Source: a plasmid. From it: a DNA stretch of 64,000 bases. Within the stretch, counting starts at the first letter, position 1, and each line of letters starts with the position of its first letter. Positions 1 through 64,000 of this stretch are shown in pieces. The notes under the pieces were generated by a model. The model saw only the letters and a program-made list of their open reading frames with translations, searched no databases and was not told where the DNA came from. A program made the translations under genes and the position numbers. The stretch is from the sequence record NZ_CP013482.1. One strand, given 5' to 3'.

Positions 1-331
1 ATAAAACGCGTCGTTTTTGATAGTTTCATCTCGATTTTTCTGTTGCATTGAGCGATCACTTCACGGCAGGAGGGCTTTAACCGTCGTCCGTGATATTTCG
101 TTACTTGCCTGGAGCCAACGGATCGTTATCAAAGACGAGCGTTTTTCCGAGTAGTTAGCGCCCACGGTTCGCCAGAACATCCAGCAAATGTTGCCCCATG
201 ATGTCCGTCATCCAGGGGGCGAATATTAAATAAACGAACGTGGCGAATCCGAGCACAAATACTGCCGCTGCGAATCGCTTCGCAACAAACCAACGTCTCG
301 TCGTGACTTGTTCCATGTGATATTTCCGTAG

Positions 332-661
332 TTACGCCGACTTGTCGCAGGTGATGGTCTTGGCGAGCCAGCCATGTCGATTCGCGAGCGCACGCTTCAC
401 GAGTTCAACCGTGCACGCTCCCCCGCTGAAAGTCGTCTTGACGTGAGCAACCTCGCCCACAACTTCCGGCTCCTCGTTCACATGAACCGGATCGATTTTG
501 TACGCCTTCCCGACTGCCTCGGCGGCAGCAAATCGTGCTGCAAGCAACGATCCCGGTTGAGCGTGTTCGCCGCAAGCACTAAGCAGCGCAGAGGCGGCCA
601 AGTAGACGGTCCATTTCGTGACGGAGCCCATCCATTCGCGTCCGAGTTTTGGTGTGGTCAT
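332..661 (-). CDS. Putative lipoprotein (signal peptide with LSAC lipobox), 109 aa
   Basis: Internal start MTTPKLGREWMGSVTKWTVYLAASALLSAC; GGAGAT RBS; the longer 188-aa ORF start overlaps the neighbouring gene. Confidence 0.5.
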   Translation of the reverse strand: MTTPKLGREWMGSVTKWTVYLAASALLSACGEHAQPGSLLAARFAAAEAVGKAYKIDPVHVNEEPEVVGEVAHVKTTFSGGACTVELVKRALANRHGWLAKTITCDKSA

Positions 662-672
662 GTAATCTCCGA

Positions 673-861
673 TTAGTGGTTGTTGCACGCCACACGCTTC
701 TTCAGAAACGCCCAGAGGCCCCCCGCAAAGAGAAGGCAAATCACACCCAAAACAGCGAACCACCAATTGCTCTCGCCTTCCATTGCGCTCGCTAGCCTGT
801 CTCCCGCACGAACGAGGGTTGAAACCCCTCCCAGCAACATTGCTACGGCGGAATATTTCAT
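673..861 (-). CDS. Small membrane protein, 62 aa
   Basis: Two hydrophobic segments; tightly packed between neighbours. Confidence 0.45.
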   Translation of the reverse strand: MKYSAVAMLLGGVSTLVRAGDRLASAMEGESNWWFAVLGVICLLFAGGLWAFLKKRVACNNH

Positions 862-1131
862 TTACTCGGCAAGGTCGTAGTCGGCACTGGTCGGCCAATT
901 AACGCCATCGAGGGCGCGAAGGGACTCTTGAATGCGGGCCTGCGCCTGGAGCAACTTGTCGCGCAACTCGTAAGGGTTGTGGTGAACTCCATAGCCGTTC
1001 TTTCTCACCGAACCTGACAAGGCGTTGTACGCAGCTTGCCAAGCCTTCTCGGCGGCGTCACAACCCTTCTCAGCCGCATTCAGCTTTGCCTTCGCTTGTT
1101 GCTTCGTAGTCATGTTCTGTCCTTTCGTCAA
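862..1131 (-). CDS. Hypothetical protein, 89 aa
   Basis: Clean ORF; start lies 25 bp after the upstream gene's stop. Confidence 0.5.
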   Translation of the reverse strand: MTKGQNMTTKQQAKAKLNAAEKGCDAAEKAWQAAYNALSGSVRKNGYGVHHNPYELRDKLLQAQARIQESLRALDGVNWPTSADYDLAE

Positions 1132-1155
1132 TTCCGTCCGCGCCGACTTGGAAGG

Positions 1156-1638
1156 TCATTCATCGGCGGTCATCAGTGGAACCACCGCCGTGACGAACCC
1201 CATCATGCACGCGCCCAAGAGGCCAACAGGGAAAGTCACTGCGGTCATAGCCGCAAGCTTTGCCTGAATGTTGTCTCGACCGAGCGAATCCAGCATCGCC
1301 CATACCGCGCAATTCGCCGGCAACGCGACAACAAGAACAAGCAGCATGCACGAAATCGCGAAGCGAGATTGCCACACACCAGTCAGCTTTGTGGCGACAC
1401 AACCACTCCACACAGCTCCGAGAGAGGATGCCCAAACCATGAGAATCGCTGGCCACGCCGTTGAGTAACCTCCGGTCAAAAGTTCGTGCCATCCGTACCA
1501 CACCCACCCGAATACACTCCCTCCCTTGAGGGCCAATGCAACCAACAGGATGGCACCCGCGACGCCCAATGCAATGCTACGTCCGCAATCGACCATCGCT
1601 GCCCGTACAGTCTGAACATGGTTCACCATCTTCTGCAC
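1156..1638 (-). CDS. Polytopic membrane protein (4 predicted TM segments), 160 aa
   Basis: Hydrophobic profile; intact in copy A, compensating frameshifts in copy B. Confidence 0.55.
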   Translation of the reverse strand: MQKMVNHVQTVRAAMVDCGRSIALGVAGAILLVALALKGGSVFGWVWYGWHELLTGGYSTAWPAILMVWASSLGAVWSGCVATKLTGVWQSRFAISCMLLVLVVALPANCAVWAMLDSLGRDNIQAKLAAMTAVTFPVGLLGACMMGFVTAVVPLMTADE

Positions 1639-1649
1639 CTCTCACTCAT

Positions 1650-1736
1650 CTCAAGCCCAGCTAACCGCCGTACTGACGAGCCCGATGGCAAACGCCACGA
1701 GCGCGATGACAATGGCACCTAACGCAAAACCTCTCA
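1650..1736 (-). CDS. 28-aa hydrophobic micro-ORF (MRGFALGAIVIALVAFAIGLVSTAVSWA)
   Basis: ATG..TGA; single TM helix; below the ORF-track cutoff; conserved in the overlap copy. Confidence 0.3.
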
Positions 1737-1882
1737 TGACTATTCTCTATTGGTGAAATGGGTTATTCGGCCGACAGGAGACCTAGCTTTATGAGGCGTG
1801 CTCGAATTGCCCCTCTGGTTCGACCGAACTGACTTCCAAGGGCGGTCAACCGGCCATTGCTATACGGGAGCGCAGCATTTTC

Positions 1883-2296
1883 CTACCGATCGTACTTCGC
1901 GAGAAGACGCTTAGCGTCCTCTTCGTCTCCGGGAATCGGCTGACCCGAGCCGAGCCGATCTTCAAGTGCGCGAGCGAGTGACCAGTCCGTTCCGCGATCG
2001 CCCTTGTCTTCCAGTTCGTGGTGCAGATACGCCAGTCGATTCGCAAGGCGAGTCGTACGGGCGAATTCAATTTCTTTCGCGAAATGCACACCGTCGGAGT
2101 GAGCAATGGAACCGCCTTCGGTCAACGCTACGGTGTTCGCCTCAGCCCCTTCGCTCGAGTCCGATACGATCAGGGCCAGCGCGTCCCCCTGGGGGAGGCT
2201 ACTCACAGAGATGTCCGTGTGCAGGCCAAGGGCTTTCAATTTCTGTGCTGCTTCACGGAGGATCCCCGTGGCGGCTTCGTTGTCGAAAATGCTCAT
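1883..2296 (-). CDS. Hypothetical protein, 137 aa
   Basis: ORF with consistent codon usage. Confidence 0.45.
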   Translation of the reverse strand: MSIFDNEAATGILREAAQKLKALGLHTDISVSSLPQGDALALIVSDSSEGAEANTVALTEGGSIAHSDGVHFAKEIEFARTTRLANRLAYLHHELEDKGDRGTDWSLARALEDRLGSGQPIPGDEEDAKRLLAKYDR

Positions 2297-2343
2297 GTTT
2301 TGTCTTATCCTTTGTGCCGGTCAGTCCGGCGATTTTTTCCTGT

Positions 2344-2718
2344 TTAGCGTGCAGACGGATGCGCCGCGATGTCGGCAGACACTTCGGTCCACTCAACGAC
2401 GTACCCTGGAATCTTCCCAGCTTCGTCTCGGCTCTCAGGCTTGTAGACGTGCGTACCGTCCCTCAGCCTCTCCGCGTACATGCAGGCAGCAGCTCGCGTG
2501 CGAAGAGATCCGATCGACTGCCAATGCCCGCCCATCGCCAGTGGCCGGAACTCGTAGAATTGCGTCCTGCCTATCTCGCGCATCGGTACTTGGCAATGCC
2601 AAGCTCCGTCGAACCACTCCATTCTGACGATGTCGCTCTCCCACAGGCCGGGGACAGCTTTGCCGTCCGAGCCCTTAGAGCGCTTCAACGCGCGCATGGA
2701 TTCTGGTTGGATACGCAT
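2344..2718 (-). CDS. Hypothetical protein (start MRIQPE chosen to avoid overlap)
   Basis: ORF 2344..2823; internal ATG with GGGGAA RBS immediately after the upstream stop. Confidence 0.4.
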   Translation of the reverse strand: MRIQPESMRALKRSKGSDGKAVPGLWESDIVRMEWFDGAWHCQVPMREIGRTQFYEFRPLAMGGHWQSIGSLRTRAAACMYAERLRDGTHVYKPESRDEAGKIPGYVVEWTEVSADIAAHPSAR

Positions 2719-2734
2719 GAATTCCCCGATTCGT

Positions 2735-2967
2735 TTAGCTGGCGAAAAAGAACTCGCGAGCGCAGAGAGTGTCCAGCGACTCATCGAGTACCGCACTTGC
2801 CGCTTCGTGCGAGTGTCGGCCATTGGGCCAAACGGTGTCAGGACCGGCGAGAATGCCCTTGGCCCATTCGGCTTGCACGATTGCGTTTTGCAGTGCTTCT
2901 TCGTCGGGATACCACTTGCCGTCGAAACCGAGTGCTTTCACTTCACCGAAGTATCGCGTTTGCATTG
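2735..2967 (-). CDS. Hypothetical protein, 77 aa (MQTRYFGEVKALGFDGKWYPDEE...)
   Basis: GGAGAGGAG RBS upstream of the internal ATG of ORF 2735..3121. Confidence 0.45.
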
Positions 2968-3044
2968 CCGCTCTCCTTCTCCGTTGAGACGACGCTGGGA
3001 TTACTGCGCTATGTCGCTCATAATATACCCCCATTGGGGGTATA

Positions 3045-3272
3045 TCAAGGTGTTTTTGTGCTCCAAAGCAAAATCTCTCGGATGTATGCCCAAACCACAT
3101 CTGGCATCGCCCGGAAGTCACTGGTATTGGCAGGGGCGAGCCACTTGTCGAGGGTCTTGTCAGGCACGCTGATGCGCTTCGCGAACGCGGCGCGCGTCAT
3201 GCCGAGTTCGCTCATCGCTTCCCGCAGAAACTCTTGCTGAGCTTGTGTGGTGGCTTTTTTCACTCCCATCAA
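3045..3272 (-). CDS. Small helix-turn-helix DNA-binding protein
   Basis: 75 aa; start overlaps the recombinase stop (ATGA). Confidence 0.5.
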   Translation of the reverse strand: MMGVKKATTQAQQEFLREAMSELGMTRAAFAKRISVPDKTLDKWLAPANTSDFRAMPDVVWAYIREILLWSTKTP

Positions 3273-3940
3273 ATCACTCCACTTACGATCGAAGCCATAC
3301 GCACAGGATCGCTTTCGACCATTTTTTTAACGGCACTCAAACTCGAAACTCCAATCAGTTCCTGAATCAGCTTTAGGCTCCGCCCTTCCCTATGAAGGCG
3401 AACCGCAAAGGTGCGGCGCGCTGCGCTTGCGTTGCCATTAGCGATGCCCGCCTGGTGGTGCAAACGGCGGTAGATCTCAGTCAGCGACTCACACGAATAG
3501 CTGACCACGCCATTTGGACTCACGCGCTTGGTGAAGGTAAAGGGCGCCCCGTCGCTGGCCAAAAAGAGTGGGCTCTGCGGATCGAGCCCACGATACGCTG
3601 CACGTAGAATCGTTACGCCTTGACGTGTCTCCTTTCGGTGAGCGAGATAGGCGTCAATGACCTCGCGGACTTTCGGACTGGAGAAGAACAGCGGCCTTGC
3701 TTTCCCATTGAAAGCGATCTCAGCCCGAACGGTTGAATGCACCCTGACTTCACCATTCTCGAGAAGGTAGTCCTCTACGGTCAGCTTGGCTGTTTCGTTG
3801 GGTGCGAGCCCGGTCCCGTACGCGATGAGCAGCAACGCGACGTCGCGCTCCTTGGCATGGCCAGTGACAGCGGCGACCTTTCGCGCGTGCCGAATCTGAT
3901 GTTCTTCAATAACGGCGGCTTTTGCCATCCTGTAATGCAC
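3269..3940 (-). CDS. Tyrosine-type site-specific recombinase, catalytic domain only
   Basis: Integrase-family R..HxxR..Y layout (GHAKERDVALLL, TFAVRLHREG, C-terminal Tyr region). Confidence 0.65.
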   Translation of the reverse strand: MHYRMAKAAVIEEHQIRHARKVAAVTGHAKERDVALLLIAYGTGLAPNETAKLTVEDYLLENGEVRVHSTVRAEIAFNGKARPLFFSSPKVREVIDAYLAHRKETRQGVTILRAAYRGLDPQSPLFLASDGAPFTFTKRVSPNGVVSYSCESLTEIYRRLHHQAGIANGNASAARRTFAVRLHREGRSLKLIQELIGVSSLSAVKKMVESDPVRMASIVSGVI

Positions 3941-4040
3941 TCCGGATGAGTTGTATTACGAGGAAGTATGTGAGGCGCGATCGTAAAACGCAAGCTGAGG
4001 ACGCGCCATTTCTACCGTCCTCGGAAAATCGCGCCGGCAC

Positions 4041-4068
4041 AAAAAAGGGGCCGAACGCTGTCGGCCCC
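4041..4068 (-). terminator. Intrinsic terminator after traC (ggggccga/tcggcccc hairpin plus a U-run on the minus transcript)
   Basis: aaaaaaggggccgaacgctgtcggcccc. Confidence 0.6.
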
Positions 4069-4096
4069 TTGTTAATGCTGCGAGGTTGATCAGGCG

Positions 4097-7000
4097 TTAC
4101 ATCTTAATCCCTCGTGCTTTCTTAACCCCCTGGTTGTTTTCTTGCTGACGCTCGGCAACCGCGCGCTCAATGACTGGTCGCAACTGACGTCGCACTCCAT
4201 CGCGGCCTGCCTCGCTTCGCATAGCGAGATCGTTCCAATCGGTGAATTTCTTCATCCCGTCGATCGCACGCCGCTGCTCCGTCGAAAGATTGGTTTTAAC
4301 GTCATCCAGCGTTTTTCCGCTCATAAGGACGTAACCGTCTTCCGCATCCAGCCGACGTTTGTGTTCACGCCATGACTCGGGTGTCACTGGCGGAATCCCT
4401 TCGGGGTACTTCGCCTCTGCGTCAGGGAAGATCGGGAACAATACGGTCCCGCCTACTTCTTCGGCTGCGGCCAACGCCTTTTCTCTGCCAGGGTTCTTGC
4501 CGACTGTCATCGTCACGTGTCGATCGTCGTCGCCGGCGAATAAAATTGGCGTGTCGGGAAACTTGGCTTTCAGCGCCTTAGCGACGGGTGCGAGGTTGCC
4601 AGCGTCAAACGCTGAGATCGATTGAACACCCAGACCCGCAAGCTCCCTGTCTACGGTGTCCATCGTCGCGTAGCCCTCGCCTATCACGAACGCTTTCGCT
4701 TTCGCCAGGGATGCGTAACCGTTTAGCGCGTGAAAGCAGCCCTCCTTTCTCGAATCCGATACGAACAGCTTCTCGCCCTTCGGATTAATCGACTGCATCG
4801 TCCATACCTTGCCATCTACGTCGTACGCGGGGACATAGGTTGTCCCGCTGGAGTCTTTCAAGACAAATTCACGCGCAAGCGCGCCTTTTGCTTCCAAGTA
4901 CGGCGTGGCCGTCGTTATCGGTGTCAGCTTGCCAATTCGCTCTGAGACCTTCGACGCTGTCAGCTCGTAAGCCGCTTGGCGCTCGGCCTCAAATTCTTTT
5001 CGCCGTTGTTCGGCCTCTGCCAAGACCGCAGCCAACTCAGCGCCATCAAAGCTATAACCCTTCGCCTTCCATTTGGCCTGCGCTCCGGTACGATTGTTCA
5101 TCGCGAATCCTGCCGGCCGCGTTCCCTCAAGGTGGCCGACATAGAAAATCGAGCGGTCTGCGGATCCAGGCTTATCGTCCGTGGCACGCACCCTGTGCTT
5201 CTTCCCATCCATCAAAGGGTGGAACCCCTTGATTTTCGGGTCGTACTCGGACAAATCGGCGTCCATGCTGCGGAGAAAGTCCGAAAACTCCTCCCGAGGA
5301 TCCTTCGCCGGCCCCTGCTCAAGCGGCACATTTTCTGGCTTCCACCGCGCGAGCTTCGATACGTCAGCCCCAGAGCCGACGTACCAGGAACCGGCCCGCT
5401 TATCCCACTTCGCGCCGGCCGCACGAGCCTCCTCGCGGTCGTCATACGGCACAGCCAGGTAGACGCGATGGTTTTGGTCTGGCGTGCGAGAAGGCTGTTG
5501 CGATGGTTGCTGCGCGGCACCTTCGGCTGCTCCTGCGGCTGGAATCCACTTGGAAAACGCATTAGCGTCAACGCCAGGGGGCACGTACCACGATGACGCG
5601 CCTCTGTCCCACTTGGCTCCCAGCGCCTTCGCTTCGTTCTTCTGTTTGTACGGTACGTCCAGGTACGTCAACCCTTCGCGTTGGGGAGTAGCGTCGGGCG
5701 TAGGTACGTCGCCATCACTCAGGCTCGCTATGGCCTGTGCCTCCTGTGCTTCACGCACGAAACCCGGAATCTTGCCCACACGGTCGGCCAGCATCTGCGC
5801 TTCGTCCTGAGATGCCACATCCGCGATCCAGGTGTGCGTGCCGTCAGAGTCCTGGGCATAGACGCCCCAAAATTCCGGCGCGTCACCCTCGCCAGCCGCC
5901 CTTACGAAGCGCTCACCATCGTCTTCAACTTCGACGCAGCCTTGCACCTGCAATCGGCCGGTCCAACCCGCCGGCAACGCTACACCAATGCTGTCCTTGG
6001 AGACGGTCTCAAAATCGGCGTCTGCAAGCTGGCCGGCGTCGAACTGCTGATACGCTCCAGCAACTTTGCGCAGCGCATCCTCGCTGATGTTCACATCGCC
6101 ATCAAACGCCTTCACGATCTCCTCCTTGTCAGGGTCAATGCCCATCATCTGCACGCCTTGTTTCGGCGACACTTCTTCAACCGGCTCCTGCCCTGACGTC
6201 AAATCTTGAGCGATCTCTTGCTTCTGCTCCAACCCCAGGATGTATTCCTGGATTTTCTCGGCATCGGCTGCTGCGCGGAAAATCTCCATCGAATCGTCTC
6301 GCAAGACCTTTATCCACGACTTCACATACGCGGCGTGCTGCCCCGGATCGTAGCCGATGCCCAACTCATCGCCCAGGATCATGCTCGCGATTTCGGCGCG
6401 CAACTCCTCTTTGGCGTATCCCTCGCTGCCGAACGGATGCGCGAGATCCCGGCCCAAGCGCGACTCATGCCCCGTCCAGTGCCCCAATTCATGCAATGCG
6501 GTCGCGTAATACCCGGCCGGTTCAGCAAACCGCGACTTATCTGGCATGTGAATGTCGTCACTGGACGGCCTGTAGAACGCGCCATTGCCTCCGTGATGAA
6601 TCCGGGCGCCGGATGCTTTCAAGACCCGCTCGGCCCGCTGTAGGGCCGGAGAATCGCCCTCATGATCGCCCCCGAGGCTGGGCACCTTCGTCACGCGGTC
6701 CATCTCGGGCATTCCGTCGATCTGTTCCCCATTGAACACGACCGCTGTGAAAACGCGCGGCCGTTCAAGCTTCACCTGCACCTTGACTGGCTCGCCGGCT
6801 TGGTCGCGAACGATTTCGCCTTTTGCGTCACGTTTGACTTCTTCGTCCGAGAACTTCCAATACTGGATCGGCGTACCGCGCTCCCCGCGACGGACTTGCG
6901 CACCGACCGACGTAGCCTGCTTGTACGTAAGCCATCGCGTATCGCTTCGCCCTTGAGCCATCAAGAACATCGCGTTGATACCTCGATAGCGCTTTCCGGT

Positions 7001-7138
7001 TGTTGGGTTGTGCGGAAGAAATGTCGACGGCTCGCCCGGCGACCAAGGGCGCTGCCAGGGGGCCACGCCGCGCTCAAGCTGGGCGATCAACGTTTCCGCG
7101 ACCTGCTCGTGGAACGGACGTTTCTTCGGTTCAGTCAT
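4097..7138 (-). CDS. traC: TraC-like multidomain protein: ArdC N-domain + HExxH zincin + two DUF5710-like repeats + Toprim primase domain
   Basis: N-terminus PWQRPW...GINAMFL; HELGHWTGHESR; two (A)KWD..SWYV repeats; C-terminal Toprim (FAGDDD); ATGA overlap with the upstream gene. Confidence 0.75.
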   Translation of the reverse strand: MTEPKKRPFHEQVAETLIAQLERGVAPWQRPWSPGEPSTFLPHNPTTGKRYRGINAMFLMAQGRSDTRWLTYKQATSVGAQVRRGERGTPIQYWKFSDEEVKRDAKGEIVRDQAGEPVKVQVKLERPRVFTAVVFNGEQIDGMPEMDRVTKVPSLGGDHEGDSPALQRAERVLKASGARIHHGGNGAFYRPSSDDIHMPDKSRFAEPAGYYATALHELGHWTGHESRLGRDLAHPFGSEGYAKEELRAEIASMILGDELGIGYDPGQHAAYVKSWIKVLRDDSMEIFRAAADAEKIQEYILGLEQKQEIAQDLTSGQEPVEEVSPKQGVQMMGIDPDKEEIVKAFDGDVNISEDALRKVAGAYQQFDAGQLADADFETVSKDSIGVALPAGWTGRLQVQGCVEVEDDGERFVRAAGEGDAPEFWGVYAQDSDGTHTWIADVASQDEAQMLADRVGKIPGFVREAQEAQAIASLSDGDVPTPDATPQREGLTYLDVPYKQKNEAKALGAKWDRGASSWYVPPGVDANAFSKWIPAAGAAEGAAQQPSQQPSRTPDQNHRVYLAVPYDDREEARAAGAKWDKRAGSWYVGSGADVSKLARWKPENVPLEQGPAKDPREEFSDFLRSMDADLSEYDPKIKGFHPLMDGKKHRVRATDDKPGSADRSIFYVGHLEGTRPAGFAMNNRTGAQAKWKAKGYSFDGAELAAVLAEAEQRRKEFEAERQAAYELTASKVSERIGKLTPITTATPYLEAKGALAREFVLKDSSGTTYVPAYDVDGKVWTMQSINPKGEKLFVSDSRKEGCFHALNGYASLAKAKAFVIGEGYATMDTVDRELAGLGVQSISAFDAGNLAPVAKALKAKFPDTPILFAGDDDRHVTMTVGKNPGREKALAAAEEVGGTVLFPIFPDAEAKYPEGIPPVTPESWREHKRRLDAEDGYVLMSGKTLDDVKTNLSTEQRRAIDGMKKFTDWNDLAMRSEAGRDGVRRQLRPVIERAVAERQQENNQGVKKARGIKM

Positions 7139-7658
7139 GGCGGCCCCCTTCGAGTTCGACGAAGCCCGCGCGGCCGGAATCATAGGCGTCCTCGACCCAA
7201 GCGAAGTGGAATACCTTGGCGTTGGCTACGGTCAGCAGGCGGGCGCGCAATCCCGCGAACGACAACGGCAGCGTTCGGATAACTCCAGACAGGGAGATAG
7301 GCGTGATCGAGCTGCCCACGGGTAGCTGCGTGGCCGCGTGGCTCAAAGCGATGGCGAACCACGGCACCAGGTCACTGTTCGGTCCAGCAATGCGACGTGC
7401 GACGGCAGCTTCGGTGAGGTGGTCGGGATCCGCCAGCAGCACAACCAGGTCGACGACCGTATCGAGCGCGTCGGAATCCGACAACGCGTCTTCGTGGAAC
7501 GCCCCCGCATGCTCCGCTTCAATCGGGTCAAATTCCGCTTGCACGCCGGGTTGATAGGCGTCGGTCAGCTTGTCCGACACGGCGGACGATCTGACCCAGG
7601 GGCGAACGCTGGCGCCCTCATCCAGAGACGCGAATTGGTCAATTGAGTGCATTGTCAC
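7131..7658 (-). CDS. TraD-position hypothetical protein
   Basis: ORF coupled by ATGA overlaps to traE and traC. Confidence 0.5.
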   Translation of the reverse strand: MTMHSIDQFASLDEGASVRPWVRSSAVSDKLTDAYQPGVQAEFDPIEAEHAGAFHEDALSDSDALDTVVDLVVLLADPDHLTEAAVARRIAGPNSDLVPWFAIALSHAATQLPVGSSITPISLSGVIRTLPLSFAGLRARLLTVANAKVFHFAWVEDAYDSGRAGFVELEGGRHD

Positions 7659-9688
7659 TTCTCCTTACGCTGTGCCACGTTGTAGTTTGGTCGTCCCTTG
7701 ACGTCTGGATATGTCTGGTTACAGGCGGGATAGCCGCTGCATGACCAGAAGAACTTACCGGGCTGTTTGCCAGCACGACGACTAAGCCCCTTCCCACAGA
7801 CTCCGCACTTAAAGGCTGACGACACGGCGGCTGCGGCTGGTGCTCCTGCCACTTTGATCGCCCCGGAATTGGCCGTGATGACGAGGCCGCGCACCAGGTC
7901 GGCTTGCTTGTTGACGAACTCGTCGACGGAGCTATTGCCGCCCTGAATCGACTTCAACATTCGTTCAAACAGGGCTGTCAGGACAGGGCTACGCACAATC
8001 TCAGGAAGGGCATCATGTACGCCGCGCCCCAACGGCGTGCTCACGATAGCCTTGCCCTTCACTTCCAGGTACTTGCGTTCCTTCAATTCGGTAATCGTCG
8101 ACGCTTGCGTTGCCGCCGTTCCAATGCCCTCCCCATCGCGCAGTAATTTCTTCTGCTCGGGATCTGCAACGTATTTGTGGATGTTCTCCATCGCCTTACG
8201 CAACGTCCCCTCGTTGAACCGGGGCGGGGCCTTCGTCTTGGAGTCAATCCGCTTCGCGCCTGCGCATGCCACAGCATCACCCTTCTTCACTGCCGGCAGA
8301 ATCTGTTCCGCGTCGTCGTCCACATCGCCATACACGACGTACCAACCCGGACGTGTAATTTCACGCCCCTGCGCGACAAATTTCTGCTCGGCCAACTCGA
8401 CGGTGATATTGGTGGTCTTGTACTCGTGCCGGGGGTAGAACTGCGCAATGTAGGCACGCACGATTAGGTCGTAGATATTGCGCTGCATGTCGGTGAGTCC
8501 GGCCATGCTGCCCTTGTGCATCGTCGGGATGATGCCGTGGTGGACGGGTGCCTTCGCGGTATTCCACGTATCAGACCGAATCGACAAATCTGCGCCATCA
8601 ATGAGGTCAGCCATTTCGGGATAAACCATACGAATCGCGGCCATTACCTCCGGGGCGTCTGCAAACTGCGTCTCGGGCAGGTAGCCGCTGTCCGTGCGAG
8701 GGTACGTTGTGAGCGAAAGCCCCGGATCATAAAGTTGCTGGCAGGTGTTCAGCACGTCATCGGCTGAATATCCCCACTTCCCTGCGGCAGCAAGGGTGAT
8801 GTCCGAAAGCGAATACGTGAGCGGGTGATTTCGCTTGCCCGGTGTCTGACTGAACTCGGAAACCGTCGACGATTGGCCGGCGACGGCTTTCACCACGGCG
8901 TCGGCAACGGACGCATCTACTAACCGGCCTTCGGTGTCGGTGCCGACCTGATCGTCGGCCATGATCCACTCTGCGACGAATGCTCCCGACTTGTGTGCGA
9001 ACGCCGCTTCGACTTTGAAGTATGGAACGGGCTTAAACGCCTCAATCTCACGATCGCGAGTCACGACAAGCGACAGCGTTGGTGACTGTACGCGCCCCGC
9101 CGTCACCAATGCGCGCGAGCCGCCCCGTTGTGCCGCCAAAGTGTAGGCACGGCTGACGTTCATGCCGATCAACCAGTCGCCCCGCGCTCGCGCCGTCGCC
9201 GACTTTCCGTGCCCAGCGTATTCCGCGTTGTCCTTCAATGCGGCAAGCCCACGCTGAATGCTCACCGTGTCGGTGGCGTTCACCCAGTAGCGGATTACAG
9301 GCGCAGCGCAATCGAAATGCCGCAAGACGTTGTCGACCAGCGCCTGACCTTCGGCATCTGGATCACCTGCATGGACGATCACGTCCGCTTTTCGTACCAG
9401 TTGCCCGATGGCGGCAAGCTGGTCGGCGTACTCGTCCTTCGGTTTCATCACCCATTGCTGCGGGATGATCGGCAGGTCCTCAACGCGCCAGATTTTCTTT
9501 CCAGATGCGTTACGCGGCGCATCAGCCGCTGTGTACTCGTCTGGCTCGACCAATTCGAGCATGTGGCCGATGCACCAAGTCACCATATCTGCACCGCACT
9601 CGATGTAGCCTCGGCCCTTTCCTGTAACTCCCAATTCGCCCGCGATTGCTTTGGCGACTGACGGCTTCTCAGCGATGAACAATCTCAA
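7655..9688 (-). CDS. topB: DNA topoisomerase III (TraE-like)
   Basis: Type IA Toprim N-terminus MRLFIAEKPSVAKAIA; C-terminal CxxC zinc ribbon. Confidence 0.85.
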   Translation of the reverse strand: MRLFIAEKPSVAKAIAGELGVTGKGRGYIECGADMVTWCIGHMLELVEPDEYTAADAPRNASGKKIWRVEDLPIIPQQWVMKPKDEYADQLAAIGQLVRKADVIVHAGDPDAEGQALVDNVLRHFDCAAPVIRYWVNATDTVSIQRGLAALKDNAEYAGHGKSATARARGDWLIGMNVSRAYTLAAQRGGSRALVTAGRVQSPTLSLVVTRDREIEAFKPVPYFKVEAAFAHKSGAFVAEWIMADDQVGTDTEGRLVDASVADAVVKAVAGQSSTVSEFSQTPGKRNHPLTYSLSDITLAAAGKWGYSADDVLNTCQQLYDPGLSLTTYPRTDSGYLPETQFADAPEVMAAIRMVYPEMADLIDGADLSIRSDTWNTAKAPVHHGIIPTMHKGSMAGLTDMQRNIYDLIVRAYIAQFYPRHEYKTTNITVELAEQKFVAQGREITRPGWYVVYGDVDDDAEQILPAVKKGDAVACAGAKRIDSKTKAPPRFNEGTLRKAMENIHKYVADPEQKKLLRDGEGIGTAATQASTITELKERKYLEVKGKAIVSTPLGRGVHDALPEIVRSPVLTALFERMLKSIQGGNSSVDEFVNKQADLVRGLVITANSGAIKVAGAPAAAAVSSAFKCGVCGKGLSRRAGKQPGKFFWSCSGYPACNQTYPDVKGRPNYNVAQRKEK

Positions 9689-9987
9689 TTCGATTCTCCT
9701 TCTCGTGCGTTTCGACGATGCCCCAGCGAGGGCATCGGTCGCGGAAAGCGATACATGGGACGGCTTTGCGTCGTCTCACCAACTGCTGCGTGGAGTTGCA
9801 CCAGGAACTCGTCCGTGGACCGAATCCAACCCTCGACCCACGGACACCGAACCATTAGATCCGGCGCGTAATCCAGCAGGAACTCCAACAGTTCTCTGTT
9901 CTCGTCGATTCGTTTGTGGATTCCGCTTTGCTCGCGGTCGACGACGCCGCGAATGCGATGAAGTGTGCGGTTAGGAAACAGGTTCAT
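9685..9987 (-). CDS. Hypothetical protein, 100 aa
   Basis: ORF translationally coupled (ATGA) to traE. Confidence 0.4.
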   Translation of the reverse strand: MNLFPNRTLHRIRGVVDREQSGIHKRIDENRELLEFLLDYAPDLMVRCPWVEGWIRSTDEFLVQLHAAVGETTQSRPMYRFPRPMPSLGHRRNAREGESN

Positions 9988-9996
9988 GTCGTTCGC

Positions 9997-10545
9997 TCAC
10001 CAAGTTAGAACCGGCTTGATTACGGCTTCAATTTGGTCTGTCGACAAAGGGCCAAAATAGCGCCCGTCAAACGAAGCCGGGTTAATGTCGGTCATCAACA
10101 GAAAGTCCCGCGCGCCAAGGGTGTAATGCGCGCCGATGAGACTCGGCAGACGACGACCGTGTGCGTCGGCCCCGATGGGAGCGGAATGCGGTAGAAGCGT
10201 GCCGTTGACGATCACGCCCTGCGGGGCGATTTCAACGGAATCACCTTTAGCGGCTAAAATCCGCTTCATCATCTGACCGAGGCCACCAGGGCAGAAACCG
10301 GCGTCGATATAGCCCCGCTTGAGTGCAGCGAAAAACAGATCTCGTGCGGGAGGACAGAAGATGACGTAATCCCCTTTCACGGCGCTTTCCGTCGTAACTC
10401 GGTAGACACCGACACGGATGCTCTCGGAAGTGTTGACCCGGTATCCCGCCATGTACATGAGGGACACACCAACAAGTCCCAAAGTCGCGCCAATAATTGC
10501 CGCACGACTCACGCGAGTCATGACACATCGATTAAACCGACTCAT
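9997..10545 (-). CDS. traF: Conjugative signal peptidase TraF (S26-like, processes TrbC pilin)
   Basis: Size and position between traG and traE; TM anchor then peptidase-like domain. Confidence 0.7.
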   Translation of the reverse strand: MSRFNRCVMTRVSRAAIIGATLGLVGVSLMYMAGYRVNTSESIRVGVYRVTTESAVKGDYVIFCPPARDLFFAALKRGYIDAGFCPGGLGQMMKRILAAKGDSVEIAPQGVIVNGTLLPHSAPIGADAHGRRLPSLIGAHYTLGARDFLLMTDINPASFDGRYFGPLSTDQIEAVIKPVLTW

Positions 10546-12473
10546 AGTCTGATCCCCTCGGCCTCAGCCAACTTTGCAGCGGGCCGGATGCGATCCGTGT
10601 CCTTCGGCTCGGGGATTGCTGCGCGCCTCGAAAAAATCGGGTCGTCGAAGAAGAGTCCTTGACGACCATAGAGCGCGGGGAAGCCGGCCACATAGATGAC
10701 CATATCGCCCGCCTCCTCGATGCGACCATCCGGCGACTTCTTTGGGCCTGGCATACGCAAGCACTCATCTGGCGTGAGCAATGGTCGGGCGACCTCCTGG
10801 ACGGTGCGCGAGACCTGGCCGTGCATGCTGCCGAAGCGCTTTCCGCTCGTTGTCACCTGCTCCTTAAGGACCGTCGTTGTGCCCGTCAGCTTCGACAAGT
10901 GTTCGGCTGTCTCGATGCGATTCGGGGGGTAGGCGTTCTGAATATGGCAGTTCGACGTGATGGTTTCGTCCGGACCATATCCTTCCTCTCTGCTCTTGAG
11001 CTGGTTAATGTCCTGGCAGATGAGATAGAACTTGATGCCGTATCCAGCAAGGAAGGCTAGGGACTGCTGAATAATGTCCAGCTTACCCAGGCTCGGGAAC
11101 TCGTCGAGCATGCCAAGGAGGCGATGCTTGTACTTCTTTTTGGCCTGTACATAGGTGGTCTCGGAGTCGCGCAGGCCGAGCTTTGCGAGGAACCGCGTCC
11201 ACGGATCCATTTCCTTCTGCAAACGCTCAAACTCCATCTTGTCGGCCAGCACCCGGACGATCATGTTCAACAGGACGCGGACGAGTGGTCGCAGACGATC
11301 CTTGTCGGTGGGCTGCGTGACGATGTAGAGACTGACAGGAAACTCATGGCACATGAGATCCTTGATGCGGAAATCCGACCGGCTGACGTTGCGCTCCACC
11401 ACCGGATCCCGATACAACGAGAGATACGATTTCGCGGTCGAAAGGACCGATCCCCCTTCCTCCTCCGGTCGGTCAAGCATGTCCTGCGCGGCGGAACCGA
11501 TGACTGGATGGTTCTTACCGTTGACGTGCCCGTACTGAGTCATTTCCATCCACAACTCAGCCACGGGTCGATTCGGGTCGGCCAGCATCTTGTCACAGTA
11601 GGGCAGCGTCGCCGGCGTCCCCTCAATCTGCGCCTTGTACAACGCATGCAAGATCACCCCGACAAGCAGCGCTTGAGCCGTCTTTTGCCAGTGGGTGTTT
11701 AACCCTTTGCCGTCCGGATCCACAATCAGCGTCGCCAAGTTCTGCACGTCACCGACTTCGTATTCCGTCCCCATTCGGATTTCGTCCAGCGGGTTCCATG
11801 CGACGCTGCCGTACACCGCGGCCGGCTCGAATTTAAGGGTGATGTTCTTCGCGTACTCGCGCCGCCATCCGGCCGTCATGGCCCACAGCTCCCCTTTCAA
11901 GTCCGTCACGACAGTGCTGTGCTTCCACGACAAGAGCGTGGGGACAACCAGGCCAACACCCTTGCCCGAACGGGTGGGTGCGTAACACAGGACATGCTCC
12001 GGGCCGTTGTGCCGAAGCCAATGCGTGTTACCCGCTTTGTCGATCCACTGACCGACGTATACGCCAGAGTCCCCCAACAACCCCATGCGCTTCACGTCTT
12101 TCTTGTTGGCCCAACGCGCCGATCCGTGCAAATACTCATTGGGGCGGCTGGAGTTAGCGATGGCATTCGCCGCCGCCGCCGTCACAAGCAAGCCGCCACC
12201 AGCCGCCAGAACGCCAACAGACCCGGCCGTGTGAAACTGCTCGGGGAACAGCTCTGCCCACTTCGAGTACCAACTTAGGATCGACCACGGGGCATACATA
12301 TGTCCGTAGTTCACGCCAAGCGTGGGGTGATACTCGAAGCCGTGCGCGAAATATTGGGTTGCGGCTTGCATGCCAGCGGCGAAAGACGTCAGCGCCATTA
12401 CCGGCACTGCCTTTCCCTTACGCCGCTTTTGCCGCACTTGAGGGCCAACGGGGTTATTGAGGGTCTGTCTCAC
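10542..12473 (-). CDS. traG: Type IV coupling protein TraG (VirD4 family)
   Basis: N-terminus NNPVGPQVRQKRRKGK as in RP4 TraG; Walker A GKGVGLVVP. Confidence 0.9.
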   Translation of the reverse strand: MRQTLNNPVGPQVRQKRRKGKAVPVMALTSFAAGMQAATQYFAHGFEYHPTLGVNYGHMYAPWSILSWYSKWAELFPEQFHTAGSVGVLAAGGGLLVTAAAANAIANSSRPNEYLHGSARWANKKDVKRMGLLGDSGVYVGQWIDKAGNTHWLRHNGPEHVLCYAPTRSGKGVGLVVPTLLSWKHSTVVTDLKGELWAMTAGWRREYAKNITLKFEPAAVYGSVAWNPLDEIRMGTEYEVGDVQNLATLIVDPDGKGLNTHWQKTAQALLVGVILHALYKAQIEGTPATLPYCDKMLADPNRPVAELWMEMTQYGHVNGKNHPVIGSAAQDMLDRPEEEGGSVLSTAKSYLSLYRDPVVERNVSRSDFRIKDLMCHEFPVSLYIVTQPTDKDRLRPLVRVLLNMIVRVLADKMEFERLQKEMDPWTRFLAKLGLRDSETTYVQAKKKYKHRLLGMLDEFPSLGKLDIIQQSLAFLAGYGIKFYLICQDINQLKSREEGYGPDETITSNCHIQNAYPPNRIETAEHLSKLTGTTTVLKEQVTTSGKRFGSMHGQVSRTVQEVARPLLTPDECLRMPGPKKSPDGRIEEAGDMVIYVAGFPALYGRQGLFFDDPIFSRRAAIPEPKDTDRIRPAAKLAEAEGIRL

Positions 12474-12495
12474 ACAAGCCCCCGCATCGTGTCAC

Positions 12496-15180
12496 TCATA
12501 AGGATCTTCCTCGTGTTCGGATCTTGCCGCCGACTTCCGTCGAGATCGCGGCACCAATCGCAAGACGCCGCAACCGGTTCGCTGTAGCTGCGTCGACGGG
12601 CAACACCAGCACCGTGTCGTCATGCCTCAAAAGGGCTAACTGGTGCCCGTCAACCGTGCGAAGGCCGGTGAAATTCAATACGCCTGCGTGACGATCATTA
12701 TATCGCTCATGTTTCTGTATATCGAAACTATTGGCACGTTTCCCTTCGCGTTCTTGGACGTACTTATCCGCTGCGGACCACGCCGAAGTACTCAGTCGGT
12801 CAGCAGGTGCGGCCCGTCGCACGCCAGAACCTCGGTCGGCTTGTTTGTCGTCCAGACTTCCGCGTACATCACGCGGCACCAGCAGGCCAGGCGATCCGGC
12901 GTGTGGTTCCATATAGAGTGTGGGCAGGTTTCGCATGCGGTACGCTTGAGGGGGCGGTGCTTTTCGTCCAACTGCGCCAACGTTGGGCTTAGGGGCAAAT
13001 GGGCTGCTGCGCCCCCTGACGAATCGGTCAGATCCTCGGCCTCCCCCTCGCTTGATCGACTCGGCATATTGCCCACGCCCAACATCGCCACCGCTGCGTC
13101 CAGATCCGCGTCGCTCATGGTGTCGCTGTTCGTTGAACCCGGCACTTCGCTGAGCACCGTCTGGTCGATTCCGTTGTGTTCGCTCATCAAAACTCTCCTG
13201 TTGATGCTTCTGCTTAAGTGCCTCGACACGCCGACTCTCTAGGTTCGGGTCGACGAACGAGACACGGATTCGCGCGCTCGCCGCCAAATCGGCCACGCGC
13301 TGTTGAAACTCTGTGCTTCCTGTCAGGGAAACCTTCCCGCCATGCCGGTCGGCCGCGAGTTGCAGCGCTGTCGCAAGCACCTCGTCAGGCGCGTTCCGGG
13401 TAACGCTGAGTCGACGACCGTCATCGCGAATGGCGGCATTCGCCACTCGGTAGATGACCGTTCCAGCCTTGGTAATGGAGTCAATCGCCCTCGGCCTCAG
13501 TGCTTCCGAGTCGGAGGAGCGTTCGACGGCCCGTGCCTGTGCCCGGGCGTCCCAACTCGCTTGGTATCGCAAAACGGCGAGGGCGCTTTGGTCGCCCTCC
13601 TCAGCTCGATCTCTAAGCCAGTCCGCCCACGCTAGGGCCTTATGCGCCTTGCTCGCCTTCGGGGGGCGTTGCGAATTGAAATTTGCGTGCGCCTTGGAAA
13701 TAGCGCCGTGCAGACGCTTACTCACGATGCCGTATAGGAATCGCTTGTTGTAACCGCTCCCCTTGAGCAACTTGATAAGCGCGCGCAGGCGGGCCGCAGA
13801 TCGCTTCGCATCTTCGATCGTCTGAATCCGCGCCTGCCGCGCGGCGCCCATATGAAGCTGTTTCGAGCGTTGAACGTCAGCCTTCTCTTCGCGGTAACGC
13901 CGATACAAGGCATCGGCCTCTGCGGACGGATACACCGGTCGCTTCGCATACCACTCTTGCCGCTGCTGCGTGGGTGAAGTGCCGTGTTTGCCTTGCCGCC
14001 AAGAAGCCGGCGCAGGGGAACCGATAGACGTCTCTGCGCCTTGCGCCGGAAGATCCCGATTTCCTATGGACGGCCTTACTCGGTGACGGTACGGTGCCGG
14101 CGGTGGTCGCGTCCCAACCGCCTCTACGGTTCGACGCCCCCGCCGCCAGGATGAAATCAAGTCCGGATCCGGGGCTTGTCGCGGTATGTGCGCATGCAAA
14201 TCACGTCTTCCGGGCAGGCCACCTGACCGGATTGCTCGCGGGCTTTCGGGCCTCGTCGTGGCCGAACGCACGGGTGGCGCTCTGCGCCGCCAAGAGGCCA
14301 CAGCGCTCGTGCTCGGCACTGCGATGGTGACTCTATCAACACCCCGTCGCCCAACCTGCCCCCTACGTCCAGCGGCGTCCGGCACATCGTCGCCGGCCAG
14401 CCGTTTGGCCCCGCGAGGTGGTTCGTAGTCGCCCCACTGTTTTAATAACCGGGATCTGGATAGAGACCTATCAACTGAACTGGCTTTTACCTTGATGCCG
14501 TCCCTGCTTTCAAATACGAGTCCGTTGCCCTGCTCCCGAACTGCCAATCCTCGCGCACGAGCTATGTCATGCAATTCCTGCCAGTTGTTGGCCTCTCGCA
14601 ACTCCGAAACGCACTCTCTCTTGATCCAACCAAGGAGACTTTCAACGCCCGAATGGCGCTCCATGTCGTCGGCTCGATTTTCAGAGCGCGACTTTCGCGC
14701 GGTGTGGTTGTCGCGCTCCAGGTCAAAGCGCTGCTCCAGCTCGTCGCACTTCCGCGCCAACGTTTTGTAATCCCGGTAAGGCGTGTGCATCGTTAGATGC
14801 TCCGGGTGGATCTTGTTAATCGCGACGTGAATATGCAGGTTGTCTGTGTCGTGGTGAACCGCGCTGATTCGCTGGTGCTCACCATATCCTAGCGCTTCGC
14901 ACAACTCGGCTTCCACGACGGAAAGCACATCGCTGGAGGGATGTTCGCCAGGCGGAAATGAGATCAGCAGGTGATAGGTTTTGTCTCCCTCAGCGCGGAG
15001 ATTCATCCCCTGCACCGCCTGAACTTCGTAAATCGCGTCAAGCGCTTCGCGCTGCTCGCAGTTGGTGACAGTCACCGCCCCGACCCGCTCCTGCTTTGTC
15101 TGAGGGTCACATAGATACTTCACCAGTCTTCCGTAACTGCTTTTCTTGACCGATTGCATCGGCAAATTACGGGCGATCAT
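12496..15180 (-). CDS. traI: MobP relaxase TraI
   Basis: N-terminus MIARNLPMQSVKK; three-His motif HHDTDNLHIHVAINKIHP. Confidence 0.9.
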   Translation of the reverse strand: MIARNLPMQSVKKSSYGRLVKYLCDPQTKQERVGAVTVTNCEQREALDAIYEVQAVQGMNLRAEGDKTYHLLISFPPGEHPSSDVLSVVEAELCEALGYGEHQRISAVHHDTDNLHIHVAINKIHPEHLTMHTPYRDYKTLARKCDELEQRFDLERDNHTARKSRSENRADDMERHSGVESLLGWIKRECVSELREANNWQELHDIARARGLAVREQGNGLVFESRDGIKVKASSVDRSLSRSRLLKQWGDYEPPRGAKRLAGDDVPDAAGRRGQVGRRGVDRVTIAVPSTSAVASWRRRAPPVRSATTRPESPRAIRSGGLPGRRDLHAHIPRQAPDPDLISSWRRGRRTVEAVGTRPPPAPYRHRVRPSIGNRDLPAQGAETSIGSPAPASWRQGKHGTSPTQQRQEWYAKRPVYPSAEADALYRRYREEKADVQRSKQLHMGAARQARIQTIEDAKRSAARLRALIKLLKGSGYNKRFLYGIVSKRLHGAISKAHANFNSQRPPKASKAHKALAWADWLRDRAEEGDQSALAVLRYQASWDARAQARAVERSSDSEALRPRAIDSITKAGTVIYRVANAAIRDDGRRLSVTRNAPDEVLATALQLAADRHGGKVSLTGSTEFQQRVADLAASARIRVSFVDPNLESRRVEALKQKHQQESFDERTQRNRPDGAQRSAGFNEQRHHERRGSGRSGGDVGRGQYAESIKRGGGRGSDRFVRGRSSPFAPKPNVGAVGRKAPPPQAYRMRNLPTLYMEPHAGSPGLLVPRDVRGSLDDKQADRGSGVRRAAPADRLSTSAWSAADKYVQEREGKRANSFDIQKHERYNDRHAGVLNFTGLRTVDGHQLALLRHDDTVLVLPVDAATANRLRRLAIGAAISTEVGGKIRTRGRSL
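12792..13229 (-). CDS. Nested alternative-frame ORF inside traI (traH-like position)
   Basis: 145-aa ORF in a second frame of traI; RP4 encodes traH inside traI the same way. Confidence 0.3.
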   Translation of the reverse strand: MSRHLSRSINRRVLMSEHNGIDQTVLSEVPGSTNSDTMSDADLDAAVAMLGVGNMPSRSSEGEAEDLTDSSGGAAAHLPLSPTLAQLDEKHRPLKRTACETCPHSIWNHTPDRLACWCRVMYAEVWTTNKPTEVLACDGPHLLTD

Positions 15181-15196
15181 CGCAACCCCGAAAAAC

Positions 15197-15209
15197 TTTA
15201 GCGGCTAAA
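15197..15209. promoter_or_regulatory. KorB operator OB (TTTAGCGGCTAAA) between traI and traJ
   Basis: Exact 13-bp palindrome. Confidence 0.75.
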
Positions 15210-15213
15210 GTGC

Positions 15214-15615
15214 TCATCCCTTGAGCACATGTCGCATGACCTCGCGAAGCTGTTCCTGTGTCTCACCCAACTTCCCGAGCAACGCATTGATTGACCCAAC
15301 GCCGAAGCCGGCGACTCTCTCGTCGTTGGTAAGCCATAGCTTTAGCAAGCCCCCAAGACGCCCTTGATCTGCGTTGATCTTGGCGAGCTGCTTGATGTGC
15401 TTGAGATCCGCCACACCGCGCACGTCATAACCAAGACCAACGTTGCGAAGATAGGTCGCGACGGGCAACCCGGCCTTCCCAGCGCTCGCCTCAATACGCG
15501 CATCCTCGTCCGGAAAAACAGGCACTCGAAGGTGCTTCTTCCGTCGCGAACCACGAACACGCTTCCTGTCTGGCGTCAATTCAACATTCATCACTTCTCC
15601 TATTTCCACAGGCAC
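15214..15615 (-). CDS. traJ: oriT-binding relaxosome protein TraJ
   Basis: LGRLGGLLKLWLTND motif matches the recalled RP4 TraJ; adjacent to oriT. Confidence 0.8.
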   Translation of the reverse strand: MPVEIGEVMNVELTPDRKRVRGSRRKKHLRVPVFPDEDARIEASAGKAGLPVATYLRNVGLGYDVRGVADLKHIKQLAKINADQGRLGGLLKLWLTNDERVAGFGVGSINALLGKLGETQEQLREVMRHVLKG

Positions 15616-15639
15616 GTATCGCGGCGGTAGCCGCTGCCT

Positions 15640-15760
15640 CGCAGAGCAGGATCCCCGTTGAGCACTCCGTGCGAATAAGGGATGTGAAAGTAGCTAACCG
15701 GCCTGCCGGTTAGCTACTTTCACCTATCCTGCCCGGTCTTCGACCGCGATTACTCCGGGA
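15640..15760. promoter_or_regulatory. oriT: Origin of transfer, RP4 type: 19-bp inverted repeat 15684..15702 / 15705..15723 and nic site ATCCTG|C at 15726..15732
   Basis: gtgaaagtagctaaccggc ct gccggttagctactttcac ctATCCTGcccgg. Confidence 0.85.
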
Positions 15761-16005
15761 TCAGCATGCCATGTAATTTCGATTTATCCGCAATTTTGCA
15801 ACAAATATTTGTTGCCATGACAACTGATATAACGAAAATTGAGATTTTGGCGGTAGAATCGTCCCTGCCGCAAAAGCATCGGATTTGAGACGGCGAAAAA
15901 TAGGGAATGAATCGGACTGTGTAGCCGCACAGCGACGTAACCATCCGCACGCGGGCGACGGCATATCACCCACGGTGCGCGAAGATCGAAGGAGGCCGCA
16001 GGGAC
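15761..16005. promoter_or_regulatory. AT-rich divergent traJ/traK promoter and TraK-binding region
   Basis: Local AT-rich tract in a GC-rich replicon, directly upstream of traK. Confidence 0.5.
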
Positions 16006-16008
16006 GAC

Positions 16009-16374
16009 ATGACGGGCAAAACACTCACGGAGCGAATTGCTGATCGAGCCAAAACCGTGCCGAGCAGCAGGGGGAAAAACCGGGCTTCGTTCCTGGCCGT
16101 GAGGGACGAGGTGGCTGACGCATTGAAAGACTGGCCGGTTAAGGCAATTTGGGAAACGCTCAGCGCCGAAGGAAAAATTGAGTTCGGCTATGACGCGTTC
16201 ATTTCATACGTCAACCGACACATTCGTAACAGACCACAGCACGCCCCCCTCACCCATACGGTGAAGTCGGCGGATCATCCCCCCACTGCCGAACGAGAGC
16301 CGGCGCGCTCATCAGCAACAACGCCCGGATTTTCTTACAACGCAACCCCTGACACAAAATCTCTGGTGGGCTAA
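16009..16374 (+). CDS. traK: oriT-binding protein TraK
   Basis: Position and size; basic N-terminus. Confidence 0.7.
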   Translation: MTGKTLTERIADRAKTVPSSRGKNRASFLAVRDEVADALKDWPVKAIWETLSAEGKIEFGYDAFISYVNRHIRNRPQHAPLTHTVKSADHPPTAEREPARSSATTPGFSYNATPDTKSLVG

Positions 16375-17102
16375 TGGCAAAAATTCATGCGGTACTAAAC
16401 GGTAAGGGCGGCGTCGGCAAAACGTTTGTAGCGACGCACATTGCCCAGGCTATCCAATCAATTAAGGGAAAGGTCCGCGCGATCGATACGGATCCCGTCA
16501 ATGCGACGTTATTCCGATTCAAGGCGCTAGACGTCCAACGAATCGAAATCATGAAAGACGACGAGATCGACACCCGCTTATTCGACAAGCTCGTGGAATT
16601 TTGTGTGAGCGACGATACCGACGTCGTAATAGACAACGGGGCAAGCTCGTTCGTCCCGCTATCGCATTACGTGATTTCCAACCGGGTTCCGGCGCTACTT
16701 CGAGAGTTGGGGCACGAGCTAATCTTGCACGTCGTCATTGCCGGGGGGGACATGTGCCTGGATACGATCAACGGCTTTGACCAGCTCGCCAGCCAGTTCT
16801 CCACAGACGTTCAATTTGTGGTGTGGCTGAACCCGTTTGTTGGGGATGTTGTTGTGAACGGGAAGACGTTTGAGCAAATGAACGTCTACCGCACACATAA
16901 GGACCGGATCAGCGCCATCGTCGAGTTGCCGAAGGTGAAAGCCGAGACCTATGGCAAGGATCTGTCTGAAATGATGGGCGATCGACTGACTTACGACGAA
17001 GCGGTGGAAGACAGCAAACGCCATATCATGGTTCGACACCGACTCCGCTCGATGCGAGATCAAATCATGAGACAGCTCAAAGCCCTTCCGGTACTCCAAT
17101 GA
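16374..17102 (+). CDS. traL: P-loop NTPase TraL
   Basis: MAKIHAVLNGKGGVGKT deviant Walker A. Confidence 0.8.
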   Translation: MAKIHAVLNGKGGVGKTFVATHIAQAIQSIKGKVRAIDTDPVNATLFRFKALDVQRIEIMKDDEIDTRLFDKLVEFCVSDDTDVVIDNGASSFVPLSHYVISNRVPALLRELGHELILHVVIAGGDMCLDTINGFDQLASQFSTDVQFVVWLNPFVGDVVVNGKTFEQMNVYRTHKDRISAIVELPKVKAETYGKDLSEMMGDRLTYDEAVEDSKRHIMVRHRLRSMRDQIMRQLKALPVLQ

Positions 17103-17551
17103 CCGAAACCTACGTCGACGAACTCATCAAAGACATTGCCGTTCGGCACGGAGTCGCGCTCTCCCCGGACGATCCCATCTTGATCGTGTCTACTCTCAAC
17201 CGGAAGTTGATCGCTGATGGCGCGGAAGCCCAAGAGGCAATACTGCAAACATTTAAGGAGGAACTGGAAGGGATCACAGGGCGATGGAACGCCGAGTCAA
17301 AAGAGCGGGCAGAGCGCATCTTGAATGCCGCTCTCACAGCCAGCAAAGAGGCTATGACACGCACCATGAGTGAGGCCAGCACAAACATCGTCAATCGGAT
17401 CCAGGCGGAAGCCGCCGTTTATTTGCGGAGCGCCAGAGAGGAAGCAAAGGCTATCCGCACAAGCAGTATGCTCATTCTGGCTGCTAGTGGCGTTTCGTTT
17501 CTTGCCTCCGCAGGTGCCCTTCTGGCTTGGGTGGCCAACTTTAGCCGCTAA
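17099..17551 (+). CDS. traM: TraM
   Basis: Position after traL, 150 aa, overlapping start. Confidence 0.65.
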   Translation: MTETYVDELIKDIAVRHGVALSPDDPILIVSTLNRKLIADGAEAQEAILQTFKEELEGITGRWNAESKERAERILNAALTASKEAMTRTMSEASTNIVNRIQAEAAVYLRSAREEAKAIRTSSMLILAASGVSFLASAGALLAWVANFSR

Positions 17552-17552
17552 A
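17540..17552. promoter_or_regulatory. KorB operator OB embedded in the last codons and stop of traM (..FSR*)
   Basis: TTTAGCCGCTAAA. Confidence 0.75.
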
Positions 17553-17641
17553 AATCGGTGGCTGACGCGCCACGCGCCGAGCGTCGCCGACCACCAACCC
17601 CCCATCGCCCCGCCATCGAGCGGGGCTTTTTTTGCCCGTGT

Positions 17642-17654
17642 TTTAGCCGCTAAA
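17642..17654. promoter_or_regulatory. KorB operator OB
   Basis: TTTAGCCGCTAAA. Confidence 0.75.
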
Positions 17655-17690
17655 AAGTCAACCTAAACCTCTTGCTCAGTTTTATAGGTG

Positions 17691-17930
17691 CAGGCCAAGG
17701 CCGAGGCGGCCGAGCAGACTCACCAGGAGCAGCGCAAGACGATGGCGGCCGAGGCGCACCGCCAGGCCGAGCGGCTGACCGCCGCCTAGGGCGAGCGCGA
17801 CCAGGCGAAGCGCGATGCCGCGCAGGCAAGGGAGGAAGCAGCCGGGCTGCGCGGCCGGCTGGAAGCTCTGAAAGCCGTCATGGCCCAAGGCCGGCCGACT
17901 GATCTCAGCGGCGGACGCAAAAAGACCTGA
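17691..17930 (+). pseudogene. GC-rich Ala/Glu/Gln coiled-coil gene remnant (KfrA-like) with an in-frame TAG
   Basis: QAKAEAAEQTHQEQRK..LTAA*GERDQAKRDAAQAREEAAGLRGRLEALKAV; locally ~70% GC. Confidence 0.35.
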
Positions 17931-18087
17931 TAAACCGGTTGATTTTCCTTAAAAGCGCAAAGGGAAGCGCGATGCTGCAAAAGAGCGTGAGTTTTTCACT
18001 CGCGACGACTGACGATCAAGGCGGATTAGCGCACACCGACAAAAAACAAAAGGGGCACTTCCGTGCCCCTTTTTTGCGCCAGATGAG

Positions 18088-18681
18088 TCAAACATCCCTT
18101 CGCAACGACAACCCTCTGCCGTGCGACACGGATTTTCCTTCTGTCTGCTGCTTGCGCTTTAACTTGGCATGCGTCTCGTGCGCGCGGCGGGCGCTTTCTA
18201 GTTCGTCCCAATGCTCGGCCAATTGTGGATGATCACGGCGAAATTTCGCAGCGGCCAACTGCTCCAGCTTCCCGCCCCACACGTCGTGCCCTTCGGCGAT
18301 TACACGAACTGAGTCAAGGCGACTCGAGATCCGCTGGATCGTGGTACGCTGCCGTGCCATTTCTCGCTCCCATGTGGCTCGGCGTGTACGCGGCGTGAGT
18401 ATGCCGGGGCGCTTCGACTGCATGCCAGCGACTCGTCCTTGCTGCTCACGTAACAGAGCCTCAAGTCGCTCCTCTATACGCACCACCTGAGCGTGCTTCG
18501 CGCCGATGTATGACTCCAGCCCGGCAACATATTCATTGGCGACGTCTGGAATGGGTTCGTGTTGAACGTCCGCGACCGCCTCGGCCGCTTCGCCCGAAAG
18601 CGCGTCCGCTTTCGCCTCGACTTCTGATCTGCGGTCAGCAGACACGGCCAGCCTTTGCATATCCCGTTTCGTGAGCATCAT
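18088..18681 (-). CDS. Hypothetical alpha-helical protein
   Basis: 197-aa ORF, charged coiled-coil-like. Confidence 0.45.
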   Translation of the reverse strand: MMLTKRDMQRLAVSADRRSEVEAKADALSGEAAEAVADVQHEPIPDVANEYVAGLESYIGAKHAQVVRIEERLEALLREQQGRVAGMQSKRPGILTPRTRRATWEREMARQRTTIQRISSRLDSVRVIAEGHDVWGGKLEQLAAAKFRRDHPQLAEHWDELESARRAHETHAKLKRKQQTEGKSVSHGRGLSLRRDV

Positions 18682-18696
18682 CAGTCCCTCAATCAG

Positions 18697-19656
18697 TTAG
18701 CGGGACAATCCTCGGCCTTGATGCTGACCGACCGCCGCAACAACGGCACGCCCCGTGGTCTGATTGTAAGAGATAGATTTGCTGCTGCCAATTTCAGGGG
18801 ATTTATCGAAATTAGACCGTTCATGAACGACAAACTGCTTCCCGACCTGCTGGAAAACACTAACCTTGTCGACGTGGACTATCGCACCTTCGGTTGTTGC
18901 CTTTCTGTCTGCTGGCACGGCCAGGGAAATGTTATAGATGCCTGGTTTAAGACCGTTCGCCTTATCCACCCGATCATTGCGCCAGGTTGGCTGCCCCGAC
19001 GCATCGCTGGGTGGTTGCTCGCTTTGAACGATTCGTTGACCATTCATGACGAGTACACGGTGCTTCATGAATCCGCTCCTCGGTTCGTGGTACCGCCCTT
19101 GAATTGGAGCGATCACCGGTTCAATGATGGCGGCGAGCGCCTTCGAGTCCGCATTTACTACCGCCAAATCGCGCGCGAAGTAAAGTCGCGCTCTCGCCTC
19201 CCTGTCCACAGGAAGCCGTGACCAGCCCAACTCAAATCCGGCCTGCATGGCCAGGTCTGATGTGAACTGTCGTAGCGTCCTGCTATTCCCCTCGCGAAAC
19301 GGATGAACTGCGTCCAGCTCACCGTACAAATGCGCTACCTTCGTTGCGAAGGCTCTCTGATCTAGTTGTTTTAAGTAGCCGTCTGCCGACAGGCTATCGA
19401 AGATTTTCGCCAGCTCAGGCACGACAGCGCGCAGGTCTCCGGCCCAGTCATACACCCCCTCAAAAATACGGCGGTGCGTCTCTCTCAGTCGGCCAGGGCC
19501 GAACGGCAATGTGATGGGGGAGGTTGCTATCGCGACAAGATTGAAAGCGACCATTTGCCCCTCAAAGGCATCTAGGTCGTGCTGCGTCCGACAGTCAGCC
19601 AGGTTTCTCAGGACTGTCGAACCGTCGTAGCAGTAAGGATCTCTGCGCGCCGTCAT
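18697..19656 (-). CDS. Fic-domain toxin (VbhT-like) with a ~130-aa C-terminal extension
   Basis: Fic motif HPFREGNSRTLR; N-terminus YCYDGSTVLRNL; start overlaps the antitoxin stop. Confidence 0.8.
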   Translation of the reverse strand: MTARRDPYCYDGSTVLRNLADCRTQHDLDAFEGQMVAFNLVAIATSPITLPFGPGRLRETHRRIFEGVYDWAGDLRAVVPELAKIFDSLSADGYLKQLDQRAFATKVAHLYGELDAVHPFREGNSRTLRQFTSDLAMQAGFELGWSRLPVDREARARLYFARDLAVVNADSKALAAIIEPVIAPIQGRYHEPRSGFMKHRVLVMNGQRIVQSEQPPSDASGQPTWRNDRVDKANGLKPGIYNISLAVPADRKATTEGAIVHVDKVSVFQQVGKQFVVHERSNFDKSPEIGSSKSISYNQTTGRAVVAAVGQHQGRGLSR

Positions 19657-19847
19657 GCCAACGCGTGAGCGCGGGCATGCTGAGCGTGATATGCGCGAAT
19701 CTTCTCGCGACCGTCTTCTAAACTGTTCTCACCGGCGATCACTTGTGCTTTGACTGCCTCATAACGAGCGTCCTCCGATGGAGTCAGCCCTTCGAGACTA
19801 AGGCTGGCCTCGGCCTTCCGAAAGGCTTCCGCGTAGTTTTTGTTCAT
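19653..19847 (-). CDS. VbhA-like class I Fic antitoxin
   Basis: Inhibitory SxxxEG motif (ASLSLEGL) as in the recalled VbhA ASQRLEGL; 64 aa directly upstream of fic. Confidence 0.75.
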   Translation of the reverse strand: MNKNYAEAFRKAEASLSLEGLTPSEDARYEAVKAQVIAGENSLEDGREKIRAYHAQHARAHALA

Positions 19848-19963
19848 GATGGCGAAGTCCTAAACGTGGCACGGAAACAACAATAGTTTAGCGCATTACA
19901 CCTAAATTCACATTCCCAATTTGCTGTCAACTGAAAATTACGGCTAACCGAAAATCCGATTTT

Positions 19964-19976
19964 TTTAGCGGCTAAA
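19964..19976. promoter_or_regulatory. KorB operator OB between korB and the fic operon promoter
   Basis: TTTAGCGGCTAAA. Confidence 0.75.
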
Positions 19977-20030
19977 ATTCTCACCCCGTAAAAAAATCCC
20001 GCCGTAGCGGGATCTTGTGAGAAGAGTGTG

Positions 20031-21059
20031 TCAGCCTTCTACCAATGCCACCAATTGAACGTCACTCAAACTTGCTTCCACCTCCTGGCCGTCATCGTCG
20101 TATTTGAGCCACGCGAACCCTTCGGCTGGAGGACGCTTATTCAACATCAGACGTGCGGGACGATCACTGTAGCGCACCTGCACGATTGCTTTTTTCAGCT
20201 TGTCCGGATCGGGTTCCCGAATTCCCTTCCCGCCGTCTGCTTTGCCTTCACCTTTGTTCTGTTGACGACCCGCCTCCGCGTCTGTTTGCCCGGTAAGTCC
20301 GTCGACCGTGTTGGGGTCACGATCCGCCGATTGACTATCGATGAATTCGCGGAGCAACTTGATCGAGCCACGCGTAATTTCCTGATCCGGGTCATCCAGC
20401 CAGTCTTCAACTTCCTTCGGATTCGCTTTGTGCGCCTTGACCAACTCGTTGACGACAGTCACATCCCGAACACGGTCATTGTAGAAAGCCTCCGCAATGG
20501 GTTCCGGGAGATCGAGAAGGGCAACGTGCTGGGAAATGAAGGCTGCGGATTTACCTAATGCCTCTGCGATTTCCCCTTTCTTGAATCCTTGAGACAAGCG
20601 CTTTCCGATGTGGTCAGCAATTTCACGCGCGGTCAATCCATCGCGCTGAATATTTTCGATGACTTGATCGTCTCGATCGTAGTCGTTATCCAGAAAGCCA
20701 GGGATCTGCGAAAATCCGGCCCACTTCGTGCCGCGATAGCGGCGTGCACCGTGATTAATCAAAAAGCGTCCTGGGGCATCCGGGTTGTCACGAAGAGAAA
20801 TGGGCGTCTTGATGCGGCCACGCCGCTTGATCGTAGCGCCCAACTCCGCGATGCTCTCGGGGGAGAAACCAGGGTTTTCGGGGCCCCGCGGCTGCGCAGG
20901 ATCCTCGTCGATCAAGCTCATGTCGAACATGCGCGGGCCGCCATCATTAGCCGTCGGCGTGGGCTTCTTCAACAACGATGCGAGATCCCCGACTTTCTCG
21001 AGACCAAGGCCGCCGCGCTTCTGCTGTTGGTTTTGACCTGCCTTTGCCGTAGCACCCAT
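20031..21059 (-). CDS. korB: KorB (ParB-family partition and global regulator)
   Basis: End-to-end similarity to recalled RP4 KorB, including C-terminal GFAWLKYDDDGQEVEASLSDVQLVALVEG. Confidence 0.9.
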   Translation of the reverse strand: MGATAKAGQNQQQKRGGLGLEKVGDLASLLKKPTPTANDGGPRMFDMSLIDEDPAQPRGPENPGFSPESIAELGATIKRRGRIKTPISLRDNPDAPGRFLINHGARRYRGTKWAGFSQIPGFLDNDYDRDDQVIENIQRDGLTAREIADHIGKRLSQGFKKGEIAEALGKSAAFISQHVALLDLPEPIAEAFYNDRVRDVTVVNELVKAHKANPKEVEDWLDDPDQEITRGSIKLLREFIDSQSADRDPNTVDGLTGQTDAEAGRQQNKGEGKADGGKGIREPDPDKLKKAIVQVRYSDRPARLMLNKRPPAEGFAWLKYDDDGQEVEASLSDVQLVALVEG

Positions 21060-22135
21060 TACACAAGCTCCATTTTCTTAAACACATAATCAATCATCGC
21101 GCGCATTTCCCTGGTTGCCACCCGCGCTGCGGTCTTCTTCACATGCCAGACTGGCATTTGATCACCCACGGCTTCCGCGATGCTGTCGCGCAGACCGATC
21201 GCAACAGGGGCCACAAGGTCAGGATAGGCATTCTTTACTTGGGCCAAGTTATCCAGGTGGCGTGGCTTCCGGCTATCGATCTTGTTCGGGATCATCCCGA
21301 TGAATTCAAGCCCAGGGTTGTAGTCCATAAGGTTGTGGATGACCGTCAGCAACTTTGCGATGCCCTGCAAGCTGTAGGCTTCCATTTCCAGGGGGCAAAA
21401 CACATAATCACTCGATACAAGCACCGCACTCAGAATGACGCCAAGAGAGGGCGGGGTGTCGATCACCGCAACGTCGACATAATCGCCCAGCGCCTCCATA
21501 TTCGCCCGGAAATTCCCCATTGCCTCCGCCTGATCCATCTTCTCTACGTCGGCCAACGCGTCGTCAGCAGCGATCAGTGACAGACCAGTGTTATCCCGCT
21601 CGTCAAAATAGGAGCGCAAGTCTTCAGGAGTTCCAGTGAATAGGGCACTGGCCGGATAGCCACTGTCGCGACTGGAGAGTGTCCAGCTCGCGCTACCTTG
21701 GGTATCGCAGTCGATTACGGCCGCACGCACGCCCATCTCTTCCAGAGCGAACGCAATATGAACTGTCTGCGATGTCTTTCCCTGCCCCCCCTTCTGGATT
21801 GCGCCAGCAATAGCCTTCAGCCGCGTGTTTCCGATTTTTTTTCCGCGTCGCGCGCCCACTTCTTCACGATGAACGCTTGCCGTACCGGCAAGATTGCCGT
21901 TACTCGCTCGAACCCTTGAGGCAGATCGACCTTTTTGTGCGCTTCCCACACCCGATTTACCGCCTGCGACACGGCTCCGCGAGTGAGGTTTAGCTCCTTC
22001 ACGAACGTCGCTTGCTGCTGTCCGTTCACCAGCACTGCCCGAGCTATGTCGAGCGTTTGCTGTCCCACGTCCAGCCCGCGAGTTGCCTTCACGAACTGCG
22101 CTTCCGTCAATGCCTTCTTCATGATTTCCACCCAT
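21059..22135 (-). CDS. incC: IncC (ParA-family partition ATPase, long form)
   Basis: Deviant Walker A KGGQGKTS; start ATG with GGAGAGAG RBS; ORF extends to 22183. Confidence 0.85.
   Translation of the reverse strand: MGGNHEEGIDGSAVREGNSRAGRGTANARHSSGSAGERTAASDVREGAKPHSRSRVAGGKSGVGSAQKGRSASRVRASNGNLAGTASVHREEVGARRGKKIGNTRLKAIAGAIQKGGQGKTSQTVHIAFALEEMGVRAAVIDCDTQGSASWTLSSRDSGYPASALFTGTPEDLRSYFDERDNTGLSLIAADDALADVEKMDQAEAMGNFRANMEALGDYVDVAVIDTPPSLGVILSAVLVSSDYVFCPLEMEAYSLQGIAKLLTVIHNLMDYNPGLEFIGMIPNKIDSRKPRHLDNLAQVKNAYPDLVAPVAIGLRDSIAEAVGDQMPVWHVKKTAARVATREMRAMIDYVFKKMELV
21817..22122 (-). CDS. korA: KorA global repressor, nested in the incC 5' region in another frame
   Basis: MKKALTEAQF..GQQT..LTRGAVSQAV..AILPVRQAFIVKKW matches recalled RP4 KorA. 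Confidence 0.9.
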   Translation of the reverse strand: MKKALTEAQFVKATRGLDVGQQTLDIARAVLVNGQQQATFVKELNLTRGAVSQAVNRVWEAHKKVDLPQGFERVTAILPVRQAFIVKKWARDAEKKSETRG

Positions 22136-22189
22136 AAAACACTCTCTCCGCGTCAAGGGTTCAACAAGCGGTGTCAGCCGCAACCATGA

Positions 22190-22245
22190 AACATAGTTTA
22201 GCTAAACTTCGATATGCCGTCAACACTTTAGCCGCTAAAATTCTT
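22190..22245 (-). promoter_or_regulatory. korA promoter: -35 TTGACG, 17 bp spacer, -10 TAAACT overlapped by OA GTTTAGCTAAAC (22196..22207); OB TTTAGCCGCTAAA (22227..22239) just upstream of -35
   Basis: Same operator layout as recalled RK2 korAp. Confidence 0.8.
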
Positions 22246-22252
22246 ATGCTGG

Positions 22253-22276
22253 CAAAAAAAACCCGGCAAGGCCGGG
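22253..22276 (-). terminator. Intrinsic terminator ending the kle-like operon upstream of korAp
   Basis: cccggc aag gccggg hairpin followed by a U8 run on the minus transcript. Confidence 0.6.
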
Positions 22277-22318
22277 TCTATCATACGCCAGTGATTGACG
22301 CATATTGAGGCGCTTCAT

Positions 22319-22678
22319 CTAAACGCCCTTTGGTCTAAAACAGGTAACGAAGTAGGTCAACGCAGCGAGTACAGCGAAGTGCAGCAGGAACGTGAGGCCC
22401 GCGTGAACGCCTGGCGTTTCCCAATGCCAGAGCATCCTAAAAAACTGAAATGCAACATCGAGAGACAGAAGCCATTTAACCGGTCTCCAAAACAGTGCGA
22501 GCGTTACCCATAGCGCCTTGACTATCGCCAACAACACGGGAGTCAGGCCGACGCGGGTCGTCTTCGCACCCTTTCCTGGCGTAAAGACAGCCGAGGGCGG
22601 GGGCAACTCAACAGTCTTCCCCTCGGAACGCTCAACGGTCGGGGGGGTGCCCCCCGGAAACTTGATGACATTCGACAT
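22319..22678 (-). CDS. Kle-region membrane protein (KleE-like position)
   Basis: Internal start MSNVIKF with GAGGG RBS; two TM helices. Confidence 0.45.
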   Translation of the reverse strand: MSNVIKFPGGTPPTVERSEGKTVELPPPSAVFTPGKGAKTTRVGLTPVLLAIVKALWVTLALFWRPVKWLLSLDVAFQFFRMLWHWETPGVHAGLTFLLHFAVLAALTYFVTCFRPKGV

Positions 22679-22793
22679 GACTTGACCCTCTACACAATTG
22701 CAGGTTGAATAGTACCCGCAAGCAATCTCCGCGTAGCTTGTGGTTCGATGTGTCAGCGTCGGCCGGACGCCCTGGCTATCCGGGGCGTCATCT

Positions 22794-22991
22794 CTACTTC
22801 TTCGGACGCACGTCCCCCGCACTCAACATCGCTGCCACAAGGCGCATTTCTTCTGGCGGCGTCATGCATCTTGCACACACGTCGGCCAGCTCCTTTGCAT
22901 CCGCTCGAAACACCGCAGACGCACTATACAGCGTGGGATAACTCATCCCACAGCGACGGCAGACAGTTGCCGTCACAGAAAACATTTTCAT
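22794..22991 (-). CDS. Small Cys-containing protein, first gene after promoter/operator copy 1
   Basis: 65 aa; CxxC..C..C; ATG preceded by the conserved leader. Confidence 0.45.
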   Translation of the reverse strand: MKMFSVTATVCRRCGMSYPTLYSASAVFRADAKELADVCARCMTPPEEMRLVAAMLSAGDVRPKK

Positions 22992-23041
22992 CGGACTTTC
23001 CCGGTCGTTGACCTGAGCGACTAGCTCGGCCTTACGCTTAC

Positions 23042-23070
23042 AGCATAGGTCTTAAAGACCTATTTTGCAA
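23042..23070 (-). promoter_or_regulatory. Sigma70-like promoter (-35 TTGCAA, 17 bp, -10 TATGCT) with the 19-bp palindrome ATAGGTCTTAAAGACCTAT between the hexamers
   Basis: Read on the minus strand; a second copy lies at 24606..24635. Confidence 0.6.
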
Positions 23071-23075
23071 GCGAA

Positions 23076-23087
23076 ATTTAGCTAAAC
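23076..23087. promoter_or_regulatory. KorA-operator-like site ATTTAGCTAAAC overlapping the stop codon of the 23082..23351 gene
   Basis: 11/12 match to GTTTAGCTAAAC. Confidence 0.5.
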
Positions 23088-23351
23088 ATCGTTTGCCGTC
23101 ATGCCTTTCTGCCAGATTCTGGCGATACCCGCAAAGTCACAGAAGATCGCCCAAGCGGCATACGGGATCGGTGCGTCCTCACCAATCCAGCGTCTCACCT
23201 GGCGCCCATCCGCAATACCAACGAGTTTCGCTGCCTGTGCGCCGCTCAACCCGGTTCTTCTCAGGATCTCGCGTACCTCCTCACCATTTGGCCGCAACCA
23301 TTCGTCGGAAAACGGGGTGAGGCAACCTTCTCGGATTTTGCTTTGCTCCAT
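23082..23351 (-). CDS. HTH DNA-binding protein (candidate KorC-like repressor)
   Basis: 89 aa; GLSGAQAAKLVGIADGRQVRRW helix-turn-helix. Confidence 0.45.
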   Translation of the reverse strand: MEQSKIREGCLTPFSDEWLRPNGEEVREILRRTGLSGAQAAKLVGIADGRQVRRWIGEDAPIPYAAWAIFCDFAGIARIWQKGMTANDV

Positions 23352-23660
23352 TGCGTCCCTTGCAAGTTATCTCGATGGCAAGATTTTACCCGCCCCGATC
23401 AACGGTTACGCCGGTTCCAGCTCGTCAAAGCCGTACAACGTTTGAATGCACTTGGGATCTGAGTAAACGACGCAACGACCCAGGCGGCTTGTGTGGTAAG
23501 TCGCAGGCTTGTCATCGTAGGCCCACACTGAGTGATCGTTGACTTTAGCGACCACTACAACCCTTCCGGTCCTTGTGCCAAGGCGTGAGCTGACGACCTT
23601 GCAACGCTGGTGCACAAATAGGGGAGGTGTGTCATGCCCTGCCCGGACGATCTCCGGTGA

Positions 23661-24428
23661 TTACCGATTGACCGGTGCTGCTACTGCCTCTCCCGAGCCG
23701 TCTTCCTCCACCAGCTTCGCAAGAGTCTCATAGGACCATTTCTTGACTTGCCACGCCTTGTGCGCCGGCAAGATCACGTCGACGATTTCGTACCCGTCTG
23801 GTGCGGTTTCCGGGATACGCCGCGCCGGCGGACGCAATCCCTTTAGCCAGTCGGGGAGTGCTTGGCGAGCCAAGCGATCCCGGTATTCCACCGCGATTAA
23901 TAACGCCCCCCGCTTTTCGGCCCGGATGGTGCGAATAGCCGATCGAGCAGCCTCGTCAACAGTCATGCCATAGTGGCAATTGAGAAAATGCGACCTATAC
24001 CCAGTTTCTGAAATGAACTCAGCGTCGAGGTCAACCGCCAGGAACTCAAAGTGCATGGAGGTCCGAAACTTATGTGCGCAGTACTGCACGATGACTCTCA
24101 TACCGTCGACCTGAATCAAGAAAGCCCCACGCTGCCCCCAGTGAGGAATAGCCCCCGGTGCTGCTGCACAGTGTGCGACCATCAGGTTTCCAGGTGACGA
24201 CGCGTTAGCGTAGCTTCCAAAATTCGTGCCGCCGTTCAGCTTCCACACGCACGCGTCATATCTACGTCCGGCGAGCGCCGCGCCGTCCTGATCGGCTCGC
24301 ATGATGGCGTCATCAAACGCTTGAGAGAATTCTTTCCCTGCCTCAAACAGCGATGCCGTGTCAGTAGGCAACTGCTCCGAGAGCGATTGCAGCTCAACTG
24401 ACTCGTTGTCGGTAACGCGCTTTGCCAT
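23661..24428 (-). CDS. Hypothetical protein, 255 aa (klc-region cargo)
   Basis: Long clean ORF downstream of promoter/operator copy 2. Confidence 0.5.
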   Translation of the reverse strand: MAKRVTDNESVELQSLSEQLPTDTASLFEAGKEFSQAFDDAIMRADQDGAALAGRRYDACVWKLNGGTNFGSYANASSPGNLMVAHCAAAPGAIPHWGQRGAFLIQVDGMRVIVQYCAHKFRTSMHFEFLAVDLDAEFISETGYRSHFLNCHYGMTVDEAARSAIRTIRAEKRGALLIAVEYRDRLARQALPDWLKGLRPPARRIPETAPDGYEIVDVILPAHKAWQVKKWSYETLAKLVEEDGSGEAVAAPVNR

Positions 24429-24448
24429 AGTCTTCTCCTCGCCCAGGT

Positions 24449-24556
24449 CTTATGCGTCCTGCAAGGTGCGATAACCCGAGTGGCCCAGGTGCTCTGCAAG
24501 GCAGGCCATATGTTCGGTGTGAGGCACGACGTGCGCGAGGATTACGGTATTGCTCA
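24449..24556 (-). CDS. 35-aa leader peptide ORF (MSNTVILAHVVPHTEHMACLAEHLGHSGYRTLQDA)
   Basis: GGAGAA RBS inside a conserved 5' leader shared with the 22794..22991 operon. Confidence 0.3.
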
Positions 24557-24605
24557 TCAGATTTCTCCGGTGGTCGACCTGAGCGAAAAGCCCGGCCATG
24601 TATAG

Positions 24606-24635
24606 AGCATAGGTCTTAAAGACCTATGCTGTCAA
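24606..24635 (-). promoter_or_regulatory. Second copy of the palindromic-operator promoter (-35 TTGACA, -10 TATGCT, palindrome 24609..24627)
   Basis: Identical 19-bp palindrome and the same leader element TCGCTCAGGTCRAC. Confidence 0.6.
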
Positions 24636-25023
24636 ACGCTGTTTACAGCCATTTTGGCGGCTTGGTTCCGAAGTGTGAGGGGGTGGCACCCCCTCTTTGG
24701 AGTAAAACCAGCCCTGGGCTTTCTGTGGTGTGTGAAGGCTACGAACTTGCCGATAGCAATTACTTTTGGGGAGGCCAACGGCTTGCCGTTGGCATAGCGA
24801 AGCGGTCGAAGCCCGTAGGGCGCTGTGTCATTGGGTGAGGCCGAAGGCCGAGGGCGAAGCCCTAGCGGGGATGGGAGAGCCGCTTGCGGCTCGGGTGGGT
24901 TCGAGAAGGGGCGCAGCGCCCTTCGGCGCGTTAAAGAATATAAAGGTTATTAACCGCGCGCGCGTTACGGCTGTGGAAACCGCTTATAACCCAATGATTG
25001 TGCGCAAGGTTTTTCCTGCGCTT

Positions 25024-25340
25024 GTGGGGAATATGCCGTGACTTCGTGGGGTGATATGCCGTGGCTATCCACAGGAAGACGTGGCTGATATGCCGGGACT
25101 GTCCACAGCGTGGCTGATATGCCGACAGAACCAAGGCTGCCCTGGGGGCGTGGGCAATATGCCGTGTCACTGATTCATCGAAAATAGACGGCCTGGTCGG
25201 CCGAAATTCACGCCTCTTTGGAATGCGAGGAGGCTGAGATCGATTATTGAGGGGGTGGGTGTGGGTGATATGCCGTCACGAGCGTTGGGGGCGGTGACTC
25301 CCTTTCGCGTTGCCGACTTCGCGCGTGGGTAATATGCCGC
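25024..25340. repeat. oriV: oriV iteron array: 7 direct repeats of GTGGSYRATATGCCG with DnaA-box-like TATCCACA (25066..25073) and TGTCCACA (25101..25108)
   Basis: Iterons start at 25025, 25046, 25081, 25110, 25150, 25261, 25325; all the same orientation; adjacent to the 3' end of trfA. Confidence 0.8.
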
Positions 25341-25394
25341 GACAGAATGAAAAACGCCCCGTTTTGCGGGGCGTTTGCGGGAGCGGGTAGAGGC

Positions 25395-26492
25395 TCAGGT
25401 GAACGACGCTATTTTTTTGAGCTTTCGAGTGTCGCGGCCACTGCGCGGAGCCGGTTTCACGCCCTCGGTCACAAGCTTCCGGACGCTCTTACGGAAGAAC
25501 CGAACTTCGTCCAGTGGAGTCAACACAAACGTGTAATCCGGGAGAATGCTGTCAGAGTGAATGTCTTTGAGCATGCGACGAAACTCCCGCATCGACGCTC
25601 GGCTGCCGGTCTTCTCGTATAACAGCGGCAGGTTGATCATCCAAGTCGATTGATGCCCGCAATGCTTCCTGGCCAACTCGTACAAGCGACGTTCCAACGG
25701 CTTGCGCAATCGAAAATAGTCGCGATGGATGGTCAATACCTCATGATTCTGAATGGCCTCAAAGTACCAGTCAGACAGAGTAACCTCAATTGCCACGTTC
25801 CGGTCGTCGTTGGGAGCCTTTTCGACACCTTCCCAGGATTCTATTAGGCCGAACGTCTTTTTCTGACGTTTGCCCCCGGTCTTAATGTCGGTCTTGATCA
25901 TCGTACCTTTCAGCCGATCCAAGGCGCTTTCGAGCTGGCTGTACTGACTCCCTCCGGTTTCGCGGTTCGTGGCGACAAGGTATTCATAGACGATGAATCG
26001 CACCCGTCTGTTCTTGGCATCCGGCCGCTTCGTGTTCAGCGCCTCTGTCATCTGTGACGCCAGGAAAATGAGCACGTCCTTATCGAAAACGGTCGCACGA
26101 CCTTTAACGCTCGGAATAACCTCAATGTTTCGGGAGTTATCTTTGCTGCTCCAGCGCCATGTACTGAGATCCGGCCGCGTGGACAGCGAGAAGATCGGCG
26201 CTTCCATGCTCGGCGCGTCGTCCTTCATCGCGTAATCCAGCATGTCGCAAAGGAAAAAATCGCGCTCTACGTTGCGGATAGGCAGCAACTTTGAACGACG
26301 GCGGTACGTTGCTATTTCAATCTTGCCGTCTTCGGGGGAGGCGGGCGAGGGCGACTCAACAGTGACCAGTTCGCGCTCTGCCTCGGAGAAAAGGGCCAAA
26401 TCGCCTTGGCGCTGCCGTGCTTCCTCGGCGCGCTGTTCCATAAGGCGTGAAACTCGCGAATAGTCTGCGCTGCTTTTCGTCGTGTCAGACAT
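25395..26492 (-). CDS. trfA: Replication initiator TrfA-family Rep
   Basis: Second gene of the ssb-trfA operon beside oriV; start MSDTTK with GGAG RBS; TrfA-like DFFLCDMLDYAMKDD block. Confidence 0.7.
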   Translation of the reverse strand: MSDTTKSSADYSRVSRLMEQRAEEARQRQGDLALFSEAERELVTVESPSPASPEDGKIEIATYRRRSKLLPIRNVERDFFLCDMLDYAMKDDAPSMEAPIFSLSTRPDLSTWRWSSKDNSRNIEVIPSVKGRATVFDKDVLIFLASQMTEALNTKRPDAKNRRVRFIVYEYLVATNRETGGSQYSQLESALDRLKGTMIKTDIKTGGKRQKKTFGLIESWEGVEKAPNDDRNVAIEVTLSDWYFEAIQNHEVLTIHRDYFRLRKPLERRLYELARKHCGHQSTWMINLPLLYEKTGSRASMREFRRMLKDIHSDSILPDYTFVLTPLDEVRFFRKSVRKLVTEGVKPAPRSGRDTRKLKKIASFT

Positions 26493-26573
26493 GCTTACAC
26501 TCCACAAAGTACGGTGCATCTAACGGGGGCGAAGTGAGATCATCCCGCCTCGCCCACACATAACAGGATCGAA

Positions 26574-26927
26574 TCAATCCGAAGTTTGCTGTCCCGAAGG
26601 GGGCTTCGTATCCAAGTAATCGATCATTCCTGCGATGAAGTCCATCCCGTAGATCGTTTCACCGTCGCGGTCGTACTGCGTGGGTTCGACTCGGCCTTCA
26701 ACAAATACTTTGGATCCCTTACCAAGATATTTGCCTGCCGACTCCGCAATTACGCCGAACACTTTAATCCGGAAAAAATCAGTCTTTTCCTGCAAATTCT
26801 CGCTACTATCCCGCCATTTTCTGTCTACTGCAAGGGTGAGAGTAGCGATAGTGGTACTGCGCCCGGATTCTCGTACCTCAGCATCGCGAGTAAGATTGCC
26901 GCTGAATTGAAATCTGTTCACGCTCAT
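26574..26927 (-). CDS. ssb: Single-stranded DNA-binding protein
   Basis: OB-fold SSB N-terminus and acidic C-terminal tail; AAGGAG RBS. Confidence 0.8.
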   Translation of the reverse strand: MSVNRFQFSGNLTRDAEVRESGRSTTIATLTLAVDRKWRDSSENLQEKTDFFRIKVFGVIAESAGKYLGKGSKVFVEGRVEPTQYDRDGETIYGMDFIAGMIDYLDTKPPSGQQTSD

Positions 26928-26954
26928 GTGTACTACTCCTTGAGTTCGCACCTC

Positions 26955-27005
26955 AAAGTTTAGCTATACATTGGCAAGGAGTCAAGGAATTTTAGCCGCT
27001 AAAGT
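26955..27005. promoter_or_regulatory. Divergent trfA/trbA promoter region: trfAp -35 TTGACT / -10 TAAACT overlapped by OA-like GTTTAGCTATAC (26958..26969); OB 26991..27003
   Basis: Same architecture as korAp. Confidence 0.75.
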
Positions 27006-27040
27006 TTTCCAGACCACATACCCCGGAAGAGACCACAACT

Positions 27041-27406
27041 GTGTATAACGTGATCTTCTTTACCAACGTCCTTCGACTGATTGACGAGCTTGGTCTAACC
27101 AAGCAAGGACTCTCCGAAAAATCGGGGGTGTCCATGTCATTTCTATCTGATCTGACGAACGGTAAAGCTAACCCCTCCTTAGAAGTGATGGCTAAGATTG
27201 CCGCCGCGTTAGACACGCCATTGCCGATGCTTCTGGAGTCAACGGATCTCGACACCGCGACTCTTGAAATCATTGCTAACGGCAAGGCACCGAAAAGTGT
27301 TCCCGATGGCTACGAACGCGTATGTGCCGTTCTTCCAGAGCGCCAGGCTTTCATAGTTAAAAAGTGGGGCGAAGCAACGCGAAAGAAGCTACGCACTGAC
27401 GCGTAG
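27041..27406 (+). CDS. trbA: TrbA repressor (HTH with KorA-like C-terminus)
   Basis: C-terminus AVLPERQAFIVKKW parallels KorA AILPVRQAFIVKKW; GTG start. Confidence 0.8.
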   Translation: MYNVIFFTNVLRLIDELGLTKQGLSEKSGVSMSFLSDLTNGKANPSLEVMAKIAAALDTPLPMLLESTDLDTATLEIIANGKAPKSVPDGYERVCAVLPERQAFIVKKWGEATRKKLRTDA

Positions 27407-27428
27407 TCCTAAAGATCCCCGCCGGCTT

Positions 27429-27441
27429 TTTAGCCGCTAAA
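27429..27441. promoter_or_regulatory. KorB operator OB at trbBp
   Basis: TTTAGCCGCTAAA. Confidence 0.75.
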
Positions 27442-27622
27442 GTGCCCTCTATATGGGGGCACTTTTTTTGCCTGCCGTTTTGATCGGCACTGCCATCTTA
27501 TTTTTCCCACGCGATTCTACCGGTAAATCGGAATTTGTGTAGCCAATTTTCGATATTGCGTAAATCTCATGTTTCGTTATATCGTTCGCACGGTGTAACG
27601 ATTTGAAACATGACGGGACAAA

Positions 27623-28618
27623 ATGGGAATCAGGGAAACCGATTTACCGAATCCGGGGCAGGGGAGTGCCCCCCCCGATTCATCCGCGAAGCGAACAATC
27701 GAGCGCCTGGCGATGGAAATGGGCGATGTCGCTTTGCACGCGTTCAACGACCCCCAGACCATCGAATTGATGCTCAACCCGGACGGCAGCCTGTGGGTTG
27801 AGCGGCTTGGTGAACCTCTGAAACACATCGGCCATATGCAGGAGTCTGTCGCTCAGACCATTCTCCGCACGATTGCCGGATTTCACGGCGAAATCATTAC
27901 CGAGTCATCGCCACGCCTGGAATGCAATTTCCCCATCGATGGATCCCGCTTCGCGGGCCAGATTCCGCCCGTTGTCCGCGCCCCTTCGTTTGCTATTCGC
28001 AAACGCGCGTCGTCGGTGTTCACGATCGATGAGTACGTAGAAAAGAAAATCATGACTCGCGAGCAAGCTGCGCTCATCAAAGGGCTGATCGCTGATCGTC
28101 GAAACATCCTGATCGCAGGGGGCACAAGTAGCGGAAAAACAACGCTACTCAACGCCGTGGCGGCGGAACAAGTTCACGTCAGCCCAGATGATCGGTTTTT
28201 GATTGTTGAGGACACACAAGAGCTGCAAGTCAGCGCGAAAAACAAAGTCGAGTTCAAGACCACAAAAACAGTCGACTCCGGCGAGCTGCTACGCACCTCG
28301 CTTCGGATGCGCCCCGACCGAATCCTGTTCGGTGAGGTTCGCGGCAAAGAAGCGCTGGACATGCTGATGGCGTGGAACACCGGTCACGAAGGTGGGGCCG
28401 CGACGATCCACGCCAACACCCCCGAATCCACGCTTTCTCGCCTCTACATGGCGGTGTCGATGCACAGCAACGCGCCGCGAGAGATCGAGCCGCTGATTGG
28501 CGAAGCGGTTCATGCAGTAGTCCACATCGCCAAAACCAAGGAACACGGCCGCCGCATCACCGGAATCATGGAATTGAATGGATTCCAGGACGGCCGCTAC
28601 CTGTTACGCAACGTCTAA
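27623..28618 (+). CDS. trbB: TrbB (VirB11-family traffic ATPase)
   Basis: IELMLNPDGSLWVERLG; Walker A GGTSSGKTT. Confidence 0.9.
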   Translation: MGIRETDLPNPGQGSAPPDSSAKRTIERLAMEMGDVALHAFNDPQTIELMLNPDGSLWVERLGEPLKHIGHMQESVAQTILRTIAGFHGEIITESSPRLECNFPIDGSRFAGQIPPVVRAPSFAIRKRASSVFTIDEYVEKKIMTREQAALIKGLIADRRNILIAGGTSSGKTTLLNAVAAEQVHVSPDDRFLIVEDTQELQVSAKNKVEFKTTKTVDSGELLRTSLRMRPDRILFGEVRGKEALDMLMAWNTGHEGGAATIHANTPESTLSRLYMAVSMHSNAPREIEPLIGEAVHAVVHIAKTKEHGRRITGIMELNGFQDGRYLLRNV

Positions 28619-28633
28619 AAGGAAATTCCACCG

Positions 28634-29053
28634 ATGGCACTCGCTTTCACTTCCCTTCCTTGCGGCCTGAAAACCGCGCTGTCTCACATTCGTCAGGAGC
28701 CGGCCAAAGCGGTCCTCCTGCTGGTTCTTCTCGCTCTCACTGTGGCGTCGATGCATCCCGCCTTCGCCAGTTCATCCAGCGGGGGCGGTTTGCCGTACGA
28801 AGACTGGATCAACAACGTCCGCGCGTCCTTTACCGGACCCTGGGCATACGGCATCGCCGTAATCGCATTCGTTGCGGCCGGGTCGGGCTTGATCTTTGGC
28901 GGGGCCGATATGAGCGGCGCAATGCGCACGCTTGTGTGGATCGTCCTGGTGCTGTCGTTCATCGTTGCGGCCCAAAACACACTCGCAGCCATCACCGGCA
29001 AGGGTGCGTTGATCGACGTCGCGGCTGATCAGCTTCGCTCCCTGGGTCGGTAA
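28634..29053 (+). CDS. trbC: TrbC pilin precursor
   Basis: SSSGGGLPYEDW core and hydrophobic helices, as in the recalled RP4 pilin. Confidence 0.8.
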   Translation: MALAFTSLPCGLKTALSHIRQEPAKAVLLLVLLALTVASMHPAFASSSSGGGLPYEDWINNVRASFTGPWAYGIAVIAFVAAGSGLIFGGADMSGAMRTLVWIVLVLSFIVAAQNTLAAITGKGALIDVAADQLRSLGR

Positions 29054-29055
29054 CT

Positions 29056-29367
29056 ATGGCTCTGCGAAAGATTCCGCTTCGGCGGGCAGGTAATCGTGTC
29101 ATCGAGTTCCTGGGCGGTGATCGCGAATTGGTAATGGTCTCGGGCCTGATGGCTGCGACGCTCGTATTCGTTGCAATGAGCGTCATCGCTGCCGTGTTCG
29201 GCGTGGTTCTGTGGATCTTCGCTCTCTGGGCGTTGCGCAAGATGGCGAAGGCCGACCCGCAGATGCGCAAGGTTTACCAGCGTAGTCTCCGCTACGCGAA
29301 CTACTACCCGCCGCGCGCCACGCCTTTTCGCCTGAATACACCAGCACAAGGGAGGCAATACAAGTGA
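29056..29367 (+). CDS. trbD: TrbD (VirB3-like)
   Basis: Size, TM profile, position. Confidence 0.75.
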   Translation: MALRKIPLRRAGNRVIEFLGGDRELVMVSGLMAATLVFVAMSVIAAVFGVVLWIFALWALRKMAKADPQMRKVYQRSLRYANYYPPRATPFRLNTPAQGRQYK

Positions 29368-31943
29368 ACGCGACCGCATTCACCTCACTGTTCGCTTTGA
29401 TCGCAGGCGGCGTGCTGATCGCGCTGTTCATGCGACTTCGCGCCGTTGGGGAGTCCCACAAGCTCAAGCTGCACCGCTCCAAGCAGGCCGGTCTTGCAGA
29501 CCTCTTGAAGCACGCCAGCATCGTCGACGACGGCGTGATCCTGGGAAAAGACGGCTCCCTCATGGCTGCGTGGTTCTATCGGGGAAATGACAACGCGAGC
29601 GCGACAGAGCGCGAACGTGAATATAACTCCGCGCAGATCAATAAGGCCATCATCCGGTTGGGAAACGGATGGGCTTGCCACGTCGACGCCGTCAGAGTCA
29701 AAGCCCCGCAGTACAGCCACCCGAACGACTCGCACTTTCCGGATCCGGTGTCTGCGGCGATTGACGAGGAGCGGCGACGCTTCTTTGAGACCAACGGCAA
29801 AGTGTTTGAAGGTGCGTTCGTGGCGACCGTAACGTGGTTTCCGCCCGTACTGGCCGAACGAAAGCTGGTCGAACTGATGTACAGCGATGAAGCCGAAAAG
29901 CCAGACGCGCAGGGTGTGGCGGACGAGCTGCTGGCCGAGTTCAAGCAAGCCGTCGCCGGCATCGAGTCGCGCCTTTCCAGCGCTCTGAAGCTGGAACGCC
30001 TCGGCGCACAGAAAGTGCTGAACGAGGATGGAACAACGACCGTTTTCGACCAGTTCCTGCAATGGATTCACTTCTGCGTCACTGGCGTTAACCATCCGAT
30101 CGCGCTGCCGGCAAACCCGATGTACATCGATAGCCTCATCGGGGGCAAGGAGCTGTATACGGGCGTCATTCCGAAGATCGGTCGGAATTTTGTTCAAGTC
30201 GTTTCCATCGACGGATTCCCCAGCGCTTCGCACCCCGGAATCCTGACCGCCCTCGGGGAGATTCCGGCGCAATACCGCTGGTCGTCGCGATTCATCTTTC
30301 TGGATCAGCACGTTGCGAACAGCCACCTGGAGAAGTTCAAGAAGCGCTGGCGGCAAAGGGTTCGTGGCTTTGTAACGGCACTCGTCAACCCGAACAGCCC
30401 GGACGTCGATGAGGACGCCGTCAACATGGTGGCGGATGCAGCAGCGGCCATTGCGGAGACCAACAGCAAGATGGTCGCGCAGGGTTATTACACGAGCGTC
30501 GTCGTCATCATGGATGAGAACCGTGATGTGGTCGAAGCCGCGGCCCTGCTGGTTGAGCGCTCGATAAACGAACTGGGCTTCACGGCTCGCATCGAGACCG
30601 TGAATGCGATGGATGCCTTTATCGGCTCCGTTCCCGGTCACGTCGTCGAAAACGTTCGCCGTCCAATCATCAACACGATGAACCTGGCAGACATGCTGCC
30701 AACGAGTTCCATTTGGACAGGTGACGAGCGCGCACCGTGCCCGCTGTTCCCCCCCAACGCGCCGGCACTGATGCACGCACTCACAGCGGGTAACGCACCT
30801 TTCCGGGTGAACATGCACGTTGGCGACTTGGGACACGCTGCAATGTTCGGGCCTACCCGTGCCGGCAAATCGACGCACGTCGGCATGCTTGCCTTGCAAT
30901 ACCTTCGATACGAAGGCGCACGGGTTTACGTCTTTGAAAAGGGCATGTCGTTTTACATCGCCTGCAAAGCGGTCGGGGGCGTGCATTACAACATCGGTGA
31001 CGAAAAGCAGAGGACCGCCTATGCGCCGCTGAAGGACCTACGTTCGCGCTCGCGCCGTGCCTGGGCGATGCAATGGATGGCGACCATCATGGAACTGAAC
31101 AACGTTCAGATGACGCCAGAACTGAGCAACGAGATCGCCACGGCGGTAATGACGATGGCTCGCAGTGCATCAGGCGGCGGCTCGCTCACGACTTTCAGAA
31201 CGCTGGTGCAAAGCGCAGAGGTCCGCGCAGTCCTCCAGCAGTACACGGTCGACGGTGTGATGGGCCACCTGCTCGATGGTCAGGAAGACGGATTCTCCAT
31301 CGACGAAGTAAGCACTATGTGCTTCGAGTTGGAACAGCTCATGCACATGGGCGACAAGTACGCACTCCCCGTGCTGCTGTACATGTTCCGCCGGATTGAA
31401 GAATCGTTGGACGGACGTCCGACTTTCATCATTCTCGACGAGGCATGGCTGATGCTTGGAAACCCGGCCTTCCGCGCGAAGTTGCGTGAATGGTTGAAGG
31501 CATTTGCCAAGAAAAATTGCCACATCCTTCTTGCTACGCAAAGCCTGAGTGACGCGAAGGAATCCGGGATCCTTGACGTCATTGTGGAATCTACCGCAAC
31601 GAAAATTTTCCTCGCGAATCCGGCCGCAAACGACGAGGAATTCAGCGCGACCTACACCCAAATGGGCCTCAATCGCCGCCAAATCGAGATCATCCAGGCT
31701 GCGACGAAGAAGAAAGACTACTACCTCACTTCCGAAAAAGGCCGACGCCTCTATCAGCTTGCGCTTGGGCCGCTCGCCTTAGCGTTTGTCGGCGCGACCG
31801 ACCCGGAGTCCATCGCGGAAGTGCAACGCCTCGAAGAAAAGCACGGCGGCCGACGCTTCGCTAGTGACCTTAGCGAAGGGTGGGTCAATGAATGGCTCGC
31901 CGGCCGCAACATCAATCTCAACGACTACGGAGTAGCAGCGTGA
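29364..31943 (+). CDS. trbE: TrbE (VirB4 ATPase)
   Basis: 859 aa; Walker A GPTRAGKST. Confidence 0.9.
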   Translation: MNATAFTSLFALIAGGVLIALFMRLRAVGESHKLKLHRSKQAGLADLLKHASIVDDGVILGKDGSLMAAWFYRGNDNASATEREREYNSAQINKAIIRLGNGWACHVDAVRVKAPQYSHPNDSHFPDPVSAAIDEERRRFFETNGKVFEGAFVATVTWFPPVLAERKLVELMYSDEAEKPDAQGVADELLAEFKQAVAGIESRLSSALKLERLGAQKVLNEDGTTTVFDQFLQWIHFCVTGVNHPIALPANPMYIDSLIGGKELYTGVIPKIGRNFVQVVSIDGFPSASHPGILTALGEIPAQYRWSSRFIFLDQHVANSHLEKFKKRWRQRVRGFVTALVNPNSPDVDEDAVNMVADAAAAIAETNSKMVAQGYYTSVVVIMDENRDVVEAAALLVERSINELGFTARIETVNAMDAFIGSVPGHVVENVRRPIINTMNLADMLPTSSIWTGDERAPCPLFPPNAPALMHALTAGNAPFRVNMHVGDLGHAAMFGPTRAGKSTHVGMLALQYLRYEGARVYVFEKGMSFYIACKAVGGVHYNIGDEKQRTAYAPLKDLRSRSRRAWAMQWMATIMELNNVQMTPELSNEIATAVMTMARSASGGGSLTTFRTLVQSAEVRAVLQQYTVDGVMGHLLDGQEDGFSIDEVSTMCFELEQLMHMGDKYALPVLLYMFRRIEESLDGRPTFIILDEAWLMLGNPAFRAKLREWLKAFAKKNCHILLATQSLSDAKESGILDVIVESTATKIFLANPAANDEEFSATYTQMGLNRRQIEIIQAATKKKDYYLTSEKGRRLYQLALGPLALAFVGATDPESIAEVQRLEEKHGGRRFASDLSEGWVNEWLAGRNINLNDYGVAA

Positions 31944-32695
31944 AGAAGCTCCTCATGAAATTGCGCGGCAAAGGTCCACGCCCCGAACCTACTACAGACG
32001 ACCCGTATTTCAACGCCCGACTCAGTTGGAATCTGTACGTCGCGCCCATCGTTGAAGGACGCCGATTCAAGGATTTGTTGTGCGCTTTTTCGATGCTGAT
32101 CGCACTGGTAGCAGTCGCGGAAAACGGCCGAATTGGTGCCATGTCGAAGTTCATTCCCGTCTTCCTTGAGCGGGGCGACAACGGCGAGGTCCACGCAACG
32201 CGTGGCGATAAGGTCGAAGACGCCTTGCTGGCCGACTACCGCACTGCGGTGAACGATTTCATCATCAGCCAGCGCACGGTTACGGCCGACGCCGACTTGC
32301 AGCGAAAGATGATCTTTAAGGTGTATTCGATGCTCGCGCCCAACGATCCGGCCACGGCTCAAGTCACTCAGTTCTACAGCGGTGGCAACAAGTCGAACGG
32401 CAAGCCGACCTTCGAGTTTTACACGGGGGGCAAGGACTCCAGCCCATTCGCTCGCGCCGCCGACGAGACAGTCACGCCGTCTCTAAACGCGTTGCTGCGC
32501 GTCACCGATCAAACCTGGCAGGTCGACTGGACCGAAACGATTCGTTCCCGCGAAGGCGAGGTTAAGGACGTCATCAAACTACGCGCCCTTGTCACCGTGT
32601 ACCAGAACAAGGACGCAAAGATGGACGACAGCCAGCTCATCAACAACGGTCACAAGATCTTCGTGAAAGACCAGAGCCTTTCAAAACAGCTCTAA
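31940..32695 (+). CDS. trbF: TrbF (VirB8-like)
   Basis: GTG overlapping the trbE stop (GTGA); alternative ATG at 31955. Confidence 0.75.
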   Translation: MKKLLMKLRGKGPRPEPTTDDPYFNARLSWNLYVAPIVEGRRFKDLLCAFSMLIALVAVAENGRIGAMSKFIPVFLERGDNGEVHATRGDKVEDALLADYRTAVNDFIISQRTVTADADLQRKMIFKVYSMLAPNDPATAQVTQFYSGGNKSNGKPTFEFYTGGKDSSPFARAADETVTPSLNALLRVTDQTWQVDWTETIRSREGEVKDVIKLRALVTVYQNKDAKMDDSQLINNGHKIFVKDQSLSKQL

Positions 32696-32713
32696 GCCTG
32701 GAGTAAATCAAAC

Positions 32714-33628
32714 ATGAACAAGATTCACTGCATTGCACTTATCGCTGGCATGATTCCGGCGCTCACTTTCGCCGCCCCCGCACCGAAGACGGCTGGCGGC
32801 GAGGGCACGGATCCGGTCGCAGACGCATATTTCTCGAAGAACGCGCCGGCGCTGACTGAGGACGAGAAAGCGGCCATCAAGATCGGTAAGGAATGGGCAT
32901 CGAGCAAGACGATTACCCCCACGCGGGGACCGGACGGGTCGATCAACTATCCGTACCTTCCCGGCAAGCAATATCCGGTTGTGTGCGCCGTTCTACAGGT
33001 CTGCGACATCGCTTTGCAACCTGGGGAGTCGGTCACGGGATTGAACGCCGGGGATCCTCGTTATCAAGTGGAGCCGTCGATTTCTGGCTCCGGTGATACG
33101 GAACGCCTCCATCTGATTCTCAAGCCGCTTGACACCAATCTCAGCACAACGATGGTAGTCGCAACCAACCGGCGCGTGTACCACTTCCGTCTTAAGGCGT
33201 CGCGAGAAGACTCGATGCCGCTCGTGTCGTTCACCTATCCCGAGGTGGCGATGGCGAAATGGGACGCGATTCGTGCGAAGGAAGTCAAAGCGCGCAACGA
33301 AGCAACCATCAAGGATACGGGGGAATACCTGGGCGACCTGAATTTCAACTATCAGGTCGACGGGGCCGCCTCATGGAAGCCGGTTCGGGTCTACAACGAC
33401 GGGCGTAAGACGATCATCGAAATGCCCTCGACGATCGACCAAGGGGATGCGCCGGCTCTCCTCGTCGTAAGTAAGGATGGCGGCGTGTTCAGCGATGAGC
33501 AAACACGTCTTGTGAACTACCGCCTGCAAGGGAAGCGCTACATCGTCGACACCATTTTTGAGAAAGCCGTGCTTCTCGCTGGCGTCGGTTCGGAGCAAGA
33601 GCGCGTGACGATCACGAAGGGGAAGTGA
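32714..33628 (+). CDS. trbG: TrbG (VirB9-like)
   Basis: Signal peptide; size and position. Confidence 0.8.
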   Translation: MNKIHCIALIAGMIPALTFAAPAPKTAGGEGTDPVADAYFSKNAPALTEDEKAAIKIGKEWASSKTITPTRGPDGSINYPYLPGKQYPVVCAVLQVCDIALQPGESVTGLNAGDPRYQVEPSISGSGDTERLHLILKPLDTNLSTTMVVATNRRVYHFRLKASREDSMPLVSFTYPEVAMAKWDAIRAKEVKARNEATIKDTGEYLGDLNFNYQVDGAASWKPVRVYNDGRKTIIEMPSTIDQGDAPALLVVSKDGGVFSDEQTRLVNYRLQGKRYIVDTIFEKAVLLAGVGSEQERVTITKGK

Positions 33629-33629
33629 C

Positions 33630-34073
33630 ATGCGAAAGCTCATCCCGCTCGTGTCATTCATCGTCAGCGGCATCCTGCTCGCTGGATGCACTACGCCCCA
33701 GCCCTACGGCGATTTTTCTGCGGCTCAACCGGAAGTCGCACACCGTCTGGCCGACGCGGCCGTCGACCAGCTCTCGCTCCGCATGCCGCCCGCCAACACG
33801 CGGTTATCACTCCAGCAACCGGCGACCGACGCGTTTGGTCAAGCGCTGCTGGTCTCGCTGCGTACGCGTGGCTACGCGGTCCGTGAGTTCAATCCGGACG
33901 CATTGACGCCCTCGGCCGAAGCTGGCGTCCCGCTGCGCTACGTTGTCGATCACGGCGCTCGCATCACTGCGTATCGAGTCAGCTTGATCGTTGCCGGGAA
34001 AGCGATGAGCCGCGCATTCTCGACGGCCAACGGTGCCCCGGCCCCGGACGGTGCTTGGACGGTGGAGGAATAA
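33630..34073 (+). CDS. trbH: TrbH lipoprotein (VirB7-like)
   Basis: Lipobox LLAGC. Confidence 0.75.
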   Translation: MRKLIPLVSFIVSGILLAGCTTPQPYGDFSAAQPEVAHRLADAAVDQLSLRMPPANTRLSLQQPATDAFGQALLVSLRTRGYAVREFNPDALTPSAEAGVPLRYVVDHGARITAYRVSLIVAGKAMSRAFSTANGAPAPDGAWTVEE

Positions 34074-34076
34074 AGC

Positions 34077-35531
34077 ATGGCAAAAGAATTTGACCCGTTG
34101 TCGCCCGAGGCATCGCCGGGTGAAGTCGTAACTGGCGTGCGTCGGCTCAATCGCCTTCCGATCCTTATCATTGCAGGTATCGTCGTCGCTTTTGCAGGCA
34201 CGCTGTTCGTCCTCACGTTCCAGAAGGGGCAAGAGCAACACCAGGTGAAAGTGGGGAGTAACGACGATTCCAACGGGGTGAAGAAGCCAACGGATTCGTC
34301 CAAGGTCGCGGCAGCCATTGTCGCCGGCCAGCCAAGCGGAGTTATTCGCTCATCCAAACCCAGCACGCCAGCATTGCCTTTGACAGCGTCGGGGGTTCAG
34401 GCCGCACCTGCGACGGCCAGTGCGGTCGGCGTTCCTATCGCTCCGGTTGCGAACCGAGACGCACCGCCGCCGCCGCCGCGTGGAAACGCCGCTGGTGCGG
34501 GGACGGAATCCGACGCACGTCTCATCGCTCAGATCGAAGAAAATCGGTTCCGCTCTCTCGAGACTGCCAATCGGGCGAAGTCGAAGGTAGCTGTAGACGG
34601 CCCTGCGATCGGCGCTTCGGGCGGTCAGACCGTGACACCTGGCGGTCCCACTTCGCGAGACGACATGCTCGCGAGAATCGCTGACGCTCGTCAAAAGGCG
34701 ATGCAAGCCGGGGGGCAAACTACCTCGGTACAAACCATGTACCAAGACCAACTGGCGCGCGTGAAGGCGGGCGTGGGCAGTGCGCCGAGTCTTATCGGCA
34801 GCGGTGGGTCGGGTTCGCCGTCTCTACTCTCCAGCAGCGGCGCGAGCGACAATCGTAACGGCTATTCGCAGTTCTCTGCCTCGGGGCAAGGTGATCGCTG
34901 GAAACTCGATTCGGACGTGCAAGCACCACGCTCGCGATTCGAGATCCGCACCGGGGACGTTATCCCTGGCGTGATGATCAGCGGCATTAATTCCGATTTA
35001 CCGGGCCAGATCATGGGCCAGGTGTCGCAGAACGTTTATGACACCGCGACCGGAAAGCACCTTTTGATCCCTCAAGGAACACGACTGGTAGGCACGTACA
35101 ACAACAACGTCGTGTTCGGTCAATCCGCTGTTCTGATCGCCTGGCAACGCCTCGTGTTTCCGGACGGTAAAGCTCTCGATATTGGCTCAATGCCTGGCGC
35201 CGATGGAGCGGGCTATTCCGGCTTCCGAGATCAAGTCAATAACCACTATTTGCGCATCTACAGCTCCGCGTTGCTGATGTCGGCAATTACGGCCGGCGTT
35301 GCTTACAGCCAGGACCGCAATAGCACAAACGGCACGGGCTATCAGCAACCGACCGCCAGCAGCGAACTTAGTCAGGCACTCGGCCAGCAGCTCGGCCAAG
35401 TATCCGGACAACTGATCTCGAAGAACCTGAACATCGCGCCGACGCTGGAAATTCGCCCTGGCTATCGATTCAACATCGTGGTGGTCAAGGATCTCGATTT
35501 CAGCAAAGCCTACCAATCGTTTGACTACTGA
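34077..35531 (+). CDS. trbI: TrbI (VirB10-like)
   Basis: N-terminal TM, Pro-rich linker, conserved C-terminal domain. Confidence 0.85.
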   Translation: MAKEFDPLSPEASPGEVVTGVRRLNRLPILIIAGIVVAFAGTLFVLTFQKGQEQHQVKVGSNDDSNGVKKPTDSSKVAAAIVAGQPSGVIRSSKPSTPALPLTASGVQAAPATASAVGVPIAPVANRDAPPPPPRGNAAGAGTESDARLIAQIEENRFRSLETANRAKSKVAVDGPAIGASGGQTVTPGGPTSRDDMLARIADARQKAMQAGGQTTSVQTMYQDQLARVKAGVGSAPSLIGSGGSGSPSLLSSSGASDNRNGYSQFSASGQGDRWKLDSDVQAPRSRFEIRTGDVIPGVMISGINSDLPGQIMGQVSQNVYDTATGKHLLIPQGTRLVGTYNNNVVFGQSAVLIAWQRLVFPDGKALDIGSMPGADGAGYSGFRDQVNNHYLRIYSSALLMSAITAGVAYSQDRNSTNGTGYQQPTASSELSQALGQQLGQVSGQLISKNLNIAPTLEIRPGYRFNIVVVKDLDFSKAYQSFDY

Positions 35532-35547
35532 TCGGGAGAGTTCAGCC

Positions 35548-36324
35548 ATGAATCTGAGAAATCTCATTTCGCATTTAGCGGCTAAAGTCGGATGCGCTAC
35601 CGCCATCGCCCTCAGCGTGCTGGCCGCGCCGGCACACGCCGGTATCCCCGTGATCGACGGGACGAACGTGGTTCAAACGACGGTCTCGGCGTTGAACTCG
35701 GTCGCCTCCGTTGCGAAGCAGATCGAGCAATACCAAACGCAGTTGCAGCAGTACGAAAACATGCTGCGCAACTCGCTCGCGCCTGCTGCGTATATCTGGG
35801 ACCAGGTCAACTCGACGATCAACAAGATGCTGAACCTGCAAGACACCCTTTCGGGTTTGAAAGGGCAATACGGGAGCATCGATGCGTACTTGAACCGGTT
35901 CCAGAACGTCGGGTACTACCGCCAATCGCCCTGTTTCACCAACACGGGATGCTCCGCGTCCGAAATGGAAGCTATCCAGCAAGGACGGACTGCTTGGTCG
36001 GATAGCCAGAAGAAGGCAAACGACGCGGCGATCAAGCAACTGGATCAGCAGCAATCGGCCCTTTCCAAAGACGCCGATACGGTCGCTCGGTTGCAATCGC
36101 AGGCATCCGGTGCCGGCGGTCAAATGGAAGCGTTGCAGGCCGCAAATCAGCTTGCCAGCACCCAGGCGAACTCACTTCTGAACATCCGAAGCCTTTTGCT
36201 CGCGCAGCAAAACATTCTCGTGACCCGCTCTCAAATTGAGGCCGATCGCGAGGCCCAGTTGCAGGCCGGTGACGAGCAATTTCGTCGCGGAGCCTTCACG
36301 AAAAGCCCCGCCGTTAGCTGGTGA
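35548..36324 (+). CDS. trbJ: TrbJ (VirB5-like)
   Basis: Signal peptide then helical domain; an OB site sits within codons 10-14. Confidence 0.75.
   Translation: MNLRNLISHLAAKVGCATAIALSVLAAPAHAGIPVIDGTNVVQTTVSALNSVASVAKQIEQYQTQLQQYENMLRNSLAPAAYIWDQVNSTINKMLNLQDTLSGLKGQYGSIDAYLNRFQNVGYYRQSPCFTNTGCSASEMEAIQQGRTAWSDSQKKANDAAIKQLDQQQSALSKDADTVARLQSQASGAGGQMEALQAANQLASTQANSLLNIRSLLLAQQNILVTRSQIEADREAQLQAGDEQFRRGAFTKSPAVSW
35575..35587. promoter_or_regulatory. KorB operator OB inside the trbJ signal-peptide coding region
   Basis: TTTAGCGGCTAAA. Confidence 0.7.
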
Positions 36325-36365
36325 AAGGAGAGGGCAATGACATTCAAAGCGGGAGTGATTACGCC

Positions 36366-38105
36366 ATGAATCGAAAGGTTGTATTGGCCCTAGCGGGGAC
36401 TGCTGCGCTGCTCATGGCGACGTCCGCATTCGCCGCCGACAGTAGCGGGATGCTTGACCAGATTTTGGGCAAGTACAAGTCTGCCGCGTCCAACTGGTCC
36501 GGTGCCATTTCTACAGCGGCCACGTTCATTTTTTGGTCGATTGCGTTGATGAGCATGATCTGGACTTTTGGCATCCACGCACTGCGCAGGGCAGACTTCG
36601 GAGATACGTTCGTCGAACTAATTCGATTCATCACGCCACTCGGATTCTTCTGGTGGTTGGTCTTGAATGGCCCCGCCATTTCAACGGCGATCTTAGACGG
36701 CATGCGCCAATTGGCGTCCCAGGCTGGGGGTTACTCCACGGCCATGACTCCGTCCGGGATCGTTGACATTGGCTTCGACATTCTCGGAAAGGTAATCGAC
36801 AACTCCTCGGTGTGGTCGCCGGTAAATAGCCTCGTCGGGCTACTTATCGCCGTGGCGATTTTGATCTGCCTGCTTCTTGTTGGCGTGAACATGCTCCTTG
36901 TGCTGGTTTCGGGCTGGGTGCTCATTTATGCCGGGCAATTCTTCCTTGGGTTCGGTGGTGCGGGCTGGACCAGGGACACCGCCGTCAACTACATGAAGAC
37001 GGTTGTGAACATCGCTATTCAGGCATTCACGATGGTGCTGCTCGTCGGCATCGGAAAGTCTTTCGTCGACGTTTTTTATAGCGACATGGCCGGCGGCATT
37101 ACTTTCCGTGATCTCGTGATCATGCTCAGTGTTGCGGTCGTCTTGCTTGCCCTGATTAACAAGCTCCCTCCCATGATGGGCGGCATATTTGGTGGAGCCT
37201 CGACCGGCGGCATTGGTACTGCGGGAGCCGGCGCAGCAATGGCGACTATGGCAGCAGGCATCGGTGCGTTGGCTGCAACGGCTGCGGTAGCCCAAGCCGC
37301 TGCCTCCAGCGTGGGCGGTGGTATGAGTGCACTGAAGGCCGCCTATGACGCAGCGAAGGAGGAAATGGGCGGTTCCGCCGGGGGCGGTGGCAGCGGTGGC
37401 GAAAGCTCCGGGGATGCGAGCGTTGGGGGCGGGTCTCATGGCAGCAGTGGCAGTGCTGGCGGCGGTTCCGGTGAGGCTGGAGGCGGACAGGCGAGCGGAA
37501 AGAGCCAAGGCGGCAGCGGTGGGTTCTCTGCCGCGATGGGTCGCATGGGCCAGCTCGCGGCAGGTACGGCAGCTCACCTTGCGAAAGGCAGCGCCGCTGT
37601 AGCCAAGGACCGCATGGAAGCGATGATGGACTCCGCAAAGGAGCGAATCGCCGGAACGACTGGCGGCCAGATTGCGCAAGAAATTAGGTCGCCTGGTAGC
37701 GCCTCGCAAGCTCGTCAAGATGCGCGCGACATGGCTAAAGCGAACGAACTCTACGGTGCCGCAGTCGCTGCCGAAGCTCGTGACTTCATCGCCGGCCACG
37801 GTGCATCTCAATCGGGTACAGCCTCAGAACCGGACTTCTCCGGCGACTCCATGGGCGGTGCCGAATCGGCCAACCCATCAAGTACCGGAGACGCTTCGGC
37901 CGGTTCTGCCGCCGACAGCAGCGCAGCGTCCAGCTCGGCAAACAGTGAAGGGCAAGCCAGCGCGGCTCAAGGCACGGGCGACGGCAGTACAGGTGACGCC
38001 CCGTCCTCTCAGGCAGCCCAACCCGGCGCACAGCAATTCACTCCGAGTGCCGCTGAAAAGGCAGAAATCGACGAATTCGTCAACAACCAACAGAAGTCCG
38101 CTTAA
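36366..38105 (+). CDS. trbL: TrbL (VirB6-like) with Gly/Ser/Ala-rich C-terminal tail
   Basis: Multiple TM helices then a low-complexity tail; ORF begins at 36321. Confidence 0.8.
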   Translation: MNRKVVLALAGTAALLMATSAFAADSSGMLDQILGKYKSAASNWSGAISTAATFIFWSIALMSMIWTFGIHALRRADFGDTFVELIRFITPLGFFWWLVLNGPAISTAILDGMRQLASQAGGYSTAMTPSGIVDIGFDILGKVIDNSSVWSPVNSLVGLLIAVAILICLLLVGVNMLLVLVSGWVLIYAGQFFLGFGGAGWTRDTAVNYMKTVVNIAIQAFTMVLLVGIGKSFVDVFYSDMAGGITFRDLVIMLSVAVVLLALINKLPPMMGGIFGGASTGGIGTAGAGAAMATMAAGIGALAATAAVAQAAASSVGGGMSALKAAYDAAKEEMGGSAGGGGSGGESSGDASVGGGSHGSSGSAGGGSGEAGGGQASGKSQGGSGGFSAAMGRMGQLAAGTAAHLAKGSAAVAKDRMEAMMDSAKERIAGTTGGQIAQEIRSPGSASQARQDARDMAKANELYGAAVAAEARDFIAGHGASQSGTASEPDFSGDSMGGAESANPSSTGDASAGSAADSSAASSSANSEGQASAAQGTGDGSTGDAPSSQAAQPGAQQFTPSAAEKAEIDEFVNNQQKSA

Positions 38106-38118
38106 CCACGAGATCACA

Positions 38119-38697
38119 ATGATTAAGGCTATAAAACGAATCCTGGTCACTCTCGCGTGTGCTTTCGCCATCGGACAGTCGCCGCAAGCGTCGGCCCAAG
38201 TTTTGACGGGCGACGTCGGGCTGGCCTGCGAAGCAATTCTCTGCCTTTCGTCCGGGTTCCGGCCCGGTGAATGCGCGCCGTCACTGGCCCGCTACTTCGG
38301 GATTAGCTTCAAATTCTGGACCGATACGCTGCGCGGTCGAATCAATTTTCTGAATCTTTGCCCTGCGGGTAACGTCCCCGGTGGGGCCGACATGCCGTCC
38401 CTCATCAACACGATCGCGAACGGTGCTGGGCGCTGCGATGCCGACTATCTCAACATGAACAACATCGTCGAGGTAGAGGTGCGCGAGTGCGACGGTTATG
38501 GCGGGGGTGACACCGGGCCGTCCTGCTACACATACACGAAGCGGGTCATCAGCAACGTGCTGCCCACATACTGCGTCGCATACACGCAGAGCCAGTATCA
38601 GTACCTTCTTGGCGTCAAATACGTTGGGGAACCGCTCAAGGACGGTCATTGGATCTCCGATGCGAGCGGCGCACTCGTTAACGGGGCGAGCAAGTAA
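38119..38697 (+). CDS. trbM: TrbM
   Basis: 192 aa with signal peptide, position after trbL. Confidence 0.65.
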   Translation: MIKAIKRILVTLACAFAIGQSPQASAQVLTGDVGLACEAILCLSSGFRPGECAPSLARYFGISFKFWTDTLRGRINFLNLCPAGNVPGGADMPSLINTIANGAGRCDADYLNMNNIVEVEVRECDGYGGGDTGPSCYTYTKRVISNVLPTYCVAYTQSQYQYLLGVKYVGEPLKDGHWISDASGALVNGASK

Positions 38698-38699
38698 CC

Positions 38700-39359
38700 A
38701 TGCCCGTCATCGAGATCCCCCAGCACCTGCCAGAGCGCGTCGCTTGCTCGATTGCCGCAGCGGTCAAATATGAGATCCCGGCAAATCTCATGCTCGCCGT
38801 TGCCGAACAAGAGGGTGGCTCGCCTGGACTTGTGAAGCGCAACGGCGATGGCACTGTCGACGTCGGGTCAATGCAGTTCAACACCAAGTACCTCGCCGAC
38901 TTGCGTCGTTACGGCATTTCGGCTGAGGACGTGTCCCAAGCCGGCTGCTATCCGTTCGACCTTGCCGCCTGGCGATTGCGTGGGCACATCCTGCGCGATG
39001 CGGGGGATCTCTGGACGCGTGCGGCTAACTACCACTCGCGCACCCCTTCAAAAAACGCCACCTATCGCGCTTACATCCTGCCGCGTGCTGCGCGCTGGCA
39101 GAAGTGGCTCGAAGCGCGCTTCGTAACCTATGACTCCACCGCTGGCGTTGTCGAAATGCGTGTGCCAACGCAGGGTAGGGCAGAGCATGCCGGCACAAGT
39201 GAGTCCCCTGCCCTGCCCTCCACTGTTCCCCTCGGGGTGACGTCGAACGCCTTTCGGGTCGACCCCGCGAACACTCCAGCAGCCAAGGCACTCGCCACTG
39301 TCTACGGCCGCAATCTGAATGCGCCGTCAGATTCTCCCGGCACGGATTTTAGCCGCTAA
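38700..39359 (+). CDS. trbN: TrbN lytic transglycosylase (VirB1-like SLT domain)
   Basis: AEQEGGS..GSMQFN SLT catalytic region; stop embedded in an OB (..FSR*). Confidence 0.8.
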   Translation: MPVIEIPQHLPERVACSIAAAVKYEIPANLMLAVAEQEGGSPGLVKRNGDGTVDVGSMQFNTKYLADLRRYGISAEDVSQAGCYPFDLAAWRLRGHILRDAGDLWTRAANYHSRTPSKNATYRAYILPRAARWQKWLEARFVTYDSTAGVVEMRVPTQGRAEHAGTSESPALPSTVPLGVTSNAFRVDPANTPAAKALATVYGRNLNAPSDSPGTDFSR

Positions 39360-39360
39360 A
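39348..39360. promoter_or_regulatory. KorB operator OB overlapping the trbN stop and the trbP start region
   Basis: TTTAGCCGCTAAA. Confidence 0.75.
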
Positions 39361-39363
39361 GCG

Positions 39364-40098
39364 ATGAAGAACTTGACCCAACTCACCGAGCTTCAACCTG
39401 CCAAAGTCGGCACCACACTGCCCCGTCTTCACCTCAATGACGGCGTGTTGGAATGCTGTAAGTGGTTGGCCCTGCTTTTGATGACCGGGGACCACATCAA
39501 CAAGTATTTGATGGGCGACTCCTCTCCGGTCCTATTCAACGCCGGCCGAGCGGCAATGCCGATATTCGTTTTTGTATTGGCATACAACTTGGCACGCCCC
39601 GGCGCATTCGAGCACGGGACGTATCACCGAGCTATTCAGCGACTGGTGATTTCGGGTCTCGTTGCCACACCGGCTTTCATGGCGTTGGGTGGACTGCTGT
39701 CTGGGTGGTGGCCGCTGAACATCATGTTCACGTTGCTCACACTGACGTGCGTTCTGTATCTGTATGAGTCCGGCGGATCCGTCAACAAATTTACCGCAGC
39801 GGCCATCTTTCTCGCTGCCGGTTCGTGCGTTGAATTCTGGTGGCCGGCAATATCTCTCGGCGCTTCTGTTTGGTTTTACTCCAGGCGACCGAGTGTCGCC
39901 GCATTGGCAGTCGGCACCATCTCCTGCGCAGCGCTCTACTTCGTCAACTCCAACTTCTGGGCGTTCGCGGCTTTCCCGCTGGTCGCCTGCGTGGCGCGTC
40001 TGAATTTTCGCGTCCCACGAACTCGCTGGATCTTCTACACGTACTACCCCGCGCATCTGATCTTGCTCCTGCTGGCCCAGCAGACGCTTTCCCGATAA
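39364..40098 (+). CDS. trbP: TrbP (TraX-family pilin acetylase-like membrane protein)
   Basis: Polytopic membrane protein at the end of the trb operon. Confidence 0.65.
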   Translation: MKNLTQLTELQPAKVGTTLPRLHLNDGVLECCKWLALLLMTGDHINKYLMGDSSPVLFNAGRAAMPIFVFVLAYNLARPGAFEHGTYHRAIQRLVISGLVATPAFMALGGLLSGWWPLNIMFTLLTLTCVLYLYESGGSVNKFTAAAIFLAAGSCVEFWWPAISLGASVWFYSRRPSVAALAVGTISCAALYFVNSNFWAFAAFPLVACVARLNFRVPRTRWIFYTYYPAHLILLLLAQQTLSR

Positions 40099-40203
40099 GA
40101 CCGCCCAAAGAATAACCACCACTCAACACGAGTGTCGCGGGTGATAAAGCGCATTTGTTTAGTTGTACTAATTACCTTCGGCATATATTACGAGGACGTT
40201 GAC

Positions 40204-43200
40204 ATGAAAATTCGCATTTCTCGCGATCTTTCAAGGAGAATCCGGGCCGGCTTCTGCGCCGGGTTGGTTCTCCTCTCCTCGCTGCAACCGTGCTTTGCTG
40301 CCGCCAATTTGGACGACGTGGTCAAGGCAAATGCCGCGTGGGTTCCGAAAGATCACATCAATCAGGCTGAGCTACAGGACAAAGAAAAGGACGCTGCCGA
40401 CAAGGAGCGTATCCAGGGCGAATGGAGTGCGCTGGACGTTTCTCTCGCCCGCGACCCGCTCGGCGCAGCAAAGCAACGAGCTACCGGCGCGGCGACCGAA
40501 GCCGCACAGCGGATGTTGAATCAATTCGGCTCTGCCAAGCTGTCCTTGGGTGCCGGAGACGGCTTTAAGAACGGCAGTCTGGATGTGCTGCTTCCGCTTC
40601 GAGACACCGACAGCAATCTCACCTTCACGCAGCTCGGCTTCCGCCGATCGAATGCGTTGTCCGACAGCTACCGTTCGACGTTGAACATCGGTGTTGGACA
40701 TCGACACTTCTTCAACGGTGGCAAATGGATGATCGGGGGGAATGCCTTCTTTGATCATGACATTTCCCGAGACCATCTTCGCGGTGGTCTCGGCCTTGAG
40801 GCATGGACTGATTACCTGCGTCTGTCCGCCAATGCCTACCTGCGCATGAGCGGGTGGCAAGACTCTCCGGATATTCGCGGCTATATGGAGCGTCCTGCGA
40901 ACGGCTGGGACGTTCGCGCCGAAGGATATTTGCCTGCATTCCCTCACCTTGGCGCACGCCTCTACTACGAACAGTATTACGGCCAGAAGGTCGGGCTGTT
41001 CGGTACTGGAAGTTTGCAGCGCAACCCCCATGCAATTACTGTCGGCCTCACTTATCAGCCAATCCCGCTGTTTTCATTGGATCTCGACTATCGCGCCGGC
41101 CAGGGTGGCGTGTCACAGACGACGGTTCGTGCGAACCTGACTTACAAAATTGGCGTTCCTCTCGATAAGCAATTGCGAGCCTCATCGGTTCGCGATTCAA
41201 AGCTCTTGAAAGGCAGTCGTTACGAGCTGGTCAACCGGAATAACGAGATCGTTCTGGAGTACCAAAAGAAGGAAGCTCGCCTGACAATCCCGACTCAAAT
41301 TAGCGGGTATCCGGGCACAAGCACGACGTTCGCGGTCAACTCGTACACAGCCCTTGGGTTCTCATCTTTTGCCTGGACTGGTACTGCTGCGTCGTTTGTT
41401 CAATCATATTCCGGCGGAACCGCTACGCTCGCGCTTCCTTCCTACAACCAGAGTGGAACCAATACGTACACTCTCCAAGCGGTTGCCACTGAGACGGATG
41501 GCGCTGTCGCACGATCCAACGTCATGACGGTGACTGTAAATCCGCTGTCGGTAAGTCTCGATCGGAGCAAACCTACCGCCTCCGCTGATGGGCGCGACTC
41601 TGTGACGTTTACCGCCACTGTGATCGGGACCAACTCTGAACCTCTTGCCGACCAGGCAGTTGATTGGAAAATTCCGGCCAGCGCTACCGTTGTTTCCTTA
41701 ATGGCGCGCACAAACAAGGCCGGGAAGGCTGACGCGATTGTCACGGCGAAGTCTGCCGCCGTGATTCACGTCACTGCGACCTCAACGTTGTCCGGCGAGA
41801 CGGCATCCAATTCCGCAGCGTTCATAGGCGATCCTACGACGGCTGGCGTTGCTACGCTTGTGGCTCAACCTACCGCGATCGCCGCTAACGGCACGAGCAA
41901 ATCGATATTGACGGCGACATTGAAGGACGCCAAGGGCATCACGCTTGGATATGGCGTTCCGGTCAAGTGGGCGACGACCCTTGGCACATTGTCCGCCGAC
42001 ACGAGTGTCACCGATTCCAACGGCCAGGCCGTCGTTACACTGACCTCGGCTACGACGGCGGGCACGGCCACGGTGACGGCTTCCGCTATCGCTGGCAATA
42101 AAACGGCTGACGTTGCATTTACGCCGGATGTGGCAACAGCAAATGTTGCCTCGCTCACGGCTGCGCCGGCAGCGATCCCCGCCAATGGCGCCAGTAAATC
42201 GACGCTGACGGCGACTATCAAGGACGCGAACGGAAACACGGTGGGCGCCGGTATTCCTGTCAAGTGGCAAACAACCGCCGGCACGCTTTCGGCTGCGAAC
42301 TCGCAGACCGATACGTCAGGCGTTGCAATCGTAACGCTTACCTCCGCGACCGCCGCAGGGATTGCGAACGTGACCGCCACGACCACGGCGGGCAACAAGA
42401 CCGCACCTGTTGCGTTTGTGCCGGACACTGCCACGGCTGGCGTGGTGTCGCTCGTGGCGAATCCGACCAGCATTGCGGCCAACGGCAGCAGCACGTCCGC
42501 ACTGACGGCCACGGTCAAAGACGCGAGCGGCAACACCGTAGGTGCTGGGGTCACGGTGAACTGGTCGACCTCGGCCGGTAGCCTGACGGGCACGTCGAGC
42601 GTGACCGACGCCAGCGGCATCGCCACGATGACCCTTAAGTCAGCAACGACGGTCGGCGTCGCTACGGTATCGGCAACGGCCGTCGCAGGCAGCAAGACGG
42701 CCAACGTGACCTTTGTGCCGGACACGGCTACGGCTGGTGTGGTGTCGCTCGTGGCGAATCCGACTAGCATCGCAGCCAACGGCAGCAGCACATCCACGCT
42801 GACGGCCACCGTCAAGGATGCTTACGGCAATGCGGTGGGTGCTGGCGTCACCGTGAACTGGTCGACCTCGGCCGGTAGCCTGACGGGCACATCGAGCGTG
42901 ACCGACGCCAGCGGTATCGCCATGATGACGCTCAAGTCGGCAACGACGGCGGGCACAGCCACGGTAACGGCAGCGGCAGTCGCCGGCAGCAAGACGGCCA
43001 ACGTGACCTTTGTGCCGGACATGACTACTGCGGCCGTGGTGTCGCTCGCGGCGAATCCGACCAGTATTGCGGCCAACGGCAGCAGCACTTCCGCTCTGAC
43101 GGCCACGGTCAAGGATGGCAACGGTAACGCAATGGGTGCCGGCGTCACCGTGAATTGGACGACCACGGCGGGTAGCCTGGCGGGCACGTCGAGCGTGACC

Positions 43201-44865
43201 GACGCCAGCGGCATCGCCACGATGACGCTCAAGTCGGCAACGACGGTCGGCGTCGCCACGGTAACAGCAGCGGCCGTCGCCGGCAGCAAGACGGCCAACG
43301 TGACCTTTGTGCCGGACACAGCCACGGCGGGCGTCGTTTCGCTCATGGCGAATCCGATCAGCATCACGGCCAACGGCAGCAGCACGTCCGCACTGACGGC
43401 TTCGGTGAAGGATGCGAGCGGCAACACCGTGGGTGCTGGTGTCACCGTGAACTGGTCGACCACGGCCGGTAGCCTGACAGGTACGTCGAGCGTGACCGAC
43501 GCCAGCGGCATTGCCACGATGACGCTCAAGTCGGCTACGACGGCGGGCACGGCCACGGTAACGGCTGCGGCCGTCGCCGGTAGCAAGACGGCCAGCGTGG
43601 CGTTTGTGCCGGATACGGCCACGGCGGGCGTGGTGTCGCTGGTGGCGAATCCGACGAGCATTGCGGCCAACGGCAGCAGCACGTCGACGCTGACCGCCAC
43701 TGTCAAGGACGCCAACGGTAACGCCTTGGGGGCCGGTATCGCTGTGAACTGGTCGACCACGGCGGGGAGCCTGACGGGAACGTCGAGCGTGACGAACGCT
43801 AGCGGCGTTGCGACGATGACGCTCACATCGCCCACGACGGTCGGTGTCGCCACGGTAACGGCTGCGGCGGTCGCCGGTAGCAAGACGGCCAGCGTGACGT
43901 TTGTTGGCGATCCGGCAACGGCCCGCGTGGTCAGCCTGACGCCGCCGACTGCCACTGCATATGTTGGCGGGATTGCGACCACGTACACGGCCACGGTGAA
44001 GGACGCCAACGGCTTCACGGTTGGGGCCGGTGTCTCGGTCACATGGTCTGTGAGTGCCGGAACGCCGAGCGCCACCAGCACCGTGACTAATTCATCCGGT
44101 CAGGCGTCGATCAACGTTGTATCACCGAACGTGGTCGGTAGCGGGACGATCACGGCCAGTGCCGTCGCTGGTTCAGCGAATGCGACGATCAACTACGTTG
44201 CCAACATGAACACCCTGCGCGTTGTTTCTTTGTCGCCCAACATGAACAATGTCCCGGCAAATGGAAGCTCAACGGTGATGTTGCTTTCGTCTGTGCGCGA
44301 CGCATGGGGCAACAATCCGGGCGCGGGAGTCACGGTCAACTGGTCGGACTCGTTGGGGCGCTTGTCGGCGGGAGCTACGGCCACTGACGGGAACGGAACG
44401 GCGGTGAACTACCTGACGGCCCCCGGAGCGGCGGGCACCTCGTCCGTGAACGCGAGGATCGCGGCTACTGGTGACGGCGGTGTAGGCACAGCCGTTACGT
44501 GGGTGAGTACCTTTAGCGCTGCGAACGTCAGTGTGTCAACGTCGCCGGATATGCAGCCGAACGCGAACGGCATCCTGTACGTGAGCGGCTTCATCACTAC
44601 GGCAACGCAGTCCTCTAGCGGGACGGTGTACATCACCGGCATCACCTACAACAACAGCTATGGCTCACAAAGTGCGTACATGGAAATCAACGGCGGCACC
44701 TATTGGGCCAACGCATCCGGCCTCTCGATTCCTTGGGGGTCGGGTGGGTCACTGGTGATACAACAGCACGAGGGCACGGGCATGGTTCCGGCCGTCTTCC
44801 AGTCGGTCACGTTGTCGCTTAGCACGGGACAAACGGTCACGCTTAATAGCGGGTCGGCACAGTGA
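40204..44865 (+). CDS. Giant inverse autotransporter adhesin (intimin/invasin family): signal peptide, beta-barrel translocator, ~9 Big_1 Ig-like repeats, C-terminal domain
   Basis: N-terminal barrel region; ~100-aa repeats VVSLVANPTSIAANGSSTS..TATVKDA..G..VNWSTTAGSL; ORF begins at 40132. Confidence 0.8.
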   Translation: MKIRISRDLSRRIRAGFCAGLVLLSSLQPCFAAANLDDVVKANAAWVPKDHINQAELQDKEKDAADKERIQGEWSALDVSLARDPLGAAKQRATGAATEAAQRMLNQFGSAKLSLGAGDGFKNGSLDVLLPLRDTDSNLTFTQLGFRRSNALSDSYRSTLNIGVGHRHFFNGGKWMIGGNAFFDHDISRDHLRGGLGLEAWTDYLRLSANAYLRMSGWQDSPDIRGYMERPANGWDVRAEGYLPAFPHLGARLYYEQYYGQKVGLFGTGSLQRNPHAITVGLTYQPIPLFSLDLDYRAGQGGVSQTTVRANLTYKIGVPLDKQLRASSVRDSKLLKGSRYELVNRNNEIVLEYQKKEARLTIPTQISGYPGTSTTFAVNSYTALGFSSFAWTGTAASFVQSYSGGTATLALPSYNQSGTNTYTLQAVATETDGAVARSNVMTVTVNPLSVSLDRSKPTASADGRDSVTFTATVIGTNSEPLADQAVDWKIPASATVVSLMARTNKAGKADAIVTAKSAAVIHVTATSTLSGETASNSAAFIGDPTTAGVATLVAQPTAIAANGTSKSILTATLKDAKGITLGYGVPVKWATTLGTLSADTSVTDSNGQAVVTLTSATTAGTATVTASAIAGNKTADVAFTPDVATANVASLTAAPAAIPANGASKSTLTATIKDANGNTVGAGIPVKWQTTAGTLSAANSQTDTSGVAIVTLTSATAAGIANVTATTTAGNKTAPVAFVPDTATAGVVSLVANPTSIAANGSSTSALTATVKDASGNTVGAGVTVNWSTSAGSLTGTSSVTDASGIATMTLKSATTVGVATVSATAVAGSKTANVTFVPDTATAGVVSLVANPTSIAANGSSTSTLTATVKDAYGNAVGAGVTVNWSTSAGSLTGTSSVTDASGIAMMTLKSATTAGTATVTAAAVAGSKTANVTFVPDMTTAAVVSLAANPTSIAANGSSTSALTATVKDGNGNAMGAGVTVNWTTTAGSLAGTSSVTDASGIATMTLKSATTVGVATVTAAAVAGSKTANVTFVPDTATAGVVSLMANPISITANGSSTSALTASVKDASGNTVGAGVTVNWSTTAGSLTGTSSVTDASGIATMTLKSATTAGTATVTAAAVAGSKTASVAFVPDTATAGVVSLVANPTSIAANGSSTSTLTATVKDANGNALGAGIAVNWSTTAGSLTGTSSVTNASGVATMTLTSPTTVGVATVTAAAVAGSKTASVTFVGDPATARVVSLTPPTATAYVGGIATTYTATVKDANGFTVGAGVSVTWSVSAGTPSATSTVTNSSGQASINVVSPNVVGSGTITASAVAGSANATINYVANMNTLRVVSLSPNMNNVPANGSSTVMLLSSVRDAWGNNPGAGVTVNWSDSLGRLSAGATATDGNGTAVNYLTAPGAAGTSSVNARIAATGDGGVGTAVTWVSTFSAANVSVSTSPDMQPNANGILYVSGFITTATQSSSGTVYITGITYNNSYGSQSAYMEINGGTYWANASGLSIPWGSGGSLVIQQHEGTGMVPAVFQSVTLSLSTGQTVTLNSGSAQ
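41830..44220. repeat. Tandem ~300-bp DNA repeats (Big_1 modules); five central copies (42421..43920) are near-identical
   Basis: Direct repetition of gtgccggacacggc(c/t)acggc(t/g)gg(c/t)gtggtgtcgctcgtggcgaatccgac. Confidence 0.9.
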
Positions 44866-44889
44866 TCTAGGCCCAGCAGATTCCCCTTT

Positions 44890-44922
44890 GAGGCGGGTGG
44901 AGAAATCCACTCGCTTTTTTTT
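44890..44922 (+). terminator. Intrinsic terminator after the adhesin gene
   Basis: gcgggtgga gaaa tccactcgc hairpin followed by T9. Confidence 0.6.
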
Positions 44923-45028
44923 ATTTATTTGTTGTATTCAACAGATAAATAAAATACACTTGATTCCAAGGTCGCGAACAGAGGTCGTGACGACAATCGA
45001 AGTCAAATTTACCGAGAGGAACAACACC

Positions 45029-45790
45029 ATGATTTTCCCTGTTATCGTTTTGGCACTTGGCTTGAACGGCGTCGTCCAAGGCAACATCAACGACCACGGG
45101 ACGCACGAGAAAGAAATTGAGGCCACTCAGATCCGCGAGCTTCGCGACGCTCGCGCTGCGAATCAGTGGTGCCGTGACAATGACCGCAGCCGCCAGAGTA
45201 ACGGCAACTACATCAATTGCGAGCCTTACGAGGAACTTTACCTGACGCGTTTGAATGATCGTCGCGAAACGTTGATCGCCCAAATCGCGGAAAAGCGGGG
45301 TGCGGCTGTGGCATTGAAGGCTGCGACGCCGAGTGCCGACGAGGCGGCGGTGGCCGATATCGGTTTCTTCGGAAAATTGGGCAACTATATGGGTACACCG
45401 GTGACTACCGCGATGGTTGCATACCAAAATCAGAACGAGTGCCTAGAAGATGTGCGCGATGGTGACGGCGACGATTGCTCGGTTCTTGCGGCACGGCTAA
45501 AAGTCGCGGTGCGGGGGGCTCAGGAATATCGCGAAAAGCTGATTGCGGAAGGCCCGGGCTTCCTGCGTGACCCAAGCCACCGACTCATCATCACAATGGA
45601 AAGTGATGAACTAAAAGCCGCCGCTGCGGCGATCACGGCGAAGGTGAACGCCGAGCAGTCGTTGGCCGATTGCGGGGCCGGGCTGGCGATCGGCCGTCGC
45701 TCGGACTGCACCACGCAAAGCGTCATCTATCACTCGGCAGTCGATAGCCTCGACCGTGCGTCAACGGCAAAGCCGGCCACCTCGGAATGA
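45029..45790 (+). CDS. Secreted hypothetical protein (signal peptide MIFPVIVLALGLNGVVQG)
   Basis: GAGAGGA RBS; AT-rich upstream region; Cys-containing. Confidence 0.55.
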   Translation: MIFPVIVLALGLNGVVQGNINDHGTHEKEIEATQIRELRDARAANQWCRDNDRSRQSNGNYINCEPYEELYLTRLNDRRETLIAQIAEKRGAAVALKAATPSADEAAVADIGFFGKLGNYMGTPVTTAMVAYQNQNECLEDVRDGDGDDCSVLAARLKVAVRGAQEYREKLIAEGPGFLRDPSHRLIITMESDELKAAAAAITAKVNAEQSLADCGAGLAIGRRSDCTTQSVIYHSAVDSLDRASTAKPATSE

Positions 45791-45875
45791 TGGGTCGGAA
45801 AGACGGGGAGCAATCCCCGTCTCTTCCTCTTCGAGCCTTACAATGGCGTCATTTAGACGCGAGGGCTTTTCCAGC

Positions 45876-46121
45876 ATGACTGAACCAAAGCGAGGGCGTG
45901 GGCGACCGATTGGAACGACGAAACCGGATGCGAAGTCATCCAGCGAGCGTGTAAAGGAATGGGAAAAAAACTTGGTCGACTCGGGCGGGAGAATCATTCG
46001 CCAGATTCGGCTCACGCCAGAGGCAAACGCCGCTCTAAAGACGTTTGAGGACGAGTACAAAACGCCGCAAGAGGCAATCTATGCCGCTATCCTCGAAAAG
46101 GGTCAGCGGCACCGCCGATAG
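45876..46121 (+). CDS. Small AT-hook (KRGRGRP) plus RHH-like DNA-binding protein
   Basis: Paralog-like to 60303..60593. Confidence 0.45.
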   Translation: MTEPKRGRGRPIGTTKPDAKSSSERVKEWEKNLVDSGGRIIRQIRLTPEANAALKTFEDEYKTPQEAIYAAILEKGQRHRR

Positions 46122-46143
46122 GCATTTACGTCGACGTTGCACA

Positions 46144-46800
46144 CTACTGATCGTCACCCGCGCGCCTCCAACTCGTGCCGTCGATCCACCAGCCGCGCAC
46201 CTCAAGCGCGGCAACAAACTCCCCGCGAAGTCCGACAAGCCTGCTCGAGTCGACCGCTTTCCATCCATATGCTCGCGCTTGTTCCACTCCAATAAGCTCG
46301 CATACGGCCCTCTTGGCCAACTCCCGCGCAACCTGCTTTGACTGCCCAATACGTTCTGCCGTATCTGTCAGGCTTGTGCCGTGCAGCAGCGAAAGGAACA
46401 CTGGGATCGCACATCGAGCATGGACCACTTCAACATCGAGCGTGCCAATTTCGGCGGCTGCAAGTTGACGCGCCACGTCGTCCAGTACCGGGGCCGGCAC
46501 GGCCAAAGCAGGTTTTATCTGACGGCGCTGGCCTGCACGCAACATGGTGATTGCTGGCGCAAGTATGCCAGCGTGCGCGCGTATGACAGGGGCTGTAGGA
46601 AGGCCCGTGTATGGCTTGAGCGCAGCGGGCCGCTCATGGGGCTCTATACGCGCCCAGACCGCGCGTAACACCTCCCATGTCACCTGACGAACCTTTCCAA
46701 CTGGAACGCCAAGCCGACTTGCGGCTGCGGTGTAGTCCTCGCCGGAAAGGATCGACTCAAACAGGTCAATTTCCCTCTGGTGGCGTGAATTCGATTTCAT
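46144..46800 (-). CDS. Hypothetical HTH regulator
   Basis: 218 aa; C-terminal TDTAERIGQSKQVARELAKRA helix-turn-helix. Confidence 0.5.
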   Translation of the reverse strand: MKSNSRHQREIDLFESILSGEDYTAAASRLGVPVGKVRQVTWEVLRAVWARIEPHERPAALKPYTGLPTAPVIRAHAGILAPAITMLRAGQRRQIKPALAVPAPVLDDVARQLAAAEIGTLDVEVVHARCAIPVFLSLLHGTSLTDTAERIGQSKQVARELAKRAVCELIGVEQARAYGWKAVDSSRLVGLRGEFVAALEVRGWWIDGTSWRRAGDDQ

Positions 46801-46904
46801 TCGGGGTTGGTCGACAAGTGAATTGCGGCGTCAGTCTACGCGATTTCTGACCGCAAACGGCGTCCTTGACGCTTGCCACAGGCGCCCATACACTGCCGCC
46901 ACTT

Positions 46905-47080
46905 TGGTGCCCGCTGCCGCCCCTGTGCCGGCAGTAGTTAAACGGGAATCAGGCGGCTCCCCCTCTCCGGGCGGTGGCTAACCTGAGCTGCCCCCGCAAC
47001 GGTAAGCGTCTACTCGATACGTTGCCCCTCACACCACTGCGCGCAAGCGTGGGAAGGTGGGGCCGCGTGAGCGCCAGCCC
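46905..47080 (+). ncRNA. Cobalamin (AdoCbl) riboswitch in the btuB leader
   Basis: GGTGCC.., AAACGGGAA, CCCGCAACGGTAAG, B12-box-like ACCACTG..GGGAAGGTG; upstream promoter TTGACG/TACACT near 46869..46899. Confidence 0.6.
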
Positions 47081-47202
47081 GGATACCGGCCAGAGAGGGG
47101 AGTTGCGCCGAATTTTTCGCCAAAGACGAGTTTGACGCGCACTCGCATAGCGCCACGGCCTGCGGGGAGCGGGCCGGGTGAAATCGCACCGGAACTCTAA
47201 CA

Positions 47203-49056
47203 ATGCAAACGAAACTCGCGGCCGGCGCTGCCGCGCTCGCGCTCATTTCCTCGCCGCACGTTGCAACAGCCCAAACCGCCGACGACACAGGCAGCGCGGT
47301 ACTGCCCAAAACCGTTGTCACCGCCGACAGGGCACCCCAACGCCTTCAGGACGCTATCCCACAGACCACGCTTATCGACAGCCAGGCGATCACGGATTCC
47401 GCCGCCAACGACCTGCCCGGCCTGCTGCGCTTGGCACCGGGCGCTCAGGTCGTCAGCAACGGTGGGCCGGGGTCTACTTCAAGCCTATTCCTTCGCGGCT
47501 CGCAAGCCAGCCAGTCGCTCGTCCTTATTGACGGCGTGCGAGTCGATTCGGTAAGCGCCGGCTCAGCGCAGATTTCGCAAATCCCACTCGATCAAATCGA
47601 TCATATCGAAATCGTGAACGGCAACGTGTCTGCGCTGTACGGGTCAGGGGCGATTGGGGGCGTCGTTCAAATATTCACGAAGGACGGCGGCAATCATCCG
47701 CCTAAATTCTTCGCCTCGGCAGGGTACGGCAGCTATCACACACAGACGCAGAATGCCGGCGTAAGTGGTGCGCTCGATGCCGACGGTCGGACGACTTTTA
47801 GCGCGTCCCTGGCGCGGTACAAGACCGATGGTTTTTCATCCATCGACCCGGCCAAGCAACCAAGCGTAAACCCGAACGCCAACGGCTACCTCAACGAGAG
47901 TGGTAGCGCATCTATCAAACACCGATTCGTGAACGGTTGGGACGTGGGTGTCCGCTACTTTCAATCCAACGGCTACAACAGCTACGACAATGCTTACGGC
48001 CAACCTACCGACTTGAACTACGGTATTAGCAAGGTGCAGCAGGCATCCGTTTTCGCCAACGGAAACGTAACCGACTGGTGGAAAACGCACGTTACGATCG
48101 CAGCCGGCAACGACCGTAGTATCCAGAAAACGAACGGCCTCTATAACGGCCGGTTTGACACGGACAATAGGCAATACACATGGCAGAATGATTTCGCCAT
48201 CGCCAGCGGCCAGAAGATCCTCGCGGGCTATGAACACCTCGACCAGAGCTTTGATTCTAGTGCCTATGCCGCCCCCTCCCGTCGCGTCGACTCAGGCTTT
48301 ATCGGCTACAACGGGCGCTTTGGTGCTCATCAGTTTCAAGCTAACCTGCGGCGCGACCAGTACTCCGATTTCGGCGGTGCAAGCAGCTATTACCTCGGGT
48401 ACGGCTACGACATAACTGATAGCTGGAAGGTTCTTGCGAGCTATTCGGACGCCTTCCGCGCGCCGACCTTCAACGACCTGTACTACCCCTACGGCGGCAA
48501 CACCAACATTCGCCCAGAGACAAGTCACTCCGTCGAAGCTGGAGTGCAGTACGCCACCGACGCGCTTGGCGTGATGCGTTTGACAGTGTTCCAAACTCGC
48601 TACTCGAATCTCATTCAGTATGCGTCAGACCTTGCGGGCAACTACACGGCACAGAATGTGGGCACGGCCAAGGTGCAGGGCCTGGAAGGCTCTTGGAGTG
48701 GGCAGGTTTACAAGACCGACGTGCGCGCTTCTTTCACTTTCCAAAATCCTGTGAACGAGGACACGCATACCGATCTGAGCCGCCGCGCACGGCACTTCGC
48801 GTCGTTCGCTGTCAACCGGAACATTGAGAGTGTGCGCGTGGGCGCTGAATGGATTCTGAGCGGTGCGCGGCTCGATGGCACCAAGCACCTCGGCGGATAC
48901 GGCCTAGTGAACCTGTCGGCCCGCTACAACATCACAAAGGCGTGGTACGTCGCCCTGCAAGTGCAGAATCTGCTGAACAAGGATTACGAGCTTGCCTACT
49001 CGTATGAAACGCCCAAACGCAGCGCTTTCATCACTCTCGGCTGGCAGCAATTCTGA
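47203..49056 (+). CDS. btuB: TonB-dependent outer-membrane cobalamin receptor BtuB-like
   Basis: Signal peptide, TonB box region, plug and barrel, C-terminal aromatic residue (..GWQQF). Confidence 0.8.
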   Translation: MQTKLAAGAAALALISSPHVATAQTADDTGSAVLPKTVVTADRAPQRLQDAIPQTTLIDSQAITDSAANDLPGLLRLAPGAQVVSNGGPGSTSSLFLRGSQASQSLVLIDGVRVDSVSAGSAQISQIPLDQIDHIEIVNGNVSALYGSGAIGGVVQIFTKDGGNHPPKFFASAGYGSYHTQTQNAGVSGALDADGRTTFSASLARYKTDGFSSIDPAKQPSVNPNANGYLNESGSASIKHRFVNGWDVGVRYFQSNGYNSYDNAYGQPTDLNYGISKVQQASVFANGNVTDWWKTHVTIAAGNDRSIQKTNGLYNGRFDTDNRQYTWQNDFAIASGQKILAGYEHLDQSFDSSAYAAPSRRVDSGFIGYNGRFGAHQFQANLRRDQYSDFGGASSYYLGYGYDITDSWKVLASYSDAFRAPTFNDLYYPYGGNTNIRPETSHSVEAGVQYATDALGVMRLTVFQTRYSNLIQYASDLAGNYTAQNVGTAKVQGLEGSWSGQVYKTDVRASFTFQNPVNEDTHTDLSRRARHFASFAVNRNIESVRVGAEWILSGARLDGTKHLGGYGLVNLSARYNITKAWYVALQVQNLLNKDYELAYSYETPKRSAFITLGWQQF

Positions 49057-49121
49057 CGTCCCGAGTGCATATCGCCAGCCCCAGCGGCTGGCGATCCTCC
49101 TGACGTAAATCAACAACGACG

Positions 49122-49832
49122 TTACTTCCCATTTTCCGAAACGCCGAACTCAGCGGCTTCGCCATCTCGCGTGCAGGAAGCCCAAATTCGCTTAACCTGG
49201 CTGATACTGCATCCCGCCATACGCGCTGTTTCAGCGATGGTGTGTCCAGCTTTCCTAAACGCGATAACGCGCTCGTTCACGGCAGTATTGGGCTTGCGCC
49301 CACGATACTTTCCAGCAGCTCGGGCAAGAGTTATGCCCTGCGCCTGGCGCTGCCGCCGGGTCTCATACTCGTCACGGGCCATCTGCAAAGCGAGCCGCAT
49401 GAGCATTTGCTGCACCGACTCAAGGACAACCCGAGCAACGCCCTCCGATTTCTCGGACAACTCCGACAAATCGATCACACCAGGCACGGCCAACGTCGCT
49501 CCTTTGTCGCGTATCGATCCAATCAGGCGCTCGGCGTCGGGCAATGGAAGGCGACTAATGCGATCAATTTTTTCCGCGATGACCACATCCCCCGGTTGCA
49601 GGTCAGCAATCATTCGCAGTAGCTCTGGTCTATCCACGCGGGCACCGGACGCTTTCTCACGGTACACACCTGCTACGTAGTACCCTGCCCTCCTCGCCTC
49701 GTCTACAAGCCCCTCTTGCCTCTCTATGTCCTGTTGCGCAGTGCTTACGCGCAAATAGATTCGGGCGACCTTGATAGCCGCCCGATCACGCTTGCGAGAA
49801 GCGGCGGTTTTGCTCGTCTGACGCGCGACCAC
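49122..49832 (-). CDS. Serine recombinase (resolvase/invertase family)
   Basis: YLRVSTAQQD catalytic Ser region; C-terminal HTH. Confidence 0.8.
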   Translation of the reverse strand: MVARQTSKTAASRKRDRAAIKVARIYLRVSTAQQDIERQEGLVDEARRAGYYVAGVYREKASGARVDRPELLRMIADLQPGDVVIAEKIDRISRLPLPDAERLIGSIRDKGATLAVPGVIDLSELSEKSEGVARVVLESVQQMLMRLALQMARDEYETRRQRQAQGITLARAAGKYRGRKPNTAVNERVIAFRKAGHTIAETARMAGCSISQVKRIWASCTRDGEAAEFGVSENGK

Positions 49833-49838
49833 CTCGCT

Positions 49839-50162
49839 TTATCCTTCCGGGGAGATCAAAAAGCGATCCCGCTTTTTACCAACTATCCAAGCGGGCGCTC
49901 GCCCGCGACCACTCCATGTGGCACCCGAAGCAGGGTCCCGGTACTTAGCCGCAAGCGGGCCGCTGCGCTTGCGGCGCGCCCCAAATAGATCCCGCTCGGT
50001 CAATTGGTACTCAACGATAAGGCGTCGAACATCGGCCACAACACTGCCTTTTTCCGCCGCCAGTGCTTTAGCCGCCTCGGCTTCTAATGCCTCAACGCGC
50101 TTGAGGGTCTCTGCTTCAATTGCCTCGATCTGTGCGCGAATCTCTGCATATTTCTTCGTCAT
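49839..50162 (-). CDS. H-NS-like nucleoid-associated (stealth) protein
   Basis: Coiled-coil N-terminus; C-terminal H-NS DNA-binding core TWSGRGRAPAW. Confidence 0.75.
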   Translation of the reverse strand: MTKKYAEIRAQIEAIEAETLKRVEALEAEAAKALAAEKGSVVADVRRLIVEYQLTERDLFGARRKRSGPLAAKYRDPASGATWSGRGRAPAWIVGKKRDRFLISPEG

Positions 50163-50383
50163 GTTATCTCTGTGTCAGCTTTGGTTATTTTTGATTCCGC
50201 TTGCCGGTTTATCTGCCTTGGTGGAAGCAATATCGCCGATGCGATTCCGGAAAGTCTCTCGGTCATTTTGGGTATACCTAATTTAACCATACGAATTTTA
50301 GTAGCCCAAATATACAAGAGGCAACTCAAAAAAGCCATCTATTTTTGGACCACCTAAAAGAGCCTATTTTTCACTTGCGTCAT

Positions 50384-50432
50384 TAGCTCAGGTTAGCTAA
50401 TATGAGTCATCAAACCAAGGTTAGCTAAGGAG
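50384..50432 (+). promoter_or_regulatory. vapBC operator: three direct repeats of (A)GGTTAGCTAA spanning the promoter and RBS
   Basis: ttagctcAGGTTAGCTAAtatgagtcatcaaaccAAGGTTAGCTAAggagg. Confidence 0.5.
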
Positions 50433-50437
50433 GTGCC

Positions 50438-50674
50438 ATGCAAACCGTCAACATCCACGACGCCAAATCGCAATTGTCGAAGCTCATCGAGCGCGCCAAG
50501 AGTGGCGAGGACGTTGTTATCGCCAAGGCGGGGGAGCCGGTCGCCCGTCTCGTCGCCTTCGTCCCGGCCAAGCCGGAACGCCGCTTCGGTGGCCTCAAGG
50601 GTAAGATCCGTATCGCTTCGGATTTCGACGACGCCTTGCCGGCCGATGTGCTTGCCGCGTTTGAGGGACAGTGA
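50438..50674 (+). CDS. vapB: Phd/YefM-type antitoxin (VapB)
   Basis: MQTVNIHDAKSQLSKLIERA.. antitoxin fold; overlaps the toxin start. Confidence 0.8.
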   Translation: MQTVNIHDAKSQLSKLIERAKSGEDVVIAKAGEPVARLVAFVPAKPERRFGGLKGKIRIASDFDDALPADVLAAFEGQ

Positions 50675-51051
50675 TGCGCTTGCTTCTCGACACGCACGTT
50701 TTTCTGTGGGCTGTCACAGACGACCCGAAACTGAGCCTTGCTTCGCGTGAGGTTATTCAGTTGGCTGATGAGGTCTACGTAAGCGCCGCGAGCATTTGGG
50801 AGATTTCTATTAAGGCCGGTCTCGGCAAGATCGACGTCGATCCGACCGCCCTTACGGCGGAGATACGCGCGGCTGGCTTTTTGGAGTTGCCGATCACTAC
50901 GGCGCATGCCGCCAAGGTATGCACACTGCCCGACATTCATCGTGACCCGTTCGACCGGCTGCTGGTCGCGCAAGCGATGTGTGAGCCGCTACAGCTATTC
51001 ACAGCAGATGCCAATGTCTTGAAGTACACAGACTTGGCCTGGCGCGTGTAA
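50671..51051 (+). CDS. vapC: PIN-domain toxin VapC
   Basis: LLDTHVFLW...; conserved acidic residues. Confidence 0.8.
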   Translation: MMRLLLDTHVFLWAVTDDPKLSLASREVIQLADEVYVSAASIWEISIKAGLGKIDVDPTALTAEIRAAGFLELPITTAHAAKVCTLPDIHRDPFDRLLVAQAMCEPLQLFTADANVLKYTDLAWRV

Positions 51052-51074
51052 TTCGATGAACATAGGAGCAACAA

Positions 51075-51320
51075 ATGGAATTTCTTGTGAATCCGCTCGT
51101 GTGGGGTATCTCAACAGTCGCAATGGCCGTCTCTGGTCTCACCATGTTTTACGCCAGCATGGCGGGAATCCCGCTGAACCAACGGGTCTATTGGGTCGTG
51201 TTGTTGGCAAGCATGCTCGTTGCGGCCATCAACTCCGTGAGCAGCGTTTCAGGCATGGTGTGCAGCAGTTTCATACCTCCGTTCGGTTGCTCCGGCGGCG
51301 TCTTCTTTCCAAAATCCTAA
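51075..51320 (+). CDS. Small membrane protein
   Basis: 81 aa, two TM helices. Confidence 0.45.
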   Translation: MEFLVNPLVWGISTVAMAVSGLTMFYASMAGIPLNQRVYWVVLLASMLVAAINSVSSVSGMVCSSFIPPFGCSGGVFFPKS

Positions 51321-51332
51321 TCAGGGTCACTC

Positions 51333-51572
51333 ATGGCATTTCCGAAACGCATCATCGCTCTGCTCGCCATCTCCGTGGTGTGCGTCATCGCTGTACTGAT
51401 GGTAACGCGTCATGAGTCCAGCAGCGCTGTTGCAACGAGCGCTGCGAACATCGACGCTTGCGACAGGGACGCACAGCGCGCAGCGGGCTTGTCCGACGCC
51501 GCGCAACGCGAGCTGGCCGACAAGTGCTTCCGCTCAGGCTCTTTCACCAAGAGTGAGAAGCGAGAGTGGTAA
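51333..51572 (+). CDS. Small membrane-anchored protein
   Basis: N-terminal TM; overlaps the next gene. Confidence 0.45.
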   Translation: MAFPKRIIALLAISVVCVIAVLMVTRHESSSAVATSAANIDACDRDAQRAAGLSDAAQRELADKCFRSGSFTKSEKREW

Positions 51573-51898
51573 TGCCCATCATCACGAGCCGGCCACTCAC
51601 GGCAAAGGAAGAGAAGACTCTTGCTGTACTCCAGGGCGCGCTTGTTGGATTTGTCGCGAACGGCTCGATTGCGCTGGTGTCGCCGGTTGACTTCGCTCAG
51701 ATCATGCACAAACCGTCTGTGAACGAGATTCGGCAAGCCATCAATAGCCTGATGAGCGTGACGTGGACGCCACACGACCGGCCCGGAAACCAGCGGCCGA
51801 TAATCATGGCCTACGGTTCTCGAGACGGCGTGAATGCGTTCCTGGTGGAGTTCAACAGAGCCTACGTCGACGCCTTGAATAGCGAACCAATCCACTAG
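51566..51898 (+). CDS. Hypothetical protein, 110 aa
   Basis: Translationally coupled trio 51075..51898. Confidence 0.45.
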   Translation: MVMPIITSRPLTAKEEKTLAVLQGALVGFVANGSIALVSPVDFAQIMHKPSVNEIRQAINSLMSVTWTPHDRPGNQRPIIMAYGSRDGVNAFLVEFNRAYVDALNSEPIH

Positions 51899-52008
51899 CC
51901 GTACTAGCAAACTAGACGGGGCCGTAATGTACGTGACACCTCAGATTGTCACCCTGAAAAACTGAATCTCCGCGCCGGCCGGCCGCCGACAACCAGCAAT
52001 CACTAACT

Positions 52009-52641
52009 TTGAACCTTATGCCCGCGCAATTCCGTGTGATTCTCGACGCCTATTCCCTTCAGAAATTTCACGTTGACCAAACCGAGTATCAAAAGCGGTT
52101 GGTTGCTGTTTTGCCGGACTTTGAGCTGTCGTTCAGCGTCGGAACAACAGGCGGCGACACGATCGCGATTCGTGATGGAATACAACTAGTCGAAGCGACA
52201 AACGCGGACAAGACTCAGCAGACCCAGTTTTTTCAAGCGGCCAAAAAGGTATGGGCGGATCTCATGCGAGCGACGAAGACGTATCCGGTCAACGCCCGGG
52301 AACGCAACTTCCGCGTGACCGTCATTTCGACAATCAACGGGTACACCGCATCCGTTGTTGAGCGCATCGCTAGTCAGGAGCAGCCGGTTGCTCTCAACGT
52401 CCCGCTCCACGCGAGTATCAATCCGGGTTCGTTCTATCAGCACCGTCACTGGTTTCTGAAGATGCTCCTTGAGTTCGTAGATAGCGAGCTGATGGCGTGG
52501 GCTGTGACGAAATGCGACGGAGAAGCCGGCCCTGGCAAACATAACGCTCACATTCTCGCAAATCTGCTCGGATGGCCTGAAGGGTATCCGGACGCCTGCG
52601 GTGACGATCTTTCGCGCCTTCAGGTGCCGCGATTGGACTGA
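52009..52641 (+). CDS. Hypothetical protein, 210 aa
   Basis: Clean ORF, convergent with the minus-strand operon. Confidence 0.5.
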   Translation: MNLMPAQFRVILDAYSLQKFHVDQTEYQKRLVAVLPDFELSFSVGTTGGDTIAIRDGIQLVEATNADKTQQTQFFQAAKKVWADLMRATKTYPVNARERNFRVTVISTINGYTASVVERIASQEQPVALNVPLHASINPGSFYQHRHWFLKMLLEFVDSELMAWAVTKCDGEAGPGKHNAHILANLLGWPEGYPDACGDDLSRLQVPRLD

Positions 52642-53210
52642 AATACCTGATCGACTCGATTTTCGTCCGGCCGAGGTGTTTCGAGTGTGCTGGCAGTTGA
52701 GGCGAACAATCCCGATCGAGCGGCGTCGGGATTCGCAATGGTGCCGAAGGATGCAGCCTTAACTGCGTTCTCGGCCAGCAGCAATACTTGCTCAACTGCG
52801 CCGATCAATTGAGCCGGGTTCGGCGTCACGAACCCATTTAGACCTTGCGGATACCGACCACGATACGGCCAGTCGTGGAGCGTATTCAGCAGCACACACC
52901 AATCCGGGGGCGACGTGGGAGCGACAAGCGCCAACTTGGCTGCTGCGCCCCACAACGCACTGAGATCGTGCCCAAATGGCTTCTTGCTCAACTTCGAGGC
53001 AGGTATCTTCGCGGACCAGAGCAGCGCCTTCAACGCCCCCTCAAGTGCCTGGGCAGCGAGCAGCGCACCGGGTAGATGAGTTTCCACGGTGCTCGCCTCT
53101 AATGCCTTCGCCCCCTGCCAAAGCTGTTTGGCGGTCACCAAGAAACTCTCGCCGTCCGAGGGCCGCCGGAAGGCAACAGGCGGTGTGACCATCATTACGT
53201 GTCCATTCAT
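52620..53210 (-). CDS. Hypothetical protein (operon gene 11)
   Basis: ORF 196 aa. Confidence 0.45.
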   Translation of the reverse strand: MNGHVMMVTPPVAFRRPSDGESFLVTAKQLWQGAKALEASTVETHLPGALLAAQALEGALKALLWSAKIPASKLSKKPFGHDLSALWGAAAKLALVAPTSPPDWCVLLNTLHDWPYRGRYPQGLNGFVTPNPAQLIGAVEQVLLLAENAVKAASFGTIANPDAARSGLFASTASTLETPRPDENRVDQVFQSNRGT

Positions 53211-53234
53211 CTCGGGCAGCTCACTTTTTCCTTG

Positions 53235-53735
53235 TCACTTTACACAACGCAACGCAGCAACCGGGGCAGGCGCGTCACCCGCTTTGTTGCGAAGATCCGG
53301 ATAGCGCGCCTCAATCGTCGTTGCGTTTCCGGTTGGTGGGTTGTGTGCCGTTCCATTGATGCAAACTGCGGCACGACCGGTTTCATCGAAACCCATGTGG
53401 ACCGCCGCGCTTTCGGGTACAGCGCCGATGCCGCTAACATAAACCGTCTGCTGTCCGGCGACCGTCTTCAATGTGGACCAAACTGTAGTTACCGTGTAGG
53501 CCACAGTCGATATTGCGAGCACCGCCGTCAACGCAATCATCACCGCTTGCTGACGCCCTTGTGCCTTACCATCCTTCTCTGCTTGGCTAAGAATTTTGTC
53601 CAGGCGGTGTGAGAGTCCATTCATCGCCTCGTTCGTTCGATGCTGCATGATGCGCTGATACTTCTGCCCCTCCCCTGGCGCAACGAAATCAGCGTTCAGA
53701 ATTGTGTCGAGATGAATGTCCTTCCAGTGGGTCAT
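53235..53735 (-). CDS. Membrane-anchored hypothetical protein (operon gene 10)
   Basis: Single TM segment. Confidence 0.45.
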   Translation of the reverse strand: MTHWKDIHLDTILNADFVAPGEGQKYQRIMQHRTNEAMNGLSHRLDKILSQAEKDGKAQGRQQAVMIALTAVLAISTVAYTVTTVWSTLKTVAGQQTVYVSGIGAVPESAAVHMGFDETGRAAVCINGTAHNPPTGNATTIEARYPDLRNKAGDAPAPVAALRCVK

Positions 53736-53750
53736 TATGTTTTCCAGTTG

Positions 53751-54083
53751 CTAAAGTGAACTGATGCGCGCCGGGTCTGTACCTACAGACCGGATGGCGA
53801 GCCATACTTGCAAGCGCTCTTCCGGTTCAGCCACTGGATGGGCGAGATCAATCCCGAAGGGCTTCACAATAGCGAACACCCCGGGCGCAATGTTGTACAG
53901 TCGGTCGACTCGCCGCTCGGCTCCTATGACCTCGCGAATTCTCTGGAAAAGGCGCTGCCTCTCCCATCGGACTGGGGACCTAGCCCTAAACGGCAAACCC
54001 GATAGGTGCGCTAGGGCAGCGTCTATGTCTGATTCGGATACCACCATCGCCTGCGGTGATCTCCAGAGGGTTGCGAGACTCAT
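53751..54083 (-). CDS. Hypothetical protein (operon gene 9)
   Basis: ORF 110 aa. Confidence 0.4.
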   Translation of the reverse strand: MSLATLWRSPQAMVVSESDIDAALAHLSGLPFRARSPVRWERQRLFQRIREVIGAERRVDRLYNIAPGVFAIVKPFGIDLAHPVAEPEERLQVWLAIRSVGTDPARISSL

Positions 54084-54104
54084 ATCGCCTTTTCCGCGGT
54101 TTTC

Positions 54105-54446
54105 CTAAAGCGCTGACGGTCGCAGATAGACCTTGTCACTGCTTCGATACTTCCGAAGGAATTCGGCCAAGAATGACCTCACCGCATCGTAGTCGTCGAG
54201 AAATGCCATGACCTCTGGATCGCTCTCATCGTCTTCAGGAAGGTCATGATTAACGAAGTACTGCAAGGCCATCTGCCACTTGACGTCCTCCTCCTCCGTG
54301 ATTTGGTAGTTCGCTTCCAACCACTTGTACTCGTCTGACGTGCCGTCTAATCCCGGTTCTCCCCAGACGCGCTCCATCTCGCCGATGACGGAATAGAACA
54401 TCGAAGTTTCAATTCCGTCGTCGTCTTCATCTACGGGCGTGGTCAT
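54105..54446 (-). CDS. Highly acidic protein (DNA-mimic or anti-restriction candidate)
   Basis: 113 aa rich in D/E (MTTPVDEDDDGIE..EEEDVKW..EDDESDPE). Confidence 0.45.
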   Translation of the reverse strand: MTTPVDEDDDGIETSMFYSVIGEMERVWGEPGLDGTSDEYKWLEANYQITEEEDVKWQMALQYFVNHDLPEDDESDPEVMAFLDDYDAVRSFLAEFLRKYRSSDKVYLRPSAL

Positions 54447-54454
54447 GATTCTTC

Positions 54455-54730
54455 CTATTTGACGTCAGCTTTGCGATCGCGAAACTGCTTTGCGATTTCC
54501 CGCGCGCGCTCCGCGCCTTTCTTCGACGCCTCCGCGAGTTTCCCGTTTTCTGCCGACATGCGTCCTGCCGTCGCTCCGCCTCGCATTTTTGCTTCGAGGG
54601 GTTGTAGTGCCCCGATTTCGGCTGCTCCGCCGACAGTCATCCATGCCAACTGGTGCTCCTTATTGACGAAGACTCTCTGTCCCTTCACAGGCTCACCGCA
54701 TCCACATTTGCAGTTCCGCATCACGGCCAC
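54455..54730 (-). CDS. Small CxCGCG-motif protein
   Basis: NCKCGCGEPV N-terminus. Confidence 0.4.
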   Translation of the reverse strand: MAVMRNCKCGCGEPVKGQRVFVNKEHQLAWMTVGGAAEIGALQPLEAKMRGGATAGRMSAENGKLAEASKKGAERAREIAKQFRDRKADVK

Positions 54731-54736
54731 TCCCGT

Positions 54737-54958
54737 CTAGTTGTTCGGATGTCCAACATAGCAACCAGCAAGCACGAACAGTGCCGTGAACTCATGCTGA
54801 CAAGACTCGCACACGTACTCCTGGTGAACCGTCTTGGTGCCGATCGCGCAAGCACCCATCGTCACCTCTGTTGATTCGCAGGATGGGCACAGCGTCGTGC
54901 TGGACGCGATGACTCGGTCCTTCCATTCGTCAGTTCCAAGCATCCTGCTCTCCTGCAA
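54737..54958 (-). CDS. Zinc-ribbon protein (two CxxC pairs)
   Basis: CPSCES..CESCQHEF. Confidence 0.45.
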   Translation of the reverse strand: MQESRMLGTDEWKDRVIASSTTLCPSCESTEVTMGACAIGTKTVHQEYVCESCQHEFTALFVLAGCYVGHPNN

Positions 54959-55067
54959 ATTTCATGGCAATCTTTCCGTTGTCAGCGGAGCCAGCCCTAA
55001 TGCCGCATGGCTTCCTCGGGATCTGGATGTCCTTGTAGGTCGCCATAGCGGGCTTGTGCTTTCTGGC

Positions 55068-55565
55068 CTAAGTCACGATGAACGTGGTAGCGTTGGCAAC
55101 CCGGCTTCTGAGCATCTTGTTCCACAGCTCGCGCCGACGGTGCTCATGGATTTCGCCCCAAGGCACCAGCTCGATCCCGGCCATTTCGTAGTCCCCGCGA
55201 GCGCGCATCGCGGCGTAGTTCTCCGCGCTCGTAACGATGTGGACGGACTCGCACTCAATCACAGTTCGCACGAACTCGTCAGGGTCCTGTCGCTGCTCCC
55301 GTCGATGTCGATCAACAAGCGCCGTGAGTGTCGTCTGAATTCTCTTGTGGTGCTCTAGTCGCAGGTCGCCGCTTTGACTCGCGATTGCCTCCATTGAAAC
55401 TAGCCCAGAAAACTGCCTCACTCGACGTTTTACACTCTCGGCCATCACGTGCGTGTACCACGCTCTCGCTCGACTGGCCGTCACATTAGGGCGGCCTGAC
55501 AGCCACATTACCTCTTCGTAAATCGAAGTGAGGGCGCGAAGATCGTCTAAGTGTCGGTCGTTCAT
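55068..55565 (-). CDS. Hypothetical protein, 165 aa
   Basis: ORF. Confidence 0.45.
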   Translation of the reverse strand: MNDRHLDDLRALTSIYEEVMWLSGRPNVTASRARAWYTHVMAESVKRRVRQFSGLVSMEAIASQSGDLRLEHHKRIQTTLTALVDRHRREQRQDPDEFVRTVIECESVHIVTSAENYAAMRARGDYEMAGIELVPWGEIHEHRRRELWNKMLRSRVANATTFIVT

Positions 55566-55574
55566 TTTCCGTGG

Positions 55575-56141
55575 TTATCGCCGCATGCGGTCGTTCGGAT
55601 TGGGATACCGTTGCAACACCTCCAACCCCGTTAGCGCGCATGGGTCGATTGTGTACTCTTCCTCGCCAAGCCATCTACTGTGTTTCCCAGGGCCGGAAAT
55701 AATTGCCATTGCGTCAACATTCGCACTGAGTAGAACGCCACCGCCGGAGTAGTAAGCGTTCAGACCACTTCCGAACATTTCTGCGGTACGACGCTGCGAC
55801 GACCAACAGAGGCCAATCCTCCCGGCATTGAAGCGCTCGGTGCTCTCGCCACGATACAGCGTCAACGACGGGCCTTCGTAGCGTGGTAACACGGCCAGCA
55901 GCAGCCGAACCAAGAGCTTGTCGTCGCCGATTTCTTCGCGAATGCGACCTCCGTACGTCACCCAACTGGTGAGGCAATTCTCGCGGTGCTGCCCGTTGGA
56001 GGAGCATTCGTCGGCGACTCGCTGAAGGGCGTCTACCCAGCTCAGGCCATTCGCCTTAGCCTCCTCTCGACTGGGCATATGGTGACCGCCAGAGAGAAAC
56101 GATGACGTCAAAGAAGCAATGCACATTTGCGAGTAAACCAA
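55575..56141 (-). CDS. Hypothetical protein with a weak ADP-ribosyltransferase-like residue pattern (YRG .. S .. EEE); start uncertain
   Basis: LYRGES then SANVD about 42 aa later, then GEEEY. Confidence 0.35.
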   Translation of the reverse strand: MVYSQMCIASLTSSFLSGGHHMPSREEAKANGLSWVDALQRVADECSSNGQHRENCLTSWVTYGGRIREEIGDDKLLVRLLLAVLPRYEGPSLTLYRGESTERFNAGRIGLCWSSQRRTAEMFGSGLNAYYSGGGVLLSANVDAMAIISGPGKHSRWLGEEEYTIDPCALTGLEVLQRYPNPNDRMRR

Positions 56142-56149
56142 CCTTTTTC

Positions 56150-56407
56150 CTAGTGGCTCACGGCCGGATAGACGAAATCTTCGTCGGGCGTAAATTCGTA
56201 CCGGGCAGGATCGCTCTCGAACATCACGTAGCCCTCGACACCCTTCTCGCGGAGCACCTTCACTGCGCGTCGGGCGTTCGCGACCTCAAATTCGTGAAGC
56301 CTGCCCGTGTCGGCAGGGCGACCGCCGCTCGACGCTCCCTCGCCACTGATCAGGAGCGTCATTTCTGCGCCCGAACCGGCCTTGCGTCCAAAAATCTGGC
56401 TTTTCAT
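56150..56407 (-). CDS. Hypothetical protein, 85 aa
   Basis: ORF. Confidence 0.4.
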   Translation of the reverse strand: MKSQIFGRKAGSGAEMTLLISGEGASSGGRPADTGRLHEFEVANARRAVKVLREKGVEGYVMFESDPARYEFTPDEDFVYPAVSH

Positions 56408-56525
56408 CGAGTTTTCCTACACGCCCAACGATCGGCAATCCGCGCACTGCTTTTGCAGATGCCAGCAGGCTCAAACGAACCTGGGTGGCGAGCCGGGAAC
56501 AAACGCTCTCGGCCAAAAAGGTGTT

Positions 56526-56843
56526 TCAGATGTTGTTCTCGCAGAAGCCTGCGAGCGGCACGGGAGACGCGAGTGTTGAAATGATCGTGTACCCCGGATA
56601 AGTCTGCTTTGCGGTTCGTGAGAACGTCGCAACCGCTTCATCCTCGTCCGTGGCCGCGATAATCCCGTGAACAGGCTTAATTACGTCCGTCGAGCCGTCC
56701 TTGCGCATGACTGCGGAGACCATGAATCGAGTCGGTTGGTTGACATGCCAGCCTGCGCGGCCGCCCGGCGCTGCGGATGCATAGCCCTGCGACGAAAGGA
56801 TGGCTGCGAGCAGGATGATCCTCAGCATGGCCGCCTGTCTCAC
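56526..56843 (-). CDS. Secreted hypothetical protein (signal peptide ..AILSSQGYASA)
   Basis: ORF 105 aa. Confidence 0.45.
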   Translation of the reverse strand: MRQAAMLRIILLAAILSSQGYASAAPGGRAGWHVNQPTRFMVSAVMRKDGSTDVIKPVHGIIAATDEDEAVATFSRTAKQTYPGYTIISTLASPVPLAGFCENNI

Positions 56844-57136
56844 AGTTCCGGATTGGCAAGGAATGCCGCCGTTTCGAGCGTGCTTGCGGCATGCTCCCGG
56901 CCCGAAAGTGCAACAGCCACGTGAAACAGGGCGACGGCACGGTTGTTGCTGTCGAGCATCCCCGATGCCGCCCGGATGAGTGCAATACCCTTCACCACCG
57001 CTTTCGCTTGCTCCGACGATCCGGAGCTACCGAGACGCTCCACCATCGATTCCATCGATTCGATTTCCGAGCCAAATTCCATATCACCCTCGCCGTAAGA
57101 GCGGCACATGAGCCGCGCAATGTTCAATGAATACAT
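56840..57136 (-). CDS. Hypothetical protein (operon gene 1)
   Basis: ORF 98 aa; overlaps the next gene. Confidence 0.4.
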   Translation of the reverse strand: MYSLNIARLMCRSYGEGDMEFGSEIESMESMVERLGSSGSSEQAKAVVKGIALIRAASGMLDSNNRAVALFHVAVALSGREHAASTLETAAFLANPEL

Positions 57137-57171
57137 TGTAGATAATTATTGTGTTGCGCGCAACCCAATAA

Positions 57172-59139
57172 TTAAGGACGGCCGGTAATGATGGCCTCTA
57201 ACTCCCCCGGTCGGCTCCGTCGGTACAGTTGATAGTAGTGGGCTCCGCCCTCAAGATTCAGGTGAGTGGTGTCGTTGCTTCTGTAAAGCGGGATGTTTCC
57301 GGCGGCCGTGGCACACATCCCATTACTACATGCGGCACCATACGTGTGCATCACTTTCACCGCCGGCAGGCGGGCCGCCAAATTCCCTACAACCTCATGA
57401 TTCGCCGCCTCAACGCCGGCCGCCGACTGGCGGCTGAATTCGCACGATCGAGCGAACGGTGACCACCTCAATCCGTTGTACAACGGACAGTTGATGAGCC
57501 CGTCAGGCATGGGGGGAACATCATCAAGGATGACGACTTGCTTGCCGGCGTCGAGCAGCGCCTTCGCCGTGCGGTAGAGATCCTCGTCAATCTGCTCTGG
57601 GCCAAACCCTCGCTCGTTACGCTTCACGTTTGACGGCGCTACGTACGCCCCCCATGTACCCGATAGGAAAACAACTTCAATGTCGCTGCTTTTCAGCAGA
57701 TAGTTCATGACCAGTCGATCATGTTCGCGGCATGGTTCATCCATATTCGGCCGCGTGCCGATCGGAGGATCCGCGACCGGAGGGCAGAGCGGCCGCGCCA
57801 TGTCGTGAACACTTAACCCGAACTCGTTGCCCAACTCCCGGAAGAAGTACACGAAGTGATAGGCGTGAGAGTCGCCCCACAGGACGGCCTTTCTTCCGCC
57901 TGGCGCCCCGACAGAACATTTCGCTTCCGACGTAACCCCTACAGCCCCCCAGCACAGTGCCCCTCGTCCCTGCATCCAGTCACGGTCGGTCGACGCGGTA
58001 TAGATTTCTCGAAATTGCTGGGGATACATGAACAGAAAGTTTGTGGACGTTCTTCCCACCGCCACAGTAGAAGCAGCAAGTGCGATCGGTGCCAGGATGT
58101 AACCGATCACGGCTCTCCTAAAGCTCACTCGCGCATAGCGCAACGGCTGCTCGACATACCGATGGGAAAGCGCAGCAACAACGAAACTCAACGCTACCGC
58201 GCAGACGATCGCGACGTCGCTCGTCAGCCCGAACCGCCGAAACGCAAAAAGTATCGGCCAGTGCCAGAGATAGATGCCATACGACCGGAGGCCGATCCAG
58301 AGCGCAACGCGATTTCCAAGCACTGCACGGATCACTTTCGAGTCGTGTCCCGAAAGAATCAGCAGAGCAGCGGGCACCGTCGGGGCGAGCGCCCAAACTC
58401 CAGGGAACGGCTTTCCGCCAATAAAAGTGGCGCATGCCAGCACGCCAATAAGCGAGAGAACGGCTAAGAGTCCACGAGCGGTTCGCGCGCTATTCCACTG
58501 GCCTAGAAACGCAACTACAACGCCCAAGATGAACTCGAACGCACGATACTGGCTGAAGTAGTAAGCCCCTGGCGCTCCCGCGCGGACTGCCATCTCTGAC
58601 CAAGCCAGAGACGCAAGCCCGAGTGCAATGAACGAAGCAATTTTGACGCGTGCTCGCGCATGACGAAGCCCAAACAACACCAGCGGAAACACCAGATAGA
58701 ATTGCTCTTCGACCGAGAGAGACCATGTGTGAAGTAGCGGCTGTTGCTCCGCCGTCGGTGCGAAGTAGCCCGTCATCTTCGCCAGGTAGACATTCGATGC
58801 GAAGCCCGCGACGTAGGCCATGTTCTTGGCAACCTCCATCGCGTCGTCCGGGATGAGAAACACCACGCTGAAAGCGAAGGTGACTGCCATCATCACGAAC
58901 AATGCCGGAACTAACCGTTTCGCACGGCGCACGTAGAAGTCGCGGAAGCGGAAGTTCCCCGCCGCTTGAGCACTACAGATGCTCCGGGTGACGACGAATC
59001 CAGAGATTACGAAAAAGATATCGACCCCAACGAAGCCACCGGCGAGTTGGCTAACCCCAGCATGGCAGGCTACGACGAGAAGCACGGCGAGCGCGCGGAG
59101 GCCGTCCACGTCGGGACGATAGTTTTTATTGCTGGTCAT
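57172..59139 (-). CDS. Acyltransferase-3 family O-acyltransferase with C-terminal SGNH-like domain (OafA/OatA type)
   Basis: N-terminus DGLRALAVLLVVACH; ~10 TM helices then a soluble domain; 655 aa. Confidence 0.8.
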   Translation of the reverse strand: MTSNKNYRPDVDGLRALAVLLVVACHAGVSQLAGGFVGVDIFFVISGFVVTRSICSAQAAGNFRFRDFYVRRAKRLVPALFVMMAVTFAFSVVFLIPDDAMEVAKNMAYVAGFASNVYLAKMTGYFAPTAEQQPLLHTWSLSVEEQFYLVFPLVLFGLRHARARVKIASFIALGLASLAWSEMAVRAGAPGAYYFSQYRAFEFILGVVVAFLGQWNSARTARGLLAVLSLIGVLACATFIGGKPFPGVWALAPTVPAALLILSGHDSKVIRAVLGNRVALWIGLRSYGIYLWHWPILFAFRRFGLTSDVAIVCAVALSFVVAALSHRYVEQPLRYARVSFRRAVIGYILAPIALAASTVAVGRTSTNFLFMYPQQFREIYTASTDRDWMQGRGALCWGAVGVTSEAKCSVGAPGGRKAVLWGDSHAYHFVYFFRELGNEFGLSVHDMARPLCPPVADPPIGTRPNMDEPCREHDRLVMNYLLKSSDIEVVFLSGTWGAYVAPSNVKRNERGFGPEQIDEDLYRTAKALLDAGKQVVILDDVPPMPDGLINCPLYNGLRWSPFARSCEFSRQSAAGVEAANHEVVGNLAARLPAVKVMHTYGAACSNGMCATAAGNIPLYRSNDTTHLNLEGGAHYYQLYRRSRPGELEAIITGRP

Positions 59140-59246
59140 TCACGTGCTTCGCTCACCGATGGAGAGCGACCCCGAAATATTTTTGAAGAAGTGCGGTTAG
59201 AGAAATGCGAGCGGGCGGCGGGCGTTTCTATCACCCTCACGGCGGG

Positions 59247-59953
59247 TCAGATCCGCGTCGCAAGCCAAACCACAGGATCAGAACCGGAAATCAACAGAAA
59301 CAGCCCCGCACCCGACAGAAACGGGCCAAAAGGCAACACGTCTTCCGCGCGACTACCCCATCTAATCACCGCGAGGAATAAGCCCGTCGCGGCCGCAATC
59401 AGGAGCATTGACGGAACTGAGGCGACGCCCATCCACGCGCCTATACCGGCGGCCAGTTTAAAGTCGCCCTGCCCCATGCCGTCCTCGCCTTTGCGGATCC
59501 GCCGGAATGCATTTACCGCCCAGAGCGCAGCAAAAGCCGCTGTCGCGCCGGCGACCGACTCGGCTACAGACGTGCGCCACCCCATCCAATTCGCAAAATT
59601 CCGACGCCAATCAACGGGAGGGTGATGACGTCGGGAAGCATGAGTGTTTGGTAGTCGACGAGGGCAAGCAGGGTCAGCAACCATGCCAGAGTTGCCCCCA
59701 CGACGACGATGCCCGCACTCTGACTTCTAGCCGTCAGAGCCGCACATATCGCGGCAAACGCTAAGGTGACGGCCGCTTTTGTACTTGCTTGGTACGCAAC
59801 CCCCTCATCGCACTCGTTCTCGCATGCGAGAACCATTGCCGCTCGCGACGCCGCAGGGAAAAGGAGCGCCCCTGCGCAAAGCCCCGCAGCGCCACTCAGC
59901 ACCAGGCTCAACAGGTTCATGACTGCGCTGTCCTGCTCCGTCCGTGCCACCAC
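59247..59953 (-). pseudogene. Type IV prepilin peptidase (A24 family) split by a frameshift near 59564..59684
   Basis: N-part LVDYQTLMLPDVITLPL in ORF 59564..59953; C-part GQGDFKLAAGIGAWMG in ORF 59247..59684. Confidence 0.55.
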
Positions 59954-60306
59954 TCAGCGGCGCCGAGAATCGCAACGTATCCAAGAACCGTTTGCGGGAT
60001 GAGAATCCATGCGGCGGCGACTTGCCTGAGCAACATGTCCACGGCCCGGTTGTAAGGCAGCCCGAGGGTTCGATTGCCGAAAACGTAGGTGAAATAAATC
60101 AGAAACAATGCGGCCACGACGAAAAGCACGCCTTTAACCCGCAAACCGCGATAGCCCAGGAATGCCCCAATAAAATAAATCGGTAGCGAGAGGCACCAGT
60201 CGGTCAACGAGGACGTGTAACCCATCACGACATAGGCGAGATGCCCAAAGGCCGCACCAAGGACCGTCAGGGCAAACGCCTGACGGGGCAAGCTTGAGGT
60301 GTTCAT
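59917..60306 (-). CDS. Membrane protein, 129 aa
   Basis: Four hydrophobic helices. Confidence 0.4.
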   Translation of the reverse strand: MNTSSLPRQAFALTVLGAAFGHLAYVVMGYTSSLTDWCLSLPIYFIGAFLGYRGLRVKGVLFVVAALFLIYFTYVFGNRTLGLPYNRAVDMLLRQVAAAWILIPQTVLGYVAILGAAEWWHGRSRTAQS

Positions 60307-60593
60307 CGTGACTTCTTCCGCCGGCGTTCCGCCTGGTCGATAAGAGCTTTCTCGATTGCCGCTCGCTCTGAGCGGTCATCTTCCGCCAGATAAATCAACG
60401 CTTGGTTGGCCTCCGCGCAGAGGCGTACTCGACTGAGTTCACGTCCGCCTTCGGCTTCGAGTTGCTCCTTTAGCCGACGCGTACGGACAGTGGAAATTTC
60501 CCGCGGTCGCGGGGTGTCCACTCTCGGCCGTCCGCGGCCTCGCGGCTTTTCCACGGCCTGCTGTGTTGAAGTTTCGGCTTTGCTCTTCATCAT
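60303..60593 (-). CDS. Small AT-hook (PRGRGRPR) plus RHH-like DNA-binding protein
   Basis: Paralog-like to 45876..46121. Confidence 0.45.
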   Translation of the reverse strand: MMKSKAETSTQQAVEKPRGRGRPRVDTPRPREISTVRTRRLKEQLEAEGGRELSRVRLCAEANQALIYLAEDDRSERAAIEKALIDQAERRRKKSR

Positions 60594-60805
60594 CGACCTT
60601 CAATTTCCTTGCGCTTCAACGCGCGAAACCGGATCCATACCACCGTCACGAACAAGGCGATCGCAAGTGACGGCAATGCGGGGGGAAGAACTCGTTCACG
60701 GTCTGCGCCAGCCCAAACGCCGAAGCCAAGCAGAACAACCGGCATGCTCCACGCAATGAATGTCCAGCGCCCCCCAAAATCGGCCGAACCTCAGAATAAC
60801 GCTAT

Positions 60806-61174
60806 TCATTTCCCCACCTTCTCCCTGCCGTTTTGCGGGCCATCGCTGCGTAGCTTGTCCGCCACCGCGTTACGCGCCGTCTCGTAGTCGAGATTCTCGT
60901 CAGGTGACTTCGTCACGTACGTCCCCCTGTCATCCATAATTGCCATGAAGATGTTATGCGACGCACTCTGCCGGATCTTCCCGTCTGTCATGGCATCTGC
61001 GATGACCTGACGGGCGGCGCGGCTATCAGGCCAGTTGTTTGCGATGTTTGTGTACTGCCAGGCAGGGATTTCTTTCGCGGATTCCCACGCCCCAAGGGCA
61101 CCGCCAGCCACTGCGCACAGGACCGGAACCACGATGTACGGTGCAATAAAACGCGTCGTTTTTGATAGTTTCAT
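60806..61174 (-). CDS. Membrane-anchored hypothetical protein spanning the linearisation point
   Basis: MKLSKTTRFIAPYIVVPVLCAVAGG; its 5' end is also present at window positions 1..28. Confidence 0.45.
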   Translation of the reverse strand: MKLSKTTRFIAPYIVVPVLCAVAGGALGAWESAKEIPAWQYTNIANNWPDSRAARQVIADAMTDGKIRQSASHNIFMAIMDDRGTYVTKSPDENLDYETARNAVADKLRSDGPQNGREKVGK

Positions 61175-64000
61175 CTCGATTTTTCTGTTGCATTGAGCGA
61201 TCACTTCACGGCAGGAGGGCTTTAACCGTCGTCCGTGATATTTCGTTACTTGCCTGGAGCCAACGGATCGTTATCAAAGACGAGCGTTTTTCCGAGTAGT
61301 TAGCGCCCACGGTTCGCCAGAACATCCAGCAAATGTTGCCCCATGATGTCCGTCATCCAGGGGGCGAATATTAAATAAACGAACGTGGCGAATCCGAGCA
61401 CAATACTGCCGCTGCGAATCGCTTCGCAACAAACCAACGTCTCGTCGTGACTTGTTCCATGTGATATTTCCGTAGTTACGCCGACTTGTCGCAGGTGATG
61501 GTCTTGGCGAGCCAGCCATGTCGATTCGCGAGCGCACGCTTCACGAGTTCAACCGTGCACGCTCCCCCGCTGAAAGTCGTCTTGACGTGAGCAACCTCGC
61601 CCACAAACTTCCGGCTCCTCGTTCACATGAACCGGATCGATTTGTACGCCTTCCCGACTGCCTCGGCGGCAGCAAATCGTGCTGCAAGCAACGATCCCGG
61701 TTGAGCGTGTTCGCCGCAAGCACTAAGCAGCGCAGAGGCGGCCAAGTAGACGGTCCATTTCGTGACGGAGCCCATCCATTCGCGTCCGAGTTTTTGGTGT
61801 GGTCATGTAATCTCCGATTAGTGGTTGTTGCACGCCACACGCTTCTTCAGAAACGCCCAGAGGCCCCCGCAAAGAGAAGGCAAATCACACCCAAAACAGC
61901 GAACCACCAATTGCTCTCGCCTTCCATTGCGCTCGCTAGCCTGTCTCCCGCACGAACGAGGGTTGAAACCCCTCCCAGCAACATTTGCTACGGCGGAATA
62001 TTTCATTTACTCGGCAAGGTCGTAGTCGGCACTGGTCGGCCAATTAACGCCATCGAGGGCGCGAAGGGGACTCTTGAATGCGGGCCTGCGCCTGGAGCAA
62101 CTTGTCGCGCAACTCGTAAGGGTTGTGGTGAACTCCATAGCCGTTCTTTCTCACCGAACCTGACAAGGCGTTGTACGCAGCTTGCCAAGCCTTCTCGGCG
62201 GCGTCACAACCCTTCTCAGCCGCATTCAGCTTTGCCTTCGCTTGTTGCTTCGTAGTCATGTTCTGTCCTTTCGTCAATTCCGTCCGCGCCGACTTGGAAG
62301 GTCATTCATCGGCGGTCATCAGTGGAACCACCGCCGTGACGAAACCCATCATGCACGCGCCCAAGAGGCCAACAGGGAAGTCACTGCGGTCATAGCGCAA
62401 GCTTTGCCTGAATGTTGTCTCGACCGAGCGAATCCAGCATCGCCCATACCGCGCAATTCGCCGGCAACGCGACAACAAGAACAAGCAGCATGCAACGAAA
62501 TCGCGAAGCGAGATTGCCACACACCAGTTCAGCTTTGTGGCGACACAACCACTCCACACAGCTCCGAGAGAGGATGCCCAAACCATGAGAATCGCTGGCC
62601 ACGCCGTTGAGTAACCTCCGGTCAAAAGTTCGTGCCATCCGTACCACACCCACCCGAATACACTCCCTCCCTTGAGGGCCAATGCAACCAACAGGATGGC
62701 ACCCGCGACGCCCAATGCAATGCTACGTCCGCAATCGACCATCGCTGCCCGTACAGTCTGAACATGGTTCACCATCTTCTGCACCTCTCACTCATCTCAA
62801 GCCCAGCTAACCGCCGTACTGACGAGCCCGATGGCAAACGCCACGAGCGCGATGACAATGGCACCTAACGCAAAACCTCTCATGACTATTCTCTATTGTG
62901 AAATGGGTTATTCGGCCGACAGGAGACCTAGCTTTATGAGGCGTGCTCGAATTGCCCCTCTGGTTCGACCGAACTGACTTCCAAGGGCGGTCAACCGGCC
63001 ATTGCTATACGGGAGCGCAGCATTTTCCTACCGATCGTACTTCGCGAGAAGACGCTTAGCGTCCTCTTCGTCTCCGGGAATCGGCTGACCCGAGCCGAGC
63101 CGATCTTCAAGTGCGCGAGCGAGTGACCAGTCCGTTCCGCGATCGCCCTTGTCTTCCAGTTCGTGGTGCAGATACGCCAGTCGATTCGCAAGGCGAGTCG
63201 TACGGGCGAATTCAATTTCTTTCGCGAAATGCACACCGTCGGAGTGAGCAATGGAACCGCCTTCGGTCAACGCTACGGTGTTCGCCTCAGCCCCTTCGCT
63301 CGAGTCCGATACGATCAGGGCCAGCGCGTCCCCCTGGGGGAGCTACTCACAGAGATGTCCGTGTGCAGGCCAAGGGCTTTCAATTTCTGTGCTGCTTCAC
63401 GGAGGATCCCCGTGGCGGCTTCGTTGTCGAAAATGCTCATGTTTTGTCTTATCCTTTGTGCCGGTCAGTCCGGCGATTTTTTCCTGTTTAGCGTGCAGAC
63501 GGATGCGCCGCGATGTCGGCAGACACTTCGGTCCACTCAACGACGTACCCTGGAATCTTCCCAGCTTCGTCTCGGCTCTCAGGCTTGTAGACGTGCGTAC
63601 CGTCCCTCAGCCTCTCCGCGTACATGCAGGCAGCAGCTCGCGTGCGAAGAGATCCGATCGACTGCCAATGCCCGCCATCGCCAGTGGCCGGAACTCGTAG
63701 AATTGCGTCCTGCCTATCTCGCGCATCGGTACTTGGCAATGCCAAGCTCCGTCGAACCACTCCATTCTGACGATGTCGCTCTCCCACAGGCCGGGGACAG
63801 CTTTGCCGTCCGAGCCCTTAGAGCGCTTCAACGCGCGCATGGATTCTGGTTGGATACGCATGAATTCCCCGATTCGTTTAGCTGGCGAAAAAGAACTCGC
63901 GAGCGCAGAGAGTGTCCAGCGACTCATCGAGTACCGCACTTGCCGCTTCGTGCGAGTGTCGGCCATTGGGCCAAACGGTGTCAGGACCGGCGAGAATGCC
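61146..64000. repeat. Terminal overlap copy B; ORFs are more fragmented here, so probably the error-rich copy
   Basis: Same gene order as 1..2857; homopolymer-length differences break the lipoprotein and membrane-protein ORFs. Confidence 0.9.

Follow-up and report, generated by a model that had tools for sequence, protein, structure and literature searches.

A fic::kfrB gene with an in-frame deletion and its VbhA-family antitoxin gene in the kfr operon of an IncP-1-like conjugative plasmid

Do the two small genes lying between traM and korB on a conjugative plasmid encode a Fic toxin that is delivered into recipient cells, as the resemblance to VbhT/VbhA proposed in a first-pass annotation would suggest, or do they serve the plasmid in another way? 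We addressed this question in a 64,000-nucleotide stretch of the sequence record NZ_CP013482.1 (hereafter the window), which belongs to a 61-kb, IncP-1-like, conjugative plasmid devoid of kfrA. Our analysis of the gene structure, domain identities and control sequences of this locus shows that the toxin is a Fic domain joined to the plasmid-survival protein KfrB, and that 21 residues of its Fic domain have been deleted.

Gene content and control of the kfr operon

The position of the pair between traM and korB was correctly described in the first-pass annotation, but kfrC and a remnant of kfrA on the traM side were overlooked. Profile matches identify the neighboring KfrC, KorB, IncC, TraL and TraM. 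The operon comprises the vbhA-like gene, fic::kfrB and kfrC, in this order (Table 1): the antitoxin stop and the toxin start overlap by 4 bp (ATGA), kfrC starts 15 nt past the Fic::KfrB stop and a hairpin detected by a consensus scan is the probable end of the operon. The kfrA remnant shares 91% nucleotide identity with IncP-1 kfrA and 89% identity with residues 262–342 of R751 KfrA (tblastn); nothing else on the replicon resembles kfrA, and no intact kfrA was found there. The remnant is absent from the sister plasmid L004, which has the same gene order as this plasmid.

Table 1. Positions of the features discussed, numbered along the window.
Feature	Position	Strand	Remarks
RP4-type oriT core	15684–15736	+	18-bp inverted repeat, then CACCTATCCTG/CCCGG (about 15722–15736)
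Predicted nick	between 15731 and 15732	+
traM	17099–17551		flanks the pair
kfrA remnant	17688–17927	+	last ~80 codons, IncP-1beta-type, in-frame stop, opposite in orientation to the operon
Terminator-like hairpin and T-run	18048–18073	minus	directly 3' of kfrC; consensus scan only
kfrC, 197 aa	18088–18681	minus	NCBIfam IncP_KfrC_dom, 169 bits (cut-off 99)
Fic::KfrB gene, 319 aa	18697–19656	minus	Pfam Fic and KfrB matches
KfrB moiety, residues 197–319	18700–19068	minus	corresponds to whole stand-alone IncP KfrB
kfrB Shine-Dalgarno GAGGAG	19076–19081	minus	7 nt ahead of ATG-197
Fic signature HPFREGNSRTLR	19270–19305	minus	residues 118–129
63-bp in-frame deletion junction	19426–19427	minus	inside codon 77
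Antitoxin gene, 64 aa	19653–19847	minus	ORF; first gene of the operon
-35-like TTGACA	19930–19925	minus	spotted by eye
KorB operator TTTAGCGGCTAAA	19964–19976		117 bp ahead of the antitoxin start codon
korB terminator hairpin	~19996–20013
korB	20031–21059		flanks the pair

The window contains 10 perfect KorB operators, against 0.03 expected. The 184-bp spacer between korB and vbhA includes a KorB operator, the korB terminator hairpin and a -35-like TTGACA, and a scan of this spacer for sigma-70 promoters found none of full consensus ahead of the antitoxin gene.

At the RP4-type oriT core, an 18-bp inverted repeat precedes an RP4-like nic sequence, and nicking is predicted on the + strand. The transferred strand is the + strand, the template of the operon genes, and the locus lies 2.4–4.1 kb from nic. 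RP4 DNA enters the recipient 5' to 3', with traK-L-M and then the kfr slot first (PMC7314908). The position and orientation of oriT therefore make traK-L-M, kfrC, fic::kfrB and vbhA leading DNA, which bears out the earlier proposal that the pair enters early. The RP4 kfrABC genes are KorA/KorB-controlled and zygotically induced (PMC7314908, PMC7783346), kfrB being up 7.3-fold in new transconjugants (PMC7314908).

Antitoxin, Fic core and the missing segment

The 64-residue antitoxin carries the inhibitory motif ...AEASLSLEGL..., which reads S15-x3-E19-G20 and corresponds to the SxxxEG motif reported at first pass; S15, E19 and G20 are invariant across the aligned antitoxins (n = 10 orthologous). 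Single-sequence searches were uninformative: the antitoxin alone scored 23.0 bits against Pfam VbhA (PF18495), under the 25.9 cut-off, phmmer against the PDB gave no match and the homologue search gave one. A family profile was thus built from orthologues taken from loci. This profile of 10 antitoxin orthologues matched solved VbhA (3zc7_B) at E 2.8e-11, and PF18495 was matched by 10/10 orthologues (best E 1.4e-15). These matches assign the antitoxin to the VbhA family (PF18495), as the first-pass annotation had proposed.

In the AlphaFold2 model of the 319-residue protein (mean pLDDT 91), a helical Fic core (residues 1–~188) is followed by a low-confidence linker (~189–196) and an all-β C-terminal domain formed by a complete KfrB (197–319). 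The Pfam Fic match (PF02661; 36.1 bits, cut-off 24) spans residues 56–132 only and the NCBIfam Fic models reach residues 3–156 only, in agreement with the earlier description of a C-terminal extension of ~130 residues that is not Fic. The Fic half is similar to VbhT, EcFicT and Fic-1, all of them FicT toxins, as phmmer detected solved FicT-type structures at E 1e-20 to 2e-22, with Fic-1 (8wt0, E 2e-22) as the nearest PDB entry by sequence, and the modeled core superposes on VbhT, EcFicT and Fic-1 at 1.6–2.2 Å. The protein also has the DPY motif that characterizes the N-terminus of FicT toxins (PMC5033356), D6, P7 and Y8 being invariant or nearly so in our alignment. Since an SxxxEG antitoxin gene precedes a FicT-like Fic gene and shares 4 bp with it, we classify the two genes from their sequences as a class I FicTA-type pair. 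This part of the proposed likeness to VbhT/VbhA stands, but the toxin is not an equivalent of VbhT: the NCBIfam VbhT model (NF045983) gives 80.3 bits, short of its cut-off of 800, and only residues 4–152 match, to positions 6–169 of the 419-position model, so that we rejected orthology.

The Fic signature HPFREGNSRTLR retains the catalytic His, the Glu, the Asn and both Arg residues and has Ser in place of the second Gly (G2), as noted at first pass, and so departs from the canonical AMP-transferase signature HxFx(D/E)GNGRxxR. The departure from GNGR is real but is not peculiar to Fic::KfrB, as GNSR occurs in 119/120 relatives, mostly chromosomal stand-alone modules, and therefore characterizes the whole subfamily. 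The canonical mode of ATP (triphosphate) binding should be hampered by a side chain at G2 (PMC8401265), and our searches of the literature on GNSR Fic proteins returned nothing relevant. The GNSR FicTA subfamily is very large, and its side chain sits where canonical ATP binding is thought to be incompatible with one. GyrB and ParE are AMPylated by FicT toxins (PMC5675462); purely by analogy, gyrase and topoisomerase IV would be candidate targets of GNSR Fic proteins.

Alignment of the DNA with that of L004 (95.5% identity) shows one gap only, of 63 bp, corresponding to the loss of 21 residues that read DTGRITKQRDGYQVTYADSTY in L004. The spacing between the WAG motif and the catalytic His is 47 residues in this allele alone and 68–71 in the 116 others among 117 homologues. 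The lost segment aligns with the VbhT flap VDIVKDNSKFA, and residues 66–78 of our AlphaFold2 model are a mere loop without a hairpin. By this alignment, the deleted residues form the Fic β-hairpin flap between helices α2 and α3. An assembly artefact is unlikely to account for the deletion, as 7 contigs, each some 60 kb long, encode the identical 319-residue protein. The first-pass annotation had missed this 21-residue deletion relative to all homologues.

Previous studies described the location of the flap and its role in target registration (PMC5033356, PMC8401265), with a flap Lys placed over the α-phosphate and a flap aromatic residue contacting the catalytic His and the adenine (PMC8401265, PMC5033356). 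The stretch lost here corresponds to the target-registering β-strand, the α-phosphate Lys and the aromatic residue that contacts His and adenine. Since the flap is deleted together with its target-docking parts, we infer that the toxin has most likely lost its enzymatic activity towards protein targets. We found no decay signal in the Fic half besides the deletion, since its dN/dS between this plasmid and the sister plasmid (0.10) is as low as those of KfrB (0.12) and traL (0.11). Possible explanations are a recent origin of the deletion or a selected role kept by the flap-less Fic domain; Bartonella Bep5 retains a flap-less FIC domain (PMC8401265). The antitoxin is intact, with a dN/dS of 0.22 in the same comparison, an unexpected finding for the partner of a dead toxin, and the presence of the allele on 7 contigs indicates that it is not rapidly lost.

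The KfrB moiety and its other fusions

The first-pass annotation suggested that residues ~190–319 might hold a BID or another T4SS-signal domain, a proposal that neither the profile search nor the structure prediction upheld. The extension matches Pfam KfrB (PF18790) at 63.6 bits (cut-off 25), no BID family of Pfam matches the 319-residue protein and the predicted fold is all-β; the BID structure is a helical bundle. We therefore rejected a BID-like or unknown C-terminal domain. The moiety shares 50–63% identity with the ~115-residue stand-alone KfrB proteins over 100% of 122 residues, and residues 1–114 of R751 KfrB align to it with 57% identity. At the sequence level, the extension is a complete KfrB, a survival protein of the IncP plasmid backbone. 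This identity removes the main attraction of the locus, namely an unknown, possibly BID-like secretion domain; BID has been described as a component of the signal for VirB/D4 secretion (PMC8401265).

The KfrB moiety begins at kfrB's own ATG (M197), kept within the larger ORF and preceded by a Shine-Dalgarno sequence. An equivalent AGGAG is present in pAKD4 and pEST4011, and the same context is found in L004. As both the start codon and the ribosome-binding site of kfrB survive, an internal start at M197 is possible and free KfrB may still be made. Kfr proteins interact with each other and aid plasmid maintenance in IncP plasmids (PMC7783346). KfrA, a reported partner of KfrB, is missing from this replicon. 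The C-terminus of the 319-residue protein is basic and disordered in the model and reads QGRGLSR, the family consensus tail being KLSRGRSR. Short C-termini with a positive charge serve as the signal of many T4SS substrates, and such signals are not predictable (PMC5675462).

KfrB domains are joined C-terminally to three families of toxin–antitoxin toxins, Fic, Zeta and AbiEii, and also occur in polyvalent conjugation proteins, one of which combines ArdC-N, MPTase and five KfrB domains and another LPD7. Polyvalent proteins have been proposed to be delivered via the conjugation apparatus, in a paper whose main text does not mention KfrB (PMC5512222), and we found no description of the recurrent KfrB–toxin and KfrB–polyvalent fusions in the searchable literature. 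The KfrB fold best matches the C-terminal domain of the solved gonococcal toxin ng_zeta1, and this 'OB-fold of unknown function' is a KfrB domain. The next match, a weaker one, is the OB fold C-terminal to the FIC domain of translocated Beps, with which about half of KfrB aligns; no link between KfrB and the Bep OB was found at the sequence level at E up to 10.

This fusion pattern provides a concrete, testable hypothesis for the biochemical role of KfrB. As an OB-like barrel with a basic disordered tail that has repeatedly been appended to toxins and to polyvalent anti-defence proteins, KfrB could conceivably be a portable C-terminal module for delivery or tethering, and not just a partition accessory, which would make the Fic::KfrB proteins of IncP-type plasmids interbacterial, conjugation-linked effectors parallel to VbhT. 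We consider this a long shot. If it were true, the appended proteins would act or travel with the transferred DNA, and Fic::KfrB could be related by descent to the FIC–OB core of Bartonella Beps.

Role of the locus and its relation to known systems

The interpretation that we favor, with moderate confidence, is that a Fic toxin–antitoxin cassette was captured into the KorB-regulated kfr operon and fused to kfrB, and that the toxin is flap-less and probably vestigial in this plasmid. A two-gene class I Fic cassette consisting of a VbhA-family antitoxin and a GNSR FicT-like toxin would have taken the place of kfrA, and the toxin gene would have lost its stop codon and read through into kfrB. Relatives with an intact toxin most likely serve plasmid addiction or stabilization: if the analogy with FicT toxins applies, gyrase or topoisomerase IV would be modified by the toxin, the antitoxin Glu would hold it in check and KfrB would tether it to the KfrC/partition complex. 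Entry of the KorB-repressed leading region into a new cell would set off a burst of operon expression. In this plasmid, the locus probably acts essentially as kfrB–kfrC, with the Fic appendage and the antitoxin as vestiges, that is, as a probably decayed copy of an architecture already catalogued.

An active addiction module is the leading rival of this interpretation. A flap-less Fic::KfrB that is still toxic, through a flap-independent target or small molecule or through a GNSR-linked activity other than AMPylation, would be restrained by a labile antitoxin, and plasmid-free segregants would be killed. The complete set of catalytic motif residues, an intact antitoxin under purifying selection, the low dN/dS of the Fic half and the occurrence of the allele on 7 contigs all agree with such a module, as do its location in a stability operon and the G2 side chain, which suggests non-canonical chemistry. 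We nevertheless regard post-segregational killing by this allele as unlikely, because target registration, the α-phosphate Lys and the His/adenine aromatic all map to the deleted stretch and because 116/117 relatives keep the flap, implying that the function of the family needs it.

We assign a still lower probability to the two readings that place the action of the toxin in the recipient. Delivery by conjugation, modeled on the BID route by which VbhT enters with DNA, would require that KfrB and its basic tail recruit the toxin either to the T4SS of the IncP plasmid or to the DNA strand being transferred. The conserved, model-disordered KLSRGRSR tail, the short basic C-termini of many T4SS signals, the prediction that more toxins of toxin–antitoxin systems are secreted (PMC5675462), the fusion of FicT and PezT to BID, the range of toxins and polyvalent-protein modules that carry KfrB and the match, second to ng_zeta1, with the post-FIC OB fold of Beps lend it some plausibility. 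Against these stand the missing BID and the lack of any sequence-level tie to Bep or VbhT regions outside FIC, the usual existence of KfrB as a separate cytoplasmic protein that assists partition and is encoded together with KfrC, the negative KfrC–TraG interaction of RK2 and R751 (PMC8124265) and the loss of the flap in this allele; moreover, zygotic induction can express leading DNA in the recipient, so that protein transfer is unnecessary. Delivery is rather improbable, and is conceivable for the intact relatives. Marginally less probable still is an establishment factor that is not translocated but burst-expressed in the recipient, where it would briefly modify a host target such as the topoisomerases and aid establishment before KorB and the antitoxin shut the cassette down. 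The proximity to nic, the use of the transferred strand as template, the upstream KorB operator and the induction of RP4 kfrB in new transconjugants point in this direction, but the argument draws on position alone. The antitoxin gene heads the operon and is transcribed together with the toxin gene, so that one would not expect toxin without antitoxin; chromosomes commonly carry this cassette too, and such a role is inapplicable there; and the flap is deleted in this copy. The vestigial-toxin interpretation therefore remains the one that we retain for this plasmid.

Comparison with known systems sets the locus among several relatives. VbhT/VbhA of the Bartonella schoenbuchensis plasmid pVbh (FIC–BID) shares with it the class I Fic domain, the upstream SxxxEG antitoxin and the conjugative plasmid, and the two Fic cores superpose at 1.6–1.8 Å with 27–28% identity. 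Each toxin bears an extra C-terminal module, which is BID in VbhT and the all-β KfrB here. VbhT has GNGR and a flap, whereas Fic::KfrB has GNSR and a deleted flap, and the VbhT pair lies next to the relaxase gene whereas the Fic::KfrB pair lies in the kfr operon. The FIC–OB–BID effectors BepA and Bep1 likewise have a β domain, which has no detectable sequence similarity to KfrB, and a BID that is missing here. EcFicT/EcFicA, YeFicT, PaFicT and Pseudomonas fluorescens Fic-1/AntF show the same two-gene organization, DPY and HPFR(D/E)GN.R..R, and the chromosomal GNSR relatives (~207 residues, with antitoxins of 65–75 residues) have the same 4-bp overlap. Fic::KfrB differs from such stand-alone FicTA modules by the Ser at G2, a longer subfamily flap, deleted here, and the fusion to KfrB. 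In ng_zeta1 (PDB 6EPG), KfrB is attached to a zeta kinase acting on UDP-sugars rather than to Fic; it is encoded in the genetic-load region of a gonococcal IncP1-family conjugative plasmid that also has a separate kfrB.

The closest architectures are found on pJJ1886_4-type plasmids and on the IncP-1delta plasmids pAKD4, pEST4011 and pIJB1, which show the same order, korB-(kfrA)-vbhA-fic(::)kfrB-kfrC-traM-traL-traK-oriT. We found no characterized example of Fic::KfrB from IncP-type plasmids in the searchable literature; the Fic+KfrB architecture with GNSR is already annotated in pJJ1886_4-type and IncP-1delta plasmids, whose proteins share 41–48% identity with this one and keep the flap. The enterobacterial pJJ1886_4 type likewise has no kfrA, and Fic and KfrB are split in the pEST4011 type, where one T in a homopolymer differs from the fused pAKD4 version. 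RK2 and R751 have kfrA-kfrB-kfrC, with homologous KfrB and KfrC, in the same slot between korB and traM and with an upstream KorB operator; in the plasmid analysed here, kfrA is replaced by the antitoxin gene and the Fic domain, and an inverted 3' fragment of kfrA remains.

Composition of the Fic–KfrB fusion and its antitoxin

The VbhT/VbhA-like Fic toxin–antitoxin pair proposed in the first-pass annotation corresponds to two minus-strand ORFs at exactly the positions it gave, encoding proteins of 64 and 319 aa and overlapping by 4 bp. The expected inhibitory motif is present in the small protein as S15-x3-E19-G20, and ten of ten orthologous antitoxins, drawn from related plasmids and chromosomal relatives, keep its Ser, Glu and Gly without variation. 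Alone, it scored 23.0 against the Pfam VbhA model, just short of the cut-off of 25.9, and had no match in the PDB. Membership in the VbhA/FicA antitoxin family is well supported, since PF18495 is matched by all ten orthologues and their profile matches the solved VbhA (E 2.8e-11).

The Fic motif of the larger protein, HPFREGNSRTLR (residues 118-129), has Ser in place of the second Gly. Pfam and NCBIfam Fic models span only the first ~155 residues, in agreement with the proposed C-terminal extension, and the assignment is not due to chance, given a Pfam Fic score of 36 bits (cut-off 24) and phmmer matches to solved FicT-type proteins (E 1e-20 to 2e-22). The nearest solved relatives are class I FicT-type proteins, namely P. 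fluorescens Fic-1 (8wt0), VbhT and EcFicT, on which the model superimposes within 1.6-2.2 Å, and the DPY N-terminal motif described for the FicT group (PMC5033356) is present. The protein scored 80 bits with the NCBIfam VbhT model, which has a cut-off of 800, and was rejected as a VbhT equivalent. The extension is KfrB, an IncP backbone plasmid-survival protein (Pfam, 63.6 bits, cut-off 25): residues 198-319 align end to end with stand-alone ~115-aa KfrB proteins at 50-63% identity. The ORFs, motifs, VbhA-family antitoxin and Fic toxin of the initial reading were therefore retained, but VbhT equivalence and a BID-like secretion domain were not.

The Ser of GNSR is not a trait of this protein alone: of the 120 nearest homologues, 119 have it, and it marks a very large Fic subfamily. 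Most of these homologues are stand-alone proteins of ~207 aa on large chromosomal contigs, each time with a 65-75-aa antitoxin gene upstream and the same 4-bp overlap. GNSR FicTA modules are very abundant on metagenome chromosomes (L006, L008 and L009, contigs of 66-385 kb). A side chain at the second Gly (G2) is expected to disturb canonical triphosphate binding; this residue is Lys in Doc, a kinase, and Glu in Bep8, a proposed deAMPylase (PMC8401265). The subfamily is abundant although G2 of AMP transferases is considered to tolerate no side chain, and our literature search found no paper on it and no characterised or solved member.

Position in the kfr operon and leading region

The window sequence wraps on itself at position 61145 and therefore contains a complete circular element. 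This replicon is an IncP-1-like conjugative plasmid, encoding TrfA, KleE, IncC, KorB, TraK/L/M, TraJ, the relaxase TraI, the coupling protein TraG and TraE, with ten perfect KorB operators in the window (0.03 expected). No close relative was found in PLSDB; public assemblies contain the same plasmid and a sister of 95% identity.

Coordinates of features in the window and at the pAKD4/pEST4011 junction
Feature	Position	Strand
64-aa antitoxin ORF	19653-19847	-
319-aa Fic protein ORF	18697-19656	-
Fusion protein tail, QGRGLSR	18700-18723	
Imperfect palindrome, TTTAGGTGTAATGCGCTAAA	19885-19905	
kfrA fragment (last ~80 codons, in-frame stop, 91% nucleotide identity to R751)	17688-17927	
~390-bp patch holding the kfrA fragment	17553-17960	
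Extra KorB operator in patch	17642-17654	
Terminator in patch	17607-17626	
RP4-type oriT (inverted repeat, then CACCTATCCTG|CCCGG)	~15722-15736	+
Relaxase TraI with LPD7 domain	12496-15180	
TraC-like polyvalent protein (ArdC-N, MPTase-PolyVal, two DUF5710 domains)	4097-7183	-
Cargo: 1577-aa inverse autotransporter (IAT_beta, ten Big_1 and Invasin_D3 repeats)	40132-44865	+
Cargo: TonB-dependent receptor	47203-49056	+
Cargo: AT3+SGNH acyltransferase	57172-59139	-
Homopolymer junction, pAKD4 (L002)	~6560-6610	
Homopolymer junction, pEST4011 (L003)	~6555-6608	

The fusion junction (...SGF-MKHRVLVMNGQ...) matches the start of stand-alone KfrB (MKQRLLVMNGQ), so the kfrB start codon (M197) is retained, as is its Shine-Dalgarno sequence, GAGGAG, 7 nt upstream. 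kfrC starts 15 nt downstream of the fusion gene and is followed by a predicted terminator. On the other side, the antitoxin ATG is preceded at 117 bp by a perfect KorB operator, and the terminator of korB also lies upstream. Together with the KfrB identity, these features place the pair in the kfr operon, at kfrA's place. The sole kfrA-like sequence on the replicon is the 3' part of an IncP-1beta-type gene, located between traM and kfrC and inverted relative to the kfr operon; the patch that holds it is absent from the sister plasmid and resembles the scar of a recombination with another IncP-1 plasmid. The palindrome in the minus-strand promoter region, between TTGACA and the antitoxin start, resembles a KorA-type operator, GTTTAGCTAAAC, split by ~10 bp, and might serve KorA or the toxin–antitoxin complex as an operator.

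From the predicted nick, genes enter 5'->3' in the order traK, traL, traM, kfrC, Fic gene and antitoxin gene, and the transferred strand is the template for the traK-to-antitoxin genes. The corresponding region of RP4 is the zygotically induced leading region, in which kfrB is up 7.3-fold (PMC7314908). The leading-region position suggested by the first-pass annotation holds on the basis of this entry order and the RP4 documentation.

Flap deletion and possible roles of the locus

Relative to every homologue, the window Fic::KfrB lacks 21 residues after WAGDLRA, which appear against the sister plasmid as one clean 63-bp in-frame gap within DNA that is 95.5% identical. The spacing from WAG to the catalytic His is 47 in this allele only and 68-71 in 116 other homologues. 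The deleted segment, DTGRITKQRDGYQVTYADSTY in the intact sister protein, aligns with VbhT VDIVKDNSKFA, a sequence that conforms to V(D/E)IxKxxxxF(A/C), the motif of the FicT flap between α2 and α3 (PMC5033356, PMC8401265). The flap registers the target via β-augmentation and provides a Lys over the α-phosphate and an aromatic residue touching the catalytic His and the adenine (PMC8401265). Given these roles, the deletion and an AlphaFold2 model (pLDDT 91) in which residues 66-78 form only a loop, the window allele is probably unable to modify protein targets.

The best-supported reading is capture of a FicTA cassette into the KorB-controlled kfr operon, with read-through into kfrB. Intact relatives would most plausibly be addiction or stability modules in which the toxin is tethered through KfrB to the partition apparatus and KfrC; in IncP plasmids the Kfr proteins interact and help plasmid maintenance (PMC7783346). 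On this plasmid, the flap deletion would disable the toxin and the locus would work mainly as kfrB-kfrC. Against a disabled toxin, dN/dS is equally low in the Fic half (0.10), KfrB (0.12) and traL (0.11), the antitoxin is still intact, the same allele is found on seven contigs and FIC domains without a flap persist in Bep5 (PMC8401265). One rival is an addiction module that is still active. An effector delivered by conjugation would agree with the pattern of toxin–KfrB fusions and has a precedent in FicT and PezT fused to BID (PMC5675462), but for RK2 and R751 a test of KfrC-TraG interaction gave a negative result (PMC8124265). A further rival role is that of an establishment factor expressed zygotically.

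KfrB fusions and the same architecture on other plasmids

A profile search run exhaustively over 1.84 billion representatives returned 341 KfrB proteins, most of them stand-alone and ~115 aa long; in long proteins the domain lies at or near the C-terminus, and one has five internal repeats. Fusion partners are Fic and Zeta toxin (six representatives each), AbiEii toxin (one), LPD7 (one, P0252) and, in a polyvalent protein with five KfrB repeats, ArdC-N and MPTase (one, P0374), and four representatives have an unidentified N-terminal region (P0243, P0251, P0292, P0326). The C-terminal KfrB fusions to Zeta, AbiEii and LPD7 and the five-repeat polyvalent protein are P0246, P0262, P0284, P0340, P0372, P0388, P0354, P0252 and P0374. 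The LPD7 domain of the window's TraI is the same domain as that of P0252. Delivery of polyvalent proteins through the conjugation apparatus has been proposed (PMC5512222). The conserved, basic tail of the KfrB family (consensus KLSRGRSR), disordered in models, recalls short positively charged T4SS signals.

The isolated KfrB model has nine strands (pLDDT 89, pTM 0.80). The domain of the gonococcal zeta toxin ng_zeta1 that its crystallographers called an OB fold, and for which they listed gonococcal zeta toxins and a single Eikenella homologue as the only occurrences (PMC5923241), was identified here as KfrB; the ng_zeta1 plasmid is itself IncP1-family, with the order traM-kfrC-kfrB-korB (PMC2848598). 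This recognition and the recurrent toxin–KfrB fusion theme are by-products of the analysis.

Database labels for such proteins include 'KfrB domain-containing protein', 'Fic family protein', 'VbhT' and 'antitoxin VbhA family protein', and no functional study of the Fic-KfrB architecture was found in the literature. pJJ1886_4-type enterobacterial plasmids share the gene order and the fusion (48% identity) and likewise lack kfrA. The gene order is also shared by the IncP-1delta plasmids pAKD4, in which Fic::KfrB is fused, and pEST4011 and pIJB1, in which Fic and KfrB are separate adjacent genes. At the junction, pAKD4 and pEST4011 differ by one T within a slippage-prone run of 9-10 Ts that lies shortly before the kfrB Shine-Dalgarno sequence; sequencing error, frameshift mutation and phase variation are all possible causes. 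The locus described here is a new member, probably degenerate, of this catalogued Fic-KfrB architecture.

What the first reader, a model, noticed from the sequence alone, without database searches (positions are those of the whole stretch)
23042..24635. New 19-bp palindromic operator shared by two consensus promoters in the klc/kle-like region
ATAGGTCTTAAAGACCTAT sits exactly between -35 (TTGCAA or TTGACA) and -10 (TATGCT) in two leftward promoters, at 23042..23070 and 24606..24635. Each is followed by a conserved leader (TCGCTCAGGTCRACSACCGG) and then a small first ORF (65 aa and 35 aa). This mirrors the RK2 logic of KorC-repressed klcA/kleA promoters but with a different operator sequence. 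The 89-aa HTH protein at 23082..23351 is a candidate cognate repressor. The shared leader may be a cis-regulatory RNA element.
Basis: seen in the sequence. Interest (0 to 1): 0.6.

Follow-up and report, generated by a model that had tools for sequence, protein, structure and literature searches.

The report
KorC operators in klc/kle promoters
The two palindromes are the binding sites of the well-known plasmid repressor KorC, in a sequence variant that other plasmids also carry, so the finding is real but largely ordinary; the one less familiar part is a conserved RNA hairpin at the start of the regulated messages.

Summary
ATAGGTCTTAAAGACCTAT occurs exactly twice (23045-63 and 24609-27). Each copy fills the spacer of a leftward sigma-70-type promoter and is followed by a shared leader and a start codon.

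The operator is not new in kind. The 89-aa HTH protein (23351..23082) is a KorC homologue, 58% identical to annotated IncP-1 KorC. It sits in the canonical position: origin iterons, klcB-korC, kleB-kleE, then korA-incC-korB.

Across 40 sites from about 20 plasmids the half-site is TAGG-N-C-[T/A]-[T/A]. TAGG and C are essentially invariant, and position 5 is fully degenerate. The window's sequence differs from IncP-1 beta TAGGGCAT only at the variable positions 5 and 7. The same 17-mer lies at klc/kle-type promoters of pXOOYN24, pYKAM101, pKF707, pDS1 and Burkholderia plasmids.

The leader is family-wide and is present in IncP-1, IncU-type and IncL/M plasmids. It folds as a hairpin at the predicted 5' end of the mRNA, followed by a small hairpin that contains the Shine-Dalgarno sequence. 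The first hairpin has covariation support: 95-98% of cells paired, compensatory changes, and 0 of 500 shuffles as good. Rfam has no such family.

Verdict: a new member of a known system, of low to moderate interest.

The parts
24610..24626 (.). O_C-type KorC operator 1. This is the 17-bp core TAGGTCTTWAAGACCTA; the window-specific 19-bp palindrome spans 24609-24627.
   Evidence: Exact match. Same sequence and same promoter register as in pXOOYN24, pYKAM101, pKF707 and pDS1. Fits the family half-site matrix.
23046..23062 (.). O_C-type KorC operator 2. The 17-bp core; the 19-bp palindrome spans 23045-23063.
24606..24635 (-). Promoter P1: TTGACA, 18-nt spacer, TATGCT. It drives orf35, klcB and korC. 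No KorA or KorB operator is nearby.
   Evidence: Sequence. Generic scan, 10 of 12. Homologous position to klcA-type promoters of relatives. Operator searches.
23042..23070 (-). Promoter P2: TTGCAA, 17-nt spacer, TATGCT. It drives the kleB-like gene and kleE.
   Evidence: Sequence. It matches 8 of 12 and is not called by the scan. Homologous position to the kleA/kleB promoters of relatives.
23077..23086 (.). KorA-operator-like palindrome TTTAGCTAAA, 6 bp upstream of the -35 of P2.
   Evidence: The same motif sits just upstream of the -35 of klc/kle promoters in R772, pLBC54, pMNCI062, pXOOYN24 and others. Further copies lie at the korA promoter (22197-22206) and, with one mismatch, at the ssb/rep promoter (26959-26968).
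24555..24601 (-). Leader 1, the 5' UTR of the P1 transcript. Hairpin GGCCGGGC-UUUUC-GCUC(A)GGUC at 24597..24576, Shine-Dalgarno GGAG at 24568..24565, AUG at 24557.
   Evidence: Covariance-model hit, 57.2 bits. Fold. Covariation.
22989..23035 (-). Leader 2, the 5' UTR of the P2 transcript. Hairpin GGCCGAGC-UAGUC-GCUC(A)GGUC at 23031..23010, AUG at 22991.
   Evidence: Covariance-model hit, 53.9 bits. Fold. The G-to-A change relative to leader 1 turns a G.U pair into an A-U pair.
23082..23351 (-). korC, 89 aa: the HTH repressor predicted to bind both operators. It is the last gene of the P1 operon, which implies autoregulation.
   Evidence: tblastn: 58% identity over 89% of its length to annotated 'transcriptional repressor KorC' of many IncP-1 plasmids, and 68% to pXOOYN24. 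Alignment of 27 homologues. No terminator-like site lies between P1 and korC.
24450..24557 (-). Orphan 35-aa first ORF of the P1 operon. It occupies the place that klcA holds in relatives.
   Evidence: No Pfam or NCBIfam hit and no tblastn hit in the fetched loci. The start codon is at the family-conserved distance from the Shine-Dalgarno sequence.
23661..24428 (-). klcB, N-terminal 255 aa. It ends at an in-frame TAA.
   Evidence: 44-49% identity to KlcB of IncP-1 plasmids. Pfam KlcB_N and KlcB_3rd on record. KorA/TrbA-type C-terminal motif.
23406..23615 (-). klcB C-terminal piece (69 aa), in the same frame as the 255-aa ORF.
   Evidence: Matches the C-terminus of KlcB in R772, pMNCI062, pMCBF6 and others. 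Frame checked from the coordinates.
22794..22991 (-). kleB-like gene (65 aa, DUF2688), the first gene of the P2 operon.
   Evidence: Pfam PF10892, E = 3.3e-8. Matches the annotated kleB of pMNCI062, pLBC54 and pMCBF6.
22319..22678 (-). kleE (119 aa), the second gene of the P2 operon. A terminator-like hairpin follows at 22279..22259.
   Evidence: Pfam KleE, E = 2.6e-31. Gene call. Terminator scan.

Best explanation
The two palindromes are KorC operators (O_C) of a plasmid that carries an IncP-1-type central control and kle/klc region.

A dimer of the 89-aa HTH repressor KorC binds the 17-bp core TAGGTCTTWAAGACCTA. The core fills the spacer and overlaps the first two bases of the -10 hexamer, so bound KorC should keep RNA polymerase off the promoter.

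P1 drives orf35, klcB and korC, so korC represses itself. P2 drives a kleB-like gene and kleE, and it also has a KorA operator just upstream of its -35. After transfer into a cell without KorC, both promoters would fire until KorC accumulates.

Both transcripts begin with the same family-wide leader. It has a hairpin of 8 bp with one bulged base at or within a few nucleotides of the 5' end, about 6 unpaired nucleotides, and a weak 3-4 bp hairpin that holds part of the Shine-Dalgarno sequence directly before the AUG. I infer that the 5' hairpin protects the message from 5'-end-dependent decay, and that the whole leader is a host-independent translation-start module.

Shown here: sequence, position, homology, conservation, and covariation of the hairpin. 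Inferred: binding, repression, transcription start site, and the role of the hairpin.
For: KorC identity and gene order:
- The 89-aa protein is 58% identical (E = 3e-21) to annotated KorC of many IncP-1 plasmids, and 63-70% identical to KorC-position proteins of pXOOYN24, pYKAM101, Caballeronia and Burkholderia contigs.
- The gene order matches IncP-1: iterons, then klcB, korC, kleB, kleE, korA, incC, korB.

Operator family:
- In 40 sites (80 half-sites) that lie between -35 and -10 of klc/kle-type promoters, positions 1-4 (TAGG) and 6 (C) are the same in 77-80 of 80.
- Position 5 is T 23, G 27, A 23, C 7. Position 7 is T 36, A 40.
- The window's half-site TAGGTCTT fits every invariant position (source).
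- Plasmids with a single KorC mix half-sites: TAGGGCTT/TAGGTCTT in L008, and three different operators in pYKAM101.
- The identical 17-mer lies at the klcA promoters of pXOOYN24 and pDS1, and also in pYKAM101, pKF707 and a B. contaminans plasmid.

Literature:
- KorC represses klcA, kleA and kleC in RP4/RK2 (PMC7314908, PMC12365149).
- A KorC consensus site lies between -35 and -10 of the orf24-korC promoter of pOXA-48 (PMC12365149). I found that site as TAGGACAAAATGTCCTA in L026.
- KorC is a global repressor in RA3 (PMC7414963).

Leader:
- 32 leaders: 97.6% of cells paired, 5 of 8 pairs with compensatory changes, 0 of 500 shuffles as good, and 21-57% paired when the partners are slid.
- 39 leaders: 95.4% paired, 0 of 500 shuffles.
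- G.U is the common pair at one position (35 of 39) and frequent at another. This fits the sense RNA and not the complementary strand.
- The covariance model recovered copies not used to build it, with different stem sequences, each again downstream of an operator-like palindrome. Four of the five folded show the same architecture.
Against: - No experiment exists for this plasmid; binding and repression rest on homology.
- No Pfam or NCBIfam model recognises the 89-aa protein at threshold, and no KorC structure is solved. The recognition helix and its base contacts are therefore assumed.
- P2 is a poor match to the sigma-70 consensus (8 of 12).
- P1 has no KorA or KorB operator, unlike the klcA promoters of IncP-1 relatives.
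- The transcription start is not mapped, so '5'-terminal' is a prediction from the -10 position.
- Folding energies of single leaders are only modestly better than shuffles (z = -0.8 to -2.5).
- The leaders are related by descent, so the shuffle control overstates significance. I count only about 5-6 independent compensatory events.
- The second small hairpin varies too little to be tested.
Confidence: 0.87

Rival explanations
1. The T-type palindrome and this KorC form an orthogonal repressor-operator pair. Changes at operator positions 5 and 7, together with changes in the recognition helix, have switched specificity. On this reading the plasmid's KorC does not cross-regulate classical IncP-1 O_C sites, and IncP-1 KorC does not regulate these.
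For: - Both window sites are the fully symmetric T5/T7 form.
- The nearest KorC clade and pKF707 share the helix motif RQ(V/I)RRW and mostly ..CTT half-sites. IncP-1, IncL/M and IncU-type proteins have RT(V/I/F)RRW with ..CA(A/T) half-sites.
Against: - Single plasmids with one KorC carry mixed operators: TCTT, GCTT and ACAT in pYKAM101, and GCTT/TCTT hybrids in L005 and L008.
- Position 5 is fully degenerate family-wide.
- The helix-to-operator rule is broken in both directions: the L009 clade has RQ with GCAA, and L020 has RT with CCTT.
- The number of independent lineages is small.
Confidence: 0.25
2. The palindromes are bound by a regulator other than the 89-aa protein, for example a different plasmid HTH protein or a host factor. 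Alternatively they are structural or recombination sites and not operators.
For: There is no direct binding evidence. The window encodes other DNA-binding proteins, including KorA, KorB and a second KorA/TrbA-like protein at 27041-27406.
Against: - KorA-type and KorB-type operators have their own distinct, separately conserved palindromes in the window.
- In every replicon examined the TAGG-N9-CCTA palindrome occurred together with a KorC homologue, including replicons that lack the IncP-1 backbone, such as IncL/M, IncU-type and Burkholderia plasmids.
- The site lies in the promoter spacer upstream of the predicted start, so it is not transcribed and cannot be a terminator.
Confidence: 0.05
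3. The conserved leader is a true regulatory RNA element, the target of a trans-acting protein or small RNA that controls translation of klc/kle messages, and not a passive stabiliser and ribosome-binding module.
For: - Sequence as well as structure is conserved over very distant plasmids. The unpaired ACCGGAG and the UCCG before the AUG are nearly invariant.
- The Shine-Dalgarno sequence is partly paired in a small hairpin.
- No Rfam family covers it.
Against: - No candidate partner was found.
- There is a single GGA, and it is predicted to lie in a stem, which is not the usual CsrA-type arrangement.
- No run of U follows the hairpin, so it is not an attenuator.
- The small hairpin is weak (3-4 bp).
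- High sequence conservation is also expected if the promoter-operator-leader unit spreads as a cassette by duplication and gene conversion. Copies within one plasmid resemble each other most.
Confidence: 0.2

Closest known systems
KorC / O_C regulon of IncP-1 plasmids (RK2/RP4, R751, R772): klcA, kleA and kleC promoters
   Same: - A homologous repressor, 58% identical.
- A 17-bp TAGG-N9-CCTA palindrome in the same register between -35 and -10.
- The targets are klc and kle operons.
- korC lies at the end of the klc operon.
- A KorA operator sits just upstream of the -35 at the kle promoter.
- The same 5' leader is present.
   Different: - Half-site TAGGTCTT instead of TAGGGCAT or TAGGACAT, which means changes at positions 5 and 7.
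- klcA and kleA are missing, and klcB is split by a stop codon.
- P1 has no KorA or KorB operator.
- The replicon uses an RPA-family initiator, not TrfA.
- The RK2 sequence itself and the original papers could not be retrieved, so R772, pMCBF6, pLBC54 and pMNCI062 served as the IncP-1 references.
Plasmids pXOOYN24 (Xanthomonas oryzae), pDS1, pYKAM101 and pKF707
   Same: The identical 17-mer TAGGTCTTAAAGACCTA lies between -35 and -10 of klcA-type promoters, is followed by the same leader, and is encoded next to a KorC homologue.
   Different: - Their KorC proteins are 41-68% identical to this one.
- They keep klcA.
- pYKAM101 also uses two other operator variants.
- I found no published description of these sites in the library available to me.
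KorC of RA3 (IncU) and of pOXA-48 / pCTX-M3 (IncL/M)
   Same: - A KorC homologue (36-40% identical) with a TAGG-N-CA-W3-TG-N-CCTA palindrome in the promoter spacer.
- Autoregulation is proposed for pOXA-48 (PMC12365149), and a global repressor role is reported in RA3 (PMC7414963).
- The leader hairpin is present in the IncU-type and IncL/M loci.
   Different: - Position 5 is C in the IncU type and A in IncL/M.
- The regulated genes differ.
- In RA3, KorC also controls replication and transfer promoters.
5'-terminal stabilising stem-loops of bacterial mRNAs, such as the ompA 5' UTR (from my own knowledge of the field)
   Same: A hairpin at or next to the 5' end, followed by an unpaired ribosome-binding region.
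   Different: There is no sequence relationship. The transcription start and any effect on stability are untested here.

Membership tests
KorC / O_C repressor-operator system (IncP-1 type) | The repressor is homologous to KorC. | tested here: met
   58% identity, 89% coverage and E = 3e-21 to annotated KorC in many IncP-1 records. It aligns over its full length with 26 homologues. No curated HMM hit exists.
KorC / O_C repressor-operator system (IncP-1 type) | A 17-bp inverted repeat of the TAGG-N-C-W-W / centre / W-W-G-N-CCTA type. | tested here: met
   Both sites match all invariant positions of an 80-half-site matrix.
KorC / O_C repressor-operator system (IncP-1 type) | The operator lies between the -35 and -10 hexamers. 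| tested here: met
   The register is the same as in R772, pMCBF6, pLBC54, pS171-1.3 and others.
KorC / O_C repressor-operator system (IncP-1 type) | The regulated operons are klc and kle, with korC inside the klc operon. | tested here: met
   klcB, the kleB-like gene and kleE, and korC as the last gene downstream of P1 with no terminator-like site between them. klcA and kleA themselves are absent.
KorC / O_C repressor-operator system (IncP-1 type) | Co-regulation by KorA through an O_A site next to the -35. | tested here: inconclusive
   TTTAGCTAAA is present 6 bp upstream of the -35 of P2. It is absent at P1.
KorC / O_C repressor-operator system (IncP-1 type) | The protein binds the palindrome and represses transcription. 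| not testable with these tools
   This needs a gel-shift or footprint assay and reporter fusions.
IncP-1 plasmid backbone | A TrfA initiator with an oriV of the IncP-1 type. | tested here: not met
   The Rep protein at 25395-26519 belongs to Pfam RPA (PF10134, E = 1.5e-83) and has no TrfA hit. Its best plasmid relatives are 'replication initiator protein A' of small beta- and alphaproteobacterial plasmids. The control region is IncP-1-like, but the plasmid should not be filed as IncP-1 on this evidence.
Described RNA family (Rfam 15) | The leader matches a curated covariance model. | tested here: not met
   No match at E <= 1 in 22000-25500.
5'-terminal stabiliser hairpin | A conserved stem with compensatory changes. 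| tested here: met
5'-terminal stabiliser hairpin | The hairpin lies within a few nucleotides of the transcript's 5' end and prolongs mRNA half-life. | not testable with these tools
   The hairpin begins 8-12 nt after the -10 hexamer. The start site and half-life are unmeasured.

The most novel reading that the evidence does not exclude
The promoter-operator-leader unit may be an ancient portable expression cassette shared by KorC regulons of IncP-1, IncU-type, IncL/M and unclassified Burkholderia, Xanthomonas and Pseudomonas plasmids. Its two-hairpin 5' UTR would be a so far uncatalogued cis-acting RNA motif that gives these early-expressed genes host-independent stability and translation, or that is the target of an unknown post-transcriptional regulator. 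Separately, the T5/T7 operator with an RQVRRW-type KorC could be a specificity variant orthogonal to classical IncP-1 KorC.
Probability: 0.3. Interest if true: 0.55.

Novelty: new member of a known kind. Interest (0 to 1): 0.3.

Why it matters
For annotation, the region can be labelled with confidence: two O_C operators, korC, a split klcB, a kleB-like gene and kleE. The KorC operator consensus can be stated more generally than the classical IncP-1 sequence, as TAGG-N-C-W-W around a central base. That helps to find KorC regulons in unclassified plasmids.

The plasmid shows that an IncP-1-type control region can be combined with a non-TrfA replicon.

The most useful by-product is the covariation-supported leader hairpin, which is shared by KorC-controlled promoters across several incompatibility groups and is absent from Rfam. 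It offers a small, testable question about how broad-host-range plasmids secure a burst of expression from these promoters after entering a new host. None of this changes current understanding of kil-kor regulation.

Tried and rejected
- **Curated models.** Pfam and NCBIfam gave no hit at threshold for the 89-aa protein, only weak HTH matches. A PDB sequence search found no KorC structure, only weak Aca1/AcrIF24-type HTH matches with E >= 0.002. No structural inference on base contacts was possible.
- **Rfam.** Nothing was found in 22000-25500.
- **Close DNA relatives.** Megablast of 22300-25300 against PLSDB found only an 85-bp match. The plasmid has no near relative there.
- **Original papers.** The RK2 papers (Thomas 1988 as PMC336771; a guessed id for Kornacki 1993) and RK2/RP4 records (BN000925, L27758) are not held. 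A text search for the operator sequence gave only irrelevant papers. The classical RK2 O_C sequence is therefore not quoted from a source, and I cannot exclude that the leader hairpin was noted in the 1988-1994 literature. A text search for it found nothing relevant.
- **A recognition code.** I looked for a simple code between the KorC helix (RQ versus RT) and operator position 7 (T versus A). It is suggestive but broken in both directions, so I dropped it as a claim.
- **The 35-aa ORF as a klcA or kleA remnant.** No similarity was detected.
- **The leader as attenuator or terminator.** Rejected, because no run of U follows the hairpin. A CsrA-type site is unlikely, because there is a single GGA and it is predicted in a stem.
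- **More leader or operator copies in the window.** None were found.
- **The 19-bp length.** The flanking A/T is not conserved in relatives, so the core is 17 bp. At P1 the symmetry extends to 25 bp, and at P2 an imperfect 22-nt-arm symmetry exists. Neither extension is seen in other plasmids.
Full report
**1. The observation**

The 19-mer ATAGGTCTTAAAGACCTAT occurs exactly twice in the 64-kb window, at 23045-23063 and 24609-24627. No further copy appears even with three mismatches allowed, and none is expected by chance.

On the minus strand each copy fills a promoter spacer:
- P1 is TTGACA (24635..24630), an 18-nt spacer, then TATGCT (24611..24606). It matches 10 of 12 consensus positions and is the only promoter-like site the generic scan calls in 22200-25000.
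- P2 is TTGCAA (23070..23065), a 17-nt spacer, then TATGCT (23047..23042). It matches 8 of 12 and falls below the scan threshold.
- In both, the last TA of the palindrome is the first TA of the -10 hexamer.

Downstream of each promoter lies a 44-nt stretch that is 80% identical between the two copies (22988-23031 and 24554-24597). It ends at an ATG. The first ORFs are 35 aa and 65 aa. The description is therefore correct, although 'consensus' is generous for P2.

**2. The neighbourhood**

Reading leftward, the order is as follows:
- Iterons (CGTGGCTGATATGCCG family, 25015-25288).
- P1, then the 35-aa ORF.
- A 255-aa ORF and a 69-aa ORF.
- The 89-aa HTH ORF.
- P2, then a 65-aa DUF2688 (KleB-like) ORF and KleE (Pfam E = 2.6e-31).
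- KorA (Pfam E = 2.2e-29), then IncC and KorB.

The 255-aa and 69-aa ORFs both match KlcB of IncP-1 plasmids, the N-terminal two thirds and the C-terminus respectively. They lie in one frame and are separated by a single TAA.

The 89-aa protein hits about 2,660 plasmid records by tblastn. Those from IncP-1 plasmids are annotated 'transcriptional repressor KorC' and are 58% identical over 89% of the length (E = 3e-21). The best hits are pXOOYN24 (68%) and pYKAM101 (63%). Contigs from Caballeronia, a Burkholderia metagenome-assembled genome and two metagenomes encode proteins that are 66-70% identical.

This is the canonical kilC/kilE arrangement with korC at the end of the klc operon.

**3. The palindrome in relatives**

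I collected promoter-operator-leader units from about 20 replicons:
- IncP-1 beta: R772.
- IncP-1 zeta: pMCBF6.
- Plasmids typed IncP in PLSDB: pLBC54, pMNCI062, pS171-1.3 and a Xanthomonas translucens plasmid.
- Plasmids with other or no replicon typing: pXOOYN24, pDS1, pYKAM101, pYKBG036 and pKF707.
- IncL/M plasmids, and IncU-type plasmids from Serratia and Proteus.
- Burkholderia plasmids and metagenome contigs.

In all of them a 17-bp palindrome sits in the same register between -35 and -10. Over 40 sites (80 half-sites), positions 1-4 (TAGG) and position 6 (C) are identical in 77-80 of 80. Position 5 is T 23, G 27, A 23, C 7. Position 7 is T 36, A 40. Position 8 is T or A.

The window's half-site TAGGTCTT fits every invariant position. 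It differs from the IncP-1 beta sites (TAGGGCAT, TAGGACAT) only at positions 5 and 7.

Plasmids with one KorC use mixed half-sites:
- pYKAM101 has TAGGTCTTAAAGACCTA, TAGGGCTTTAAGCCCTA and TAGGACATTAAGCCCTA.
- The contigs with the closest KorC proteins have GCTT/TCTT, TCTT/CCTT and GCCT/TCTT hybrids.

The identical 17-mer is found at the klcA promoters of pXOOYN24 and pDS1. It is also found in pYKAM101, in pKF707 (whose KorC is only 41% identical) and twice in a 164-kb Burkholderia contaminans plasmid.

The flanking A/T that makes the site 19 bp long is not conserved. The sequence is therefore an O_C variant inside the normal range of the family, and it is not unique to this plasmid.

**4. Literature**

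KorC represses the klcA, kleA and kleC promoters of RP4/RK2 (PMC7314908, PMC12365149). A KorC consensus site lies between the -35 and -10 of the orf24-korC promoter of pOXA-48, and KorC binding sites of several incompatibility groups were compared by Ludwiczak et al. 2013 (cited in PMC12365149). I found that pOXA-48-type site as TAGGACAAAATGTCCTA. KorC is a global repressor in RA3 (PMC7414963).

The original RK2 papers and an RK2/RP4 record were not available.

**5. Other operators**

The KorA-type palindrome TTTAGCTAAA lies 6 bp upstream of the -35 of P2 (23077-23086). Further copies lie at the korA promoter (22197-22206) and, with one mismatch, at the ssb/rep promoter (26959-26968). The klc/kle promoters of relatives have the same motif in the same place.

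Ten KorB-type sites (TTTAGCSGCTAAA) are spread over the window, and none lies at P1 or P2. P1 thus appears to depend on KorC alone.

**6. The leader**

The leader is not special to this plasmid. GGCCGGGC-loop-GCYCAGGTC, about 6 nt, ACCGGAG, about 8 nt, ATG follows the operator in nearly every unit collected.

- A MAFFT alignment of 32 leaders gives an 8-bp hairpin with one bulged base. In it, 97.6% of cells pair, 5 of 8 pairs show changes on both sides, and 0 of 500 shuffles reach the observed values. Only 21-57% pair when the partners are slid.
- With 39 leaders the figures are 95.4% paired and 0 of 500 shuffles.
- Examples of compensation: GGGC/GCYC becomes GGGU/ACUC in pS171-1.3, GAAA/UUUC in the L009 group, and AGA/UCU in L012. 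The outer G-C becomes A-U in L005 and L008.
- Within the window, G.U in leader 1 becomes A-U in leader 2.
- G.U is the usual pair at one position (35 of 39). This fits folding of the sense transcript and not of the other strand.
- A covariance model built from the alignment finds only the two copies in the window. It recovers copies not used to build it, with different stems, each after an operator-like palindrome. Four of the five folded show the same architecture.
- A second hairpin of 3-4 bp pairs CGGA of the Shine-Dalgarno region with the UCCG before the AUG. It hardly varies, so it cannot be tested.
- Rfam has no matching family.

Caveats: the sequences are related, so the shuffle control is lenient. 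I count about 5-6 independent compensatory events. Single-sequence z-scores are modest. The transcription start is not mapped.

**7. Mechanism**

The best-supported reading is as follows. A KorC dimer occupies the spacer and the -10 edge and excludes RNA polymerase. P1 makes korC self-repressing, and P2 is repressed by KorC and probably also by KorA. On entry into a cell without KorC both operons fire and are then shut down, as described for zygotic induction of klcA in RP4 (PMC7314908).

The leader most likely provides a protected 5' end and a fixed, host-independent ribosome-binding region. This last step is inference.

**8. Rivals**

- An orthogonal specificity variant is possible. It is weakened by mixed operators within single plasmids and by a helix-to-operator correlation that fails in both directions.
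- A different binding protein is unlikely. KorA and KorB have their own sites, and the TAGG-N9-CCTA palindrome was found together with a KorC homologue even in loci that lack the IncP-1 genes.
- A regulatory role for the leader, as opposed to a stabilising one, cannot be excluded.

**9. Novelty and score**

This is a new member of a known kind. The system, its logic and the operator family are established, and the exact sequence is in public plasmids.

Modest points of interest are the generalised operator consensus, the IncP-1-type control region on an RPA-type replicon, and the uncatalogued but covariation-supported leader hairpin. Interest is 0.3.

**10. Provenance**

The region is 100% identical to contig CEWL01000006.1 of assembly GCA_001049515.1 and to two read-archive assemblies. 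The same KorC is recorded on 11 contigs.

Noticed in passing
window 23406-24428 (-): klcB is split into a 255-aa ORF and a 69-aa ORF that lie in one reading frame and are separated by a single TAA (23663..23661). This is either a nonsense mutation or pseudogene, or a natural two-part KlcB. The stop is also present in the 100%-identical public contigs, which are probably the same plasmid.
   Followed up: partly
window 24450-24557 (-) and 22794-22991 (-): klcA (the antirestriction gene) and kleA, the usual first genes behind these promoters, are both absent. P1 is followed by an orphan 35-aa ORF with no detectable homologue, and P2 is followed directly by a kleB-like DUF2688 gene.
   Followed up: partly
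window 25015-26519: The replication initiator belongs to the RPA family (PF10134), not TrfA. Four to five iterons of the CGTGGCTGATATGCCG type lie at 25015-25288. Everything around it (korA-incC-korB, kle, klc, ssb, KorA and KorB operators) is IncP-1-like, so this is a hybrid backbone.
   Followed up: partly
window 10246, 15197, 17540, 17642, 19964, 22227, 26991, 27429, 35574, 39348: There are ten exact KorB-operator palindromes TTTAGCSGCTAAA across the window, against 0.03 expected. This indicates a full KorB global regulon. KorA-type TTTAGCTAAA lies at 22197 and 23077, and with one mismatch at 26959.
   Followed up: no
L020 (B. contaminans CP082810), about 3580-3701: A KorC homologue (50% identical) is present, but the equivalent promoter carries a clearly different palindrome, ATGCCTTTAAGGCAT, in two copies. 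It departs from the otherwise invariant TAGG, yet it is followed by the same leader hairpin. This is a better candidate for a real specificity switch than the window's site.
   Followed up: no
L025 (pKF707), 4151-4393 and 5001-5240: Two KorC paralogues are encoded close together. The plasmid has at least three T-type operators: two in L025, and a further BLAST match at record position 50294.
   Followed up: no
KorC alignment (window 23082-23351 and 26 homologues): The presumed recognition-helix motif is RQ(V/I)RRW in proteins mostly paired with ..CTT half-sites, and RT(V/I/F)RRW in proteins paired with ..CA(A/T) half-sites. There are two exceptions: the L009 clade and L020.
   Followed up: partly
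window 23032-23076 and 24603-24632: The symmetry extends beyond the 17-bp core in this plasmid only. At P1 it is AGCATAGGTCTT/AAGACCTATGCT (25 bp). At P2 it is an imperfect palindrome with 22-nt arms that mirrors the -35 region. The meaning is unknown, and it may simply reflect duplication of the cassette in inverted register.
   Followed up: no
window 27041-27406 (+): A 121-aa HTH protein has the KorA/TrbA-type C-terminal motif (…VLPERQAFIVKKW…) and lies next to a KorB operator and upstream of a TrbB/VirB11-like gene. It is probably TrbA.
   Followed up: no

Follow-up and report, generated by a model that had tools for sequence, protein, structure and literature searches.

A predicted type Ve adhesin gene directly downstream of the trb operon of the IncP-like plasmid pPA35 from Pandoraea apista

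Liquid mating is inefficient for broad-host-range plasmids with rigid pili (IncP, N, W and relatives), and how these manage in nature is of practical interest for the dissemination of resistance and catabolic genes. Plasmid pPA35 (CP013482) of Pandoraea apista carries a gene for a large surface protein just past the final conserved gene of its mating-pair-formation operon. The gene goes unmentioned in the 2016 description of the plasmid. The host of pPA35 is an isolate from cystic fibrosis, and pPA35 is the sole plasmid of the P. apista type strain. A stretch of 64,000 nt of pPA35, from here on the window, was analysed, and all coordinates refer to it. The locus is laid out as follows.

27623..40098: trbB..trbP mating-pair-formation operon
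39319..40098, + strand: trbP, for a TraX-family pilin acetylase (NCBIfam TrbP 3.7e-40, Pfam TraX 1.7e-45)
39348..39360, + strand: last of ten perfect KorB operators (TTTAGCSGCTAAA), ~850 nt 5' of the adhesin start
40099..40203, + strand: trbP-adhesin spacer of 105 nt, with a GAGGA ribosome-binding site 8-12 nt before the ATG
40204..44865, + strand: gene, stop codon included, for a type Ve (inverse autotransporter) adhesin of 1553 aa (Pfam IAT_beta, Big_1, Invasin_D3)
44890..44927, + strand: intrinsic terminator, 25 nt past the stop; its G+C-rich stem of 12 bp carries a GAAA loop and is followed by a U-run
45029..45790, + strand: gene for a 253-aa orphan protein whose N-terminus resembles a signal peptide; conserved together with the adhesin tip

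The adhesin gene is one unbroken 4.66 kb reading frame, with an ATG at 40204 and a stop codon ending at 44865. Its product is 100% identical to P. apista pPA35 AT395_25065 / WP_082164639.1, for which the RefSeq start (1553 aa) matches this ATG; the length of 1554 aa given in an earlier note on this DNA had counted the stop codon. The GenBank record lists a hypothetical protein of 1533 aa from a TTG start, with which the signal peptide is lost. Translation from a GTG at 40132, which would lengthen the protein, was considered and rejected, because the ATG at 40204 agrees with RefSeq and comes with both a ribosome-binding site and a signal peptide. The members of the adhesin cluster are start-codon variants of one sequence. 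One P. apista record has as its sole product a 1001-aa C-terminal protein, identical to residues 553-1553 and with the same repeats as the full-length adhesin; since short-read assemblies of the plasmid break within the gene, the likely cause is that the 5' part in that record is incomplete or wrongly called.

The protein divides into a signal peptide, a barrel, a stalk and a tip, encoded by these segments.

40204..40305, + strand: predicted Sec signal peptide, aa 1 to ~34, with a basic n-region, hydrophobic core AGFCAGLVLLSSL and FAAA before N35
40459..41244, + strand: beta-barrel translocator (PF11924 at aa 86-347; aa 105-354 against crystal structures)
41377..41805, + strand: two barrel-proximal divergent Ig-like modules (repeat HMM i-E 0.027 and 0.068)
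41821..42414, + strand: two 99-aa Big_1 modules, ~60% identical to the central five
42415..43899, + strand: five tandem 297-bp (99-aa) Big_1 modules (TRF period 297, 5.0 copies, 85% matches)
43900..44466, + strand: two Big_1 modules at the distal end, both divergent, aa 1233-1329 and 1331-1421 (i-E 2.7e-24 and 2.4e-20 with the repeat HMM)
44467..44862, + strand: orphan C-terminal tip domain, aa 1422-1553, ~130 aa, Ser/Gly/Thr-rich and cysteine-free

The earlier description of the product as an inverse autotransporter (IAT) with a Big_1 stalk was borne out by domain search. Pfam IAT_beta (PF11924) matches aa 86-347 with an E-value of 3.5e-88 (296 bits, cut-off 22.3), and Big_1 matches 10 stretches with a combined E-value of 2.5e-128 (419 bits). 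Residues 105-354 align with the entire chains of invasin 4E1T (1.2e-66) and intimin 4E1S (1.2e-61), and the barrel lies N-terminal to the passenger, as type Ve secretion requires. The signal peptide was read from the translation by eye, its cleavage site being putative; it holds the only two cysteines of the adhesin, C18 and C30. An HMM derived from the repeats puts the number of Ig-like modules at 11, two of which match weakly, and the stalk has 10-11 modules (Pfam 10, repeat HMM 11), a revision of the roughly nine first proposed. The weak, barrel-proximal pair occupies aa 392-432 and 455-534, where the intimin D00/D0 structures 6TQD and 6TPL align, and the two extra 99-aa units begin at 41821 and 42118. 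As for the central array, five copies had been reported as near-identical, with a period of 300 bp at 42421..43920. Five copies there are, but the period is 297 bp (99 aa), the array runs from 42415 to 43899/43904, and the copies are pairwise 82-88% identical in DNA and 83-92% in protein, with longest common exact runs of 17-46 bp. As the repeats are not identical, contrary to the premise of the earlier note, the easy recombinational length variation that it predicted becomes less likely. The only other record that spans the array has the same number of repeats as pPA35. Codon differences per repeat pair are 18-33 synonymous versus 8-17 non-synonymous.

The tip, presumed to be the ligand-binding end of the adhesin, matches no Pfam family at cut-off (at E 10 the sole match is DUF4859, with E 0.025), has no PDB match by phmmer and is not present in the 120 best homologues of the adhesin. 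An exhaustive phmmer search of 1.84 billion representative proteins returned one match, a 195-aa fragment 88% identical to it. A single-sequence AF2 model of the tip had a pLDDT of 34.5 and was unusable. The only other known copy of the tip, at locus L174, aligns to 44193..45585 of the window at 77% DNA identity; amino acid identity is 88% in the tip and 70% in the downstream gene, beginning at the 45029 ATG. Among 5.8 billion proteins the 253-aa product of that gene is found twice, in pPA35 and in L174. It has no match in Pfam or NCBIfam, and the idea of a SinI-like partner was rejected on that ground.

Yersinia invasin (InvA) and EPEC/EHEC intimin (Eae) are the founding inverse autotransporters, and the protein had been assigned to the intimin/invasin type. 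The barrel and stalk agree with this, as all three have an N-terminal 12-stranded barrel and an exported Big_1 rod, but the family scores are far under their cut-offs, and the protein has neither a LysM domain nor a C-type lectin tip. For instance, the intimin model NF033627 scores 402.9 bits over the whole protein against a curated cut-off of 1400, and with the NCBIfam Inv N-terminal model the score is 245.6 (cut-off 710). No LysM was detected in the whole adhesin at E 0.01, or in aa 1-89 at E 10, and Pfam finds no Intimin_C, the C-type lectin-like Tir-binding domain with its disulfide. Invasin 1CWV aligns only to the Ig repeats (aa 757-1195), which leaves the integrin-binding D4-D5 superdomain unmatched. 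InvA and Eae have 4 to 5 Ig modules versus 11 in the pPA35 protein; intimin has LysM, whereas the pPA35 protein lacks LysM, a C-type lectin-like tip and any cysteine for a disulfide; and their genes lie in the LEE or the chromosome, whereas this one is plasmid-borne beside a type IV secretion system (T4SS). The pPA35 adhesin is neither an intimin nor an invasin. Another intimin/invasin-like protein of the Burkholderiales, Bordetella BipA, is ~1,580 aa long with tandem ~90-aa repeats, chromosomal and Bvg-regulated. YeeJ, FdeC and IatB/C/D of E. coli and SinH of Salmonella, like the pPA35 adhesin, mount long Big_1 rods on an IAT barrel, and they are 31-37% identical to it across most of its length. 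They differ in being chromosomal and in their tips, and YeeJ has the LysM that the pPA35 protein lacks. Members of this group promote biofilm upon expression (PMC6714894, PMC5595812), and the characterised E. coli IATs, when overexpressed, give biofilm without autoaggregation (PMC6714894). Matches on Salmonella plasmids, 423 in number, are fragments of LysM-containing IATs on pSLT-type virulence plasmids.

Domain matches place the Trb proteins of pPA35 in trbB..trbP gene order, with TrbI, J, L, M and N directly 5' of trbP, the final conserved gene of the operon. The adhesin gene does lie immediately after trbP, as had been noted, 105 nt beyond an IncP-like trb operon. KorB and IncC are also encoded, and the replication initiator (25395..26519) is of the RPA type (PF10134) and not TrfA, so that pPA35 is IncP-like and not IncP-1 proper; its best DNA match to known plasmids is ~74%. 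Perfect KorB operator sites (13-bp OB) number 10 at 10246..39360, versus 0.74 expected by chance, and none was found in the window from 40 to 64 kb; the site at 39348..39360 is the boundary of the KorB-regulated backbone. A + strand scan of the spacer at 40099..40203 revealed no terminator and no consensus sigma-70 promoter, and its RNA fold (z 0.08) is not better than that of shuffles. The terminator past the adhesin gene folds at -26.4 kcal/mol (z -4.0), a stability reached by 0/200 shuffles. Given the slot after trbP, the lack of a terminator between the two genes and the strong terminator after the second, the adhesin is probably, at least in part, co-transcribed with trb and co-produced with the mating apparatus.

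The nearest relatives of the adhesin gene accompany T4SS clusters of several architectures, lying ~80-130 nt 3' of the final cluster gene and pointing the same way.

trbN, then IAT: Halopseudomonas MAG, with a related backbone
trbI, then IAT: Stenotrophomonas plasmid
virB..T4CP-trbM, then IAT: Pseudomonas sp. BRG-100
virB11, then IAT
virB/T4CP cluster with IAT: Paraburkholderia tropica
trbC-PLD, then IAT: IncI1 plasmid pUMNK88_Hly

One relative lies inside an MPF_I region, and barrels 83% identical are found in different MPF types. This repeated placement ~100 nt after T4SS clusters is, we believe, a new observation here. T4SS genes, as defined by a reference set of MPF_T and MPF_I only, occur within 10 kb in 8 of 16 near barrel clusters versus 1 of 43 distant ones (Fisher p 4.5e-5), a count that includes loci L001-L012, which were sampled non-blindly; in the two blind scans only, the figures are 4/11 near versus 1/43 distant (p 0.005). 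Of ~43 barrel clusters like those of the long E. coli IATs and SinH, only the IncI-plasmid group has T4SS genes nearby. Soil, water and reactors are the main sources of the relatives. As a counterpoint, a distance of under 10 kb from T4SS genes is to be expected by chance for many genes on a conjugative plasmid of 50-100 kb.

Several plasmids encode surface proteins by which the contact between donor and recipient is stabilised, among them TraN of F, PilV of R64 and the enterococcal PrgB. These have been proven experimentally and are core or regulated components of their own transfer systems, with folds and secretion routes unrelated to those of the pPA35 adhesin. RSP and RSP2 of the IncHI plasmid R27 and the Big protein of the IncC plasmid pKAZ3 are large proteins with Ig domains whose genes lie within or next to the transfer region; efficient conjugation needs them, most of all in liquid or at 25 C (PMC6764697, PMC8730810). 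Their export runs through the T4SS of the plasmid itself, and they bind to flagella and pili. Their domains are Big_3, or Big_1 plus DUF4165, without an IAT barrel, whereas the pPA35 adhesin has its own type Ve translocator, and past the Ig fold there is no sequence relationship. The possibility that these IncHI/IncC proteins are themselves IATs was rejected, RSP being a Big_3 protein whose T4SS export depends on TrhC. A further comparison is with synthetic mating assemblers, nanobodies on the intimin Neae scaffold displayed on donor or recipient, which use the same secretion scaffold as the pPA35 adhesin but are engineered with a defined antigen partner, unlike its natural tip. Such adhesins raise liquid mating ~100-fold for RP4, 48-fold for pKM101 and 28-fold for R388; mating on solid media and transfer of the F-like R1 do not change (PMC9825185). 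The recurrence at T4SS 3' ends, taken with this synthetic precedent, lends indirect support to a link with conjugation, and by analogy a role of the adhesin in mating or aggregation is plausible.

By its domain content the pPA35 gene encodes a type Ve outer-membrane adhesin on an IncP-like conjugative plasmid. From what is known of biogenesis in the family, the Sec signal peptide would direct the protein into the periplasm, BAM would insert the 12-stranded barrel, and the C-terminal passenger would pass out through it and fold as a rod of ~11 Ig modules, ~40 nm long, displaying the unique 130-aa tip past the LPS layer. Probably expressed, at least in part, from the last gene of the KorB-controlled trb unit and made alongside the mating apparatus, the adhesin may tether plasmid-bearing cells to other cells or surfaces. 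P-type systems with rigid pili depend on stable close contacts, which such tethering would supply, and transfer in liquid or loosely packed settings would rise as a result; a benefit in host adhesion or biofilm would accompany it. As a whole, this explanation, in which a trb-coupled type Ve adhesin tethers cells and raises transfer, is the best we can offer, and we give it a probability of about 0.5.

A strong competitor, to which we allow a substantial chance though one short of even, is that the gene is ordinary niche-adaptation cargo in the standard slot after trbP, serving biofilm, abiotic or plant attachment or colonisation of the CF airway and having no specific part in transfer. The word cargo, used in the earlier note, suits a comparison with the closest backbones: neither X. 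oryzae pXOOYN24 nor a plasmid of X. hyacinthi has an IAT after trbP, and both carry other small genes between trbP and the resolvase, an interval of 0.4 to 9 kb among related backbones, so that the adhesin occupies a variable slot. Because these Xanthomonas plasmids lack the gene, it is dispensable for transfer, and because the site is the usual accessory-gene slot of IncP-type plasmids, its placement may be opportunistic. Nutrient-uptake and surface genes share the slot, namely a BtuB-like receptor gene with a cobalamin riboswitch at 47203..49056 in pPA35 and a Fiu-type receptor gene after the IAT in L020. (A common module of IAT plus TonB receptor was rejected, as the two receptors are mutually dissimilar and the Fiu-type gene lacks a riboswitch.) The IATs that have been characterised function in biofilm formation or in adhesion to hosts (PMC6714894). 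Chromosomal IATs are common within the same clade (in Achromobacter and L010, for example), and the plasmid-borne IATs of Enterobacter and Yersinia are IS-flanked cargo distant from T4SS genes. The latter, the non-conserved leaders (no common upstream leader or promoter was seen among the T4SS-linked IAT genes) and the lack of autoaggregation by E. coli IATs (PMC6714894) all speak against a transfer role. What ordinary cargo leaves unexplained is the position of near relatives ~100 nt past the last T4SS gene in at least six gene orders, and the T4SS enrichment of near over distant relatives. Moreover, no IS or transposon ends flank the pPA35 gene. No compositional sign of recent acquisition was found, GC being 56% in the barrel part versus 58% in the backbone. 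A role specific to virulence in mammals sits poorly with the mainly environmental origin of the relatives.

Two further readings carry little weight. The rod might be co-produced with the pilus as a surface-exclusion or anti-aggregation factor that prevents unproductive donor-donor pairs, in the manner of TraT of F; the homologue in L004 lies directly past a gene for an 'exclusion-determining protein', and an outer-membrane protein gene does sit at the end of the Mpf operon. We consider this improbable, for the adhesin resembles neither TraT nor TrbK, Ig-rod IATs have proved to be adhesins in every tested case, and the unique tip suggests binding over shielding. More improbable still is a decaying or silent gene, currently functionless, as might be read from the GenBank 'hypothetical' with its start that removes the signal peptide and from the record holding only the 1001-aa product. 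The unbroken frame, the good ribosome-binding site, the signal peptide, the terminator and the mainly synonymous differences among repeats all argue for a maintained gene, as do the identity of the 1001-aa product to the corresponding residues and the conservation of tip and downstream protein in L174.

A broader form of the preferred reading, that of a trb-coupled adhesin raising transfer, extends to the whole clade (Burkholderiales, Pseudomonas, Xanthomonadales and an E. coli IncI group). These type Ve proteins may have been recruited repeatedly as the terminal gene of the MPF operons of unrelated T4SSs, as self-exporting factors that form mating aggregates or stabilise pairs for rigid-pilus systems, with fast-evolving or orphan tips setting the recipients or surfaces, and pPA35 would be one example, co-expressed with trb. 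We advance this generalisation tentatively and regard it as rather unlikely as it stands.

Plasmid adhesins that aid conjugation are known from Gram-positive plasmids, from F and I plasmids and, recently, from the Big proteins of IncHI/IncC plasmids; in the literature searched, no self-exporting inverse autotransporter was tied to conjugation. If the placement beside T4SSs is functional, these genes would constitute a new and easily recognised accessory module of conjugation systems, a natural counterpart of the engineered intimin-based mating assemblers, and their products would offer surface targets against transfer. For Pandoraea apista itself, the pPA35 adhesin is an overlooked candidate colonisation factor.

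The inverse autotransporter (IAT) gene of pPA35 (40204..44865, plus strand) is a single unbroken reading frame, 1553 codons long without the stop. A longer GTG start is available at 40132, but the ATG at 40204 is the better one, because it has a GAGGA ribosome-binding site, gives a typical predicted signal peptide, and is where RefSeq entry WP_082164639.1 (1553 aa) begins. The GenBank TTG start yields 1533 aa and would remove the signal peptide. Pfam places an inverse-autotransporter beta-domain at aa 86-347 (E 3.5e-88) and Big_1 over ten stretches (E 2.5e-128), with Invasin_D3 overlapping the Big_1 matches; this bears out the beta-barrel and Big_1 stalk described in an earlier note. A repeat HMM built from the adhesin's own repeats counts eleven Ig-like modules, namely two weak ones beside the barrel, seven regular ones of 99 aa (aa 540-1232) and two divergent ones (aa 1233-1421), C-terminal to which lies a tip of about 130 aa. 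That the product is a type Ve inverse autotransporter is close to certain (probability about 0.97).

The adhesin is neither intimin nor invasin. The earlier note had assigned it to that type, which stands for the barrel and stalk (the barrel aligns along the whole length of the crystallised invasin, 4E1T, 1.2e-66, and intimin, 4E1S, 1.2e-61) but fails for the whole protein, whose NCBIfam scores all fall far below the cut-offs (intimin, 403 vs 1400; SinH, 278 vs 999; Inv, 246 vs 710). Unlike intimin, it shows no LysM domain and no C-type lectin match in its tip, and its cysteines are confined to the signal peptide. By every search made, the tip is an orphan. No relatives were found in the PDB, the single Pfam match is sub-threshold (DUF4859, E 0.025), and the domain is missing from the 120 best full-length homologues of the adhesin. 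An exhaustive HMMER search of 1.84 billion representatives returned one match, a fragment of 195 aa with 88% identity. AlphaFold, run on the single sequence, gave no usable model (pLDDT 34.5). Downstream of the adhesin is an orphan 253-aa protein (45029..45790, plus strand) with a signal-peptide-like N-terminus. Its one homologue among 5.8 billion proteins lies downstream of the sole other copy of the tip (1354..2016 of L174, a 2.2-kb contig 77% identical in DNA to pPA35), and the tip and this protein may work together. Two 'SinI family autotransporter-associated' genes lie after the IAT of a Yersinia hibernica plasmid (L177, 6001..7975); the gene after the pPA35 adhesin is not a member of that family.

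The repeats had been described as five near-identical DNA copies with a 300-bp period, which does not hold. The array that Tandem Repeats Finder reports (42415..43904) has 5.0 copies of a 297-bp period, with 85% matches. When the five central units are compared in register, their identity is 82-88% at the DNA level and 83-92% at the protein level, the exact runs common to them span only 17-46 bp, and synonymous codon differences outnumber non-synonymous ones. They are therefore old, selectively maintained copies, among which unequal recombination is possible although not strongly predicted. The sole other record spanning the array is a 1001-aa product from a different P. apista assembly, which matches aa 553-1553 without a difference; short-read assemblies of the plasmid end within the gene.

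Plasmid pPA35 (CP013482, 77,293 bp, 64 kb of which form the window) comes from Pandoraea apista DSM 16535T, a CF sputum isolate, and its describing paper does not mention the adhesin gene. The backbone is IncP-like, with TraI relaxase, TraG, topoisomerase III, an ArdC/zincin TraC-like protein, KorB, IncC, a KfrB-Fic protein, and TrbB to TrbP in IncP order. KorB operators (TTTAGCSGCTAAA) occur in ten perfect copies at 10246..39360, versus 0.74 expected by chance; all of them fall within the backbone, and the accessory part (40-64 kb) has none. Replication nevertheless relies on an initiator of the RPA type (PF10134), not TrfA. DNA identity to known plasmids is at most about 74%. The plasmid has an IncP-1-style KorB regulon on a backbone other than IncP-1. 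Further features of the plasmid are as follows.

Features of pPA35 beside the adhesin (~, identified by Pfam notes on contig L179, which shares this gene order; positions approximate, by offset)
18697..19656, minus strand: Fic/DOC protein with C-terminal KfrB domain, central control region
46866..46894: promoter-like site
46888..47108, plus strand: full-length cobalamin riboswitch (RF00174, 84 bits vs gathering 31.5), directly upstream of the receptor gene
47203..49056, plus strand: BtuB-like TonB-dependent receptor, accessory slot
~49839..50162, minus strand: H-NS-family gene, adjoining the resolvase
~50438..51051, plus strand: PhdYeFM/PIN toxin-antitoxin pair, adjoining the resolvase
57172..59139, minus strand: fused AT3-SGNH acyltransferase, accessory region

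The receptor is thus a predicted plasmid-borne, B12-regulated outer-membrane protein. Fused AT3-SGNH acyltransferases often O-acetylate surface polysaccharides, and the one listed is another surface-modifying gene on pPA35.

The adhesin ATG lies 105 nt downstream of trbP. Neither a terminator nor significant RNA structure was found in this spacer, whereas a terminator-like 12-bp hairpin with U-run (-26.4 kcal/mol, z -4.0) lies 25 nt beyond the stop. Read most simply, the trb unit would end with the adhesin as its last cistron. In the closest backbones (X. oryzae pXOOYN24 and an X. hyacinthi plasmid), the trbP-resolvase interval holds other short genes and no IAT; the adhesin therefore occupies a variable slot, and 'cargo', the earlier term, is fair. 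Its base composition matches that of the backbone, and no IS or transposase was found flanking it.

Identity drops to 45-55% for the next-best proteins, many of which are carried on conjugative elements; the genes of several are positioned as in pPA35.

Relatives of the adhesin gene in type IV secretion system (T4SS) contexts
L020, Halopseudomonas MAG, related Trb backbone (TrbN 68% identical): trbF-G-H-I-J-L-M-N, 98-nt gap, IAT
L175, Stenotrophomonas plasmid, Ti-type trb order: trbI, 98-nt gap, IAT
L009, Pseudomonas sp. BRG-100: virB6-11, T4CP, trbM, 129-nt gap, IAT
L099, metagenome contig: virB10, virB11, 101-nt gap, IAT
L011/L013, Paraburkholderia tropica: IAT ends a virB/T4CP/LPD7 cluster
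L004, MPF_I element: IAT between an exclusion gene and a DotM-like gene
L002, Bordetella flabilis plasmid: IAT after DotA/TraY and an EAL-domain gene
L173, E. coli IncI1 pUMNK88_Hly, and four gut-metagenome contigs: trbC, PLD, 108-nt gap, IAT

Barrels from 171 loci were clustered at 80% identity into 59 clusters and scored against a T4SS reference set comprising MPF_T and MPF_I only. T4SS genes lay within 10 kb in 8/16 clusters at least 46% identical to pPA35 versus 1/43 distant, mostly enterobacterial chromosomal ones (Fisher p 4.5e-5), a comparison that includes the non-blindly sampled loci L001-L012 and is to be read knowing that many genes of small conjugative plasmids lie near T4SS genes by chance. 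With the two blind scans only, the figures are 4/11 versus 1/43 (p 0.005). In a rough NJ tree, 10/17 leaves of the clade holding pPA35 are T4SS-linked. Operon ends are common insertion sites, no conservation was found among the upstream leaders of T4SS-linked IAT genes, and IATs of Enterobacter and Yersinia plasmids are IS-flanked and away from T4SS genes. The barrels of the IATs of L004 (10001..16210, inside a Tra/Dot-like MPF_I region) and L009 (10001..14971, after a VirB-type cluster) are 83% identical, which indicates that the gene moves between plasmid types and is exchanged between unrelated conjugation systems. Several T4SS-linked IATs (L004, L009, L099 and a further locus, L006) have lipobox-like signal sequences at the N-terminus (e.g. 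LAATTGC, LVTGC) and may be lipoproteins, whereas the pPA35 adhesin has a signal-peptidase-I type site. A TonB-dependent receptor also follows the IAT in L020 (11099..13327). A shared IAT and receptor module was considered and rejected, as the receptors are dissimilar, that of L020 being Fiu-type (953 bits) with no riboswitch; the likeness in gene order is probably coincidental.

Type Ve proteins are exported by Sec, their barrel is inserted by BAM, and the passenger exits through it as a hairpin, a step driven by the Ig modules folding one after another. The adhesin would thus form a rod of roughly 40 nm carrying the tip. If it is produced alongside a rigid P-type pilus, it could hold cells to one another or to surfaces long enough for transfer. 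The best support comes indirectly, from experiments on other proteins. Nanobodies on an intimin scaffold raised liquid mating of RP4 about 100-fold, pKM101 48-fold and R388 28-fold, with no effect on solid media or F-like plasmids (PMC9825185). IncHI and IncC plasmids encode Ig-domain proteins, unrelated to the adhesin, that are required for conjugation (PMC6764697, PMC8730810); these carry Big_3 or DUF4165 and are T4SS-exported, whereas the pPA35 adhesin is an IAT with its own barrel. The main rival, that the gene is plain adhesion or biofilm cargo benefiting the host bacterium, draws on characterised E. coli IATs, which promote biofilm and not autoaggregation (PMC6714894), and on the adjoining genes, which are nutrient-uptake cargo. 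We place a transfer-promoting role roughly level with it.

As a protein, the adhesin belongs to a known family, within which it is new and divergent, and it has an orphan tip. The literature searched contains no description of IAT adhesins that repeatedly close mating-pair formation operons, which makes the pPA35 locus a new form of a known idea, that of plasmid-encoded mating adhesins.
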